From Thalia democratica (Eukaryota): a stretch of 64,000 nt of DNA. Both the position numbers and the translations under genes were made by a program. The DNA is taken from NCBI GenBank assembly GCA_965202585.1, contig OZ241833.1, positions 3,658,001-3,722,000 on the forward strand, read 5' to 3'. How positions within the stretch are numbered: position 1 is the stretch's first letter; each line of letters starts with the position of its first letter. The notes beneath the pieces were generated by a model. It worked only from the letters and a program-made list of their open reading frames with translations, made no database searches and had not been told where the DNA came from. This document shows, one piece after another, positions 1 through 64,000 of the stretch.

Positions 1-1110
1 TTAAAAAAAACTATATGCTAAAAAGCGCAACACTTCAATTTTTTAAAATCGCATTTATGTGCAGTTTTTTATATTTGTTAATGATGCTTACGTTTTATAT
101 ATATTTTAGAAAAAAATATTTCTAAAACTTCAGTTTAAAGTTTTGTTCAAATTATTATTTCGAGTTAAACTATAAGCTTTAATCCCTGATATGTAAAAAT
201 TAAAAATTTTAGGTGGTTTCCCTATTATTATTTACAAGCTAATTTTGGTGAAAATAAAGCATAATTTAATATTTACTAGCAATTCATAGCATATTACTTA
301 TTATTTATTAAATTAACTAATAGTTACTACTAATCTTAATTAAATTCAGTACACATATAAGAGTATATTTTTAATTACTTTTATTTTATTTTTTAAATTC
401 AAAGTTTACTTGTTTTTACCAAGTTATAAAAAGAAAAAAGTCATGGTGGTCCATATCTTCAATTATTTTAGTTGTGACACAAAATAAGTTTATTTCTAAA
501 GCATTAAAAAAATAATTAGTGGAAATTATATTTACTTTAACTTCATTGTTATTAAATAGAATTTGTTTTTATATTTTACACATTCATTGTTAAAGGCCAT
601 GGGTGGGGAATTGACAGTTTTAATTAAAATTTGTCTTAGTTTAAAAACTAGCTGCTAGTTGTTTTTATTGCATCCTGATATTCAAAATAACTTTTGAAAA
701 ATATGAGTTTAAATTTGATAAGTTCAATAGGTGTCTTCTGGAAGGCCATGCTTAAAAATGCTAAAAATACTGAGTACTTTGATATATGTTTCCTTTTACA
801 GCTTTTTACATAATCATTATGAAACCTTCGCAGTCTAATCTGTATTTCTCATGGAAAAATCTTATTTAGGAAATGTTTTTACCTTAAAAAAATTTTAGTC
901 TTTTGAAAAAAATCAATAATTTAAAACTTCATTGTGAATTGCTTACTTTTTATTCATCAAACTGTTAATCATGCAAGGAACATATCTTTAAAAATTTAGT
1001 TCTCTAGAGTAAAATCCTTAGATGCAAGAGATATTTTTTAAGTTTAAAAAAATTAGTCACGACAAGTTGTTCTCTAAAATCTGTATTACAAAAATTTTTT
1101 ATAACTGACT

Positions 1111-1708
1111 GAAGCGTGGGGCACATGTACGACCTCCACGTGAAATTCATTAAAAAAAAAACAGTTTAAACATTAAAGTTTAATTCAACTTAGCTGTTTG
1201 TTTAAATTTGTTCACATTAGCTATGTTTTTAGAGCTTAGTTGGTTTATTTTATAATTTTGAAGTTTTTTACCAATTACTTTTTAGATTAAAAAATTTAGC
1301 AGTTTGTTCACATATTTTATTGTTTGTTTATTTAAAGTTAATTCAAATTTTCTCATGACTAAAACTTAGCTTTAAGCTATAAGTTACTATCCATATATTC
1401 ATAGTAGAATTATGTTTTACAAGTTATTGAGTTGATAATAACTTTTATTTTACAAGTTATTGAGTTGATTATAACTTTTATTTTACAATTTTTATATATT
1501 ATTTCCTCGCTGCACTAAACATAATAACACTTAATACCCTAAATGATTTCTAAAGGAAATTTCCTTACTTTAAAAAAGTGTCACGCTAAATCGGTAAAAA
1601 TTAGTCTAAATCTGAAATTGGCCGGATCGAAGTTGTTCGACCGAAGCTGTGGTGGTCGGTGGGGATGAACAGAAGCGTGGGGCACATGTACAACCTTCAC
1701 GTGAAATT
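1111..1708 (+). repeat. 37-bp direct repeats (1111-1147 and 1672-1708) derived from GUSB exon sequence
   Basis: GAAGCGTGGGGCACATGTAC(G/A)ACCT(C/T)CACGTGAAATT occurs twice with 2 mismatches. The paralog has one copy and lacks the intervening 561 bp. Confidence 0.9.
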
Positions 1709-2155
1709 GTCAGATGGCGACGAGTACCAGCTGCTGGTTGGTATCAGGTGCGGGTGGACGGCACCAGGTTCCTCATTAACAACCGGCCCTTCTACTTTCT
1801 GGGCGTCGGCAAGCACGAGGACTGGGTGACGAGGGGGAAGGGTTTCGATTGGTCCTCCGTCGTCAAGGACTTCAACCTGCTGGAGTGGTTGGGGGTCAAC
1901 TCGTTCAGGACCTCCCACTACCCGTACAGCGAGGAGGTGATGCGGATGTGCGACAAACGGGGCGTCGTCGTCATCAATGAGTGTCCCGCCGTCGGCATGA
2001 AGTACGAAGAAACGTTCAGTGACGTCACCATGCTGCACCACAAGGCGGTCATGCGTGAAATGACGTCACGGGACTACAACCACCCGTCCGTTGTCATGTG
2101 GTCGGTTGCCAACGAGCCCAAGTCGAACACTGAAGCGACTGCTAATTATTTTAAA
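1605..2155 (+). pseudogene. GUSB: Beta-glucuronidase (GH2) exon, copy 1, frameshifted
   Basis: Encodes PKLWWSVGM...[33 protein letters not shown] and WSVANEP (acid/base Glu). It lacks 4 nt (TCGG) near 1748 relative to the paralog, which shifts the frame. GT donor at 2156. The 5' boundary is uncertain. Confidence 0.85.
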
Positions 2156-3290
2156 GTTTGTTGAACTTTTTATTTTGTTAACATCACGTAATATAATTAT
2201 TTTAATTCATTTGTTTGGCTCATTCGTTTTTACATGTTAATAAAAACTTTTTTTTGTGTTAGTAGGTTTAGTATGAGTATTATTTGTACTTTGATTTGAT
2301 GAGTTAGGTTTAGAATAATTTTTGTAAAATATGTTCGTTCTTAGTATATGTTTAAAAGTTCCCTAATTTATAGTTAGTAGTTGTCAATTTTATAATGTTT
2401 TTATTTTATTTTTTGGTTCTGAGGTTTGCTGTTTTAAAAAAACTTAAATAGTAAACTTGTTAATTTACTTTAAATATTTTTTTTATAATTTAATGTTTAA
2501 CTTTTTTTTTGTAAATAAATAATAAGTACTTCAGTTCAAATAAGAAAATATTTTCATAATTGTATTAAAGAAAATGTTATATCTTTATGTTCTGAAGAAG
2601 AAGAGTAAAAGTAACGTTGTTGTTTTTCAATATATGTTTTTTGTTAATCTTACCTATATATATTCATAGAATATTGAAAAAATTCTAAAAATTTGTTAAA
2701 CTTTATTTCTCCACTATATGACTAAAAAAAATAATCTGTCATTTAATCTAGCAACCTTTTAAAGAACTCAATTGAACTATTTTAACATATTATAGATAAA
2801 CATTGTAAGACGTTAGTTTTCAATATTTAAGTCCTATTTAAGCTGTTTTTATTTAACCTTGTAATATTTCAAAACTACATTTTACACATTTAAATATTTT
2901 AATTTAACAAAATTATTAATCTAAAACTTTAAACATTATAAGAAAATTTATATTTAATTATTTAAAAAGTGCTTACTTGTGCATTTTTAAAAAGTTATTC
3001 AAAATAAAACTAGTTTTTTCAGGCATTGAAAGCACGGCATAAGTTTGAAAAAGGTTTAATTAAATTAGTTCACCTACTAAACTTTTGCTTTGAAAATTTT
3101 TACATCAATAGATTGTGTCAACAACTTGTTTATCTTGTTACTTTGTTCAAATATAATGTTAGTTTTTCTTGTTGTAATTACACGCCTTTAGTCGACATCA
3201 ACATCAAAGAAACGATTACTTTACATAAAAAACTAAAGAATATATTTAAAAAGCTTGTGAGTTAAAAACAATTTTTTGTATTTTCCATAG

Positions 3291-3488
3291 GAAGTGATGG
3301 AGTACACCCGCCAACTTGACAGCACAAGACCAGTGACGTTCGCTTGCAACGCCGGTTCAGATCACGACATGGCAAGTCAGTATTGTGACGTCATATCGGT
3401 GAACAACTACCAGTCATGGTACAACGATTACGGCCACACTGAGCTCATACAGGCGCGACTCACCGACTACTTTCAAAAATGGAATCAG
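3291..3488 (+). CDS. GUSB: Beta-glucuronidase internal exon, copy 1
   Basis: TTTTCCATAG acceptor, 198 bp phase 0, EVMEYTRQLDSTRPVTF...DVISVNNYQSWYND, CAG/GT donor. Confidence 0.9.
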
Positions 3489-3843
3489 GTTGGTTTTCAA
3501 AGAATTAGAAACATTTATAATGGCTTCAACTTGTTTAAATTTTTAGTATAGTTTTTTTTTAAGTAGTGGGTATAGTTGTTAACAAACTTATCATATTTAA
3601 ATCTTTAGTATTGTAATGCTACTGCATCACTTAAATCACATTATAGTTTAATAATTCTTTAAATATGTTTGATACATAGTTTAATAGCTTAATTGAAGCT
3701 GGAATATTACTTTAACAAAGTTGTTCAAAAAAAGAATTAGAACAAACCACTGAAAATGTATTATTTTCCAAGAACAAACGCATAAACTACATTTATTATG
3801 CCTGAGCAACACACCAAACCCTACATACAGTTTTATTTTGCAG

Positions 3844-4248
3844 AAATTGAAGAAACCGATAATCCTCACCGAATTCGGAGCCGGATCCGTCTCAGGATTC
3901 CACGCAAACCCGCCACTCATGTACAGCGAGGACTACCAACACGAGCTGATCCAGCAACACTTCGGCGTGTTCAAGCGACTGTGCACAATACAACACCCCT
4001 ACCTAACAGGATCCATGGTGTGGAACTTCGCCGACTTCCAGACCGCCCAAGGACCCAAGAGGGCGCAGGGTAACCGCAAGGGGCTGTTTACCAGGGACAG
4101 GCAGCCGAAAAGTTCAGCGCACTTGGTGAGGAGGCAGTACTTGGAGTGGAGGAATCAGTCCATTTGGGAGAAAACTACAGACAAGATTAATTATAAAAAC
4201 TTCAATTTGAAATACGAATTCGAGCGTGAAGTTTCTGTTATCAACTAA
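3844..4248 (+). CDS. GUSB: Beta-glucuronidase terminal exon, copy 1
   Basis: TTTTGCAG acceptor; KPIILTEFGA (nucleophile Glu), WNFADF, NRKGLFTRDRQPK (NxK motif of glucuronidases); TAA stop. Confidence 0.9.
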   Translation, partial: KLKKPIILTEFGAGSVSGFHANPPLMYSEDYQHELIQQHFGVFKRLCTIQHPYLTGSMVWNFADFQTAQGPKRAQGNRKGLFTRDRQPKSSAHLVRRQYLEWRNQSIWEKTTDKINYKNFNLKYEFEREVSVIN

Positions 4249-6023
4249 CTTTTACTTTAAATATTAAATAATTTTGTTTTGAATATTTAATCATATCTGT
4301 TAACAACTTAAAATAATTTATACAGTCATTTTTTAGATTTTTTTTTATTACCTTATGTATTTTCTTAAAAATGTTGAGGTAAAGTCCACCGTGTTATATT
4401 ATGATTTTAAGTTTACAATTTTCTGTTGTCACTTTTTTTTTCTATCATTTGAGTAACCTTCTGTAGTTACATTTTTTAAACTACTTGTTACAACTTCCTA
4501 GGTTGTTTTATGTAATTGATTTATTGTAAACTAGTTTTATAGTTTTTTATGTTAAACTAAATAAGCTTCGTAAAAGTTTTAAAGGTTTTTTTTCTGTGAA
4601 TAATTATAAAAACGACTGAAATAAAAGTGACATTTTGTATTATTCAAATCATTTTTGTTACGATACTTAATAATAAAAGTCACTTATCGCTTCATTAACT
4701 TAATTAAGTTTTATCTTTTGTTTCGATTAAACAAACAGTACTTCAATAATTCTGTAATACCTGTTGTAACAACTTTTGAAGTAAGTTAATTTTCTTCAAA
4801 CATGGGCTTACTTGGATTGGAGTAATTAAAGAGACAATTTTATTGTCTTGTGCAGTTTTGTGCAGTTTTGCTTTAAAAATAAAAAGATTGCTATTCATTT
4901 GTTGTGTCTTGTTTAATTAAAGTATACTTATCTATTTGTATATACTCCAAGAAGTCAAATAATACCCAGTGCTTTTTTTACTGTCAAACAGTTTCCCCAT
5001 AGAAAGTTCCCTCATTTGTATTAAAAGACAACCTGGTCTCAAGTAGTCAACTACTCCGAACTTATCTTGTAGTACGAACCATACATGGTTCAATAATATA
5101 GGCTTCAAGGGCTCCTTTTTTTATTCAGCAAGATCAAAAGTTGTTTAATCGAATAGAATACTTTAAAATTTATTTAAATTCTTTTTTTAGCGCATACATA
5201 ACGGCATTAAACTCTTTTAAGCACTGCCTACAGACAGGGTTTTAAACAGCTAAATTCAAAGTAATATATATTTTGTTGCTCTCCAAACAGTTGATCCAGA
5301 AATTGTTTCTTTTATAGACTGAATTTTTGCACTTCAAGAAAAGTTCAGGGATTGAAATTTATTTCTGTTAAAAATAAATTAAAGTTTTAATAATATTTTC
5401 TTATGACATACTACATCTTATATATAACATCTTACATATAACTACTATATTTTAAAGTTTTAAGTGGGCTTAGTAATTTTATTTAGAGCTTGTCACTCTT
5501 TCAAACAAAAAAGCAATGCTGATTGAGCAAAATTCAGTATTGAATTTTTTAAGCTAGTTTAAATTAAAAACATATAATTATGTTGGCTAAAAGCTAATTA
5601 AGAAAATAATAAAGTATAATGTTATGCTTATGTATAAGTTTATAATGTAAATGTGGTGAAAAAGAGTATGGCCTGCTAGGGACTTAAATGTTATTAATAT
5701 GGGCTACAAATAAAACAATAGTATAAATTAAAAAGAAATGATAGTTATAGTTTGCATAGTAACAAAAAAAAAAAAATGTTGCAAATTGTAGAAAATTGAT
5801 AAAAATGCATTTGAAAGGGTATATTACGTACATAGGTGTTTTAAGTGAAAAAAATAATTTGGCTAAGTATGAGTCAAGGCTAAATTTAAGGGGTTGGTGG
5901 GTGGGGGATAGGGACGGCATGGTCGCAGAGACACCGTGTGGTGAAAAAACAAGCAAATTTTTTTAATTTAAATTTTTTTAGAACGGTTATGGTGCAATCT
6001 CTGGAGAAGTCTGTGATTCGGTG

Positions 6024-6037
6024 GCGCCACCTAGCGG
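6024..6037 (-). promoter_or_regulatory. CTCF-consensus motif (single site)
   Basis: Minus strand CCGCTAGGTGGCGC matches CCRSYAGRKGGCRS. It lies in a small GC-rich island in AT-rich DNA. Motif match only. Confidence 0.35.
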
Positions 6038-7239
6038 TTGAAAGTTTTAATTCTTAATTTATGTGTAATCAAGCAGCACGTAGATATTTTTTCTTCAAGT
6101 TAGAGCTTTAAAAACCTCAACATTTCGTCTACTAATTTGAAGTAAACTGTTTTAAATATATTTTACTTGATATACCGCATGTAATAAAAGTTAAGTCTTA
6201 AAAAATTTCGGTTTAAATTTTAATAAAAAATAAGTAATAAAACAAAATAAAACAAACTTCGTTTAGTTTGAGCTTAAAAAACCTGAGAATTTCATAACAT
6301 TTGTTTTAAATTAAGTTTAAATTAAATGGTTTTTACTATTTATTACTAGAAAGAAAAGTATAAGCAAAGTTTAGTTTTTAATTTTCTTACTTAAGAACCA
6401 AAATAGGTGTTTGATAAATAACTTCGAAAGCATGTAATTTTCTAAGATATAAAAGTAATTGTAGTATTTTTCGTGTAAAAAACATGTGTGATATTTATAT
6501 GAACTTATTGACTTACTGACAGTTTCATCTAGTTGACGTTTAGCCTATAAACCGTTTGTTCAACATATTTGTTTGATAACAGGTCAAAAATTGTCAATAA
6601 GTTGTATATTACTAAAAGCTATCTGTTTTCTCTTTTTGTAGTATTGCTTAGTTTCACTAATACTAGCAACCTAAAAAGTCATTATATCAGTTAGTTTACA
6701 TTATATTAGATTTCGTTGCAGTTTTCAAATACATTTTAAAAGTTTTTTTTTAAGATTCGAACGCATTAAAATAAAGCAAGATAAGGAATAAACTTTCTTT
6801 TTGCATTTAATTTTTTTCAAGTTGTTTTTGTATGCTTAAATGAAGTTAGAAATAAGTAGTATTTCCTTACTTAAGAAGAGCTGAACAGTAAACTAGTCAG
6901 TAGTATATTGCTGAGTTGAGAAAATAACTACGAAAACTAGTATTCTTAAATTTAAGAAGAAATTATAAAAAGTTGTCTTTTTGATTATAAATAGAATAAA
7001 AAATTAAGGTTATAGCAACACAGCAAACACAGCTTAATTAATTTTGAACAGTTGTAGATCATTTAGTTTTATACAAAGCTAATTTATGAAAGAAAGTTTT
7101 ATATCCAAAGTATTAAAACTGGCATGAGCTTATTTAGAATCAATTAACGAAATAAATTTGCTATTTTTACAGTATATTTTTAAAACATTAAATTTAGATA
7201 ATCAAGTTTATTAAGTCAAAATCAGTTGCGATGATAAGA

Positions 7240-7322
7240 ACGCAAATGGCTCTGTCGGTAGAGCGTCAGGTTGGAACTGCAGACGTTATTGGTTCGAATC
7301 TTGGTAGTAACTTTTTTTTTTT
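7240..7322 (+). pseudogene. tRNA-derived relic / SINE head
   Basis: A-box TGGCTCTGTCGGTAGAGCG with GCTC/GAGC D-stem, B-box GGTTCGAATC, followed by a T-run. Acceptor and T stems do not pair. Confidence 0.6.
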
Positions 7323-7653
7323 CCTTCTTGTTAAATTTAGTTTTTACGTTGATTAGTTGAACAATACCTGTTAGATGATTATAACATAATTCATAATGTT
7401 AACCATATAACTTTGTTCATTTTAATTCACGAGAGTACTATTTTATTAAAGAAGCAAACCTACTAAGATTGACATTTGAAGATCGTCGTTGTCTTTTGCC
7501 GTACTTAACAATAAAACTTTTTGAAGTTTTGCTAAGCATGTCCGCTTTAGGAAGATACTATATTACTAATTAAAGTAAAAAATATAATATAAAAACAAGC
7601 AAAAAAGATATACAATACAAGATATGTAATTAAATTAAGCACCGTAATCAAAA

Positions 7654-7735
7654 GTCTTCGTAGCACAGCAGTAGGAAGGTGCATCATGTAGTCTTTTAGT
7701 ACTAGGTTCGAATCCCATGTTGGTCACATTTTTTG
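7654..7735 (+). pseudogene. tRNA-derived relic / SINE head
   Basis: A-box-like TAGCACAGCAGTAG, B-box GGTTCGAATCCC, then a T-run. No complete cloverleaf. Confidence 0.5.
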
Positions 7736-10700
7736 TTAGTTGTGTTTACTCTTAAATTTAGTTATTATGCAACATAAAGAGTTAAGACTATTTTTTGAAA
7801 CTTTACAAAAATAAAACTTTAGTTAATGTGTTTTCATGCAGTATAAAAGCTGTATAAGTTTTAAACTCCAAACTAACAGAAACTTTTTAAACATGTTAAT
7901 GAACTTATAATCACTTTTAAAACAATAAAAACAAGTTTTGAACATAAAAAGATAGAAAATATCAGATAGTTGAGTTTATATTTTAGAAGTTAGTAGATGC
8001 GACTGTGGAACGGTAGTGTAGCGGTTGAAGTCTGTGCGTTGAAAGCTAGCGATTTGGGTTACTTGTTGCTCATTTTTATTTAACTTGATATACTATACAA
8101 GTAATTTATAAAATTTACGCTTTCAAAAAGTTTCAATCAGAACTAAAATACAATTGTAATTATATTAAAATATACCAACTAGATCATTATTATTTATTAG
8201 TACTATATTCAGTCTTTATCAAAATAGATTCTTAAAACTAGTTTGCGCATTTTATCAGTAACCTACAAAGATATATAAGAATATTAAGCAAAAAACAATA
8301 CTTATCATCCATCTTTAGGTTTTTCGCTGTAAAATTTAAACTTTAAGTTTCTGTACTATTATTTTCATCTTAAAAAGAAGGATTAGTTTAATATGTCGAT
8401 TTTTACTTGAAATATGCAAAAATGACAACCTTAACTCTTATTTACTTTAATATTTCCAAAAGTACTTTTAAATTACTGTCGTTATGACTTAAAGTAAATA
8501 TTTTAAAAATGACTTATATTTATAAGCATTTTATAACAAAAAGTAGTAAAATTTACACGTACTTTGTTATTAAAGTTAATTAAAGCTTGGTAAATCCAAA
8601 TTTTGCTTAATAAAAAAAATTAAAACTTTTGATAAGCAAAACATTAAATAAGTACTTTTTTACTATTTGTTTTAAACAAAAAAAAAATCAAGTATTAAAA
8701 AGTATATTTGAGCTTCTTATGCAGCTTTTGAAAGGAAATTTTTCTCAAATATCAATATTTGCGTTAATGTTTTATGTAAAATGAGCAGCTTTATCTTCCT
8801 TCTAAGCTTATTTGAATGAAAAGTATAGTAGCCTTGTGTTAATAAACTAGTAATAGAAACTTTCAAAAATATAAATATAATCAAAAAAAGTTAAAAATTA
8901 TAGTACATAAATTTAAATTAAGATCTTAATTAAAACTCTAGTATATATCTGCTATTGATGACTGTGTTTCACGGTCTTTTAGCACCCTTCAAGCGCACAT
9001 TTTAGTTTACTTTGTTTACTCTGAAAGTAAGTTGTTTACTCTGAAAGTAAGTTTAAAGTATGAAATTTTACGTGTAAAACAATAGTATCATCATAGTTTA
9101 ATAATCATTGTTCAAATCCGGGGACTCGGGTTGGACTTACTTGTTGCCAGTTTTTTTTTGGTAACCTAAATTACCACACTAGTAACTTAAAATAAATTAT
9201 TATTTCACAAAGTTTCTATCAGAACTGAAATCTCTTTTGATAATACTTAAGTTTATAAATAATTTAAGTTTGTATAAACTTTTTCTTAAAGCTTATTCAA
9301 TAAACTAACTAAAAGTTTTAAACTTGAAATATTTTAGTAATATAAATAATAGTAAAAAGTATTTTACTGTACGTGCGCTAGTAACCTTGTAAACTTTATA
9401 TATTCAGTTTAAACATCAAGCTAAACGAGTTATGAGAAACCCCATAATCAAGCATAGAAAATATACTAGAAATTTAGATTAAATTGCAAATGAGATTAAT
9501 TCAAATTGAATAACGCAATTTTTTTTTGATAAAAATAAACTAATCATTAAAAGTAAAAAGTTCTGTTTAAACTAAAATGATTGTTTTTTCACATTGTTAA
9601 AAAATGAAGAATTATAAAAGATAAAATAAAACTTGCTGTTTTATTCCTAAAACTGTTAAATGTTTAACTAAAACTATTTATCATAGTTAAATTTAATTTT
9701 GGTAAAAACCATAATATAAATGTAATGTTTGAAATAATCAATTATTAAATAAAAAGGCTAACAACTTTTTAACAATGTAGTGATTTTATTTAAACTAAGA
9801 CTAAAATTAACTTATTATGCAAAACGTGTATAACTATAAAGTTTAAAGTTGTATATTGTTTTATTATATTTGGTCTTATTATCTTTATATGTTACAGTGG
9901 TAAAATTTCAAAATAATTTATATGTCAACTGAATGTTTTTTAAGTGCCATTGTTAGAAAAAACTCCAGCAAGCAATATTTAATAAAATTGGAAAAAAAAA
10001 GCAAACATTGAAAATTAGAATCATTTATTCATTTATGCACCAAACTATTTAGTTTATATTATCCACTTGAGCATTACTAAACTAAAAATTAAGCAGGGGT
10101 CGGCAATCCTTTATAAGTAAAAAAAATCTTACTACAAAGTGCAGCTCGATGGCTGCACTATGTAAAAAAAAAAGTCTTGAATTTCACAACATTTTACTTT
10201 TTCCTTGTTCTATAAAAGTAAAAACAAATAAATTTTTTGTACATATTAATTAAATCTACTTACACATTTAGTTCTTTTTTTGAATATTTATTATTTTTTG
10301 AGTTCTGGCATTTAATTAAGTTTTTTTTTTGTTAATTTGAGTTGTTTTCGGTATTTGAATTGCCATAAAACCAAAAGTTTTATTTAAGTAAACAATTCTA
10401 AATAAATGTTAGACAAAAATTTACAAATTTTTTAAATTAAGTATTACGGTGTGTTACAAAACCTTTTTTGTTCTTATAAGTATTTAAGTTAAAAAAAACT
10501 ATATGCTAAAAAGCGCAACACTTCAATTTTTTAAAATCGCATTTATGTGGAGTTTTTTATATTTGTTAATGATGCTTAAGTTTTATATATATTTTAGAAA
10601 AAAATATTTCTAAAACTTCAGTTTAAAGTTTTGTACAAATTATTATTTCGAGTTAAACTATAAGCTTTAATTCCTGATATGTAAAAATTAAAAATTTTAG

Positions 10701-11597
10701 GTGGTTTCCCTATTATTATTTACAAGCTAATTTTGGTGAAAATAAAGCATAATTTAATATTTACTAGCAATTCATAGCATATTACTTATTATTTATTAAA
10801 TTAACTAATAGTTACTACTAATCTTAATTAAATTCAGTACACATATAAGAGTATATTTTTAATTACTTTTATTTTATTTTTTAAATTCAAAGTTTACTTG
10901 TTTTTACCAAGTTATAAAAAGAAAAAAGTCATGGTGGTCCATATCTTCAATTATTTTAGTTGTGACACAAAATAAGTTTATTTCTAAAGCATTAAAAAAT
11001 TATTGGTGGAAATTATATTTACTTTAACTTCATTGTTATTAAATAGAATTTGTTTTTATATTTTACACATTCATTGTTAAAGGCCATGGGTGGGGAATTG
11101 ACAGTTTTAATTAAAATTTGTCTTAGTTTAAAAACTAGCTGCTAGTTGTTTTTATTGCATCCTGATATTCAAAATAACTTTTGAAAAATATGAGTTTAAA
11201 TTTGATAAGTTCAATAGGTGTCTTCTGGAAGGCCATGCTTAAAAATGCTAAAAATACTGAGTACTTTGATATATGTTTCCTTTTACAGCTTTTTACATAA
11301 TCATTATGAAACCTTCGCAGTCTAATCTGTATTTCTCATGGAAAAATCTTATTTAGGAAATGTTTTTACCTTAAAAAAATTTTAGTCTTTTGAAAAAAAT
11401 CAATAATTTAAAACTTCATTGTGAATTGCTTACTTTTTATTCATCAAACTGTTAATCATGCAAGGAACATATCTTTAAAAATTTAGTTCTCTAGAGTAAA
11501 ATCCTTAGATGCAAGAGATATTTTTTAAGTTTAAAAAAATTAGTCACGACAAGTTGTTCTCTAAAATCTGTATTACAAAAATTTTTTATAACTGACT

Positions 11598-12085
11598 GAA
11601 GCGTGGGGCACATGTACGACCTCCACGTGAAATTGTTGGATGGCGACGAGTACCAGCTGCCGGTTGGTATCAGGTCGGTGCGGGTGGACGGCACCAGGTT
11701 CCTCATAAACAACCGGCCCTTCTACTTCCTGGGCGTGGGCAAGCACGATGACTGGGTGACGAGGGGGAAGGGTTTCGATTGGTCCTCCGTCGTCAAGGAC
11801 TTCAACCTGCTGGAGTGGTTGGGGGCCAACTCGTTCAGAACCTCCCACTACCCGTACAGCAAGGAGGTGATGCGGATGTGCGACGAGCGGGGCGTCGTCG
11901 TCATCGATGAGTGCCCCGCCGTCGGCATGAAGTACGAAGAAACGTTCAGTGACGTCACCATGCTGCACCACAAGGCGGTCATGCGTGAAATGACGTCACG
12001 GGACTACAACCACCCGTCCATTGTCATGTGGTCGGTTGCCAACGAGCCCAAGTCGAACACTGAAGCGACTGCAAATTATTTTAAA
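11598..12085 (+). pseudogene. GUSB: Beta-glucuronidase exon, copy 2, 5'-truncated but in frame
   Basis: Open frame GHMYDLHVKL...GIRSVRVDG...WSVANEP. The upstream PKLWW part of the exon is absent. GT donor at 12086. Confidence 0.85.
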
Positions 12086-13180
12086 GTTTGTTGAACTTTT
12101 TATTTTTTTAACATCACGTAACATAATTATTTTAATTCATTTGTTCGGCTCATTTGTTTTATTTTTTTTTTGTTAGTATGTTTAGTATGAGTATAATTTG
12201 TACTTTGATTTGATGAGTTAAACTTAGAATAATTTTTGTAAATCATAGTATATTTTTGATAGTTCCCTAATTTATAGTTAGTAGTTGTCAGTTTTATAAT
12301 GTTTTTATTTTATTTTTGGTTCTGAGGTTTGCTGTTTTAAAAAAACTTAAATAGTAAACTTGTTAATTTACTTTCAAATTTTTTTTATAATTTAATGTTT
12401 AACTTTTTTTTGTAAATAAATAATAATTACTTCAGTTCAAATAAGAAAATATTTTCATAATTGTATAAAAAAAATGTTATATCTTCATGTTCTGAAGAAG
12501 AAGAGTAAAAGTAACGTTGTTGTTTTTCAATATATGTTGTTTGTTAACCTTACCTATAGTTCATTGTATAATGAAAAAGTTCTAAAAATTTGTTAAACTT
12601 TATTTCTCCACTATATGATTAATAATCTGTCATTTAATCTAGCAACCTTTTAAAGAACTCAATTGAACTATTTTAACTTATTATAGATAAACATTGTTAG
12701 ACGTTAGTTTTTAATATTTAAGTCCTATTTAAGCTGTTTTTATTTAACCTTGTAATATTTTCAAAACTACATTTTACACATTTAAATATTTTAATTTTAC
12801 AAAATTATTAATCTAAAACTTTAAACATTATAAGAAAATTTATATTTTATTATTTAAAAAGTGCTTACTTGTGTTTTAAAAAGTTATTCAAATTAAAACT
12901 AGTTTTTTTCAGGTATTAAAAGCACGGCATAAGTTTGAAAAAGGTTTAATTAAATTAGTTCACCTACTAAACTTTTGCTTAGAAAATTTTTACATCAATA
13001 GATTGTGTCAACAACTTGTTTATCTTGTTACTTTGTTCAAATATAATGTTAGTTGTTCTTGTTGTAATTACACGCCTTTAGTCGACATCAACATCAAAGA
13101 AATAATTTCTTTACATATAAAACTAAAGAATATATTTAAAAAGCTTGTGAGTTAAAAACAATTTTTTGTATTTTCCATAG

Positions 13181-13378
13181 GAAGTGATGGAGTACACCCG
13201 CCAGCTTGACAGCACAAGACCAGTGACGTTCGCTTGCAACGCCGGTTCAGATCACGACATGGCAAGTCAGTATTGTGACGTCATATCGGTGAACAACTAC
13301 CAGTCATGGTACAACGATTACGGCCACACTGAGCTCATACAGGCGCGACTCACCGACTACTTTCAAAAATGGAATCAG
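13181..13378 (+). CDS. GUSB: Beta-glucuronidase internal exon, copy 2
   Basis: Same AG/GT boundaries and translation as 3291-3488. Confidence 0.9.
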
Positions 13379-13736
13379 GTTGGTATTCAAAGAATTAGAA
13401 ACATTTATAATGACTTTAACTTATTTAAATTTTTAGTATAGTTTTTTTTTTTAAGTAGTGGGTATAGTTGTTAACAAACTTATCATATTTAAATCTTTAG
13501 TATTGTAATGCTATTGCATCACTTAAATCACATTATAGGTTAATAGTTCTTTAAATATGTTTGATACATAGTTTAATAGCTTAATTGAAGCTGGATTATT
13601 ACTTTAACAAAGTTGTTCAAAAAAAGAATTAGAACAAACCACTAAAAATGTATTATTTATCAAGAACAAACGCATAAACTATATTTATTATGCCTGAGCA
13701 ACACATCAAACCCCTACACACAGTTTTATTTTGCAG

Positions 13737-14141
13737 AAGTTGAAGAAACCGATAATCCTCACCGAGTTCGGAGCCGGATCCGTCTCAGGGTTCCACGCAA
13801 GCCCGCCACTCATGTACAGCGAGGACTACCAACACGAGCTGATCCAGCAACACTTCGGCGTGTTCAAGCGACTGTGCACACTCCAACACCCCTACCTCAC
13901 CGGATCCATGGTGTGGAACTTCGCCGACTTCCACACCGCCCAAGGACCCAAGAGGGCGCAGGGCAACCGCAAGGGGCTGTTTACCAGGGACAGGCAGCCG
14001 AAAAGGTCAGTGCACTTGGTCAGGAAGCAGTACTTGGAGTGGAGGAATCAGTCCATTTGGGAGAAAACTACAGACGAGACTGATGATAAAAACTTCAATT
14101 TGAAATACGAATTCGAGCGTGAAGTTTCTGTTATCAACTAA
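13737..14141 (+). CDS. GUSB: Beta-glucuronidase terminal exon, copy 2
   Basis: KPIILTEFGA, NRKGLFTR, stop; paralog of 3844-4248. Confidence 0.9.
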   Translation, partial: KLKKPIILTEFGAGSVSGFHASPPLMYSEDYQHELIQQHFGVFKRLCTLQHPYLTGSMVWNFADFHTAQGPKRAQGNRKGLFTRDRQPKRSVHLVRKQYLEWRNQSIWEKTTDETDDKNFNLKYEFEREVSVIN

Positions 14142-16701
14142 CTTTTACTTTAAATATTAAATAATTTTGTTTTTGAATTGTTAATCATATCTAATAACAA
14201 CTTAAAAAATTTTATACAGTCATTTTTTAGATTTTTTTTTATTACCTTATGTATTTTCTTAAAAATGCTGAAATAAAGTCCACCGTGTTATATGATTTTA
14301 AGTTTACAATTTTCTGTTGTCACTGTTTTTTTCTATCATTTTGAATAACCTTCTGTAATAACATTTTAAAATGATTAAAACTTCCTAGGTTGTTTTATGT
14401 AATTGATTTATTGTAAACTAGTTTTATAGTTTTTTATTTAAAACTAAATAAGCTTCGTAAAAGTTTTAAAGGTTTTTTTTTCTGTGAATAATTATAAAAA
14501 CGACTGAAATAAAAGTGACATTTTGTATTATTCAAATCATTTTTGTTACGAAACTTAATAATAAAAGTCACTTATCGCTTCATTAACTTAATTAAGTTTT
14601 ATCTTTTGTTTCGATTAAACAGACAGTACTACTAATTATGATACTGAAAATTTTACTAAAAAAGTTGACCCGTTACTTTTAAATGGGTGGCAACCCTAAT
14701 ACAAATAAACTAAATTTATAATAATTTTTTTACGTAATTTTTACTTTAAACTTAAAACTATTTTTTTTTAAATCAAAATAACATTCAAAAATCCGAGTAA
14801 GGACTTAGTTTAAACAAGTCTGAGGCCTTAAAATTTCACTTATTTTTTATATTTTTTTAGCTCTTAGTTTAAACTAAATTACTTTAAATAAAAAAAGTAA
14901 AATAAAATCACTATTTTTGGAAAATCGAAAAGCTGTACAATAATTAATTAGTAGTATTCCCGGATGAGTAATACTCGTCTTTATAAAAATTATTCGATTT
15001 TATCCACTTTTAGTGTTAGTTTATTTGTCACTAAAACTTTTGGATGGAGATAATACAAGTTTAAACTTTTCTTAACGAAGATTTTAAATTGTATATCTAA
15101 GGGTTCACAGTTTATCCATAACTGGAGAAAAATGCTTTAAATTTTTTTCTTAAGAATTTAAGATCAAAAGAACCAGCTTTAAAGGAATTTAGGTTTGTTG
15201 CTTCAATTTGTCTATTACGTTAAGTAAACTTTTATGAGGCCGTTTGAGGATTGCTTAAATGAAGTTTTGAAAGTAATCAAAAGTTAACCGTGTGAAAAAT
15301 AAAAGATTATTAACAACCTTAATTTTTAAATGTTTAAACTTGTTTTAAATGGTTTAGAAAATTATATTTTAATTCTTTTTTAATAAATTGTTAGTTAAAA
15401 AGATACACTTTTAGCTCTTTTTTTTTTTAAACTACAAATGAATAAACTTATGTATATTTAGCACATTTTTCAGTCTCTTACTTGCCAAACTTTTGAACAT
15501 TAAAAAACAATAGAATGTTTGAAATAAAACTGAGGATAATTTAATAAACCAAAATAACTTATAAGTTTTGTAGGTAATTATAAAATAACAGACAACTATC
15601 ACCAGTTACTGTTTTTTTTGCAACTATGTTTTTCTGATATACTTATAGCCGGTTTACGGCAACCATATATTAATAGTTTTAATTTTATATAAAACATTTC
15701 ATAATTCATCCACTAAAAAAAAACTCGCATCTACTAAACGTCAAAATCAAAAAAAAATAGTTGAAATAAAAAGTGAATTTGTTTTATATTTAAGTAAACT
15801 TTAAAAGAATAATTTTCGTAAGAAAAAAAAACGCATAAAGCAAAAACTTTTTAGAAAGCAACTACTTTTGATAACTTTGTCCTATATTTTTTGTTTAAAT
15901 CAATTGATTTAGGTTTTGGCTGCATTAAAACTGTGTTTTAGAATTTATAAATATTGTTTTTTAATAGTTTCCTTTTTCTAGTTCCGCGCAATTTGCTTCA
16001 TGTTCAGTTAGTGTAATAAATTTAATCAATAAAATGAACAAAAGTTTTCAAATACAAACTATTCATTAATCTACAAATTAATCAAACAATCATTCTATTT
16101 TCATTATTGTACCTTGAGTATAGTCTGCATGATTTATTAAGTTAGTACTGAATAAAAAACATAAGTTTATTAATACAGTAAAACACCAAAATGTTCTTAA
16201 TTTCAGACACATTAATCATTTATATACAAACGTTAGCCTGTAAATGGATATTTATTTTTTGCTTGACTTTTACTTCTTCTGAAAATTATAAGTGATATAA
16301 GATAGGTATAAAAAAAAATTTAAGTATTGGTACATTTTGATTCAGTATTTATTTTTCAAAATTTATTACCTTAAGGTAATGCATTCTAAAATAGATATCA
16401 AAATGTTATGAATAAAAACTGAAGTTTTGAAAACTGTTAGTTTTTCACATAATTTTCAAAAATAACTGCTATACCACACTTTTTTGATATAACATGATAG
16501 TTGTTTGATAGACAAACTTATAAACTAAAAAAAAATGTTATTGTATGAGGTATTTGTCATATTTAACTTAAAGTACAAAAAAGCTTATCTACGCTGAAAA
16601 TTAACACATTTCTATGAATACAAGTATTTTGATGATCTAAATGATGTAATAGTGTTCAATACATTTTATAACTTTACAGCGTTAGTTTATTACCTCACAT
16701 T

Positions 16702-17205
16702 ATGGATGTCAGATTGCAGATTGATTGCACCGTAGTTGCTAAGAAGGTTGACGGATCTGATTACGTATTTCATGGAAGTCGTTCGGTCCACACCAAGTCT
16801 GATCAGCAAAAATGGGATCATTTGAAAAATAAATTAGTGGGTGAAGAATGCAAAAGAATTTTGAAAAAAATCATCAAAAAGTCTGATTCTAAATACAAAG
16901 ATTATTCCAAGAAAATGACTGAAGATGGATACACACATCACTGCATGGAAATGGGAGGTGGTTTTGTTCAACTCAAAGATAAAACTTTGCGCGGATCTTT
17001 GGGCAATTTAATCAACATGTTCTCAGTTGCTTGTCCGAAAGAAAAGGTGGCGAATATTTTTGTCAAATTGATATTCGATAACACAGAGATTCCTTCAACT
17101 GACAATGTTTCACTAACTGTCAATATGTCACCAACCGTCAATGTTTCATCATCTGACCATGTTACATCAACTGTCAATGTTACATCAACTGACAAAACGT
17201 CATAA
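16702..17205 (+). CDS. Hypothetical 167-aa protein
   Basis: ATG-to-TAA ORF, more GC-rich than its flanks, with an upstream TTTACAG acceptor-like site at 16680 and AATAAA near 17379. No motif recognised; S/T-rich TVNV repeats at the C-terminus. Confidence 0.55.
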   Translation: MDVRLQIDCTVVAKKVDGSDYVFHGSRSVHTKSDQQKWDHLKNKLVGEECKRILKKIIKKSDSKYKDYSKKMTEDGYTHHCMEMGGGFVQLKDKTLRGSLGNLINMFSVACPKEKVANIFVKLIFDNTEIPSTDNVSLTVNMSPTVNVSSSDHVTSTVNVTSTDKTS

Positions 17206-19667
17206 ATTGTTAATATGTCATTGTCACTTGCCAACATGTCATCGATGTATTCAAAAGCTAATCAATTCCTTTTTTTTTTCTGTGATACAACTTGAGTTAT
17301 TTTAATAATTTTCGATCTTTAAGTTTTTTTTGAAAGTCTGAGTTGTATGTTAAATATTATCTAATGTGTTCATATGCTAATAAACACGCAACTTGAATTG
17401 CTATGTGTTATTATCTGGACTAAATAGTTTTTTTTATCTAACCAAAATTGTACATGTAGTTCTAAGAACAGAAAATAAAAATAAGTTTTGAGGTTATATA
17501 AATTTAAAGCTTGCTTAATACTTTTTTATTTTTTAGCAAGATAAGCGTAAGTTTTTAACAGCAGTTAGTTATAAGACTTAGTCTGTATGTTATCAAATAT
17601 ATTGGGTAGGAAATGTGATTAAATGTCTTTATTTCATATTCAAAGGGAGTAATTGTATTTTTGAAACACCATATTATGTTTTCAAATTTCACAAATAGTT
17701 AACACCTAATATTTAGAACATCAAATTAGTTATAAGGGAAAATATAAATTTTTGTTTAGAAATTGAAATTAGATCATTTAATAAAATTTAAACTATTTCG
17801 TAAATGACAAACATAGTAAAGGCATCTTTTATATATAATAAGATACTAAAATACTCTTACAACGAAAATAAACTATTAGAAAATTTAAACTGTTTTCGGA
17901 AACTTAGAATTAAAACGCCTTTCAATATTTTAAAACTTGTATCAGAAAATTACCAAATTCACTGATTAAATTTATTTTAACTTAAAGCATTATAACCGGT
18001 TTCAAATTTTATTTTGCAAATTTACAAGTTCGCCGGTCGTATTTCATTTAAATTAAGAACATGCCTGCGGACAATTAAATAAAATTGATAACAAGTTTCA
18101 TATACTAGGTTCGTCAATTTAGTTTTTCTATAAGTTAACTTTGATAAATTATCTCATCCTACGTTTTAACAGTTTTAAATTTTTATTATGTCAAGAATTT
18201 ATGTCTTAATGTTTTATAAAATGTTAATTTAAAGTTTGTATTTGTTGCATATAAAATATATATTTAAAAATAATAAACCGTGAACTTATTACTGCATATA
18301 AAAAGATAGTGAAGTAGAAGATAAGCTGCTTAACTTAACTAAACTGATGGTACTATAAAACTTATTTAAGGCTTAAAAATGAACAAATTTCTCAAAGTTT
18401 AAACGCATCAAAACTTATATTTACGAACTAAAAAATCTTAATATCCTTTTTCATACCAATATATACTTTTTTTTAAACAGAAATATTTTTTAATTATATT
18501 AGCTAAAAAGATTTTAATACAATAACACCATTGTACAAGTTTTATTACTTTATTATGGTAAGGTATGCACATTTCATTGCTTTTTAGGTGAATTTACTAA
18601 TAGTTGTGTAAAAATAGCTAAACTAAAACAAGGTTCAAACTACACTCTATTTATTTTTTGCATTCATATTATCAAAAAGAATTGACTTGCTTTAAATAAT
18701 TTATCTTTGTTTTTAAAAGTTACTTAGCACAGGTAAAGAGTAGTATGCTTTCAACAAGATTATTTTTAATTATTCTTTTATGAACAAATCAATTATAAAA
18801 AACAACAAAAAAAAAAGTCCTATCGAAAGCAAATTTTAGCACCTGCAAAAAAATTGTAGTCAGCGTTTTTTATAAATATAGCGTTTATGTAAAACTTTTT
18901 GTTTTCTTTCTTTTCAAAATTTCTTGTTTAGCGTGTTATGTGCTAAACACGTTGTATTTAAAATCTAAATTTATACTTTATTAGCTTTTTACAAACCGAT
19001 AAAATGTTTTTATCAGTTTTCTGAAAACCAGAAAACAAAATAATGTCTATTCAGAGTAGTTACTGAAGAAAACTTATAAACTCATTTAATAAACTTTGCA
19101 GCACAATTGCCACAATAACCCAAGGAAAAGAGCCAAATAAATAAGAGAATAAGTCTTGTTAGTTGTTATGATTGTTATACATGTGATATTTTTCATTGCG
19201 AGCCTGCTCTGCAGAATAAATCATCTTAACGTATAACTTAATACTCTAGATATAAAATATTAGATACTTATTAACAAATTTATACTCCCCATCTAAATTT
19301 CAACAAAGATTTCATTAAAAGAACTTTTCTCGACCTAGCTAAACTTTTTTAATTCCTTCTTTAAATTATATTATTATAGAATAAGATGACAATGTTAAAT
19401 GAACTTTTCTTGACCTACGTTTTTCATACTTTTAAACTCTGTAGTCCAATAGTTTGTACACTTGGTTTAATATCTTTAATTAAAACAAAAATTAAACGAG
19501 TATTTTTTAAAGTATAATGATAAAACACATAATTATTATTTATAAACTCGTTCTTTTTAAATTTATCGTGTTTTAGAATTAAATAAAACAAGTTTTGTAA
19601 ACAGAACTGCATTTATGTATAAGTTTAGTTATTTAAAAAGGACATAATATTTAGACACCATGATAAC

Positions 19668-20082
19668 TAGTGATCTACCGGATCCAGAACCCTGACCCGG
19701 CCTTGTTTAATTTAAATCCGGTTTTCGCTAGAAAAAAACTTCTGTGATGCGAAATACCTTTTAGCTCCAAAACAAATGACATTGAACTTTTTATAACAAA
19801 TGTGGATATTTAATGTGTTTTTAGTTATATTCTCCGTACACAGTAATATTTTAGGTTAGCGAATTAACACAAATGTATAACGTTACTTGACCCACAAAAA
19901 TTTATTTCTAGTACGTTCAGACTGTAAGGTTTTTATTGTAGATCTTTCTAATACACTTTATAAGTTTTTCAAAGTTAGGATAAAGGAAGAAATTTTTTGT
20001 TTTAAGTCAGGATCCTGATTCTTTTTGTAAAAACAAATCCAGATTCGGCCGGATCATAACTTGTGGATCCAGAGAATCACTA
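19668..20082. mobile_element. Possible hAT-like MITE
   Basis: TAGTGAT...ATCACTA termini with subterminal GGATCC/CCGG repeats at both ends. No clean TSD. Confidence 0.4.
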
Positions 20083-22519
20083 ATTTAACGTACTAACAAT
20101 TTATTTATACTAACCACAAAAACACCTATTATTTAAATTTTAAAAATATTTTCACTTACTATAAAACGTATACTTAGTTAATTCTACAAATTTTGAAGTT
20201 TGATAAGAAATTGTTTTAGTTATTAACTGTAAACTAGTTTTATTATAAGTGTCACATATTTTGAAAACAGCTTCAGTTAAAAGTTGCGGAATTGTGTTTG
20301 GCTTTAGAAACCGAAGTGATTTGTTTCTTAAAAGTTAAACTTTCAATTATTGCTATCTAAATTTTATCCAATAATGAATTGTCCTAATTCAGTTTGTCTG
20401 TAACATTCATATATTTAAGAAACATATGACTTTTGTTTTAATACAATGCATCTGGAGTTAGGCACAAGCGTTGGAAAAAAGTTATAACCTTTTATTACAG
20501 TTAAAAAATAATAAATAAATCTTAATAATCTGTAAAATACAAGTAGTTTAAATTATTTAATTGTCGAATTCAAATCAAGTTCAGATTTTCTCAAGTGGGG
20601 AAAAACTCAATCCTTTACTACCAATTGTTATGCGATTTCATATGCTTTCAAAAACAACTACTAACTGAAATTGTTTGAATAATCTAATTCAGATTCTAAA
20701 AAAAAATACCAATTAAAATAACCTTCTTTATTCTTGTCAATTATCATTATTAATGAGAAATTTAAGACACGCTTTGAAACAACAATTTGTGTTCAAACCT
20801 TCTACCCAAATGAGTTAAGCTAAAAGCTAAGGCTTAGCATTCTACAAAACAATCTAAATAATTTTTTGTTGTTGTAGTTTTAAACCAATTAATTTTAATT
20901 TAAAAGAAAAACAACTAACAATTTAAACGAGCATTTATTGATTACATTACACAATTAGTGACATAGCATGATCAGTTAACTTTAATTCATTCCCACCCAG
21001 TGATCACGTGTGCTGCGCTCTTCAACAATTGGAAAGTTTTATGATGATTGTTAATCTGTAAATTATGACAATACTTTAAAAAAAACCTACTTAAGTCAAT
21101 TTATTTCGTTTTGTTTATTTTATCAACTGAAACCAACTTAGCATATTTTAAACAAAATAGACTTATAAAGACTTCTTAAGTAAAATTATTACGAATAAAA
21201 AGTACACGTTTACAATTACTATTACGACAATAAATTATATCTAAACCCAAGTAAAAGTCGCAAAAGATTTGTTTAATTTAATTCCAATAGTGTTTCATGT
21301 AAAATTGTATAAAGCTAAACATTTAACAGAAGGAGACTTAAAGATTGTTGTTATTAAAAATACATCTAAAATATCAAAGTAAAAAACTGTACATGTTATA
21401 GGAATTAAAATATAACACTTAACTTTTTTTCATATATTGTACAGTAAACATATATTTCATACTTAACCCAACTATAAAACTGATAAAACATTTGTTTTTA
21501 CTTATTTGTGACAATAATTTTAGACAATATATATACGAAATTTTCGTGGTGAAAATTTGCATAATACTACAGAGAGCCAAAAGAAATAGTATTGATAAAA
21601 ACTTACATAAAATTGACGGATTATTTTGTACAGAATTAAGTTACATTGGCTTAAATTAATCATTTATATCTATTTAAATATATTTCTATAATCAAGTTAA
21701 ACACAAAACTTACTTAAATTACATTCTAAGGTGAAAGTAGGAAATGTATCAAGTTATAGTTCTTAAATTAAGTTTTAGAAAAAGCAATAAGTTTACAACT
21801 TAGTTCATATCAATACTTAAATATTGATTCTATACAACTTTATTTAAATGAAAGAAAAGTTTAAACATTTTATCTACCGAACTGTTCAAAATTATCAAGA
21901 GAGTACAATGAAATCTCATTTCGTTAATAGGACACATTTTCAGCTTTGCAATTACTTTGTTTTGTAATGTAAAATCACTTATTGATTTAGTTATAAAACA
22001 AGAGTTAACTAAATAAATAGTTCATAAAAATCAAATCTTGGTAATTTAAACAAGTTTCAAACCTTGTTAATAACACGTTCCAAAGTATTTAAGCTTCTTA
22101 CTTCAAAAATATCCAGTATTCACACCTGAATTGTTGTTTGTAGTTCAAGTATATTTGTAATTAAAATTATCAAAAAACTTTTAAATAGATGGAAGTATTT
22201 TTAGAAAAGGTATATTTGTAAATAGAATTTATTCATTGTATAGTTGTGTTTATAAGTAAAAAATTACTTAATATTTTTCAAACAACGTTCATTGTTCATT
22301 GCATGTAGAGTTTGTTAACTAATTTAAAAAATAGGTTTGGTATCAAGACAAAATTAGTATTCATAAGAAATTTAAGATTTGTAGTATTTACATAATAATA
22401 CCGTGTGCACATAATTTTATTATCATCTACTTTGCATGGTTGTGAAAAGTTTAAGAAAAAAAATAGTTTTTATAACACCTACATTGCTTATAGATGAAGT
22501 AAATTTGTTGATTTACATT

Positions 22520-22830
22520 TCAGGATATCCACGCAAGATGTGCGGAGTCATAGTTGTTTGGAATCATGTGTTGGCTTCACTAACTATTTTTTAACAACAA
22601 GAAAAGCGGTGAACAGGTGGTGACGAGAAAGTGATCTTCCTCCAACCAACTAACAGACAATCTTTTGCTAAGAAATTTTAACCAATTTATAATAGTTAAT
22701 AAACGCACACGCAAGGACAAGAACGCTGTAAATAGCAATGCTGTTGAATGATGAAACGGCCTTGGTTATCTGGCTTACACGGATGATCTAATAGTTTTTA
22801 ACCAGCTCGCTCAGTAGCTTGGCGTAGAAA
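22520..22830 (+). pseudogene. Degenerate non-LTR reverse transcriptase fragment
   Basis: GYPRKMCGVI upstream of GYLAYTDDLIVF (YxDD motif); many stops. Confidence 0.6.
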
Positions 22831-23399
22831 GATTGAAAGGACTACTAAATGAAAAGAAAAGTTTCTCCTTGCGAACAGCAGCTCTGCTTCAAGATGCGTG
22901 ATCAGAGGAAAGGAGATTAAGATGATAAGGAAGGTCCATATAACTATCTTGGTGTTGATGTAAAATAAACAAACAGTATAACTCTTCAAGGGAGAGATGA
23001 GCACATCTCAGCCATACTGTAAGCGCCACGGGTGATCTTGACAGGAGCAGAATAAATATTGCTAAAATACGAACAAAGAGTGGTCGCAGTGATTGGCTTG
23101 AACAAAAAAACTAAATTTGTATTTTACGTATTGTAAGAAAAACGTTTGGAGATAAAAACTAAATGAAGCACTATAGCGGTGACAGCAGACTGGGAAGAGT
23201 TTATGTTTACAAGAATGGCGCACGTGCTGATTTATAATCAGAGAATAATTTGAGTAAACTTTTTCAGGAAACAAAAACGATTTGAAAATCAGGTTTGAAG
23301 GTGAAAAGAAGTTTCCTGTAGAACCAGGTAATCGGAAATCCAATTAAATCTTTGAGAAACGACCAGAATACAAGCTTAATTCCATTCTCAATAAAAGAA

Positions 23400-23510
23400 A
23401 GCCCTTCATCACTTGAAAATGTTTTTAATAAACGAAAGTACTAGTGAAACAAAAGCGTGTATTTGTTCATTTTTTCAAAGACAGTAGAAGCAATATTGTA
23501 TTTTTTACAA
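23400..23510 (+). mobile_element. Penelope-like terminal-repeat fragment with hammerhead-like motif (23409-23447)
   Basis: Near-identical to 63440-63550, which lies at the 3' end of the GIY-YIG element. Confidence 0.65.
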
Positions 23511-23689
23511 TATTTTGTTGTTAGTAGCTTAAATAAATATTTCATTTTTAACGTTTTAGAATAGTTTGACGTTTACCTTTATTTAAATTTTCTTTGGATA
23601 TTCAAGTTTTAAGTTTTAGAAAAACTGTTCTGATGACAAACTTTTCTGTTAAATATTAATACGACAAGTTTACCTTTAAGATGATAGGG

Positions 23690-23995
23690 ATAACAGCACC
23701 ATTGACGAGATCTCTGGGGCCCTAAAAAGACTATCCTGACTATAACTGAAGGAAGCACATGTGCTTTTGAAAAAAGCTAAGTTTGAATACGAAGATCACA
23801 ACAAACCCCTAATATCGTCATTGGACGCCACTGAAACTAATGTTGGGGCGGCCCAAGAGCTGGAGAAAGAAGACGGGAAAGTCCTGTTATGCTATTGGAA
23901 TTTTCTCCTTTTCGAGAGAGCTATCTTGTATTCAAACTAAAGCTACGCTTGAAACAGGATTGAGCTGCTTTTAGTTTGGACGCGACTTACAGCCA
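23690..23995 (+). pseudogene. Ty3/gypsy RT-connection/RNase H relic
   Basis: ITAPLTR...DHNKPLISSLDATETNVGA...DGKVLLCY...ELLLVW resembles the gypsy RNase H pattern TDAS..GIGAVL...ELLAIVW. Confidence 0.6.
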
Positions 23996-25476
23996 TGGGT
24001 CGCATTTATTTCAGTACTGAAATTTCTTTATAAAAAATGATGTATTTCATGCGACTGTTTCCATCTTGACTTTTAAGTCAAAGTAGTTGATGTTGTGTAT
24101 TTTTTAGCAGTTTGTTATATTATGTCGCACTTTTATTCATTGTTAATGCACCTTTTAGTTTTTAGACTCTGTTTCATTATACAAGTAGTTGAGCATTCTA
24201 ACAATCTTACTACTTAACAATTAGTCTAAGTTCAAGTATTTAACTGCTTATAACCCTATCTTAATAAACAGCATCTTAGGTTTAATCAACACTTATAATA
24301 TATCAGAATGATAGTATAAGCTTAGTATACATTTGATAAATAGACTTTATTAATTAGAAAGTCATTCTAAACATTAGCTTAGATAGCTATCAACAATATT
24401 GTTATGATATCGCGTCAAGTCAGTAATTACCAGGCCCGCGTATATATTAACAATATTGTTAGATCGGTTCAGTCCCTCTTGCCTTTTTGAATGTGTGTGG
24501 CAGGAGTATAAGCCAAAAATAACATAATAATAACAAAAATTAAATCTGCATAGTAATAAGAAAAGTAGAATATTCTACAATTTGTATGTTTAGAAAAAAA
24601 TGTTTTTGCTCATTAGGTATTTTTCTTAAAGAAAGCATGAAAAAATTGCTGCTAAGCGAATTTAAAGACGAGAAGCAAACTAAAATATAAACCCTGTTTC
24701 ATTAAAAGTACAGTTTTTTAGAACTACATATTTATAAAAAAGTCTTGTGTTCATTAATAGCAGTTGAAGCAAGATTTTAATTTTAAACAGTTAAAGCAAG
24801 ATTTTTATTTAATTGTTTAGAGCGGGGTTTCGTCTTTTAAAAACTGGGTTTGCTTCTGTTCTGCTTAAAGTATACTAAAAGTTATGTAAGCTTAAATATG
24901 GCCAAAGTTGGCTTTTTTTAAGTTTAAAAAAGCCTCGAAAAATGCTTTTTTTAAAGTTTTTTCATTTCTTTGGTTTAATGTTAATTGAAAAAAGTCAAAA
25001 TTATTTGAATATTTAAATGTTAAGGTATATTATTTTTCATTTAAAAAATCTTCTATTCTCGCCGAAAATTCATTGATGATTTTCTGGCAATTTAGGGTAT
25101 TCTTCAGGGTTATTTTTCTCAATTTGCCACCGTAGAACCAACATAATTTTTTTTTAATAGTTTAGTAAAAATGACAAGGAATCTATATACAAATTTACAG
25201 ACAAATCTATCATGTGGAATATAACTATTTTTTTTAGGTTTTGACAAGCAATATTTCTGTTAAAAAAATTGATATAATATCCTATCCCTGGTTTTTCACT
25301 GTGACAAAAAAGACCATTTTGTATGTTATAGAAGGTTCTTAATGTGTATAGATTCACTTACTTTTGTTTACAGATCATTTAAGCTCTAAGAATGATGAGA
25401 ACAGTTAGTATTGGTCAAAACATGGTAGCTTAGTATATGTTTTAGTCATTGAAATAGTTTTTTTTTACTATTTTAG

Positions 25477-26109
25477 CAAATTAAAGGTTTTCTTGAAAAA
25501 CCGTATCCCACAGGCCATGGTGGAACTTCTACAACAGGTAGCGTAGTCAAAACTTTGCTTAACACCAATAATAGAACTCTGCTGACTAAGCATATTTCTG
25601 ATGTTAGTTTAAAAGAAAACATTAACAAAATTATTTTGTATGTTTCCATTATTTTATGGCCTATAAATTCTAACAGAAAAATTAATGTAGAGAAATACTC
25701 AGTTTTATTTCAAAAAACAATGATGCTGGTCATGTCGGTTAAATGGATTCGCTTTACACCAACTGCGCATACTGTTCTTGCACATAGTGCTGAACTAATT
25801 GAGCAAAACAATGGTAGAGGTTTGCTAAATTACACCAAAAGTGGATTGGAAGCTAACAACAAGTTTCTAAGACAGTACAGAATGAACTTTTCAAGGAAAA
25901 CTTCTCAGTATGAAAATTTAACAGACTGTTTAAATCGATTATGGGACTAGAATGACTACGATGTTAACAACACTTTAGACAGACTGAATTGCACTTATTG
26001 TAAAGAAGTCGGACATACTGCGCGAAGTTGTTTGCAGCTAAATGAAAAAATTTCATCATGTAGTTCAGAATGGGAAACGTTGTTACATATGCTTTGTACT
26101 ACTGAATAG
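25477..26109 (+). pseudogene. RAG1-like/Transib-superfamily transposase C-terminal region
   Basis: GHGGTSTTG, HTVLAHSAELIEQ, GLEANNKFLRQYRMNFSRK..YE...D.L..LW parallel RAG1 HKTLAHVPEIIER...GNESGNKLFRRFRKMNAR. In-frame TAG at 25948, then C-x2-C-x3-GH-x4-C at 25990-26031. Confidence 0.75.
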
Positions 26110-26389
26110 AGTGTTTTTTTATTTGAGAAACTTAATTTCAAAGAAGTTTTAAAAACTTACTGTTTGACTTATATTTTCTAGTAACTTTAAAGTGCTTTTT
26201 TTTAACACAGGCTAAATTATTTTGTTTTTTGCACTGTTTTGCAACGAATAAATGTTTTTATTGTTTAAAATGTTTACGGTTTTGTTCTTTTGATAAACTA
26301 GTACAAATGTAACACTATTAATAATACAAACTTTGATATACAAAGATCAGCCTTAAATTAAAAATAAACTGTATTTAGAGTATAGTTTC

Positions 26390-28340
26390 ACCCGGCTTGA
26401 AAGCGGCTCGAAACCGCTTAAAAGATTCAACATGGTTCTGATTCCAATGAAAGAGAAAGCAGTACACCCGAAAGATTTTAGACCTCTATACATAGGTTCA
26501 ATAATTAGGAGAGTGTTTTAAGGCATACTTAACGGGAGGATTGCAGCGATTAAGACTGATGAAGCACAGCGTGGATTTAAACCAGGAATAGAAGGATGTG
26601 TCATTAATCTTAGGATACTAGCGGAAATTGTAAAGAAAGCCATGAAAGAACTAAGAGGAATGTCAATAGCATGGATAGACCTAAAGAAAGCATTTGACTC
26701 AGTCAACCACTTGAAACTTATTTAAGTTCTGAATTCATCTGGAATACCGAGGAAGATTACTAGAATGATTACTAATATGTACAGAGGCAACACCTCATAC
26801 CTGAAAACTGGAGAACGTATCCCGATAGAAAAAGGAGTGCTACAAGGAGATCCAGTGTCGCCCACACTCTTCAATCTAGTTCTAAATGAGGCACTCAGAA
26901 ACTTTACAGGAGGATTACAATACGGACAAAGAAATCTACCGTATCTAGCATTTGCAGATGATTTAGTGATATTAGCAAATGACCCAAAGGAGCTTCAGGA
27001 ACAACTTAATCATTTAAACAGAAGATTGACCACATTTGGATTAGAAATAAACCCGGACAAGTGCAAATGTGCACATATCCAAATAAACAGGAAAACAAAA
27101 ACATACTGTATAGCAGTTAAGCCGAGGATCGTGATCAATAATTCAACAATACCGAGCTTAAATTCCGATGAAAATTATAGGTACCTGGGTATACAATTCA
27201 AGGCAAACGGTACGAGGGAATGTAAAACTGAATGGAGTATCGAGCTTGAGCGCATTGGAAAATCACATTTGAAGTCATACCAAAAATTAGAGGTATTAAG
27301 AAGACATCTTATCCCAAATGCGCCCATCACTGCAATGAGAGATATTGATTAACTTATAAGAACATGGGTAAGAGCATGGTTGCATCTGCCTAAAGACTTC
27401 CCGCCAGCAATGATTCACTTAGATATTATAGCTGGTGGATTAGGAATCAACAGGATTGAAGATACGACTATTAAAAGAAGAAACAAAGTCTTATTTAAAG
27501 GATGAAAGGAAGATATATGGATGATCGGGATGTGCAAACACTTTTGCAGTCAACGGAAGAGGATACTACTATTTTGAAAGATGACAGCGAGACGATGTAC
27601 AACACAAAAGATGGAAAAGGATTGAGGTCACATTTGAACAAGAGCGGTTACAAAAGTAGCTGGGTAAGGAAACCACCAGAAAACATGAAAGGAAGATATT
27701 GGAATGAGCTAATTCGAACTAGAGCAGGAGTGTTACTTATTCCAGCAAGGAAAGCGAGAATGAACAAAACTGAAGTTCCACCATGTGCGATTCGATGCGC
27801 AAGCAAGAAAACAAAACAAGTATATAGGGACACACTGAACCATCTTATGAGTAGTTGTGATATATCAAGGGCTCTAAGACAACAAAGACATGACAAAATC
27901 GTGAAGAAAATAGCGGAACACCTCAAGAATAATGGATATAAAGTAATACTGGAACCACTAATACCTAGTAAGCCGAAAAACAAGAAACCTGACATAGTAG
28001 CATACCACAAGGAGAAGCATAAAGTACTAGTTTGGGATCCAACAGTTGTAGGGGATCTTGGAGATCTTGAAGAGGCAGAAAATGCAAAACAGGAAAAGTA
28101 TGATGTTGAAGATGTTCATAGTTGGTTGAGAGGTGAATTACCGAGTAATCCAAAATATGGTTCCAGGCTGTTAGAAATGAGCTTTGGAGGAATTGCCTTA
28201 AACTGGAGAGGAGCTTAGAGTTACTATAGTTATCATCTGTTACATAAAGTGGCAGGAATGACGAAAAAGAACATCGAGCTACTGTCAATAATTGCATTGG
28301 AGGAAAGCCACAGGTTATGGCGTATATGCTATAGGGATTA
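26390..28340 (+). mobile_element. 5'-truncated R2-like (RT + CCHC + restriction-like endonuclease) non-LTR retrotransposon, family 1, inactivated
   Basis: DFRP, QRGF, DLKKAFDSV, GVLQGDPVSP, FADDL, C..C...HLMSSC, RHDKIV, KPDIV...WDPTV...EKYD; stops and frameshifts. Confidence 0.9.
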
Positions 28341-29919
28341 ATCATTACATTATAATTAGTTATATATTACATTATAAATCTTACATTATAATTTGTATAT
28401 ATTATAATTTGTATATATTATTGTTATTGATGAATAAATTAAGGTATCGTATTTCGCATAGTTGTCAATTGGATCTCTTTGTTTAAACAGTGTTATGCTT
28501 AGGTAGTTTATATTAGCTTCATTAGAATAAATAGTAAGGAATAAGTAAGAATAGTGTTATAGGTATTGTTAGGTCCCCTAAACTAAAAGATCAATCGAGG
28601 AATGGAAGAATTTGAGTGGGAAACCAAAGAGTACAAGTGAATGGCTGTCCTAGGAAACAATTCAGAAGATGTGGAAAATCCTCGGGCGTGTCTTCACACG
28701 TGGAGACCTACGATATCAATTGTTTGATAGTGGGCGGATGCCGAGGTTCTTAATCTCTACACAGTCCGGGTTGGAAAGCTCAGGAAAAAACGTTTGTTCC
28801 GATTAACAGTTCTATTCCAAACGGATCGAAAACTTAACAGTTGTCAAAAGACACTGAGTTGTAAAGAATCTTCAAAACTTTCATAAAAATATTCTTCTGC
28901 TAATGATTCTACAAAACGGTGTTAGAACAATTGGAATTTCAAGGAAAAACACTTAGTGAAAAAGTAGACCACGTTGACAATTAGTATGTGAAGAAAAAGT
29001 AGTTTGTAGTTTTTGCTCAGTAATGTAGTATTATTTTTGACCAAACTGTTTTCAAGCAAATGAAAAGACGAGGCAATTTGGAAGGTGAGAAGCAAATGAT
29101 GATTGGTGTTTGAAGGAAAAAGACCAAACAGAGGTTTGGTTAAGTTTTACCAAATGGCCATGGAGTTACAAATAATACCAAGGACTTTTAAAACATGAGA
29201 TAATATAATTAACTAGTTTGCTTCATTATCAAACCTTTTTTAAAACTACAAACTTAAAAAAAATTTTTTTGTTCATTGTGGCAATATTTTTTAATGTCTA
29301 TTAATTTTCAGTTTAATGTGAAAGAATCAATATCAGTTTTACAAGTTGAACAAGCTACAATGTGACAGACAAATATTAAGTATAATATTAAATTTTATGA
29401 TGAAAAAAATTCGTATTGTTAACTTTCAGGTTCAATTAGTTCAGTTCTAACGATAGATTTCTGAATTGAACAAAACAAAGCAATATCCAGAATGAAACCT
29501 TGAGTGTGAAGAACTTTCAACCTCAAACAATTTAATTCTGATTTTCTGCTGAACAGAAAGATGTAAAATGCAATATTGTGAAAAGTTCTTTATAAATTTG
29601 ATATTTCAAAATTAATTTGTGAATAAAAAGTAGGTAATTTTGGCAATTTGATTTTGAAGAAAAAGTTGTTGTTGGTCTGAAATGTTTTTCTGTTCTAAAA
29701 GTATGAAATTTTTTTTTAAGCTATGTAAAATGCTTTTATTCACTCGCTAAAAAATTAGCGAGAAAATTTTGCTTATGATCAAAGAAAAAATATTGAATAT
29801 TTTAAATGGTTATCCTTAAATGGTTTTTGTTATGAAATAGTAGAACAATGTATTAGGTATAAGTATGAGTAAAAAGTTTAAGAAAAAACTTTTAACAAAT
29901 TATCAACAGAAGAAAATAT

Positions 29920-32230
29920 TTGCAACAGATTGGAAGCGAGAGCTTCAGGCCCGTAAGACCCCCCAACGAGGAAGCGCAGCAGGGGAGCCGCGTCAAATCT
30001 ACCACGCGTCAACAAACGGAAGTTGGAGGCAAATAAGAAAACACGCCGAACCAGCGTATCTAGCGTGGCTGATGAATAGATTCATGGAGCTGGAAAGGGT
30101 ACCAGAATCGCTGAAAAACTACAAGCTGCACCTGATCGCTAAAAAAGAAAGGGACTTAGAAGAAAGTTACCAGATATTCTGGAAACGAATCGGCGGCAAT
30201 AGCGTGAGGCCTAAGAAGCCGCCGATGCGAAAGCGCGGTAAGGGGGCTGCGTCCAATCTGACCCGGGTCGACAAGCGACGTTTGGAGCAAAAGCGCTGGT
30301 GTAAAGCGTTCGAACAACTGCCACGGGATACCGCCAAGCTGATCCTGCAAAACAAGCCGTTGGCCAAGGATGGTTTCCTGCCGGAGGGCGCGTACGCCTT
30401 CTGGAAGGGTGTACTAGGGCAACGAAGAAGCCGTCGACCTGGTGAGCTTTGCAAGGAGCCTGGTGTGCAGGGAAAGACCAGCGCTGAGTTGTTTCGGGGA
30501 TGAGATCAAAGCGGGCGAGACCTACATCCAGTGGAAACGGCTGAGGGAAAAGGCCGTGGATCAAGACGGTCTCAATCGGGAAATGGTTCGTGCGGTCGAC
30601 GTACACACTTGGAAAAGCTGGTTCAACCAGTTTCTGGACTGCGGGCATCTGCCGAAGATGCTGCGTCGGTTCAGACTAACGCTCATTCCAAAGGTTGACA
30701 AGAAGTCGCCAGGGGACTACAGACCCATTGGCGTCGGCTCGGTGGCAAGGAAACTATACAGCATGGTAATGAACGCTAGATTAAGCAAGGTTGAACATGA
30801 GTTGGAGCAGCGCGGTTTCACCGCCTGTGTGGAAGAATGTCCAATCAACTTGGCCATAGTGCAGGAGGCCATTCAGAGCACCAAGATGCACGGCCGGGAA
30901 ATGTCATACGCGTTCTTGGACGTTGCCAAGGCGTTCGATTCTGTCAATCATGTAAAGATTATTGAAACGTTGGCGTACAGGGGAGTGCCCAAACGCATGC
31001 TGGTGGCCGTAGCCAGCCTGTACCAAGGGAACCAAATCGCTCTGCAGGGCAGGCCGATGAACGTGAGGAGGGCGACCCTCTGTCCCGATATTCAATCTGG
31101 TATTGAACCAGATCCTCCGAGACGCTCTCGGAGGCACCGACAGGGTGATGATCACAGGAGTTAGGCATCGGGACGCGCTGAGCCACACCCCCTACGCGGA
31201 TGACATAGCGTTGTTCGCGGACACGGGCTGCAGACGAAGATCAATCGTCGGCCAGAAAGTCAGCGTACGGCTTGAGGCTCCCGTCGAAGTGTGCAGCCGG
31301 AGGCACCCAGAGAGCGGCCTCTGGTACGTTGCCAGCCGAAAATCACGGTGTATGGCGAGCGGGTTGCCAATCTGACTGCAGAACAGCACTACCTGGGCAT
31401 AGAGTTGCACCCGGAAGGGAGCACTCGAGTGAACCTCGATATAGACCGCCTTTTGGGCAGAACAGAGGCGTGCAAGCTTACCGTGCAGCAGAAGCTGCAC
31501 ATCGTCAGAAACAACAAGCTGGCAAAAGCGCGTTACGTCACCGACCTTGGCAAGGTCGGGGACGAATAAACCAATTACTGTGATGTCCGGGTGCGGGAGT
31601 GCGTCCGTAGGCTCTGCAATCTAGATCGGTCCGTTCCGGACGCTTACATCCATGCCAACGCCAGAGGTGGCGGCATGGAAATACCGCGTCTGGTCGAGAC
31701 CACCAACCGAAGCAGGTCCCGCCGCAGGTCGCGGTTCGAACGAATATTCGACGACCCTCAGGCGCGGGCCATGGGCAGGTGGATAAGGCCAGGACACTGA
31801 GCAATCGGAGAGACGAAGCCTCTGGGTCACGGAGGGTGGAGCGAACCTGCGGAACCACTGAGGCCGGGAGCGGCTACCGCAGCCTATGGATTCGTACCTT
31901 GCCTTCCGGTGTGGAGGAAAGTACGTTCGTCGGTGAGAGCTCGAATTGGAGACGTCACACCCGAACCGTCGGGAGGAGACTGCCGACATTGCCCGAGCGA
32001 ACCTGCAGAGCCATACTGGCGGTAGCATGATCGGAAGCGTCCCGTCCGGTTTGGAGGAGAGGAAGTTCGTCGAGCTGGTACGAATTCGAATTGGTGCTAT
32101 CAGACCCGGACCGTCGGTCGGAAACTGCCGACACTGCCCGGGCGCAGCGACGTCAATCAGGCACGTTCTCAACGAGTGTCACCCAGGACATGGAGAACAT
32201 TGGAGAGGTTGAGCCGATTCGGGGCCTGGA
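29920..32230 (+). mobile_element. R2-like non-LTR retrotransposon family 2, longest copy, degenerate
   Basis: AFWKGVLG, LTLIPK...GDYRPI, EQRGF, FLDVAKAFDSV, YADDIAL, YLGI, C..C...RHVLNEC; frameshifted. Confidence 0.9.
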
Positions 32231-34199
32231 ACAGCGATGTCTGTGTTAGAAGACAAAGAGAAGAGAGAAAAATAGAGTTTTTTCGAACTATATATTAAAA
32301 AACAGCTTTTAGTTTCAGTCTTAAAAAAAAAAAATCATATCTAATAAAAACCAATATTATGTATAAGAACCATTACTAGTTGTGCAAGATTAACAAGTTG
32401 CAATGGTAAAATTTTAATAAAAATGGTTTATTTCAAATGTCTAATAGTTTTATTTAAAATTTTAAATTTAATAAAATAGTTAGCAAAAGTTATTGTTTGT
32501 TATTACAAACATTATTATTTAAAAAAAACTGAGATACAGATGAAATAGCTCAGCTACTCGATATAAATGACAATATCAGCTATTTAGCTAGAAAAATGTG
32601 GCAGAATTGTGCAACAGAAAATTATGAAATTTAGATAAAACTATGCAATATGTATTATGTTTGTAAAAGTAACTTTTGACATCCAGTTTTAGTAGTATAT
32701 GAGCACAGAGGCACGAGGCGGTGATGGAGAAGCTTTGGGACTGTTACGATCGTACCGGCGGGGAGCGTCAGGTGAGTACGGAGCAGACTTCATACTGTTC
32801 GACCCACAGGGGTTCGGACTGGCCGTGAGCGTCGCAATTGTGGATTTGGAAATGAACCTTTGTGAAGTTAGAGACCGCCTCTACGGAGAAGAGGAGTTGG
32901 TGTACGCGCACGGCGCCGATGAAGCTTTCTTCCTGGTCATGAATGATCGAGGAATATGGGCGAAAGACAGCCGGTCCGACTTGAAGAAGATCGGCTTGGA
33001 AAAGTCAGTTCACGATCTATTGTCAGTTGAGGTCTTGGCATGGACCGCCAAGATAGTTGCGTATTGGAATCGCAACCCGCGAACCCACAGGATGCCGACG
33101 GGAAAGTGGACGCTAACGTCAGTTTTGCTTCATTTTTTAAAATGCTTATTTAAAACGCTTTAGTGTTCATTGTGAAAAAGATATTTTTATACTTATCAAT
33201 AGTAACACTATGTGAAAAGAATTACTTCAAGTTGTGCAACAGTTGTTTGCAGAAGCTGAAATAGTAAATTAAATAATGTACTGTTTGTTATAAAGCTGTA
33301 ACCTTAGATACTATTTAAACATGGTGACACAGTAAAAGTGAATATAATAACTTTCAGATATTTCTTTGTCCGTAAATATACACAGCTATTTGTTGGAGAA
33401 AATTCCCGCTTTATTTCTGTTCTACTCTATTCAGAAGCACAACTAAAATTCCAAACAATATTTTTTTGCTGGAGATGATTTTGTGAATACTTGATACGTA
33501 ACTACGTACAAAAAAAAACTATACAAAAGATTTAGTAAAATAATGACTGACTGTGGAGGAGCACTAATACTATCTCGGGACCGAACTGCATCCTGAGGGG
33601 AGCACGGTTCAAGTAAAAAATTAAAGGAAAGGAAAGTTACATATTTATTTAGACAAATCTAAAAGTCTTGACTATTGATTTATTTATGTAGGTAATTTCA
33701 GACAAGATACATGAATTATAATATTAACAAGTAAATTTATAGTTAAGAAACTATGTAATTATTATACTATCTTAAAAAAGATCTCTAAGCAGATTTAAAT
33801 AATTAAGTTTGTTTCGTTAAAATAAGAGCATTTTAGAACTATATATACTATAAAAGCTTTATGTCAATTGTGGCAAAATATGTTTTCATATTTTAAAGCC
33901 TTTTAAAGCATATATTTTGAAAAAACAGCCAATACCATTTATACTATCTGCAATGATAGTATTAAAAAAAGTACCTTTTCAACGCTTTAACAAAGTGACA
34001 GAGTTATATTAAATTTAACTATGGATCATCTTAAGCTTTATACTTAAGGTTTAAAACAATTTTAATATGTTGCTTTTTATTTTACAATAAATATAATTAG
34101 CCCTACCTTGAACACTGTGTATTTTTAAAGTTGATAGTTGCTGTAAATGTAAAACAAAAAAAGACAACTCAGTTATATTAATAAACGATAGCGCAGACA

Positions 34200-34640
34200 C
34201 AAGTTGCTTCTAGAACCATTGGGTTAAAGAATGATGAAAAAATTAATAATTTGTTCAAAACAGAAAAGACAATTGGGATAAAAGGTTTTAATAAAAATTT
34301 TCACCTTAAAAAAATTTGGACCAGGAAGGTGCCCCATAGTTGTTGGTAATACCAGAGGAAATGTGAAACCCGAGTACTGCCCATTCTAGAAAAATGATTA
34401 AGAAGAACTGACGCAATTAGCCATCCTGGACCACATAAACGCAAGCTGCGTCCAAACAAAAAGGACTACGCACGATGAGACACAACAAGCTGCTAGACAT
34501 GATGTCGTGCTAGATCAATGATAAAAGCCGGAAGCAGTAAAGAGTGGATGCTGAAAAGATACGTCAGAGAGCCTAACATTAAAGGGGAAGGAGGCAAGGT
34601 GGAACTCAAGCCCGACATACCCAGCAATCAAAGATATTCA
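34200..34640 (+). pseudogene. C-terminal relic (CCHC, RH, PD) of a third R2-like family; also near 39230, 44035, 52330, 57500
   Basis: Consensus across copies reads EYCPFC...ILDHINASC...MRHNKLLDMM...VREPNI...LKPDI, fused to family-2 RT. Confidence 0.65.
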
Positions 34641-36628
34641 TCAGCGTATCTAGCGTGGCTGATGAATAGACTCATAGAAATGAAGAGGGTACAAGAATCG
34701 CTGAAAAACTAAAAGCTGAACCTACATCCAATGGAAGCGGCTGAAGGAAAAAGCTGTGGGTTCCGACGGTCTCAATCGGGAAATGGTTCGTGCGGTCGAC
34801 GTACACACTTGGAAAAGCTGGTTCAACCAGTTTCTGGACTGCAGGCATCCGGTTCAGACTAACACTCATTCCAAAGGTTGACAAGCCTAAGTCGCCCGGG
34901 GACTATAGGCCCATTAGCGTCGGCTTGGTGGCAAGGAAGTTGTACAGTATGGTACTGAACGCTAGACTGAGCAAGATCGAACATGAGTTGGAGCAGCGCG
35001 GTTTCACCGCCTGTGTGGAAGGATGTCCAATCAACTTGGCTGTAGTGCAGGAGGCCATTCAGAGCACCAAGATGCATGGCGGGGAAATGTCATACGCGTT
35101 TTTGGACGTCGCCAAGGCGTTCGATTCTGTCAATCATGTGAAGATAATTGAAACGTTGGCGCACAGGGGAATGCCCAAGCACATGTTGGTGGCAGTGGCC
35201 AATCTGTATCAGGGCAATCAGATCGCTCGCATGGAAGGCCAATGGAAGTGAGGAGAGGCGTTGTGCAGGGAGACCCGCTATCCCCTACGATTTTCAAACT
35301 TGTGTTGGATGAGATCCTCCGAGACGGAGGCACCGACAGGATGATGCTCACGGGTGTGAGACACCGGGACGCGCTGAGCCACACCGCCTACGCGGATGAC
35401 ATAGCGTTGTTCGCGGGCTGCAGACGAAGATCAATCGTCTGACGGCCAGAATGCTAGCGTACGGCTTGAAGCTCAAGCCGTCGAAATGTGCAGCCGCACA
35501 CCTGAGAAGACACCCGGAGAACGGCCTGTGGTATGTCGCCAGCAGGCCGAAAATTATGATCTACGGCGGGCGCGTCGCCAACTTGAGTGCAGAACAGCAC
35601 TACCGCTACCTGGGCATAGAGTTGCACCCGGAAGGGAGCACTCGAGTGACCCTCGACATAGACCGCCTTTTGGGCAGAACAAAGGCGTGCAAGCTTACCG
35701 TGCAGCAGAAGCTGCACATCGTCAGAAACAACAAGCTGGCAAAAGCGCGTTACGTCACCGACCTTGGCAAGGTCAGGGACGAATAAACCAATTACTGTGA
35801 TGTCCGGGTGCGGGAGTGCGTCCGTAGGCTCTGCGATCTAGATCGGTCCGTTCCGGACGGTTACATCCATGCCAACGCCAGAGATGGCGGCATGGAAATA
35901 GCGCGTCTGGTCGAGACCACCAACCGAAGCAGGTCCCGCCGCAGGTCGCGGTTCAAACGAATATTTGACGACCCACAGGCGCGGGCCATGGGCAGGTGGA
36001 TAAGGCCAGGACAGAGAGTTTCTGAGCATTCGGAGAGACGAAGCCTCTGGACCACGGAGGGTGGAACCTGCGGAACCACACGGTAGGAAGAGGCTACCGC
36101 AGCCTATGGATTCGTACCTTACCTCCCGGTGTGGAGGAGAGTACGTTCGTCGACATGGTGATGAAGACGTCAGACCCGAACCGTCGGGAGGAGACTGCCG
36201 ACACTGCCCGGGCTTGGTGTCGTTGATAATGCACGTACTCAACGAGTGTCACACAGGACCTGGTCGCAAAAAGACACGAGGCGGTAATGGAGAAACTTTT
36301 GGGACTGTTACGATCGTATCGAGAGGATGTACCGGCGGGGAGCGTCAGGTGAGTACCGAGCAGACTTCATACTGTTCGACCCACAGGGGTTCGGACTGAC
36401 CGTGAGCGTCGCTATTGTGGATTCGGGAATGAACCTTTGTGAAGTTAGAGACCGCCTCTGCGGAGAAGAGGAGTTGGTGTACGCGCACGCGAACGGCGCC
36501 GATGAAGCTTTCTTCCTGGTCATGGATGATCGAGGAGTATGGGCGAAAGACAGCCGGTCCGACTTGAAGAAGATCGGCTTGGAGAAGTCAGTTCACGATC
36601 TATTGTCAGTTGAGGTCTTGGCATGGAC
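34640..36628 (+). mobile_element. R2-like family 2 copy (RT to RLE), truncated by LTR-derived sequence
   Basis: GVVQGDPLSP, YADDIAL, KRH, ADFIL...GVWAKDSRSDLKKIGL; breaks at GCATGGAC (36628). Confidence 0.9.
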
Positions 36629-36742
36629 ATCAATTCAAATTTCTAAATGTGTGAATTTTTTCTTGTTTATGAAGAAAGGGTGTTTTTTATCTTCCAACAA
36701 AAAGGCAGAGGAGAAGTAGAGTGACGATTCTCTTTCAACAGT

Positions 36743-36755
36743 GGAGAAGAGGAAG
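36743..36755 (+). other. Polypurine tract directly 5' of the LTR
   Basis: GGAGAAGAGGAAG abuts TGTAAC at 36756. Confidence 0.7.
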
Positions 36756-37102
36756 TGTAACAGGATATCAAGTTGCACTTGATTACTGTTTAAATTTGGT
36801 TGGAAGTTTTGAGCTAAAAGTTCATTCAAGCGTTAAGAGAAAGCTGGCAAGGTCAAGTTTTATACTGATGCAAGTTTAATACAGTTGACAAAAGGAGAAA
36901 ATAAAGTGCAGACCAGAAACCCTGATGCAACATTGAGTTATGGAATGTTATATATAAGCTGATACAACAGACAGATGGGGAGATTCTAGCCACAGCCTGC
37001 TGCAGTAAACGTGATAATGAAGAATAGACATTTATATTGTTTTCTTGTGTTATATAAAGTGTTTTTTGATTAGTATTATTTTTATAAGTATTTCTTAGTT
37101 AC
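36756..37102 (+). mobile_element. Truncated LTR (first 347 bp), left arm of the viral cassette
   Basis: Starts TGTAACAGG, has TATATAAG at 36951, and is the reverse complement of 38655-39001 with about 3 mismatches. Confidence 0.85.
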
Positions 37103-37115
37103 TCCATATATATAC

Positions 37116-38374
37116 TCAATATTAGCCCATCCGAGCCTTTCCAGAGATTACCGGACTACGTGACCTCACGCATTAGATCCGTATCTTTCCCCAGCGGCCC
37201 TGCAGAAAGTGAAAGAACCACGTTGCTTAGTCAAGCTCGAGCTATCTGTTCTTTCTCACAGGGTGTCTCAAGAAGCCTCACGGTCTACGAGGGGGAGTGC
37301 CCTCCTATTTACTTCCCATCTCAGATATCTATCACAGCAGAAGTGGTTCTGTTCGCCAATGGCAACTTACAACCAGACCTGGTGCCCTATTTGCTGGGAT
37401 GTGTTATTATAGGTGAAGTGAGCGAGGAATCTGAGCTTTCCCCCATCATTTCCAAAGCCCTGGGGAATTGGATGTCCCTGCTCCCGATGACATGGGAGTT
37501 CCCCTACTGAAACGTCATCCTGAGATCAAAGAACAAGTAAAGGGAAAGTTTGAAGAAGCTCCCGAAGTCAGCTCCAATAGTGCCAGTTGGTGGGGGAAAG
37601 AAGCTCTTAAAGACATCGTTGAGTTTCTGATTTCCAACATAATCCTCCAAGATTCCATGATGGAAAGTAAGGTTTCGGCTCTTGATGATAGATTGAAGAA
37701 ACTGGACATATCCGACAACATCAAGAAATTGGGCTCTAAGAGACCTAGGATTCAGCAGGAAGAGTTTGTGGCCCATTTCTTGATAGGATTAGTTTCAAAA
37801 TCCCTTGGGGGGTTCACTGGAAAGTTGGCTTATTCCTTTGCGAAGAGGAAAGGCAATAAGGCTGTCAATGTCTCCAACATGACTGGAGATGAGAAGATGA
37901 TTCTTTCATTGATGGCTGCAGCTCATGCAAAGATGCTCCCTGACTTCGGGAGGGTGAATGCCATTTTCAAGAAAGTTCTCGAAGAAATCAACAACTTTAA
38001 AGATAAGTTCGGAAATCCTTATTGGGATTACACAAGAGTGCATTACAAAGAAGGGGCTCCAGAGAAAGAGTACATAGATGCCTTCACTTATGTTATGGGA
38101 AATCTAGGGGAAACACGAGTGTTAGAGCAGACAAATTCTACTCGCCAAATAACCAATCTCAAAGTCTATTAGCTGAATCAGACTATCGATGAACCAAAAT
38201 CAGTCAACTGCTTTCACATTGAACAATCCCAGTGCAACGATGGCAACTCCCGGTGGAAGCTTGTCCAAAAAAACCAACCAATCCCAAGTCAACTCGGCCC
38301 AAAGCAAGTTCGGAGGAACCGTTTCGCTCGCAAATCCCATCCCAAAACCGGTCTTCAATATTAGCCCACCCGAG
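37116..38374 (+). pseudogene. Candidate endogenous viral element: circularly permuted nucleoprotein-like gene (~407 aa when re-joined)
   Basis: Intron-less and more GC-rich than host DNA. Frames 37118-37490 and 37468-38172 join by restoring one C that is present in copy 2. ATG at 38189 leads in frame into the terminal repeat. YIDAFTYVMG resembles the mononegaviral N motif. Confidence 0.55.
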
Positions 38375-38381
38375 GACGCCA
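38364..38381 (-). other. Primer-binding site complementary to a tRNA-Asn 3' end
   Basis: Minus strand reads GGTTACA-AT-TGGCGTCCTCGGGTGGGC. Plus strand AGCCCACCCGAGGACGCCA matches 17/19 of the vertebrate tRNA-Asn(GTT) end AGCCCACCCAGGGACGCCA as recalled. Confidence 0.8.
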
Positions 38382-38383
38382 AT

Positions 38384-39001
38384 TGTAACCTACAGATGTA
38401 GGTACCTTTAATACTAAACTTAACTTATACTAAATAATGATACTAATAATACTTAGGCTACTCTATATAAAACTAGGCATGACATGAGTTAACATATTTT
38501 ATATAAAGAACAATTGCAAACACTAACAAATATGTAAAGAACATCAAATTAAGAAAATACTTTAAATGTGGTCAAAACCTTTACACAAGTTTTAATCTAG
38601 CAAGAATATACTTTAAGAATGTATAAAACAAAATACGAGTTAACTATTTAGAATGTAACTAAGAAATACTTATAAAAATAATACTAATCAAAAAACACTT
38701 TATATAACACAAGAAAACAATATAAATGTCTATCCTTCATTATCACGTTTACTGCAGCAGGCTGTGGCTAGAATCTCCCCATCTGTCTGTTGTATCAGCT
38801 TATATATAACATTCCATAACTCAATGTTGCATCAGGGTTTCTGGTCTGCACTTTATTTTCTCCTTTTGTCAACTGTATTAAACTTGGATCAGTATAAAAC
38901 TTGACCTTGCCAGCTTTCTCTTGACGCTTGAATGAACTTTTAGCTCAAAACTTCCAACCAAATTTAAACAGTAATCAAGTGCAACTTGATATCCTGTTAC
39001 A
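38384..39001 (-). mobile_element. Complete 618-bp LTR in 5'-LTR configuration (followed by PBS)
   Basis: TGTAAC...GTTACA termini, PBS 2 nt downstream, TATA box, and the PPT seen before the sister arm. Confidence 0.8.
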
Positions 39002-39669
39002 CCTTTTCAACGCTTTAACAAAGTGACAGAGTTATATTAAATTTAACTATGGATCATCTTAATCTTTATACTTAAGGTTTAAAACAATTTTAACATGTTG
39101 CTTTTTATTTTATAATAAATATAATTAGCCCTACCTTGAACACTGTGTACTTTTCAAGTTGATAGTTGCTGTAAATGTAAAACAAAAAAAAAGACAAATC
39201 ATTTATAACGATTAATGATAGTGCAGACACAAGCTGCATCTAGAACCATTGGGTTAAAGAATGATGAAAAATATGAATGGTCTGTTCAAAACAGAAAAGA
39301 CAATTGGGATAAATGGTTTCAATAACAATTTTCACTTTAAAAACAAATTGGATCAGGAAGGTGCCCCTTAGTTGTTGGTAATACCAGAGGAAATGTGAAA
39401 CCAGAGTACTGTCCATTCTTCCAAAATGAAAAAAAATAACCGACGCAGTTAGCCATCCTGGACCACACAAACGCAAGATGCGTCCAAACAAAAAGACTAC
39501 GCACGATGAGACACAACAAGCTGCTAGACATGATGTCGTGCTAGATCACATGATAAAAGCCTGAAGCAGCAAAGAGTGGATGCTGAAAAGATACGTCAGA
39601 GAGCCTAACATTAAAGGGGAAGGGGCAATTAGAAACTGAAGCCCGATATACCCAGCAATCAAAGATATC

Positions 39670-41095
39670 ATCAGCGTATGTAGCGTGGCTAATGAATAGA
39701 TTCATAGAAATAAAGAGGGTACAAGAATCGCTGAAAGACTTCAAGCTGCACCTACATCCAATGGAAGCGGCTGAAGGAAAAGGTCGTGGGTTCCCGACGG
39801 TCTCAATCGGGAAATGGTTCGTGCGGTCGACGTACACACTTGGAAAAGCTGGTTCAACCGGTTTCTAGACCGCGGGCTACTGCCAAAGATGCTGCGGCGG
39901 TTCAGGTTGACGCTTATCCTTAAAGTCGACGAGCCAAAGTCTCCCGGGGACTACAGACCCATCAGCGTCGGATCAATGGCGAGGAAGTTGTTCAGCATGG
40001 TGCTGAACGCCAGACTGAGTAGGATCTACAGACCGCGGGCTACCTGGGCATAGAGTTGCAATCCCGGAAGGGAGCACTCGAGTGACCCACGATATAGACC
40101 GCCTTTTGGGCAGAACAGAGGCGTGCAAGCTTACCGTGCAGCAGAAGCTGCACATCGTCAGAAACAACAAGATGGCAAAAGCGCGTTACGTCACCGACCT
40201 TGGCAAGGTCAGGGACGAGTAAACCAATTACTGTGATGTCCGGGGGCGGGAGTGCGTCCGTAGGCTCTGCGATCCAGATCGGTCCGTTCCGGACGCTTAC
40301 ATCCATGCCAACGCCAGAGATGGCGGCATGGAAATAGCGCGTCTGGTCGAGACCACCAACCAAAGCAGGTCCCGCCGCAGGTCGCGGTTCGAACGATTAT
40401 TCGACGACTCTCAGGCGCGGGCCACGGGCAGGTGGATAAGGCCAGGACACTGAGCATTCGGAGATACGAAGCCTCTGGGCCACGGAGGGTGGAGCGAACC
40501 TGCGGAACCACACGGCCGGGAGCGGCTACCGCAGCCTATGGATTCGTACCTTGCCTTCCGGTGTGGAGGAGAGTACGTTCGTCGGTGAGAGCTCGAATTG
40601 GAGACGTCAGACCCGAACCGTCGGGAGGAGACTGCCAACACTGCCCGGGCTTGGTGACGTTGATAAGGCACGTTCTCAACGAGTGTCACCCAGGACATGG
40701 TCGCAAAAAGACACGAGGCGGTGGTGGAGAAGCTTTGGGACTGCTACGATCGTACCGGCGGGGAGCGTCAGGTGAGTACGGAGCAGACTTCATACTGTTC
40801 GACCCACAGGGGTTCGGACTGGCCGTGAGCGTCGCAATTGTGGATTCGGGAATGAACCTTTGTGAAGTTAGAGACCGCCTCTACGGAGAAGAGGAGTTGG
40901 TGTACGCGCACGCGAACGGCGCCGATGAAGCTTTCTTCCTGGTAATGGATGATCGAGGAGTATGGGCGAAAGACAGCCGGTCCGACTTGAAGAAGATCGG
41001 CTTGGAAAAGAAGAAGAAGAAGGCTTTGGGGTAGCTACGACCGAATAGAGAGAATGTATTGGAGAGGTTGAGCCGAGTCGGGGCCTGGAACAGCG
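39670..41095 (+). mobile_element. R2-like family 2 copy with internal RT deletion
   Basis: Jumps from ARLSRI to YLGI; RLE region ends KKIGLEKKKKKALG*. Confidence 0.85.
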
Positions 41096-41739
41096 ATGTC
41101 TGTGTTAGAAGACAAAGAGAAGAGATAAAAATAGAGTTTTATCCAACTATATATTAAAAAACTGCTTTTAGTTTCATTCTGAAAAAAAATTTTCATATCT
41201 AATAAAAACCAATCTTATGTATAAGAACCATTACTAGTTGTGCAAGATTAACAAGTTGCAATGGTAAAATTTTAATAAATATGGTTTATTTCAAATGCAT
41301 AATAGTTTTATTTAAAATTTTAAATTTAATAAAATAGTTAGCAAAAGTTATTGTTTGTTATTACTAACATTATTATTTAAAAAAACCTGAGATACAGATG
41401 AAATAGCTCGGCTACTCAATATATATGACAATATCAGCTATTTAGCTAGAAAAATGTGGCAGAATTGTGCAACTGAAAATTATGAAAGTTAGATAAAATT
41501 ATGCAATATGTATTATGTTTGTAAAAGTAACTATTGACATTTAGTTTTAGTAGTATATGAGTAAAAAATATTTTTGTTTGCTAAAAGTTATTTAAATATT
41601 TTCAAAGGAGAACATTCTCGATTTACTAGTAATAAGCAAGTAAGAAAGGCGAATCAAGAATCACAATTGAAATAGGAAAAGACCTGAAGGACTACCTTGA
41701 AAAATTTTATTATTGGAAAATTAACTTAGTATGAAATAC

Positions 41740-42120
41740 AAAGAGGGCGTTTTCTTGAATGTAGGTGCATTTGTGCATAAAAGGAGGAATCTCTCATACG
41801 CTTACTTGGACTTAAAAAAGGCGTTCGATTCCATGAGGCATTCCGAATTACTCTAGGTTATGGCTTTGAACGGTGTGCCTAGGCGGTTGGTAGCGTTGTT
41901 GGCCGACATGTACAACTTGGGTGTTGCAAACAGGTACTGCGCTTAGAAAAGGGCGTGTTGCAAGGTTTCTTTCGCCTTTACTTTCCAACTTGGCGTTGGA
42001 CGAGGATCTCTGGAGCATACGGGGCAGGTCGGTTAGCAAAGGACGGTCCAAAGGTGGGTTTCGGTTATTCGGCTTGCGTCAACGATCTTGTTGTTTTCGC
42101 CAATTGTCCGGGCCAGCTGA
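41740..42120 (+). pseudogene. RT relic of a fourth non-LTR family fused to a Penelope N-terminal fragment; also near 46060, 49710, 60625
   Basis: YAYLDLKKAFDS...GVPRRLV...GV(L)Q..LSPLLSNLALDE...GYLAYVDDLVVF in the best copies. Confidence 0.75.
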
Positions 42121-44254
42121 AAATCATTATGTTGGTTATGAACGCCAACTGTTTGTGAGCAAGGAATACGTGGTCGTGGAGAACAGTTCCGGATTTCAAT
42201 ACGTTGTAGGATCATGTTTTATTAAACAATTAGCATCAAACAATGTACAATTATCTAAAGAGAAAGCGTACAAAACATATTTCCTGAAAAAAAAATCATC
42301 GCAACATTTGTTCTGCCGCAAGAAACTGTATAATAATACTACAAGATACCAAGATTGCGATTATTGTATGAACATAATAAATGATGCTCTAGAAAAGAAC
42401 TACACAAAACTTCAATTAAATGAACCAAAGGTTAGGGAAATAATCATTAAGAATAAGGAAGAAATGAATGAAATTGTAATGAGTCTGTGTGAAAACTAGG
42501 CACGTCGGTGCGGAGGAGGCGTTCTTCCTAGTGATGGATGATCGAGGAGCCTGGGCAAGAGGCAGCCCGTTCGATTCGAAAAGGATCGGCTTGGAAAAGT
42601 CAGTTCACGATCTATTGTCAGTTGAGGTCTTGGCATGGACCGCCAAGATAGTTGCGTATTGGAACCGCAACCCGCGAACCCACAGGCCGCCTACTAGGCA
42701 CTACGGAGAAGAGGCGACGGTGTACGCGCACGCGAACGGCGCCGATGAAGCTTTCTTCCTGGTAATGGATGATCGAGGAGTATGGGCGAAAGACAGCCGG
42801 TCCGACTTGAAGAAGATCGGCTTGGAAAAGTCAGTTCACGATCTATTGTCAGTTGATGTCTTGGCATGGACCGCCAAGATAGTTGCATATTGGAACCGCA
42901 ACCCGCGAACCCACAGGATGCCGACGGGGAGGTGGACGCTAACGTCAGTTTTGCTTCATTTTTAAAAATGTTTATTTAAACGCTTTAGTATTCATAGTGA
43001 AAAAGATATTTTTATACTTATCAATAGTAACACTATGTAAAAAGAATTACTTCAAGTTGTGCAACAGTTGTGTGCAGAAGCTGAAATAGTAAATTGAAAA
43101 ATGTATTGTTTTTTTATAAAGCTGTAACCTTAGATACTTTTTAAACATGGTGACACAGTTAAAGTGAATATAACAACTATAAATAATTTTTTGTCCGTTA
43201 AAAGACACAGCTATTTGTTGGAGAAAATTCCCGCTTTATTTCTGCTCTACTCTATTCAGAAGCACAACTAAAATACCAAACAATTTTTTTTTGCTGGAGA
43301 TGATTTTGTGAATACTTGATAAATAAGGTACGTAACTATATACAAAAAAAATAGTATACAAAAGATTTAGTAAAATAAAACTGACTGTGGAGGAGCACTA
43401 ATACTATCTCGGGATCGAACTGCATCCTGAGGGGAGCACGGTTCAAGTAAAAAATTGGAGGAAAAGAAAGTTATATATTTATTAAGACAAATCTTTAAGT
43501 CTTTTTTATTGATTTATTTATGTAGGCAATTTCAGACAAGATTCATGAATTATAATATTAATAAGTAAATTTATAGTTAAGAAACTATGTAATTATTATA
43601 CTATCTTAAAAAATATCTCTAAGCAGATTTAAATAATTAAGTTTGTTTCGTTAAAATAAGAGCATTTTAGAACTATATATACTAAAAAAGCTTTATGTCA
43701 ATTGTGGCAAAATATGTTTTCATATTTTAAAGCCTTTTAAAGCATATATTTTGAAAAAACAGCCAATACCATTTGTACTATCTGCAATGATAGTATTAAA
43801 AAAGTACCTTTTTCAACGCTTTAACAAAGTGACAGAGTTATATTAAATTTAACTATGGATCATCTTAAGCTTTATACTTAAGGTTTAAAACAATTTTAAT
43901 ATGTTGCTTTTTATTTTACAATAAATATATTTAGCCCTACCTTGAACACTGAGTATTTTTAAGTTGATAGTTGCTGTAAATGTAAAACAAAAAAAAAGAC
44001 AAATCAGTTATAATAATCAAAGATAGCGTATATAAAAGTTGCATCTAGAACCATTGGGTAAAAGAATGATCGAAAAATGTCTGTTCAAAACAGAAAAGAC
44101 AATTGGGATATATGGTTTCAATAAAACACCTGTGTGAATGTGAACCTTAGTTGGTGGTAATACCAGAGGAAATGTGAAACCTGAGTACTGCCCATTCTGC
44201 TAAAATGAGAAAAAATAACTGACGCAGTTAGCCATCCTGGACCACATCCAAACC

Positions 44255-45415
44255 ATCCCGGAGAACGGCCTCTGGTATGTCGCCAGCAGGCCGAAAATTA
44301 TGATCTACGGCGGGCGCGTCGCCAACTTGAGTGCAGAACAGCACTACCGCTACCTGGGCATAGAGTTGCAATCCCGGAAGGGAGCACTCGAGTGACCCTC
44401 GACATAGACCGCCTTTTGGGCAGAACAAAGGCGTGCAAGCTTACCGTGCAGCAGAAGCTGCACATCGTCAGAAACAACAAGCTGGCAAAAGCGCGTTACG
44501 TCACCGACCTTGGCAAGGTCAGGGACGAATAAACCAATTACTGTGATGTCCGGGTGCGGGAGTGCGTCCGTAGGCTCTGCGATCTAGATCGGTCCGTTCC
44601 GGACGCTTACATCCATGCCAACTCAGAGATGGCGGCATGGAAATACCGCGTCTGGTCGAGACCACCAACCGAAGCAGGTCCCGCCGCAGGTCGCGGTTCA
44701 AACGAATATTCGACGACCCTCAGGCGCGGGCCATGGGCAGGTGGATAAGGCCAGGACAGAGAGTTTCTGAGCATTCGGAGAGACGAAGCCTCTGGACCAC
44801 GGAGGGTGGAACCTGCGGAACCACACGGTAGGAAGAGGCTACCGCAGCCTATGGATTCGTACCTTGCCTTCCGGTGTGGAAGAGAGTACGTTCGTCGGTG
44901 AGAGCTCGAATTGGAGACGTCAGACCCGAACCGTCGGGAGGAAACTGCCAACACTGCTAGGGCTTGGTGACGTCGGTGAGGCACGTACTCAACGAGTGTC
45001 ACACAGGACCTGGTCGCAAAAAGACACGAGGCGGTGATGGAGAAGCTTTAGGACTGTTACGATCGTATCGAGAGGATGTACCGGCGGGGAGCGTCAGGTG
45101 AGTACGGAGCAGACTTCATACTGTTCGACCCACAGGGGTTCGGACTGGCCGTGAGCGTCGCAATTGTGGATTCGGGAATGAACCTTTGTGAAGTTAGAGA
45201 CCGCCTCTACGGAGAAGAGGAGTTGGTGTACGCGCACGCGAACGGCGCCGATGAAGCTTTCTTCCTGGTCATGGATGATCGAGGAGCATGGGCGAAAGAC
45301 AGCCGGTCCGACTTGAAGAAGGTCGGCTTGGAGAAGAAGAAGAAGAAGGCTTTGGGGTAGCTACGACCGAATAGAGAGAATGTATTGGAGAGGCGAGTTG
45401 GCCTGGAACAGCGAT
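44255..45415 (+). mobile_element. R2-like family 2 3' fragment
   Basis: YRYLGI to RLE region, near-identical to the other copies. Confidence 0.85.
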
Positions 45416-48024
45416 GTCTGTGTTGGAAGACAAAGAGAAGAGAGAAAAATAGAGTTTTTGAACTATATATTAAAAAACAGCTTTTAGTTTCAGTCTGAAA
45501 AAAAAAATTTTCATATCTAATAAAACCAATATTATGTATAAGAACCATTACTAGTTGTGCAAGATTAACAAGTTGCAATGGTAAAATTTTAATAAATATG
45601 GTTTATTTCAAATGTCTAATAGTTTTATTTAAAATTTTTAATTTAATAAAATAGTTAGCAAAAGTTATTGTTTGTTATTACAAATATTATTATTTTAAAA
45701 AACCTGAGATACAGATGAAATAGCTCGGCTACTCAATATATATGACAATATCAGCTATTTAGCTAGAAAAATGTGGAAGAATTGTGCAACAGAAAATTAT
45801 GAAAGTTAGATTAAACTATGCAATATGTATTATGTTTGTAAAAGTAACTATTGACATTCAGTTTTAGTAGTATTTGGGTAAAAAATATTTTTGTTTGCTA
45901 AAGGTTATTTAAATATTTTCAAAGGAGAACATTTTCGATTTATTAGTAATAAGCAAGTAAGAAAGGTGAAACAAAGAATCACAATTGAAAGATGAAAAGA
46001 CCTGAAGGATTACCTTGAAAAATTTTTATAGTGGAAAATTAAGTTTGTATGAAATACAAAGAGGGCGTTTTCTTGAATGTGGGTGCATTTGTGCATAAAA
46101 GAGATCACAAGGAGGAATCTCTCATACGCTTACTTGGACTTGAAAAAGGCTTTCGATTCCACAAGGCATTCCGAATTGTTCTAGGTTATGGCTTTGATCG
46201 GTGTGCCCAGGCGGTTGTTGGCGTTGTTGGCCGACATGTACAGTGGTAAAACTTAGGTGTTGCAAAAAGGTACTGCGCTTAGAAAAGGGGGTGTTGCAAG
46301 CTAGTCCTCTTTCGCCTTAACTTTCCAACTTGGCGTTGGACGAGGCTCTCAGGAGCATACGTCGGTTTTGTTAGCAAAGGACGGTCCAAAGGTGGTATTC
46401 GGTTTTTTGGCTTACGTCGACGATCTTGTTGTTTTCGCTTATTGTCCGGACCAGCTGAAAATCATTATGTTGGTTATGAACGCCAACTGTTTGTGAGCAA
46501 GGAATACGTGGTCGTGGAGAACAGTTCCGGATTTCAATACGTTGTAGGATCATGTTTTATTAATAGATTAGCATCAAACAATGTACAATTTTCCAAAAAG
46601 CGTACAAAACATATTTCCTGAAAAAAAAATCATCGCAACGTTTGCTCTGCCGCAAGAAACTGCATAAGAAAATAATGCTTTAAGGTATCAAGATTGCGAT
46701 TATTATATAAAGATAATAAATGATGCTCTAGAAAAGAACTACACAAAACTTTAATTAAATGAACCAAAGGTTAGGGAAATAACCAATAAAAATAAAGAAG
46801 AAATGAATTAAATTGTAATGAGTCTGTGTGAAAATCAGGCACGTCGGTGCGGAGGAGCCGATCTTCCTAGTAATGGAAGATCGAGGAACAAAAGACAGCC
46901 AGACCGATTTGAGAAAGATCGGCTTGGAGAAGACGGTTCACGATCTATTGTCAGTTGATGTCTTGGCATGGACCGCCAAGATAGTTGCGTATTGAAATCG
47001 CAACCCGCGAACCCACAGGCCGCCGACGGGTAGGTGGACGCTAACGTCAGTTTTGCTTCATTTTTAGAAATGTATATTTAAAACGCTTTAAAGTTTATAG
47101 TGAAAAAGATATTTTTATACTTATCAATAATATACTATGTAAAAAGAATTAGTTCAAGTTGTGCATAAGTTGTTTGCAGAAGCTGAAATAGTAAGTTGAA
47201 AAATGTATTGTTTATTATAAACCTGTAACATTAGATACTTCTGAAACATGGTGACACAGTAAAAATGAATATAACAACTATAAAATATTTTTTTGTCCTT
47301 TAAAAGACACAGCTATTTGTTGGAGAAAATTCCCGCTTTATTTCTGCTCTACTCTATTCAGAAGCACAACTAAAAAAACAAACAATATTTTATTGCTGGA
47401 GATGATTTTGTGAATACTTGATAAATAAGGTACGTAACTGTATACAAAATAAAATAGTATACAAAAGAATTGATAAAATAAAACTGACTGTGGAGGAGCA
47501 CTAATACTATCTCGGGATCGAACTGCATCCTTGGAGGAAAGAAATATATATTTATTTAAACAAATCTAAAAGTCTTGATTATTGTTTTATTTATGTAGGC
47601 AATTTCAGACAAGATTCATGAATTATAATATTAAAAAGTAAATTTATAGTTAAGAAACTATGTAATTATTATACTATCTTGAAAAAGATCCTTAAGCAGA
47701 TTTAAATATATAAGTTTGTTTCATTAAAATAAGAGCATTTTAGAACTATATATACTAAAAAGGCTTTATGTTAATTATGGCAGAATATGTTTTCATATTT
47801 AAAAGCCATTAATATTTTGTAAAAAAAGTTTAACCATTTGTACTATCTGCAATGATAGTATTAAAAAACTACCTTTTTTAAAGCTTTAACAAAGTGACAG
47901 AGTTATATTAAATTAAACTATGGATCACCTTAGGCTTGATACTTGAGTTTTAAAACAATTATAACCTGTTGCTTTTTATTTTACAATAAATATAGTTAGC
48001 TCTACCCTGAACACTGCAGACAAA

Positions 48025-49065
48025 AATAGATCGTCTGACGGCCAGAATGCTAGCGTACGGCTTGAAGCTCAAGCCGTCGAAATGTGCAGCCGCACACCTG
48101 AGAAGACACCCGGAGAACGGCCTGTGGTATGTCGCCAGCAGGCCGAAAATTATGATCTACGGCGGGCGCGTCGCCAACTTGAGTGCAGATGAGCACTACC
48201 GCTACCTGGGCATAGAGTTGCAATCCCGGAAGGGAGCACTCGAGTGACCCTCGATATTCCTTTTGGGCAGAACAAAGGCGTGCAAGCTTACCGTGCAGCA
48301 GAAGTTGCACATCGTCAGAAACAACAAGCTGGAAAAAGCGCGTTACGTCATCGACCTTGGCAAGGTCGGGGACGAGTAAACCAATTACTGTGATGTTCGG
48401 GTGCGGGAGTGCGTCCGTAGGCTCTGCGATCTAGATCGGTCCGTTCCGGACGCTTACATCCATGCCGACGCCAGAGATGGCGGCATGGAAATACCACCAA
48501 CCGAAGCAGGTCCCGCCGCAGGTCGCGGTTCGAACGAATATTCGACAACCCTCAGGCGCGGGCCACGGGCAGCGATAATGTAGTTTATATTATGTTATAA
48601 TGTAGTTTATAGATAATGCCAGGACAGCGAGTTCCCGAGCATTCGAAGTTAGAGACCGCCTCTACGGAGAAGAGGAGTTGGTGCACGCGCACGGCGCCGA
48701 TGAAGCTTTCTTCCTGGTCATGGATGATCGAAGATAATGGGCGAAAGACAGCCAATCCGACTTGAAGAATATCGGCTTGGAGAAGACGGTTCACGAGCGT
48801 CGCAATTGTGGATTCGGGAATGAACCTTTGTGAAGTTAGAGACCGCCTCTACGGAGAAGAGGAGTTGGTGTACGCGCACGCGAACGGCGCCGATGAAGCT
48901 TTCTTCCTGGTCATGGATGATCGAGGAGTATGGGCGAGAGGCAGCCGGTCCGACTTGGAGAAGATCGGCTTGGAGAAGAAGAAAAAGAAGGCTTTGGGGT
49001 AGCTACGACCGAATAGAGAGAATGTATTGGAGAGGTTGAGCCGATTCGGGGCCTGGAACAGCGAT
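48025..49065 (+). mobile_element. R2-like family 2 3' fragment, rearranged
   Basis: Same sequence with internal deletions and a duplicated RLE segment. Confidence 0.8.
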
Positions 49066-51424
49066 GTCTGTGTTAGAAGACAAAGAGAAGAGAGAAAAAT
49101 AGAGTTTTTTCGAACTATATATTAAAAAACAGCTTTTAGTTTCAGTCTGAAAAAAATTATTTTAATATCTAAGAAAAACCAATATTATGTATAAGAACCA
49201 TTACTAGTTGTGCAAGATTAACAATGAAATGGTTAAAATTTTAATAAATATGGTTTATTTCAAATGTCTAATAGTTTTATTTATTATTAAATTTAATAAA
49301 AAGTTACAAAAAGTTTTTGTTTGTTATTACAAATATAATTATTTTAAAAAACCTGAGATACAGATGAAATAGCTCGGCTACTCAATATATATGACAATAT
49401 CAGCTATTTAGCAAGAAAAATGTGGCAGAATTGTGCAACAGAAAATTATGAAAGTTAGATAAAACTATGCAACATGTTTTATGTTTGTATAAGTAACTAT
49501 TGACATTTAGTTTTAGTAGTATATGAGTAAAAAATATTTTAGTTTGCTAAAAGTTATTTAAATATTTTCCAAGGAGAACATTCTCGATTTATAGTAATAA
49601 GCAAGTAAGAAAGGCGAAGGAAAGAATCATAATTGAAAGAGGAATAGACCTGAAGGACTACCTTGAAAAATTTTATTATTGGAAAATTAACTTTGTATGA
49701 AATACAAAGAGGGCGTTTTCTTGAATGTGAGTGCATTTGTGCATAAAAGAGAACATAAGGAGGAATCTCTCGTACGCTTACTTGGACTTGAAAAAGGCGT
49801 TCGATTCCACAAGGCATTCCGAATTGCTCTGGGTTATGACTTTGAACGGTGTGCCTAGGCGGTTGGTGGCGTTATTGGCCAACATGTACAAAAACTTAGG
49901 TGTTGCAAACAGGTACTGCGCTTAGAAAAGGACGTGTTGCAAGGTTTCGCCTTTACTTTCCAACTTAGCGTTGGACGAGGCTCTCAGGAGCATATGTCGG
50001 TTTTGTTAGCAAAGGACGGTCCAAAGGTTGGATTCGGTTATTTGGCTTACGTCGACGATCTTGTTGTTTTTGCCAATTGTCCGGATCAGCTTTTGCAGAA
50101 ACTCATTGTGAGGGGAACGTGGTCGTGGAGTTCCGGATTTCAATGCGTTGTAGGATCATGTTTTATTATTAGATTAGCATCAAACAATGTACAACTTTCT
50201 AAAGAGCAAGCGTATAAAACATATTTGCTGGAAAAAAATCATCGCAACGTTAGTTCTGTCGCAAGAAACTGTATGAGAAAATAATACTACAAGATATCAA
50301 GATTGCGATTATTATATAAAGATATTAAATGATGCTCTAGAAAAGAACTACACAAAACTTTAATTAAATGAACCAAAGGTTAGGGAAATAATCAATAAGA
50401 ATAAAGAAGAAATGAATGAAATTTTAATGAGTGTGTGTGAAAACAACATCATTGATGAAAATATGCTATATATAATCAATAACAAGAACAAAATTTAGTA
50501 ATTTTAGAAAAGGACATGGTCGCAAAAAGACACGAGGCGGTGATGGAGAAGCTTTAGGACTGTTACGATCGTATCGAGAGGATGTCCAGGCGGGGAGCGT
50601 CAGGTGAGTACAGAGCAGACTTCATACTGTTCGACCCACAGGGGTTCGGACTGGCCGTGAGCGTCGCAATTGTGGATTCGGGAATGAACCTTTGTGAAGT
50701 TAGCCTCTACGGAGAAGAGGAGTTGGTGTACGCGCACGCGAACGGCGCCGATAAAGCTTTCTTCCTGGTAATGGATGATCGAGGAATATGGGCGAAAGAC
50801 AGCCGGTCCGACTTGGAGAAGATCGGCTTGGAAAAGTCAGTTCACGATCTATTGTCAGTTGATGTCTTGGCATGGACCGCCAAGATAGTTGCATATTGGA
50901 ACCGCAACCCGCGAACCCACAGGATGCCGACGGGTAGGTGGACGCTAACGTCAGTTTTGCTTCATTTTTAGAAATGTTTATTTAAACGCTTTAGTATTCA
51001 TAGTGAAAAAAATATTTTTATACTTATCAATAGTAACACTATGTGAAAAGAATTACTTTAAGTTGTGAAAAGTTGTTTGCAGAAGCTGAAATAGTAAATT
51101 GAAAAATGTATTGTTTATTATAAAGCTGTAACCTTAGATAATTCTTAAAGATGGTGACACAGTAAAAGTGAATATAACAACTATAAAATATTTTTTTGTC
51201 TGTATAAAGACACAGCCATTTGTTGGAGAAAATTCCCGCTTTATTTCTGCTCTACTCTATTCAGAAGCACAACTAAAATAACATACAATATTTTATTGCT
51301 GGAGATGATTTTGTGAATACTTGATAAATTATAATCATTATTATAGTAATATTAAGTGAATTAGTAAAATAAAACTGACAGTGGAGGAGCACTAACGCTA
51401 TCTCAAGATCGAACTGCACCCTGA

Positions 51425-51730
51425 CAGGGTTGCCACTCATTTTTCCAAATTTCTTCCAAGTTTTTAAAAGTACACATTTTTGGGTCTATTTTTAGTTTAA
51501 GTTAATTTCTATTAAAAAAACTGTGTGAAAAGATACTTTAAATGTGTTTTTTAATAAAAAAATTTTTTGATGGTGACAAAAAATCTTAATTGTATGATAG
51601 ATTTTAACTGAAAATGTTAAAGTTATAAAAATTCCAGGTTTTTCCAGGTTTTTAGATCAAATTTCCAGGTTTTTTTCAAAATTTCTCAATTCCAGGTTTT
51701 TTTCAGGTTTCCAGGTAAAGTGGCAACCTG
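51425..51730. mobile_element. hAT-type MITE (306 bp)
   Basis: CAGGGTTGCCAC...GTGGCAACCTG termini and repeated TTCCAGGTTTT subterminal motifs. It is absent from other spacer-B copies (empty site ATCCTGAGGGG). Flanks are CCTGA/TCTGA. Confidence 0.85.
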
Positions 51731-52789
51731 TCTGAGGGGAGCACGGTTCAAGTAAAAAATTCGAAGGAAGGAAAGTTATAAATTTATGAAGACAAATCTA
51801 AAAGTCTTGACTATTGATTTATTTATGTAGGTAATTTCAGACAAGATACATGAATTATAATATTAACAAGTAAATTTATGGTTAAGAAACTATGTAATTA
51901 TTATACTATCTTAAAAAAGATCTTTAAGCAGATTTAAATAATTAAGTTTGTTTCGTTAAATTAAAAGCATTTAGGAACTATATATACTAAAAAAGCTTTA
52001 TGTTAATTGTGGCAAAATATGTTTTCATATTTTAAAGCCATTAATATTTTGTAAAAACTGCCAATACCATTTGTACCATCTGCAATGATAACATTAAAAA
52101 AGTATCTTTTTTAGTGCTTTTACAAAATGACATAGTTATATTAAACTTAACTATGGATCATCTTAAGCTTTATACTAAAGGTTTAAAACAATTTTACTAT
52201 GTTGCTTTTTATTTTACAATAAATATATTTAGCTCTACCTTGAACACTGTGTATTTTTTAAGTTGATAGTTGCTGTAAATGTAAAACAAAAAAAGACAAC
52301 TCAATTATATTAATAAATGATAGCGCAGACACAAGTTGTTTCTAGAACCATTGGGTTAAAGAATGATGAAAAAATTAATAATTTGTTCAAAACAGAAAAG
52401 ACAATTGGGATAAAAGGTTTTAATAAAAATTTTCACCTTAAAAAAATTTTGGACCAGGAAGGTGCCCCATAGTTGTTGGTAATACCAGTAATACCAGAGG
52501 AAATGTGAAACCAGAGTACTGCCCATTTTGCAAAAACGAGAATTTAAAAACTGACGCAATTAGCTATCCTGGACCACATAAACGCAAGCTGCGTCAAAAC
52601 AAAAAGGACTACGCACGATGAGACACAACAAGCTGCTAGGCATGATGTCGAAAGTGCTAAATCACATAATAAAAGCCTGAATCAGCAAAGAGTGGATGCT
52701 GAAAAGATACGTCAGAGAGTCTAACATTAAAGGGAAAGGAGGCAAGGTGGAACTCAAGCCCGACATAGCCAGCAATCAAAGATATTCAT

Positions 52790-54780
52790 CAGCGTATGTA
52801 GCGTGGCTAAGAATAGATTCATAGAAATGAAGAGGGTACAAGAATCGCTGAAAAACTTCAAGCTGCACCTACATCCAATGGAAGCGGCTGAAGGAAAAGG
52901 CCGTGGTTCCCGACCTTCTCAATCGGGAAATGGTTCGTGCGGTCGACGTACACACTTGGAAAGCTGGTTCAACTAGTTCCTAGACCGCGGGCTACTGCCA
53001 AAGATGCTGCGGCGGTTCAGACTAACGCTCATTCCAAAGGTTGACGAGCCTAAGTCTACCGGAGACTACAGACCCATCAGCGTCGGATCAATGGCGAGGA
53101 AGTTGTTCAGCATGGTGCTGAACGCCAGACTGAGTAGGATCAGTCACGAGTTGGAGCAGCGCGGTTTCACCGCCAGCGTCGAAGGTTGCCCGATCAACCT
53201 CGCAGTAGTACGGGAGGATTCGTATGCGTTTCTGGACGTCGCCAAGGCGTTTGACTCTGTCAGCCACGTGAAGATAATCGAAACGTTGGCGCGCAGGGGA
53301 ATGCACAAGCACATGTTGGTGGCAGTGGCCAATCTGTACCAGGGCAATCAGATTGCTCGCATGGAAGGCCGATGGAAGTGAGGAGAGGCGTTGTGCAGGG
53401 AGACCCGCTATCCCCTACAATTTTCAAACTTGTGTTGGATGAGATCCTGCGAGACGCTCTCGGGGATGCGGACAGGGTGATGATCACGGGTGTGAGACAC
53501 CGGGACGCGCTGAGCCACACCGCTTACGCGGATGACATAGCGTTGTTTGCGGGCTCTGGCCAGGGGCTGCCGACAAAAATAGATCGTCTGACGGCCAGAA
53601 TGCTAGCGTACGGCTTGAAGCTCAAGCCGTCGAAATGTGCAGCCGCACACCTGAGAAGACACCCGGAGAACGGCCTCTGGTATGTCGCCAGCAAGCCGAA
53701 AATTATGATCTACGGCGGGCGCGTCGCCAACTTGAGTGCAGATGAGCACTACCGCTACCTGGGCATCGAGTTGCACCCGGAAGGGAGCACTCGAGTGACC
53801 CTCGATATAGACCGCCTTTTGGCAAGGTCGGGGAAGAATAAACCAATTACTGTGATGTCCGGGTGCGGGAGTGCGTCCGTAGGCTCTGCGATCTAGATCG
53901 GTCCGTTCCGGACGCTTACATCCATGCCAACGCCAGAGATGGCGGCACGGAAATACCGCGTCTGGTCGAAACCACCAACCGAAGCGGGTCCCGCCGCAGG
54001 TCGCGGTTCGAACGAATATTCGACAACCCTCAGGCGCAGGCCAAGGGCAGGTGGATAAGGCCAGGACAGAGAGTTCCCGAGCATTCGGAGAGACGAAGCC
54101 TCTGGGCCACGGAGGCCGGGGGAACCTGCGGAACCACACGGCCGGGAGCGGCTACCGCAGCCCATGGATTCGTACCTTGCCTTCCGGTGTGGAGGAAAGT
54201 ACGTTCGTCGACATGGTGATGGAGACGTCAGACCCGAACCGTCGGGAGGAGACTGCCGACACTGCCCGGGCTTGGTGATGTCGATCAGGCACGTACTCAA
54301 CGAGTGTCACACAGGACATGGTCGCGAAAAGACACGAGGCGGTGGTGGAGAATCTTTGGGACTGTTACGATCGTATCAAGAGGATGTACCGGCGGGGAGC
54401 GTCAGGTGAGTACGGAGCAGACTTCACACTGTTCGACCCACAGGGGTTCGGACTGGCCGTGAGCGTCGCAATTGTGGATTCGGGAATGAACCTTTGTGAA
54501 GTTAGAGACCGCCTCTACGGAGAAGAGGAGTTGGTGTACGCGCACGCGAACGGCGCCGATGAAGCTTTTTTCCTGGTCATGGATGATCGAGGAGTATGGG
54601 CGAAAGACAGCCGGTCCGACTTGAAGAAGATCGGCTTGGATAAGTCAGTTCTCGAGCTATTGTCAGTAGAGGTCTTGGCATGGACCGCCAAGATAGTTGC
54701 GTATTTTAATCGCAACCCGCGAACCCACAGGATGCCGACGGGTAGGTGGACGCTAACGTCAGTTTTGCTTCATTTTTAGA
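52790..54780 (+). mobile_element. R2-like family 2 copy (RT to RLE)
   Basis: LTLIPKVDEPKSTGDYRPI, GVVQGDPLSP, YADDIAL, KRHEAVV and RLE region; frameshifted. Confidence 0.9.
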
Positions 54781-55618
54781 AATGTATATTTAAAACGCTT
54801 TAGTGTTCATAGTGAAAAAGATATTTTTATACTTATCAATAGTAACACTATGTGAAAAGAATTACTTCAAGTTGTGCAACAGTTGTTTGCAGAAGCCGAA
54901 ATAGTAAATTAAAAAAATGTATTGTTTATTATAAAGCTGTAACCTTAGGTACTTCTTAAACATGGTGACACAGTAATAGTGGATATAACAACTATAAAAT
55001 ATTTTTTGTCCGTTAAAAGACACAGCTTAAGAGAAAATTTCCGCTTTATTTCTGCTCTACTCTATTTAGAAGCACAACTAAAATACCTAACAATATTTTT
55101 TTGCTGGAGATGATTTTGTGAATACTTGATAAATAAGGTACGTAACTATATACAAAAAATAGTATACAAAACATTTAGTAAAATAATGATTGACTGTGGA
55201 GAAGCACTAATACTATCTCGGGATCGAACTGCATCCTGAGGGGAGCACGGTTCAAGTAAAAAATTAAAGGAAAGGAAAGTTACATATTTATTTAGACAAA
55301 TCTTAAAGTCTTGATTATTGATTTATTTATGTAGGCAATTTCAGACAAGATTCATGAATTATAATATTAATAAGTAAATTTATAGTTAAGAAACTACGTA
55401 ATTATTATACTATCTTGAAAGATCTCTAAGCAGATTTAAATAACTAAGTTTGTTTCATTAAAATAAGAGCATTTTAGAACTATATATACTAAAAAAGCTT
55501 TATGTTAATTGTGGCAAAATATGTATTCATATTTTAAAGCCTTTTAAAGCATAAATTTTGAAAAAACAGCCAATACCATTTGTACTATCTGCAATGATAG
55601 TATTAAAAAAAGTACCTT

Positions 55619-55965
55619 TGTAACAGGATATCAAGTTGCACTTGATTACTGTTTAAATTTGGTTGGAAGTTTTGAGCTAAAAGTTCATTCAAGCGTTAAG
55701 AGAAAGCTGGCAAGGTCAAGTTTTATACTGATGCAAGTTTAATACAGTTGACAAAAGGAGAAAATAAAGTGCAGACCAGAAACCCTGATGCAACATTGAG
55801 TTATGGAATGTTATATATAAGCTGATACAACAGACAAATGGGGAGATTCTAGCCACAGCCTGCTGCAGTAAACGTGATAATGAAGAATAGACATTTATAT
55901 TGTTTTCTTGTGTTATATAAAGTGTTTTATGATTAGTATTATTTTTATAAGTATTTCTTAGTTAC
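55619..55965 (+). mobile_element. Truncated LTR left arm, cassette copy 2, preceded by target CCTT
   Basis: AGTACCTT-TGTAACAGG; near-identical to 36756-37102. Confidence 0.85.
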
Positions 55966-55987
55966 TCCATATTACTCCATTTATATA

Positions 55988-56731
55988 TTCAATATTAGCC
56001 CATCCGAGCCTTTCCAGAGATTACCGGACTACGTGACCTCACGCATTAGATCCGTATCTTTCCGCAGCGGCCCTGCAGAAAGTGAAAGAACCACGTTGCT
56101 TAGTCAAGCTCGAGCTATCTGTTCTTTCTCACAGGGTGTCTCAAGAAGCCTCACGGTCTACGAGGGGGAGTGCCCTCCTATTTACTTCCCATCTCAGATA
56201 TCTATCACAGCAGGAGTGGTTCTGTTCGCCAATGGCAACTTACAACCAGACCTGGTGCCCTATTTGCTGGGATACTTATATTATAGGTGATGTGACTGTT
56301 ATTATAGGTGAAGTGAGCGAGGAATCTGAGCTTTCCCCCATCATTTCCAAAGCCCTGGGGAATTGGATGTCCCTGCTCCCCGATGACATGGGAGTTCCCC
56401 TACTGAAACGTCATCCTGAGATCAAAGAACAAGTAAAGGAAAAGTTTGAAGAAGCTCCCGAAGTCAGCTCCAATAGTGCGAGTTGGTGGGGGAAAGAAGC
56501 TCTTAAAGACATCGTTGAGTTTCTGATTTCCAACATAATCCTCCGAGATTCCATGATGGAAAGTAAGGTTTCGGCTCTTGATGATAGATTGGAGAAACTG
56601 GACATATCCGACAACATCAAGAAATTGGGCTCTAAGAGACCTAGGATTCAGCAGGAAGAGTTTGTGGCCCATTTCTTGATAGGATTAGTTTCAAAATCCC
56701 TTGGGGGGTTCACTGGAAAGTTGGCTTATTC
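55988..56731 (+). pseudogene. Second, 3'-truncated copy of the nucleoprotein-like insert
   Basis: Near-identical to 37116-37836. It carries a +22-nt difference near 56268-56300 but is intact at the copy-1 frameshift. Confidence 0.6.
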
Positions 56732-56733
56732 TT

Positions 56734-56802
56734 ATTATTTAGTATAAGTTAAGTTTAGTATTAAAGGTACCTACATCTGTAGGTTACAATTGGCGTCCTC
56801 GG
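56734..56802 (+). mobile_element. Inverted fragment of LTR 3' end plus PBS
   Basis: ...TGTAGGTTACA-AT-TGGCGTCCTCGG is the reverse complement of 38370-38438. Confidence 0.85.
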
Positions 56803-57121
56803 TTAAAGAATAACTAGTCTTTTAAATAACAGTTAAATATTACCAAGACACTATTTTACCCAAATAAGTTTTATTAGTGTATTACCTTTTATTTTGAAAG
56901 CAGTATTTATCACAATTTTATCTCACATTCCTATATTTTTGTTTTTTTTTATATACTGCATTTTATCTAGTAGTAGATTTAGAGAAATTTTACAACAAAT
57001 TGTGCATTTAATTTTTAAGAAGCAATACTCACATTTACTATATGCCCATTTAAAAGCCTTTGAGTTTGTACCTATAACCAGAATGAATAGGGGGTTAGGA
57101 AAACTAATAAGTCAAAATTGA

Positions 57122-57290
57122 ACTGACTAAATTATTGTCCAAAAAGTCAAAGTAGTTGTGATAAATATATGAACAAAAAGTCAAAACTGCACTGACAAAA
57201 TTATTGTCCAAAAAGTCAAAGTAGTTGTGACAAAATTATTAACAAAAAGTCAAAGTTGATATGACAAATTTCAGTAAAAAAGTCAAAATA
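57122..57290 (+). repeat. Degenerate ~33-bp tandem repeat (AAAAAGTCAAA core, 5 units)
   Basis: The core motif recurs at ~33-bp spacing with alternating unit variants. Confidence 0.75.
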
Positions 57291-57949
57291 AAAAAAACTA
57301 ACAAGGTATAAGTTTAAATAAGTCTTAAAAGTGGTGACTAATTTTATTTGAAAGTGAGTGATATTAGATTTATCTAAGGCTCTTAAATCTTAATAGCACA
57401 ATAAAAAAAGAAAATATTTATTAATAACTAAGACAGCAAAGACCAGTAACATGCTGAAAATTTTTGGAGTTTGTATTATAGGGGATTATTATATTAATGA
57501 TAGTGCAGACACAAGCTGCATCTAGAACCATTGGGTTAAAGAATGATAAAAAATATGAATGGTCTGTTCAAAACAGAAAAGACAATTGGGATAAATGGAT
57601 TCAATAACAATTTTTACCTTAAAAAACAAATTGGATTAGGAAGGTGCCCCTTAGTTGTTGGTAATACCAGAGGAAATGTGAAACCAGAGTAGTGTCCATT
57701 TTGCAAAAATGGGAAAAAAAATCGACGCAATTAGCCATTCTGGACCACATAAACGCAAGCTGCGTCAAAACAAAAAGGACTACGCACGATGAGACACAAC
57801 AAGCTGCTAGACATGATGTCGATCACATGACAAAAGCCTGAATCAGCAAAGAGTGGATGCTGAAAAGATACGTCAGAGAGCCTAATATTAAAGGGGAAGG
57901 AGGCAAGGTGGAACTCAAGCCCGACATACCCAGCAATCAAAGATATTTA

Positions 57950-59985
57950 TCAGCGTATGTAGCATGGCTAATGAATAGATTCATAGAAATGAAGAGGGTA
58001 CCAGAATCGCTGAAAAACTACAAGCTGAACCTACATCCAATGGAAGCGGCTGAAGGAAAAGGCCGTGGGTTCCCGACGGTCACAATCGGGAAATGGTTCG
58101 TGCGGTCGACGTACACACTTGGAAAAGCTGGTTCAACCAGTTCCTAGACCGCGGGCTACTGCCAAAGATGCTGCGGCGGTTCAGGTTGACGCTTATCCCT
58201 AAAGTCGACGAGCCCAAGTCTCCCGGAGACTACAGGCCCATCAGCGTCGGATCAATGGCGAGGAAGTTTTCAGCATGGTGCTGAACGCCAGACTGAGTAG
58301 GATCAGTCACGAATTGGAGCAGCGCGGTTTCCCGCCTGCGTCGAAGGTTGCCCGATCAACCTCGCAGTAGTACGGGAGAATTCGTATGCGTTTCTGGACG
58401 TCGCCAAGGCGTTTGACTCTGTCAGCCACGTGAAGATAATCGAAACGTTGGCGCGCAGGGGAATGCCCAAGCACATGTTGGTGGCATAAGGCCAATCTGT
58501 ACCAGGGCAATCAGATCGCTCGCATGGAAGGCCGATGGAAGTGAGGAGAGGCGTTGTGCAGGGAGACCCGCTATCCCCTACAATTTTCAAACTTGTGTTG
58601 GATGAGATCCTCCGAGACGCTCTCGGAGGCACCGACAGGGTGATGCTCACGGGTGTGAGACACCGGGACGCGCCGAGCCTACGCGGATGACATAGCGTTG
58701 TTCGCGGGCCAGGGGCTGCAGACAAAAATAGATCGTCTGACGGCCAGAATGCTAGCGTACGGCTTGAAGCTCAAGCCGTCGAAATGTGCAGCCGCACACA
58801 TGAGAAGACACCCGGAGAACGGCCTCTGGTATGTCGCCAGCAGGCCGAAAATTATGATCTACGGCGAGCGCGTCGCAAATCTGACTGCAGAATAGCACTA
58901 CCGCTACCTGGGCATAGAGTTGCACCCGGAAGGGAGCACTCGAGTGACCCTCGACATATACCGCCTTTTGGGCAGAACAGAGGCGTGCAAGCTTACCGTG
59001 CAGCAGAAACTGCACATCGTCAGAAACAACAAGCTGGCAAAAGCGCGTTACGTCACCGACTTTGGCAATGTCGGGGACGAGTAAACCAATTTCTGTGATG
59101 TCCGGGTGCGGGAGTGCGTCCGTAGGCTCTGCGATCCAAATCGGTCCGTTCCGGACGCTTACATCCATGCCAACGCCAGAGATGGCGGCATGGAAATACC
59201 GCGTCTGGTCGAGACCACCAACCGAAGCAGGTCCCGCCGCAGGTCGCGGTTCGAACGAATGTTCGACGACCCTCAGGCGCGGGCCACGGACAGGTGGATA
59301 AGGCCAGGACAGCGAGTTCCTGAGCATTCGGAGAGACGAAGCCTCTGGGCCACGGAGGGTGGAGCGAACCTGCGGAACCACACGGCGGGGAGAGGCTACC
59401 GCAGCCTATGGATTCGTACCTTGCCTTCCCGTGTGGAGGAGAGTACGTTCGTTGACATGGTGAGAGCGCGATTTGGAGACGTCAGACCCGAACCGTCGGG
59501 AGGAGACTGCCAACACTGCTAGGGCTTGGTGACGTCGGTGAGGCACGTTCTCAACGAGTGTCACACCACCCAGGACATGGTCGCGAAAAGACACGAGACG
59601 GTGGTGGAGAAGCTTTGAGACTGTTACGATCGTATCGAGAGAATGTACCGGCGGGGAGCTTCAGGTGAGTACGGAGAAGACTTCATACTGTTCGACCCAC
59701 AGGGGTTCGGACTGGCCGTGAGCGTCGCAATTGTGGATTCGGGAATGAACCTTTGTGAAGTTAGAGACCGCCTCTACGGAGAAGAGGAGTTGGTGTACGC
59801 GCACGCGAACGGCGCCGATGAAGCTTTCTTCCTGGTCATGGATGATCGAGGAGCATGGGCGAAAGACAGCCGGTCCGACTTGAAGAAGATCGGCTTGGAG
59901 AAGAAAAAGGCTTTGGGGTAGCTACGACCGAATAGAGAGAATGTATTGGAGAGGTTGAGCCGATTCGGGGCCTGGAACAGCGATG
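57950..59985 (+). mobile_element. R2-like family 2 copy (RT to RLE)
   Basis: Same motifs as the other copies; frameshifted. Confidence 0.9.
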
Positions 59986-61099
59986 TCTGTGTTAGAAGAC
60001 AAAGAGAAGAGAGAAAAATGGAGTTTTTTCGAACTATATATTAAAGAACAGCTTTTAGTTTCAGTGTGAAAAAAATTATTTTAATATCTAAGAAAAACCA
60101 ATATTATGTATAAGAACCATTACTAGTTGTGCAAGATTAACAATGAAATGGTAAAATTTTAATAAATATGGTTTATTTCAAATGTATAATAGTTTTATTT
60201 ATTATTAAATTTCATAAAAAGTTACCAAAAGTTATTGTTTGTTATTACAAATATTATTATTTTAAAAAACCTGAGATACAGATGAAATAGCTCGGCTACT
60301 CAATATATATGACAATATCAGCTATTTAGCTAGAAAAATGTGGCAGAATTGTGCAACAGAAAATCATGAAAGTTAGATAAAATTATGCAATATGTATTAT
60401 GTTTGTAAACGTAACTATTGACATTTAGTTTTAGTAGTATATGAGTAAAAAATATTTTAGTTTGCTAAAAGTTATTTAAATATTTTCAAAGGAGAACATT
60501 CTCGATTTACTAGTAATAAGCAAGTAAGAAAGGCGAATCAAGAATCACAATTGAAAGAGGAAAAGACCTGAAGGACTACCTTGAAAAATGTTAATAGTGG
60601 AAAATTAACTTTGTATGAAATACTATGAGGGCGTTTTCTTGAATAAGGGTGCATTTGTGCATATAAGGAGGAATCTCTCATACGCTTACTTTGACTTGAA
60701 AAAGGCGTTCGATTCCATAAGGCATTCCGAATTGTTCTAGGCTATGGCTTTAACGGTGTGCCTAGGCGGTTGGTAGCGTTGTTGGCCGACATGTACAGTG
60801 GTAAAACTCTTAGGTGTTGCAAACAGGTACTGCGCTTAGTATAGGGCATGTTGCAAGGCTTCTTTCGCCTTTACTTTCCAACTTGGCGTTGGACGAGGCT
60901 CTCAGGAGCATATGTCGGTTTTGTTAGCAAAGGACGGTCCAAAGGTGGGTTTCGTTTATTTGGCTTACGTCGACGATCTTGTTGTTTTCGCCAATTGTCC
61001 GGGCCAGCTGAAAATCATTATGTTGGTTATGAACGCCAACTGTTTGTGAGCAAGGAATACGTGGTAGTGGAGAACAGTTCCGGATTTCAATATGTTGTA

Positions 61100-63550
61100 G
61101 GATCATGTTTTATTAATAGATTAGCATCAAACAATGTACAATTTTCTAAAGAGCAAGCGTATAAAACATATTTCCTGAAAAAAAAATTTTCGCAAAGTTT
61201 GTTCTGCCGCAAGAAACTGCATAAGAATATAATGCTACAAGGTCTCAAGATTGCGATTATAATATAAAGATATTAAATGATGCTCTAGAAAAGAACTTCA
61301 CAAAACTTCAATTAAATGAACCAAAGGTTAGGGTAATAATCAATAAAAATTAAGAAGAAATGAATGAAATTGTAATGAGTGTGTGTGAAAACAACATCAT
61401 TGATGAAAATATGCTATATAAAACCAATAACAAGAACAAAATTTGGTAATTTTAGAAAAGCCACAGGCAGTAAAGCAAAGTTCTTTTTAAACGTGAACTG
61501 CGGCTATATTTATCCGCTCTGGAAAACACATAAGCTGTCACCAGAGCAGCTGAAAGAATGTGTTATCAATCATATTCCTGTCAGAATAGTCCAGGCATCT
61601 GGAAATACCTACTTTAGCAGAATAACTGCTTTGTTTAATTTACTTTTAGTTCCTGTTGAGATGTAGATTGTAGAAAATACTGCCAATTTAGACTTAATGA
61701 ATATTGTAAAGATTCTAAAAGCTACTTGGAAGATTTAAAGCCGGGAAATTATCAAAAAAGATACAAACTGCATAGTGAACACTGTTGACGTTGTTAATTT
61801 GTATCCATCACTTGAAGTGAGCCTTATTGAAAATGCTTTAGAAGAAGCCTTAACACTGGGCACTAATTACAATAATAGTATGATCAAATGTATTATCAAA
61901 CTATGTAAGATGGCGATACACAATAACTTCATACAATTCAGAGAATGCTACTTCAAACAAAAGTAAGGTATAATTAATATTTCAGTTGCAATTGCTAATA
62001 TCACATTGATTTCACCATGTTAAAAGTAAAGAATACAAATAAAGTATTTCTAATTAAAAGATTCATTGATGACATTGTATTTATATCAGAAAATAAAGAA
62101 ATTGCCAATGAGATAATTAAAAATTTAAATGACACATTTGAAAAACATTTTCTTAAAATAACATCAAGTATAATGTCTGAAGATAATACAACAATTCCTT
62201 TCTTAGACGTAGAACATACTCTCAATAATGATAGTGAAATCAAATCTTTTAAGACAAAAAGCTTTACATAGGAGACTGCAAAAAACGTAACTTTTTTAAA
62301 TGATGGATCATACCATCCACAAAATGTCTTTAAAGGAATCATAACCGGAGAAATCAAACGCCTCAAAAGATTAAATGAAGACGAAAAAGATTTTAAGGAA
62401 AGTTTACTGAAACTAGAAAATAAATGCATAAGATCCTGTTTTAATCTCAAAACAGTCAAAAGCCAGTTTGAAAAAGTTAGTGAACTTAACTCCAGTGAGA
62501 GTTCAAATAAACTAAAAAAAACGAAAAAAAACTAATAAGTCTAAGAATATATACTGGTCATCTCAATTTAAAACTTTCTTAAGATTCACGAAAGAAGAAA
62601 AGAAACTATTCCCACTTGCAAAAACATCTTTCACAAAACCAAGTAGTTTAGGTCAATTGCTGAATACATTTAGTTGTATAGCTAAAAAGGGAAGCAACGT
62701 ACCTAATAATAAGAGCAAAAAATGCAAAAATTGTGCATTATGCTGAAAATACAGTAATTATAAACACATTATAAATGAGAATAGCTACATAAAAACAGTT
62801 GAAAACAGAATAAAAAAGATAAAACCAAAACTAAACTGTAAAAGTTAAGGAATATATTCTGCTTAGTGTACAATATGCAAGGAAATCTATGTTGGTCAGA
62901 CTAAAAACAGTTTTCAAGTAAAATGGAATGCTCATAGAAACAACTGGAAAAAATTTTTAAAGAAATTTTATTTTGGTTGGTCAAGGAGACGAATCCGCAT
63001 TATTTAAACACTACTTTGAGAATCATCATAATGATATTGAAAATATAGGATTGGACAGTGCCTACAAGATAATGTTTTTAGAACAACATGAATTTAAAAA
63101 TCTAGACTACAAAGAAACTTTATCGATAAAGAGTTCGAATGCAAAAATTAACTTAAATAAAACAATTTATGAAGATTTAATATTTTAGAACTTGGTATTT
63201 TAGGATTTTTAAGAAAAGCGCATTTTTGTACCTTGTGTTTTGGCTTGTTTACTTGTATGCATTTATGAGGTGTTAGTTATTAGAATCTTAGTTTTAAAAA
63301 TTTTGTAATATAATTAATTGTTTGATAATATTAAATGTTTATAAATTTATATAGCCTAAAAGTTTAAGTTATAACTTTTATTTAATTTTGTTTACTTTAC
63401 AAATTAGTTACTATTAATTGTGTTTTTATAATTTCAGCCGTTTATTGCTTGATAACGTTTGAATAAACGAAAGTACTAGTGAATTCAAAGCGTGTTATTT
63501 GTTCATTTTTAAGACAGTAGAAGCAATATTGTATTTTTTACAATAATTTT
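61100..63550 (+). mobile_element. Penelope-like element (RT + GIY-YIG endonuclease), inactivated
   Basis: IYPLWKTHK, TVDVVNLYPS, RFIDDI, IPFLDV, SYHPQNVFKGII, GIY...C..C...YVGQT...HR, ESALFKH; several stops. The start is approximate. Confidence 0.85.
63445..63483 (+). ncRNA. Minimal type I hammerhead-ribozyme-like motif
   Basis: TTGC-TTGATAA-C-GTTT(GAAT)AAAC-GAAA-GTAC-TA-GTGA: U3-A8 variant core, stem II and palindromic stem III. Confidence 0.5.
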
Positions 63551-64000
63551 GTTATACAAGATATCAAGTGACAAATGAAAAATGTTGGAAACTAAGCAGT
63601 TAATTTTTTTTGAGAAAAATATTTGTTTTGTGTGCCTTGGCGGTTTCAAAGAAATTCTATGCAAAGATTTGCATCTTATTGTATTTTCTGGAATTGTAAA
63701 TATCCAAATCAATTTATTTGCAGTTACAACGGATGTTCAGCAAGCTGAAAAGATAAAACAGAGAGAATGAAAAACAAGAACCAAAACATTTAAGCAAATT
63801 TATAAGGTTATTGTATTTAGAAGAAAAGCATTTGAAACAATTGGAAGTCATTAGTTATCCTGGAGATCCTAAATTGAACTTCAAAATTCAAAGAGCTGTA
63901 AAAAATTGAACCTTGGTGTCCTTGTTGAAAAGATACAACATCAAAGTTCATCTGTGGGTAGACACAATTGCCATAAGTGAACGTTTGCATACAGATTTTT

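Follow-up and report, generated by a model that had tools for sequence, protein, structure and literature searches.

A probable product of aberrant reverse transcription in Thalia democratica: inverted LTRs of a retrotransposon around a captured and permuted coding sequence

The window analysed here is a stretch of 64,000 nucleotides of Thalia democratica DNA (assembly GCA_965202585.1, contig OZ241833.1, positions 3,658,001 to 3,722,000 of the forward strand). It is AT-rich and animal-like, and from about 30 to 61 kb it is occupied by an array of ~4.3-kb units, which are fragments of decayed non-LTR retrotransposons. Pieces of an LTR retrotransposon and of a captured coding sequence are embedded in this array at two places. 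At the first place, the match to the array stops at 36628, before LTR-linked DNA at 36629-36755. Neither gag nor integrase was found among the 23 ORFs scanned with Pfam (out of 72 ORFs of at least 100 aa in the 64-kb window), gag-pol is absent from the window, and the arrangement of an intact element, two full direct LTRs around gag-pol, does not occur in it. Searches for tRNA genes and Rfam families within the 64 kb were likewise negative. The features of the locus are the following.

33971..33984, plus strand: target site without an insertion, in a paralogous unit of the array
36629..36755, plus strand: 3' part of the element's interior (127 bp, not array DNA), single copy in the window, ending in the polypurine tract (PPT)
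36756..37102, plus strand: the "left arm", U3 sequence (LTR 1-347) from a 3' LTR that is truncated
37103..37115, no strand assigned: 13-nt filler; in the second copy the arm is followed by a longer variant with a local duplication
37116..38184, plus strand: captured coding sequence, middle and 3' part (putative second pass); right boundary approximate
38185..38374, plus strand: captured sequence, 5' part (putative first pass), with an ATG at 38189 and 62 open codons
38364..38381, minus strand: 18-nt copy of the tRNA-Asn 3' end at the position of a primer-binding site (PBS), 2 nt past the LTR; the final 11 nt are shared with the insert
38384..39001, minus strand: complete 618-bp LTR, TGTAAC...GTTACA, inverted and the sole complete LTR in the window
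39002..39005, plus strand: one of the two CCTT copies of the target duplication; the right flank of array comes next
55615..55618, plus strand: the second CCTT of the target duplication, with the left flank of array before it
55619..55965, plus strand: U3 1-347 at a true target junction, with CCTT directly before it
55988..56731, plus strand: partial copy of the captured sequence, matching 37116-37835 with 7 substitutions in 715 columns
56734..56788, plus strand: R-U5 (LTR 564-618), identical to the full LTR over 55 nt
56791..56802, plus strand: 12-nt PBS, probably the element's own; it agrees with the first 12 nt only of the 18-nt PBS copy in copy 1
56803..57486, plus strand: probable untranslated leader of 684 bp, AT-rich, not array DNA, containing tandem repeats of 34-35 bp

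The two inverted arms, 36756-37102 and 38655-39001, are 347 bp long and differ at 3 positions. A third copy lies at 55619-55965. The sequence TGTAACAGG or its complement occurs in the window at 36756, 38993 and 55619 only. On the minus strand the right arm extends to 38384 and gives a full LTR of 618 bp with a 6-bp terminal inverted repeat. The polypurine tract, 13 purines at 36743-36755, abuts the TG of the left arm; a comparable purine run with at least 5 G precedes 43 of the 64,000 window positions. This tract and the 127 bp of non-array DNA upstream of 36756 indicate that the left arm belongs to a 3' LTR and does not mark a site of integration. Compared at the level of sequence, the arms are pieces of the 618-bp LTR and their outer ends are U3 ends, because the PPT adjoins one copy and, in the full LTR, the opposite end is succeeded by a tRNA PBS. 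A 348-bp MITE or solo LTR was rejected, as the GTTACA at LTR 343-348 is internal and has no PBS after it.

Three motifs in the complete LTR were assigned by consensus patterns that we assume to apply: a TATA-like box at 38469 (LTR 533), an initiator A at 38438 (LTR 564), and ATTAAA at 38412 (LTR 590), which we take to be the polyA motif. Taken together they are consistent with a coherent U3-R-U5 layout. Of the TCA[GT]T initiators, only the one with its A at LTR 564 lies 25-35 nt downstream of a TATA-like box; a broader initiator consensus fails to single it out. That LTR 347 might be the 3' end of the RNA was considered and discarded, the promoter and polyA motifs being situated at LTR 533-595.

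Read along the minus strand from 39001, the complete LTR is followed by 2 nt and then by the 18-nt tRNA copy, and this assembly is, as far as its order of parts tells, the structure of plus-strand strong-stop DNA. In such DNA, 18 nt is the established length of the tRNA copy. The stop of plus-strand strong-stop synthesis at tRNA A58 is referred to in PMC3832253. The 18-mer agrees at 16 of 18 positions with a published tRNA-Asn PBS, the foamy virus sequence printed in PMC4261875 being the reference; the next-best match on both strands of the window has 13 of 18.

The coding sequence between the arms is demonstrably permuted as it lies in the DNA, its 5' part being placed after the middle and 3' part. 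The last 20 nt of 38185-38374 repeat 37116-37135 with one mismatch and in the same frame. The 3' end of the tRNA 18-mer accounts for eleven of these 20 nt, and the remaining 9 are insert sequence. The tRNA tail thus matches the insert site at 10 of 11 positions, the mismatch being a G.U wobble, and identity with the insert continues 9-10 nt past the tail (9 in copy 1, or 10 when compared with the second copy). Nowhere else in the body of the insert does the tail match with one mismatch or none; 31 of 3000 shuffled sequences contain such a site. Nucleotide 13 of the PBS is G in copy 1, as in the tRNA, A at the insert site and T in the second copy. A tRNA origin of the tail is suggested by one diagnostic base, on the assumption that 56803-57486 is the native leader. 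With an RNA:RNA proxy for pairing, the full 18-mer binds the element slightly better than the insert (-27.1 and -24.0), whereas the last 8 nt considered by themselves favour the insert (-16.1 vs -6.1 for the element). A template search for the 13-nt filler gave none. The coding sequence of copy 1 is broken by a frame break near 37483 and an in-frame stop at 38170.

The second copy has the looks of the 5' end of the same cDNA, and its parts would be, in order, U3, the filler junction seen also in copy 1, a partial insert of about 720 nt, R-U5 and a 12-nt PBS which begins 2 nt after the R-U5 piece. The LTR piece begins exactly at LTR 564, the predicted transcription start. Such a start fits a minus strand that left the RNA at its 5' end and then jumped to a PPT-primed plus strand. 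The second copy is also broken, by a 22-nt local duplication near 56274 and by truncation at 56731.

The target of integration is recorded by CCTT at both junctions and by the empty site at 33971, which occurs again at 43804 with one additional T and in diverged versions near 47870 and 52103. Two junctions separated by 16.6 kb, together with the empty site, give the reconstructed duplication, and its length is within the 4-6 bp usual for LTR elements. The chance that two unrelated junctions would overlap by 4-6 bp at a homologous site of the ~4.3-kb unit is ~3/4300, which makes one staggered cut the likely source of both. The junctions alone allow a duplication of 4, 5 or 6 bp. It was set at 4 bp because the LTR ends are defined independently, by PPT and TG on one side and by CA, 2 nt and PBS on the other. 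A 6-bp duplication was rejected: the PPT-linked arm also begins with TG, and CA precedes the PBS spacer. The target context is ACCTTT and the target is not palindromic. The element is probably an LTR retrotransposon of Ty3/gypsy type primed by tRNA-Asn. We take the 4-bp duplication as a suggestive hint of Ty3/gypsy affinity; the coding region is missing from the window.

These results change part of an earlier note on this DNA, which had described 36756-39005 as a cassette integrated by two U3 ends. The inverted 347-bp arms, the CCTT at both junctions and the empty sites were found as it had reported. The U3 nature of the outer ends is upheld by the placement of PPT and PBS, but the LTR is 618 bp long and not 347 bp, and the 4-bp target duplication owes its length to the LTR ends and not to the junctions. 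Two target-junction ends exist, at 39001 and 55619; the third end, at 36756, is preceded by internal DNA of the element, so that 36756-39005 must be abandoned as the integrated unit. The idea that an aberrant reverse transcription product with two U3 termini served as a substrate of integrase outlives this unit and, given the 4-bp duplication, is most probably correct.

Based on these observations, we postulate that the structure descends from one aberrant reverse transcription product, made in a particle of the LTR retrotransposon that also held a foreign mRNA. We give this reading a probability of about 0.65. The anatomy is plain from the DNA, and the order of events would have been as follows. 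The starting molecule would be the plus-strand strong-stop DNA, whose complete LTR, 2 nt and 18-nt tRNA copy are preserved. Its 3' tail would have been a poor fit to the element's 12-nt PBS and leader; it would have paired instead with the foreign RNA (10 of 11 positions), and reverse transcriptase would have extended it there. As the permutation suggests, the enzyme would have reached the 5' region of the RNA, jumped to the 3' region and copied back to within 9 nt of its start. It would then have switched onto the genomic RNA of the element in the middle of U3, at U3 347, and continued through U3, PPT and the interior. A strand of plus polarity that is extended on sense RNA becomes a minus strand, and the LTRs are thereby inverted in a single step. 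At the 5' end of the RNA the minus strand would have been accepted by a PPT-primed plus strand consisting of U3 and part of the insert, with the chimeric 5' LTR at 55619-56788 as the result. After second-strand synthesis both termini of the cDNA would be U3 ends, and integrase would have inserted it with duplication of CCTT; two U3 termini fit a duplication of 4 bp.

At a later stage the interior would have disappeared, and the halves would have come to flank 16.6 kb of array in permuted order, a step that lies outside the account given by the model. The permuted halves may reflect a circle that was excised and reinserted, a duplication with two deletions, or a concatenation of haplotypes in the assembly. 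The number of template switches counts against the model, since at least four are needed. Several of the component steps have precedents in the literature. Dead-end, tRNA-tailed plus-strand strong-stop DNA builds up in Ty3 particles (PMC5371799), and hybrids between LTR elements and viruses arise by copy choice (PMC6797480). The integrase of Rous sarcoma virus (RSV) gives concerted products from a U3-only oligonucleotide in vitro (PMC10209032), which makes U3-U3 integration enzymatically plausible.

The relation between the two copies could also be explained by genomic duplication of one insertion, through unequal exchange or concatenated haplotypes, with later trimming by deletion and end-joining. 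The LTR origin of the arms and the capture at the PBS would be the same as in the model above, and the junction at 56731-56734 would be a product of DNA repair. Short local duplications at the junctions and inside the second copy do resemble end-joining scars, and the outer breakpoints lie near the homologous target site, ~930 bp before and ~200 bp after it. The right flanks of the two copies are mutual nearest paralogues (5.1% difference, vs 8.1% and 10.1%); this is what duplication predicts, and it would weigh against the model. The left flanks are not (27/817 to another unit vs 44/823). By homologous alignment, the left array flanks of the two copies differ by 3.9% and the right ones by 5.1%, and the inserts at 9 of 1062 columns (0.85%). 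The flanks therefore diverge 4-6 times more than the inserts and are not twins from a recent duplication, and two ends of a single cDNA are a better reading of the halves than duplication of a unit. Duplication does not predict that an LTR piece should start exactly at the cap-site motif, and it would still need a longer original insertion to explain why one copy has a PPT and the other a target junction. We regard it as unlikely. Far less probable are two independent insertions of one LTR family in opposite orientations at homologous sites, made by a site-specific integrase and later rearranged, with no U3-U3 event. Target-specific Ty3/gypsy integrases exist, and if the same staggered cut received an insertion in the opposite orientation, the junctions would be identical. 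The target is, however, not a palindrome, the insert and the breakpoint at U3 347 are common to both ends, and the minus-strand LTR is followed by the 18-nt tRNA copy and the captured sequence, not by a leader.

The earlier note had further likened the cassette to a vehicle with terminal inverted repeats (TIRs) akin to Ginger transposons, and a non-autonomous DNA transposon of this type, or a newborn one, with 347-bp TIRs and a viral gene, was weighed as well. Ginger1 and Ginger2/Tdd have TGTNR termini, long inverted ends and a 4-bp duplication, with which the present termini and duplication agree, and recombination between the two direct repeats of ~1.07 kb could in principle yield a CCTT-flanked unit of 2.25 kb. 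TGTNR is, however, also common to Gypsy LTRs. Ginger1 duplicates CCGG or CCGT and Ginger2/Tdd prefers RTATAY, and CCTT is none of these. The arm of 347 bp exceeds the published TIRs (40-270 bp in Ginger1, up to 297 bp in the table for Ginger2/Tdd; all Ginger data from PMC2836005). The arms here are LTR pieces with a PPT linked to one of them and U5 and a tRNA PBS at the end of the other, and no transposase, second target site or intact copy was found in the window; a CCTT-cassette-CCTT copy, which the earlier note had proposed to look for, is absent from the 64 kb. The comparison with Ginger is thus not borne out, and as an explanation of the locus we consider it very improbable. The structure is dead as a mobile element and represents a single event, not a new mobile family.

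In our estimate, the captured sequence is probably an mRNA for the nucleoprotein of a negative-strand RNA virus, a very divergent one similar to the mononegaviruses, although its likeness to a mononegavirus nucleoprotein is confined to a partial motif. The sole relative of the ORF at 37435-38172 is P0001, encoded by a 1757-nt contig, with 67% identity over 55% of the query and an acidic tail; a profile scan of 1.84 billion representatives recovered P0001 only. Paramyxovirus nucleoproteins (N) carry a motif F-X4-Y-X3-aromatic-S-aromatic-A-M-G, as given in PMC2577636. The ORF agrees with it at 5 of 8 defined positions, which 172 of 20,000 shuffled sequences equal, for a motif that was chosen after the sequence had been seen. 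The match is at residues 213-222 of the ORF (~residue 374), a relative position similar to that in paramyxovirus N. A hand-made motif with 0 of 200,000 shuffles was set aside in favour of the published pattern, having been fitted after the fact.

It is possible, though doubtful, that the mechanism operated as proposed on a cellular or other non-viral mRNA, and that the insert is an LTR-mediated retrocopy. Such retrocopies of cellular genes are known (PMC5470649), and no known viral protein was matched in any search. The earlier claim of a viral gene is plausible, but viral identity was not established by database search. Pfam assigned no family to the ORFs between the arms, sequence searches of the PDB and longer-protein searches gave no match, and Atlas gave no usable one. 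Leads in Atlas to the fungal DUF6589 scored below 0.9 and were disregarded. Two AlphaFold models of the captured protein, made with regard to the bilobed helical fold of N, had a mean pLDDT of 35 and 41 and were unusable. A Foldseek search of viral structures returned no match at E<=0.001, and we do not count the bornavirus nucleoprotein that it ranked tenth (E 0.89) as evidence. A scan of prokaryote genomes confirmed 0 of 69 pattern matches and thus gave no prokaryotic relative. The single relative among so many representatives and its small contig argue against a cellular origin, as do the N-like motif, its position and the acidic tail of the relative. The base composition points in the same direction: the insert has a GC3 of 0.47 and a CpG observed/expected ratio of 0.52, vs 0.84 and 1.02 in one host exon.

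The IAP-LCMV recombinant (Geuking et al., via the review PMC3205384) and the vDNA hybrids and non-retroviral endogenous elements (nrEVEs) formed with Ty3/gypsy and Ty1 elements in Aedes resemble the present case in that non-retroviral RNA was joined to LTR DNA by template switching and integrated. They differ from it in that here the switch would be primed by a tRNA tail and directed by homology, the cargo is permuted and the LTRs are inverted; recombination in the Aedes hybrids was apparently not driven by homology (PMC6797480). Chuvirus-Pao elements (PMC7642597) may be likened to it as recombinants of LTR elements and viruses, and so may the recombination of host RNA in retroviruses (PMC4997597). 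In LTR-mediated retrocopies (Ty1/Derr and metazoan retroCNVs, PMC5470649), reverse transcriptase also switches at chance similarity and the product is flanked by LTRs. These LTRs are direct, whereas here the polarity is reversed and both termini are U3. The dead-end plus-strand strong-stop DNA of Ty1 and Ty3 is likewise an LTR with a copy of the primer tRNA that is not used in normal transfer (PMC5371799); Ty3, however, copies 12 nt of the tRNA and not 18, and in the present case the product was extended and integrated. DIRS-1 shares inverted long terminal repeats with the structure, but DIRS elements use a tyrosine recombinase and not a DDE integrase, and a target duplication, a tRNA PBS and a PPT are present here. 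No tyrosine recombinase ORF was found in the Pfam scan of the window ORFs. Among the literature titles and beginnings of abstracts that were covered, most subscription journals being outside the scope, capture primed by a tRNA tail with inverted LTRs is not described.

The structure can be regarded as the genomic fossil of a copying error of a retrotransposon, in which the junctions record to the base how an RNA entered. LTR retrotransposons are known to insert sequences of RNA viruses into animal genomes, and the step at which reverse transcriptase jumps is rarely legible. Here the PPT, the cap site, the tRNA copy, the priming homology and the target duplication are preserved at less than 1% divergence. 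They point to a testable mechanism, the priming of capture by tRNA-tailed plus-strand strong-stop DNA, and to a natural case of U3-U3 integration. The case departs from the known capture process in how it was primed, in being permuted and in its inverted U3-U3 ends.

A tentative extension, which we think has clearly less than an even chance, is that tRNA-tail priming is a recurring and sequence-directed route to non-retroviral endogenous viral elements. If so, in LTR elements with a short PBS, the over-long tRNA copy carried by dead-end plus-strand strong-stop DNA would be a free primer for any co-packaged RNA with a matching site. As extension on RNA reverses the polarity, the products would carry inverted LTRs and two U3 ends acceptable to integrase, and their cargo would lie antisense behind an intact promoter as a source of antiviral small RNA. 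That some of these products collapse to TIR-like cassettes and are mobilised again as DNA by integrase is a highly improbable special case.

By the model, a countable signature is expected across genomes: a tRNA copy of 18 nt joined to cargo in antisense, together with an inverted LTR. The cargo of the present copy may mark a lineage of viruses with one known relative. At the locus itself there is one functional prediction, antisense RNA, because the minus-strand LTR is the only one to retain the core promoter; this intact promoter could at most drive antisense RNA through the insert.

The U3 portion of the LTR stops at LTR position 347 in both halves of the element, the two pieces that each carry a captured foreign insert. 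This common breakpoint falls in the sole internal GTTACA of the LTR (window 37098-37103, LTR 343-348), which mimics the U5 terminus, and the U3 portion ends one base before the last A of that motif. The position of the breakpoint at the internal GTTACA may be due to chance, or the motif may have served as a cryptic integrase site.

Repeats, mobile-element remains and open frames in the window.
1616-4248 and 11600-14141, glycosyl hydrolase family 2 (beta-glucuronidase-like) gene, two tandem copies
16672-17205, open frame of 177 codons, no family assigned, with an 18-bp tandem repeat at its end
25477-25950, fragment resembling a RAG1/Transib transposase (Pfam RAG1 at E 7e-4, which does not reach the curated cut-off)
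26726-28218, separate non-LTR retrotransposon, RT followed by a zinc knuckle and a KPDIV motif
30000-61460, array in which mosaic units of ~4.3 kb, composed of pieces of decayed non-LTR retrotransposons, follow one another in tandem
36767-36783 (LTR 12-28), putative short hairpin near one LTR terminus, spotted by eye, 7-bp stem
38389-38402, putative short hairpin just inside the U5 end, likewise spotted by eye, 6-bp stem
57109-57290, about 5 tandem copies of a 34-35-bp repeat, within the probable untranslated leader

The units of the array, which surrounds both halves, diverge from one another by a few to about 15%. In the separate non-LTR retrotransposon, the zinc knuckle and KPDIV motif after the RT are of the restriction-like endonuclease type.

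Both copies of the glycosyl hydrolase gene have GC-rich exons and AT-rich introns. Window positions 1-1147 and 10489-11634 are 99.4% identical.

Follow-up and report, generated by a model that had tools for sequence, protein, structure and literature searches.

Capture of non-retroviral RNA by LTR elements is known for LCMV with IAP (PMC3205384), as chimeric virus–LTR cDNA and circular DNA in flies (PMC5857290) and as a nodavirus gene in a nematode Bel/Pao LTR element (PMC5177903). Copying of tRNA during second-strand synthesis has been described (PMC7472051; PMC6894440), and dead-end plus-strand strong-stop DNA of Ty3 accumulates free in particles (PMC5371799). Circular genomes and segments occur in the Chuviridae (PMC4384744). 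These reports enter here as excerpts, and the comparisons made with them below hold to that extent.

The window analysed here is a stretch of 64,000 nt (G000:C9:3658001–3722000) from a genome of 802 Mb. In it, a small retrotransposon is joined to a broken copy of an orphan, likely viral gene whose parts stand in swapped order. As in the LCMV–IAP, fly and nematode captures, foreign RNA was copied by the reverse transcriptase of an LTR element, joined to an LTR and integrated (PMC3205384; PMC5857290; PMC5177903). The insert is antisense, an orientation likewise found in the excerpted fly chimeras (PMC5857290). Unlike in the excerpts on those three systems, the donor is non-coding, the insert is permuted, both outer ends are U3 and the primer appears to have been the tRNA-copy tail of plus-strand strong-stop DNA. 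A literature search, run outside the original LCMV–IAP and Ty strong-stop papers and their supplements, found no description of strong-stop-tail priming on viral RNA or of a permuted EVE.

In its native form the element consists of an LTR, an 11-nt primer-binding site (PBS), a non-coding internal region of ~1.23 kb, a polypurine tract and a second LTR, ~2.46 kb in all, and both LTRs have TG...CA ends. The LTR is 618 bp long; 40 scored of 2552 candidates match it, 39 of them, besides the present copy, at 96–98%. Five of five native insertions with both ends in hand have a 4-bp target-site duplication. No gag or pol was found, the longest Met-ORF being 72 aa (in one native copy). We take the element to be of the non-autonomous TRIM/LARD type, with which it shares the LTR–PBS–non-coding internal region–polypurine tract–LTR layout, the 4-bp duplication and the many copies; typical TRIMs are smaller than ~2.46 kb with 618-bp LTRs.

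At the locus, the last ~126 nt of the non-coding internal region (36631–36755, forward strand) end in the polypurine tract and are 96–98% identical to 13 native loci and 91% identical to one more; they meet an array unit by a deletion. They are followed by LTR nt 1–347, the U3 side, of a second element (36756–37102, forward strand), which stands head-to-head with a complete 618-bp LTR (38384–39001, reverse strand) and forms a 99% inverted repeat with 38655–39001. The complete LTR has no internal region upstream and looks like a plus-strand strong-stop product. The insert is antisense to it, and outward U3 lies at both outer ends. The left junction is made by a 13-nt filler (37103–37115), which matches neither LTR nor insert and has a longer variant in the second copy of the junction (copy 2, described below).

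The foreign gene lies on the forward strand, its middle part at 37116–38133 in two overlapping frames and its N-terminal 58 codons (MNQNQ...) at 38189–38363. Rereading of the sequence bore out several points of the preliminary description: a stop ending at 38172 is followed after 16 nt by an ATG at 38189 in the frame of the piece entering at 37115; 20-mers at 37116–37135 and 38355–38374, spaced by 1239 nt, differ by a single mismatch (T/C); and poly(A) is absent, the sole A/T run of at least 6 being A7 at 38267. The poly(A) at the insert end that marks a LINE-made processed EVE is therefore lacking. The permuted order is real, as the independent contigs of runs X1 (37116–38397) and X2 (37068–38363), from one sample, cross the stop–ATG joint, which is thus not an assembly artefact; they differ from the window by 11 and 15 letters, respectively. 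The X2 contig carries copy-2 variants and, as it may be a graph mosaic, was left out as a full-length copy 2. Contigs of X3 and X4 give partial coverage, that of X4 extending ~20 letters beyond 38133, which is insufficient to bridge the joint.

Other parts of that description had to be revised. In place of one ORF of ~407 aa, the window shows two out-of-phase overlapping frames, 37088–37510 and 37435–38172. The frame break lies between 37435 and 37510 and is probably post-insertion decay or an assembly slip in this copy, since natural copies vary in indels. The 20-nt repeat is not wholly a repeat of the insert: 11 bases of the second 20-mer belong to an 18-nt copy of tRNA-Asn, and the exact insert-to-insert overlap is 9 nt (37116–37124). 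The T/C mismatch arises because the second 20-mer holds tRNA sequence and the first viral sequence. Reverse transcription did pass the priming site again, as had been proposed, by 9 nt and not about 8. Because this exact overlap adjoins the best tRNA-matching site of the insert, it is not a matter of chance; MNQNQ...FNI was therefore contiguous with SPSEPF... in the template, and MNQNQ...FNISP is not a separate downstream gene.

The tRNA copy (38364–38381, reverse strand) reproduces exactly the final 15 nt of tRNA-Asn(GTT), followed by CCA. The tRNA pattern has 117 matches in the genome; all eight examined were tRNA-Asn genes, and CCA was absent from the four printed genomic tRNA-Asn genes. 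Its 3' tail matches the insert over 11 nt, with one wobble, at 37125–37135 (forward strand), the best sense position; the next best sense site and the best antisense site reach 8, and 11 was reached by 84 of 2000 shuffles. An LTR without a preceding internal region followed by 18 nt of mature tRNA has the appearance of plus-strand strong-stop DNA, and the tRNA copy with CCA and its 11-nt match mark the junction as made in reverse transcription. That the copy ends after 18 nt is presumably due to a stop of strand synthesis at methylated A58.

Such copies are not confined to this locus. The native PBS matches the tRNA over 11 nt in nine of 13 5' LTRs and over 12, 12, 14 and 5 nt in the rest, never over 18; three of 47 exact LTR ends continue into the tRNA copy. 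The exact tRNA-Asn 18-mer with CCA was found at 18 genome sites (L044–L061), behind LTR-like ends of several families. An inverted LTR adjoins it at seven of these, the present locus counted; slippage was repeated at one site, and two occupy the usual 5'-LTR position in larger elements. Five sites read further into the tRNA, with the base at position 58 wrong or missing, by which the modification of the tRNA is recorded in the germline. The tRNA itself was considered as a direct primer and rejected, because it shares its sense with the strand that matches and its CCA end is unmatched. The earlier proposal of priming at a PBS-like site is supported in a refined form, with the tRNA-copy tail of plus-strand strong-stop DNA as primer and coding-sense RNA as template, and we hold capture by plus-strand strong-stop DNA with high confidence. 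Like Ty1 and Ty3 strong-stop DNA, the product joins an LTR to a tRNA copy longer than the inherited PBS (PMC5371799). In the excerpted account 12 nt of tRNA-Met are copied by Ty3 (PMC5371799). The present element copied 18 nt of tRNA-Asn, sometimes reaching the anticodon, and its product, unlike the Ty3 dead-end DNA, went on to be elongated on other templates and became integrated.

A HMMER search of 1.84 billion representatives matched one protein, whose cluster consists of three unnamed ENA proteins (P0001–P0003, contigs of 1.6–1.76 kb); word searches for longer or further homologs added none beyond these. Identity to the insert is 65–70%, with 16–19 of 20 residues identical in blocks ending at RVLEQT (38133), where the similarity ends. 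The homolog extends for 85 aa after RVLEQT, 73 aa beyond the stop in the window, and this 73-aa acidic tail (23 D/E) has no match in G000. The ORF thus does not fill a circle with a whole gene, as had been supposed; this truncation is measured against one homolog cluster that is known from protein sequences and whose protein is N-terminally chimeric. The first 30 aa of P0002 match host sequence at L039:1501–1602 with 80% identity, which shows that P0002 is chimeric at its N-terminus; it is probably itself an insertion in a related host. The BLAST alignment to the homolog extends weakly up to the stop. The LKVY/LRIY likeness found there was rejected as homology, since it was reached by 1354 of 20 000 random stop-free 12-mers (null p ~0.07). 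Identity can also fall within the gene, 5 of 20 residues being identical at 37963–38022.

Base composition changes at the same place. A two-segment change-point was located at 38126–38132 from three of three start points (2-nat range 38109–38146), and 38134 scored ~2 nats above 38173 or 38189. The G content is 0.11 in 38134–38188 versus 0.25 upstream; five of 612 windows just upstream scored as leader-like, as did 44 of 326 from the 5' coding portion, and the composition test is a modest one. The permutation joint probably lies at ~38130 (likely range 38109–38146, best estimate 38126–38133, forward strand), where the change-point and the end of homology coincide. The segment 38134–38188 (forward strand) is likely to be the 5' leader of the foreign RNA. 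The stop at 38170–38172 with its 16-nt spacer is then probably an incidental stop in a leader of ~55 nt, since homology and composition switch at ~38130 while the homolog runs on for ~85 aa. With the joint at this position, a circle would not hold the whole gene.

The gene is quite likely to be viral, an origin inferred from a protein that has neither a family nor a fold match. The homology, profile and structure searches that had been suggested were run on the separate pieces and succeeded in part. Homology gave P0001–P0003, these unnamed proteins being the only protein matches that bear on an LTR-captured EVE. Pfam, Atlas and PDB profile searches gave no usable match, Foldseek against viral and PDB sets returned nothing at E ≤ 0.001, and the best hits of a VIA wide search (Z 5.8) were generic helical bundles. 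AlphaFold models of the pieces were mostly helical, with pLDDT values of 34 and 38. IMG/VR and JGI scans gave no match. The insert has a GC content of 0.45, a CpG value of 0.52 and a TpA value of 0.54, near those of a viral L fragment on C7 (0.42, 0.59 and 0.56) and unlike host DNA and the LTR; the GC content of window positions 1–27000 is 0.28. The gene has no introns. A helical protein of ~480 aa with an acidic tail would, we assume, suit a nucleoprotein, and the chances that it is the nucleoprotein of a divergent negative-strand RNA virus seem to us about even. The gene is not physically linked in the genome to either of the two L sequences described next, and the suggested link to chuviruses was not found for the insert.

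The same element made a second capture at G000:C7:31964351–31968066 (L034, L043), present as 1.4 tandem turns of a 2529-nt unit with an overlap of 99.8% identity. The unit comprises LTR nt 318–618, a tRNA-Asn copy reaching the anticodon and the L fragment, a 718-codon frame (Mononeg_RNA_pol, E 4.5e-51) with a GDNQ motif. It is 21–30% identical to 53 homologs; those that are named belong mostly to rhabdo-, lispi/arli- and fungal negative-strand viruses, and none among the 53 matches is named chuvirus. Its LTR portion stops at TTAGT, at a distance of 20 nt below a TATA box, which suggests that this capture would have been made by minus-strand strong-stop DNA on genome-sense RNA.

A near-full rhabdo-like L with several breaks is endogenous at G000:C1:23095298–23100480 (L040, L041, L063). 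It is 36–38% identical to two rhabdo-like L proteins and 29% to the C7 L, and carries a methyltransferase domain; no N-like or other viral gene was found within 10 kb on either side. An intron-free calpain-like protease frame (L062:3–1181, reverse strand; Peptidase_C2, E 6e-15; GC 0.45–0.53 in the first 1 kb) lies ~9 kb from it. At L070:2947–4656 (G000:C2:34460546–34462255) an LTR element carries a 570-codon env-like frame with a signal-like start and a C-terminal hydrophobic stretch, the first 145 aa of which match Rhabdo_glycop_FD weakly (E 0.011, below the cut-off). This locus was rejected as a further capture, because the env-like gene belongs to the LTR element itself.

The insertion lies in a tandem array of decayed, RT-bearing units of ~4.3 kb (approximately 29800–61000, forward strand; RVT_1, E 8e-11), which are 4–15% apart and stand in an AT-rich background. 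The array contains the junction twice. Copy 2 (55619–57490, forward strand) consists of LTR nt 1–347, filler, the first ~720 nt of the insert (55989–56729), the LTR 3' end, the PBS and the internal region to about nt 840. It shares the LTR–filler–insert junction with copy 1, the locus described above, and differs from it by seven substitutions in 718 insert nt plus two indels and by two substitutions in 347 LTR nt. Copy 2 holds nt 1–840 of the internal region and copy 1 nt 1104–1229. A 4-bp target-site copy at 39002–39005 (forward strand) has its partner at 55615–55618, directly before copy 2, and an empty array unit (33973) has the four bases once. Integration into host DNA is seen in this split duplication and in the run contigs that cross the insert. 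Given the shared junction, the split duplication and the complementary internal parts, the two copies are taken for the two halves of a single insertion that was bounded by U3 on either side. Their array flanks are ~5% apart, so that a single insertion would require one duplication and two deletions. A precedent is a dimer at G000:C9:37457668–37464347 (L036, L033, L064), in which a full copy of the element and an LTR of another family stand head-to-head with the 18-mer between them, and one 4-bp duplication is shared by the two outer U3 ends. The partner in this dimer has LTRs of 777 bp and a 705-aa ORF with a cold-shock domain; LTRs in the dimer are identical. Single-letter variants in the foreign gene are synonymous in 4 of 15 cases, against an expected fraction of 0.28. 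The gene decays neutrally and shows no sign of selection, and its co-option was for now rejected on these counts.

On balance, we lean towards plus-strand strong-stop DNA having been primed on a linear, coding-sense RNA of an undescribed virus and having jumped once on the same molecule; a linear template with an internal jump stands, taken by itself, at about an even chance. The seven extra tRNA bases of the copy cannot pair with the element's own PBS and would therefore form a free tail, which would anneal to the foreign RNA at 37125–37135. A helper reverse transcriptase would copy ~230 nt to the 5' end of the RNA and transfer to an internal site ~85 codons ahead of the natural stop (the joint at ~38130), on a downstream RNA piece left by RNase H. 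The enzyme would run off where RNase H had first cut, 20 nt into the original hybrid, and this would produce the terminal overlap. The cDNA end would be linked, with the filler in between, to LTR nt 347 of a second element; integrase would put this two-U3-ended DNA into the array, which would afterwards break it up into copies 1 and 2. Had a different RNA molecule been copied after the transfer, the chance of ending 20 nt inside the hybrid would be ~2–3% (20–40 of ~1240 positions); such an end is expected if the enzyme comes off the starting RNA where RNase H first cut it. The jump on a linear RNA, named earlier as an alternative, fits better than the circle proposed at the outset, with the difference that it leads to an internal site and not from end to end.

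The terminal overlap cannot by itself separate a circle from a jump on the same molecule, since both yield it; the jump is favoured because jumps from the tRNA-copy tail are common in this genome. A tentative second choice as the template is a ~1.24-kb RNA, covalently closed, from an undescribed negative-strand-type virus, defective or, less likely, a natural mini-segment. The locus would then preserve in the germline a single rolling turn of a reverse transcriptase around a viral RNA circle, primed by the dead-end DNA of a retrotransposon. Its defective form, in which the 5' end of a truncated viral RNA was joined to an internal break and copied for one turn plus 20 nt, is doubtful. It fits the truncation and requires no second jump to stop 20 nt past the priming site, and viral cDNA in flies is, in the excerpts of that work, preferentially templated by defective genomes (PMC5857290). 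However, it requires an RNA ligation, which leaves no sequence trace, in a genome where reverse-transcriptase jumps from the same primer tail are frequent. The RNA at the joint folds weakly (-3.6 to -7.5 kcal/mol, values without a shuffle control), and a panhandle or hairpin at the joint was rejected.

A template of DNA, an earlier circularized cDNA of the viral RNA on which strong-stop DNA was primed, is improbable. The LTR–tRNA–L unit that is repeated in tandem for 1.4 turns on C7 would suit it, and circular virus–LTR DNA is described in the fly excerpts (PMC5857290). Against it, the joint holds no LTR, tRNA or filler sequence (no match of more than 12 nt among the loci compared), and with RNase H absent nothing would explain a stop 20 nt past the primer. 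Similarly improbable is a non-viral gene, whether the retrocopy of a host circRNA, an accessory gene of a retroelement or a symbiont gene. The gene has no viral homolog, its sole homolog also borders host-like repeat sequence, and circRNA-derived pseudogenes reportedly exist. DNA and protein searches of G000, an assembly that may be incomplete, nevertheless gave only the two copies and no parent host gene; the 1.84 billion representatives held a single match, and GC, CpG and TpA resemble those of the C7 L fragment and differ from those of host DNA and the LTR.

A complete natural circular segment with one ORF of ~407 codons and a 16-nt spacer, chuvirus-like or subviral, which had been the initial suggestion, is weakened to a very slight likelihood. 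The permuted order, the absent poly(A) and the nearly full coding capacity agree with it, as does the weak LKVY/LRIY likeness as far as the stop, and excerpts on the Chuviridae report circular segments (PMC4384744). Like those circular genomes, the insert has a head-to-tail joint and possibly a negative-strand virus origin. Unlike them, it has no sequence or fold match, its single ORF is truncated and its circularity is putative. The homology stops at 38133 and the composition shifts there, ~40 nt ahead of the stop and not at the stop or the ATG; ~85 C-terminal residues are missing relative to the one homolog cluster, the LKVY likeness has a null p of ~0.07, and 16 nt would be scarcely enough space for promoter or gene-end signals. 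The chuvirus genomes in the excerpts moreover have 2–3 major ORFs, with no 1.2-kb circle among them (PMC4384744). An end-to-end jump on a linear mRNA with very short UTRs, the gene naturally stopping at 38172, has as little likelihood: LTR reverse transcription normally begins with a transfer from the 5' to the 3' end, according to the excerpted account (PMC6894440), but the insert has no poly(A) or gene-end run and the truncation counts against it.

A permuted insert by itself is thus no proof of a circular virus. The locus flags an undescribed virus lineage, through an orphan gene family and an L at no more than 30% identity to 53 homologs. LTR-mediated conversion of RNA into germline DNA is usually inferred from nearby LTRs only, and the junctions at this locus still show which primer was used, a copy of a modified tRNA, where it annealed, which strand was the template, where copying ran off and with which ends the DNA integrated. 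They lead to a testable rule, by which elements with a PBS shorter than their tRNA copy would capture RNAs that match the surplus tail.

Follow-up and report, generated by a model that had tools for sequence, protein, structure and literature searches.

The entry into animal germlines of RNAs that do not code for reverse transcriptase (RT) is understood in outline only, as template switching by the RT of retroelements. We asked how an unrelated gene came to be joined to an LTR retrotransposon in a 64-kb stretch of genomic DNA from a marine planktonic animal (the window), at a joint that coincides with the primer-binding site (PBS) of the element.

An LTR retrotransposon joined to an orphan gene

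The first copy of the structure contains the following features, in forward-strand order:

36629-36755, plus strand: presumed 3' end of the retrotransposon internal region, 127 nt, unique in the window; array-unit homology ends at 36628
36756-37102, plus strand: LTR positions 1-347 (part of U3) in 3'-LTR context, left arm of an inverted repeat, 3/347 mismatches to the full LTR
37103-37115, no strand: AT-rich filler of 13 nt between the LTR piece and the 20-mer (23 nt at the equivalent place in copy 2)
37116-37135, plus strand: left copy of a 20-nt repeat, TCAATATTAGCCCAYCCGAG, with T at the variable position
37136-38354, plus strand (sense): captured ORF-bearing sequence, an orphan gene, 45.5% G+C, with one frameshift
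38355-38374, plus strand: right copy of the 20-nt repeat, with C at the variable position and an overlap of its final 11 nt with the PBS
38364-38381, minus strand: PBS, 18 nt, TGGCGTCCTCGGGTGGGC, complementary to the 3' end of tRNA-Asn(GTT) plus CCA
38382-38383, minus strand: AT spacer (2 nt) between LTR and PBS
38384-39001, minus strand: complete LTR, 618 nt, with TGTAAC...GTTACA ends
39002-39005, no strand: CCTT target-site duplication; the array-unit sequence beyond it runs without a break in sister units

On the minus strand, the LTR terminates in CTGTAGGTTACA at 38384, and the antisense of the ORF-bearing insert begins past the PBS. The original prediction had described this very order (an LTR ending GGTTACA, then AT, an 18-nt PBS and the antisense gene), and the order is indeed found from 38384 down to 38364. 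The proposed tRNA-Asn type of the PBS was also borne out: the 18-mer is perfectly complementary to the 3' end, CCA included, of a tRNA-Asn(GTT), the tRNA being that of two metagenome contigs (L048 and L049) and not that of the host. A 15-mer scan of viral contigs for the tRNA returned 44 chance matches, 0 of them in a tRNA, and a T-arm pattern had no match in viral contigs.

Within the LTR (38384-39001, minus strand), TATATA is present at 38469, an Inr-like TCATT places A(+1) at 38438, and ATTAAA lies at 38412. This TATA(-31)/TCAKT pair is the only one in the 618 nt. The predicted U3 spans 39001-38439 and the predicted R-U5 spans 38438-38384. At the left arm, a polypurine tract of 13 nt, all purine (GGAGAAGAGGAAG, 36743-36755), directly abuts the LTR start. 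TG...CA LTR ends, a short terminal inverted repeat, a PBS, a polypurine tract and a 4-bp target-site duplication together mark an LTR retrotransposon. The copy-1 LTRs are inverted and do not form a direct-orientation pair enclosing gag/pol; the window contains no gag or pol, and the element was thus not assigned to a superfamily. The LTR, spacer and PBS occur exactly in two places of the 64 kb: the LTR-PBS 21-mer has only 2 matches in the window and no exact match in the metagenome contigs. Neither the element nor the captured RNA was found as an independent copy in the metagenome contigs or the protein collections.

The direct repeat around the insert is 20 nt long with 19/20 identity, and a third instance lies in copy 2 (55989-56008). 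It includes a tRNA-like 12-mer, AGCCCATCCGAG at 37124-37135 and AGCCCACCCGAG at 38363-38374. Three 12-mer matches of such stringency are seen in the window versus 0.12 expected by chance, and an 11/12 match to the 12-mer is expected in ~0.1-0.2% of sequences with the size and composition of the insert. Because such a match is rare, the homology is not a chance one: it reflects either a guided joint or shared descent of both 20-mers. The homology goes no further than the 12-mer; its limit coincides exactly with the 3' end of the primer. At the single mismatch, the primer side carries the tRNA-type base and both far-side repeat copies carry the other base. The mismatch could be an ordinary later mutation, given that the LTR arms are ~1% diverged.

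The 11/12 match at the far end of the gene (37124-37135) had been noticed from the start, as had a possible G-U pair at its mismatch. Our analysis confirms the former, within a longer repeat, and supports the latter. However, 8 of the 20 nt of the repeat are not tRNA-like. Since the repeat extends that far beyond its tRNA-like stretch, the 20-mers are copies of each other, which makes it an overstatement to call the 12-mer the gene's own sequence. The 20-mer, and particularly TCAATATT, may have been owned by either the captured RNA or the leader of the element.

The captured sequence

The insert had been described as a virus-like gene, a description that found no backing. It has no match in Pfam, PDB (sequence and profile) or IMG/VR. 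Two parts of the gene, compared with 5.8 billion proteins in a word-seeded search, yielded no viral or named relative, and an exhaustive phmmer search of 1.84 billion representative proteins yielded no named one. Across both collections, the sole relative is an unnamed protein on a Tara Oceans contig (L001), where it adjoins a LINE RT that starts just past its stop codon. This contig lacks the terminal overlap sought in a circularity test. Homology was not significant between the C-terminal tail of its protein and window positions 38136-38354, nor between the upstream part of L001 and the window's 5' part. An AlphaFold model of the captured protein had a pLDDT of 34, too poor for a fold search. 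The protein similarity to an exogenous virus that defines an endogenous viral element is thus lacking in Pfam, PDB, IMG/VR and the protein collections. The G+C content of the gene (45.5% vs 27.6% in the first 26 kb of the window) and its disrupted frame do point to foreign sequence, but the transposons of the locus are also G+C-rich, so that composition does not discriminate in favor of a viral element.

The last ORF of the gene has its stop codon at 38170-38172, with an ATG downstream at 38189. Over 38173-38354, a coding-frame score favors the frame of this downstream ATG, a score that an LTR control marks as unreliable; all three frames are nearly open there. The score hints weakly that the sequence past the stop codon is the true N-terminus of the gene. 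The window holds no paralogue or free-standing copy of the gene. Rfam families are absent from 36500-39100 at E<=1 and from the whole window at the gathering score; neither the self-cleaving ribozyme motifs that characterize retrozymes and circular RNAs nor tRNA-like RNA families were detected with Rfam.

The second copy and the insertion site

A second copy of the structure lies at 55.6-56.8 kb:

55615-55618, no strand: CCTT, the same target site, left of copy 2
55619-55965, plus strand: LTR positions 1-347, beginning at the host junction
55966-56008, plus strand: 23-nt filler and the 20-mer (55989-56008)
56009-56731, plus strand: 5' part of the captured sequence, ~60% of the whole, with 6 substitutions and 3 indel events relative to copy 1
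56732-56802, plus strand (gene sense): 2 extra nt, R-U5 (LTR positions 564-618, 56734-56788), AT and the first 12 nt of the PBS (56791-56802)
56803-57486, plus strand: unique AT-rich sequence of 684 nt, presumed untranslated leader of the element, with a 69-nt tandem repeat at 57109-57268

In copy 2, the insert meets the LTR at LTR position 564, which is the predicted transcription start A(+1). The PBS following the R-U5 is only 12 nt long: of the next 6 nt, 1/6 matches the 18-mer of copy 1. Copying of the 18-mer from the tRNA, and of the 12-mer from the element's RNA, would produce just such a difference, an 18-nt PBS in one copy and a 12-nt PBS in the other. The 12-nt form could also be a rearrangement breakpoint instead of an inherited PBS. 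Copy 2 is otherwise 99.2-99.4% identical to copy 1. The presumed leader is joined to array-unit sequence at 57486/57487.

An array of LINE RT fragments, with units 85-96% alike, surrounds the locus. Both outer host junctions are LTR starts (U3 termini) with a single 4-bp target duplication in common; in 4 sister units, this target site is seen empty. The two sides lie in different array units. The array flanks of the two halves are ~95% alike versus ~99.3% for the element parts, and a history with one integration therefore needs further steps. For this reason, we rejected a segmental duplication followed by two deletions as a sufficient origin of the two copies. In addition, we observed a beta-glucuronidase-like exon that shares 92% identity with a Tara scaffold protein; its best named matches are in arachnids (~55%).

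Origin of the chimera

Three joints match reverse-transcription landmarks to the nucleotide: the 3' end of the PBS, R(+1), and U3 position 1 with its target duplication. At the copy-1 joint, the insert meets the 3' end of an LTR-AT-18-nt PBS unit, which is the structure of plus-strand strong-stop DNA, with an overlap of 12 nt, 11 of them matching. The copy-2 joint lies at the predicted start of transcription, where minus-strand strong-stop DNA ends by run-off. Joints at such landmarks favor a chimera made by RT over one made by DNA breakage. Taken together, these results suggest, at about even probability, that the locus is a product of LTR-mediated retroposition: an aberrant reverse transcript of a tRNA-Asn-primed element that captured an unrelated RNA of ~1.24 kb carrying an orphan ORF. 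An origin from strong-stop DNA or template switching at the PBS had been proposed from the copy-1 joint; that landmarks turn up at the other joints too speaks for this part of the proposal, whereas the interpretation as a whole is only partly supported.

How might such a molecule have been made? We infer the order of the template switches as a reconstruction. The 3' end of plus strong-stop DNA would have annealed to the tRNA-like 12-mer in the sense RNA, not to its usual partner, and would have been extended into antisense cDNA. Exactly one unit (1,239 nt) later, synthesis would have crossed the 12-mer site again, to halt 20 nt further on. This second pass might reflect a circular template or one used end to end; alternatively, priming may have occurred 8 nt from the 5' end of the RNA and been followed by a jump to a second molecule. 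Past the 13-nt filler, RT would have changed template to the element's own RNA, entering it at U3 position 347, and continued into the polypurine tract and the internal region. At the 5' end of that RNA, a jump back into the captured sequence would have generated a chimeric 5' LTR, and integrase could then have inserted the product via its two U3 ends.

Other routes must be weighed against this reconstruction. The 20-mer could be element sequence, made of PBS positions 8-18 and 9 nt of a leader that would read TAATATTGA after the PBS. In that case, an LTR-PBS/inverted-LTR structure that was aberrant beforehand would have received the captured cDNA, for example by LINE-type target-primed reverse transcription, and the 20-mers would be a 20-bp target-site duplication involving no mimicry. 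Target-primed reverse transcription of this type produces long target duplications. The repeat directly flanks the insert and extends 8 nt past its tRNA-like part, its 1/20 mismatch fits ~1% divergence, and LINE RTs are found both in the array around the locus and next to the gene's only relative. We nonetheless judge this route rather unlikely: a tail, A-rich or other, is absent at both ends of the insert, and the copy-2 sequence past PBS position 12 differs from the supposed leader. The 20-nt flanking repeat is, for its part, of the kind seen around a LINE-mediated retrocopy. The route also requires an unexplained prior palindrome, an insertion exactly at the PBS and a separate event for the R(+1) joint of copy 2. 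Alternatively, the joints may have formed at the DNA level, through breakage and microhomology-mediated end joining, or through inversion, between a conventional insertion and a copy of the gene already present nearby, so that the 12-nt homology served repair and not RT priming. The array does rearrange, its units being 85-96% alike, the 347-nt inverted repeat is recombinogenic, and further illegitimate junctions with array sequence exist at 36628/36629 and 57486/57487. Random breakage would not yield three nucleotide-exact joints at RT landmarks, however, and no free-standing gene copy occurs in the window, which leaves a DNA-level origin distinctly unlikely.

Two further possibilities carry much less weight. 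The captured RNA may itself have replaced tRNA-Asn as primer: its 3' end, at the 12-mer, would have annealed to the PBS and been extended into minus-strand DNA, the RNA later being copied into the plus strand. This predicts the observed topology (gene sense, tRNA-like stretch, AT, antisense LTR). During retroviral plus strong-stop synthesis, copying is stopped by a modified base of the tRNA, and an RNA without the modified base that halts copying would account for the read-through past 18 nt. Yet the RNA would have to end exactly at the 12-mer, just 5 nt would pair if the inherited PBS had the 12-nt form of copy 2, and the mismatch base on the primer side is of the tRNA type and not the gene type; we regard this route as very improbable. 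Finally, assembly artefacts are known to take the form of inverted repeats separated by a short spacer, and a fold-back or chimeric read might have created the inverted LTR arrangement. The arms differ at 3/347 positions, which argues against fold-back of a single read; the common joint recurs 19 kb away with substitutions and indels of its own, and the host junctions show a proper target duplication, so that an artefact is hardly credible.

The locus records three nucleotide-exact joints that coincide with obligatory stops of LTR reverse transcription. If the 12-nt match was owned by the captured RNA, one would expect an excess of junctions at R(+1) and at the 3' ends of PBSs, and tRNA-like stretches in captured RNAs. 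If it was owned by the leader of the element, the locus is a well-preserved case of LTR-mediated retroposition and nothing more. A bolder proposal, which we hold to be unlikely and advance tentatively, is that stretches resembling tRNA 3' ends act in foreign RNAs as landing pads for plus strong-stop DNA. The captured RNA would then be a circular or end-to-end-copied replicon of ~1.24 kb, belonging to a virus-like lineage of marine zooplankton not sampled so far, and would have been taken up in separate events by an LTR element in the window and by a LINE on the Tara Oceans contig. Were that true, the choice of RNAs that become endogenised would be partly encoded in their sequence; to speak of a sequence-encoded rule for capture, as the original prediction did, generalises too far from one event.

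In LTR-mediated retroposition as previously characterized, a captured RNA is flanked by discontinuous parts of an LTR element, and the joints have a median of 6 bp of microsimilarity or carry 2-26 bp of filler (Tan et al. 2016, Genome Res; PMC5131818). The text of that study names neither the PBS nor strong-stop DNA (PMC5131818). Our locus has similar joints at its three fusion points (11/12 over 12 nt, filler of 13-23 nt, and 2 nt). More than two template switches, and a chimera able to act as a pseudo-element, would be further common points. It differs in that the joints lie at strong-stop ends (the PBS 3' end and R+1) and not in internal ORFs, and in that the LTR copies are inverted, leaving two U3 termini.

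An IAP-LCMV recombinant in mouse was reportedly described by Geuking in 2009. In insects, chimeras between viral cDNA and LTR retrotransposons may have the two parts in opposite orientation, their chimeric reads fall mostly on LTRs, and circular forms exist, according to Goic 2013 as related by Poirier 2018 (PMC5857290). As far as that account goes, these systems resemble the present one in that a non-retroviral RNA is copied by the RT of an LTR element through copy-choice. They concern somatic or cell-culture DNA of known viruses, whereas our chimera is germline-fixed, its captured gene is without a demonstrable viral relative, and its joint is nucleotide-exact at the PBS. Processed pseudogenes and viral insertions made by LINEs share with our locus a direct repeat of up to ~20 bp around an intronless insert, and LINEs are abundant here; unlike them, our insert has no tail, its repeat overlaps the PBS, and it sits between LTR parts at RT landmarks. 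The nearest step of the normal cycle is the second (plus-strand) strong-stop transfer, in which LTR-PBS DNA pairs by the PBS copy at its 3' end, 18 nt made on the tRNA primer as template, and is then elongated. At this locus, the acceptor would instead be a foreign RNA with an imperfect 12-nt match in place of the PBS at the end of minus-strand DNA.

The LTR joint and its primer tRNA

On the minus strand, a complete LTR is followed by AT and an 18-nt primer site, and the antisense of an ORF-bearing stretch (37136-38354, plus strand; the insert, or captured gene) begins directly after the 18-mer. A tRNA-like 12-mer recurs at the far end with one difference, as the original prediction described. 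This chimera (copy 1) and a second one (copy 2) are laid out as follows.

Features of the two chimeras (window positions)
36629-36755: polypurine tract (13-nt all-purine run) and ~114 nt of unique sequence, preceding the LTR 1-347 piece
36756-37102, plus strand: inverted LTR piece, LTR positions 1-347 (3 mismatches in 347 against the full LTR)
37103-37115: AT-rich filler of copy 1, 13 nt, between LTR piece and 20-mer
38381-38364, minus strand: 18-mer TGGCGTCCTCGGGTGGGC, the primer site, following the LTR directly after AT
39001-38384, minus strand: complete LTR, 618 nt, ends TGTAAC...GTTACA
55619-56802: copy 2 (LTR 1-347, filler, 20-mer, first ~60% of the insert, 2 extra nt, LTR 564-618, AT, 12 nt of the primer site)

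The stretch at 36629-36755 appears to be the polypurine tract and the end of the internal region, that is, a 3'-LTR context. G+C content is 45.5% in the insert versus 25–30% in the DNA around it. Flanking the insert is a 20-nt direct repeat (37116-37135 and 38355-38374; 19 of 20 nt identical, spacing 1,239 nt), which comprises TCAATATT upstream of its tRNA-like portion; the 12-mers themselves (37124-37135 and 38363-38374) differ at one base.

No tRNA gene was found across the window. A pattern built from window letters only (the 16 nt next to CCA and the T-stem strand deduced from its pairing partner) matched four metagenome loci. The metagenome locus L048 carries a tRNA-Asn(GTT) at 679-755 (ARAGORN and Rfam) with the 3' end ...AGCCCACCCGAGGACG, and L049 carries the same tRNA with its 5' end cut off. 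Once CCA is added, this 3' end and the 18-mer are exactly complementary. The proposed match to tRNA-Asn holds, for a tRNA from metagenome loci and not the host's own. Another metagenome locus, L046, contains a tRNA-Asn-like pseudogene without an anticodon arm (915-1010, minus strand), which adjoins a tRNA-Pro gene and whose 3' end is the complement of the primer site.

The captured gene and its relative

The reading frame of the captured gene is split by one frameshift, every piece being open. The last piece stops at 38170-38172, an ATG lies 16 nt after the stop, and the frame of this ATG crosses the right 20-mer in the codon phase in which the open frame crosses the left one. The 20-mer spacing, 3 × 413 nt, weakly suggests that the insert is a circularly permuted copy of unit length plus 20 nt; weakly, since each of the three frames is almost open in that stretch and the codon score misbehaved on a control.

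No named protein match was found for the gene in Pfam, PDB, IMG/VR, or collections of 5.8 billion and 1.84 billion proteins, and the AlphaFold model was unusable. The label "virus-like" was thus not sustained: no tool names the protein, and its sole relative (~70% identity over ~250 residues, with one in-frame stop) is a gene on a 1.76-kb Tara Oceans contig (L001). Within a few nucleotides of the relative's stop codon, and in the same frame, a non-LTR reverse transcriptase follows, represented by its N-terminal part. This region (RVT_1, E=4e-6) occupies 1403-1756 of the contig. The gene/RT joint resembles a LINE template switch or the joint of a 5'-truncated LINE. With the relative beside a LINE RT and the window gene in an LTR element, the gene has been caught next to two retroelement classes, which fits an abundant RNA and does not make the gene viral.

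The second copy and the surrounding array

In copy 2, 2 extra nt separate the insert from LTR positions 564-618, which lie on the same strand as the insert. Past position 618 come AT, just the initial 12 nt of the primer site, and 684 nt of unique AT-rich sequence containing a 69-nt tandem repeat. This repeat (57109-57268, 2.3 copies) is reminiscent of the repeat-bearing leaders in some LTR retrotransposons. The LTR has two TCAKT motifs, only one of them with TATAWA 26-34 nt upstream: this TATA lies at LTR 533, 31 nt ahead of A(+1) at LTR 564, with ATTAAA farther on at LTR 590. The predicted A(+1) would give an R-U5 of 55 nt. The LTR match at the copy 2 joint begins exactly at position 564, and this joint looks like the run-off end of minus-strand strong-stop DNA.

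The filler is 23 nt in copy 2 (55966-55988) versus 13 nt in copy 1; copy 2 apparently has a ~10-nt duplication that takes in the terminal bases of the LTR piece. At U3 position 347 the two copies have the same filler joint, so one is a copy of the other or a single template gave rise to both. Their element parts are 99.2–99.4% alike, whereas the flanks in the array units that hold them are only ~95% alike.

The array (window 26000-62000) consists of plus-strand units bearing non-LTR (LINE) reverse transcriptase. They are 85–96% alike and G+C-rich relative to the host, and form a mosaic whose pieces recur with a ~4.3-kb period. Four sister units contain the empty target site ...GTACCTTTTCAACGC.... 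The left junction of copy 2 reads ...CCTT/TGTAAC and the right junction of copy 1 TGTTACA/CCTTTTCAACGC; these outer junctions form one 4-bp target duplication, both sides being LTR starts. The two retrotransposon junctions use a homologous site in two different array units; target preference or gene conversion may be the reason. That one integrated chimera lies in two units could be due to gene conversion, to a duplication that was converted later, or to site-specific insertion on two occasions.

Elsewhere, window 1-4742 and 10489-14630 form a segmental duplication (94–99% identity) that includes a glycoside hydrolase family 2 exon. In this host, a planktonic marine animal, the exon is beta-glucuronidase-like; its closest relative (92% identical) is a protein on a Tara Oceans metagenome scaffold, and its nearest named matches are from arachnids.

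Origin of the chimera

Three joints fall on ends that LTR reverse transcription and integration necessarily produce. One matches plus strong-stop DNA at its 3' end (LTR, AT, and 18 nt templated by the tRNA), another matches the element's RNA at its 5' end (R+1), and the third is U3 position 1 with the target duplication. Random DNA breakage would not yield such joints, so our reading is an RT-made chimera of the LTR-mediated retroposition type, the RT origin being well supported.

As for the order of events, we infer, with moderate confidence, that plus strong-stop DNA annealed via its last 12 nt to the sense RNA, by 11 Watson-Crick pairs and one G-U, and was then extended. The joint homology ends exactly at the primer's 3'-terminal 12 nt, and at the mismatch the primer side carries the tRNA-type base and both far-side copies the other base; both observations fit annealing. 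The mismatch could also be a later mutation, given the ~1% divergence. The tRNA complement spans all 18 nt in copy 1, whereas in copy 2, otherwise 99.3% identical, it runs into unrelated sequence after 12 nt. This difference fits as well, being expected if the tRNA templated one and the element's RNA the other. The 20-nt redundancy would arise from synthesis passing the 12-mer site twice, either on a circular or end-to-end-used template with a stop after ~20 nt of displacement, or by priming 8 nt from the RNA's 5' end and then switching to a second molecule at its 3' end.

Who owns the 20-mer bears directly on the proposed mimicry. The bases before A58 are TTCA/TTCG in the L048 and L049 tRNAs versus TATT in the window, so TCAATATT is not tRNA-derived, and the 8 extra identical nt beyond the tRNA-like part prove the two 20-mers to be copies of one another. 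If the natural leader reads TAATATTGA after the 18-nt PBS, the 20-mer would be element leader and the repeat a target or duplication artefact, with no mimicry; a search of protein collections, metagenome contigs, and IMG/VR found no independent copy of element or gene. The original prediction, of a gene fused at a PBS that it mimics, is partly supported. The LTR/PBS/tRNA-Asn joint is genuine and bears homology, but the far 12-mer cannot be claimed as the gene's own sequence when the 20-mers are copies of each other, and a "rule" for which RNAs get captured is not borne out by the joint at this locus.

In LTR-mediated retroposition, microsimilarities have a median of 6 bp and fillers measure 2–26 bp (PMC5131818). 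The locus is also akin to insect viral-cDNA/LTR chimeras; these map mainly to LTRs and may be in opposite orientation (PMC5857290).
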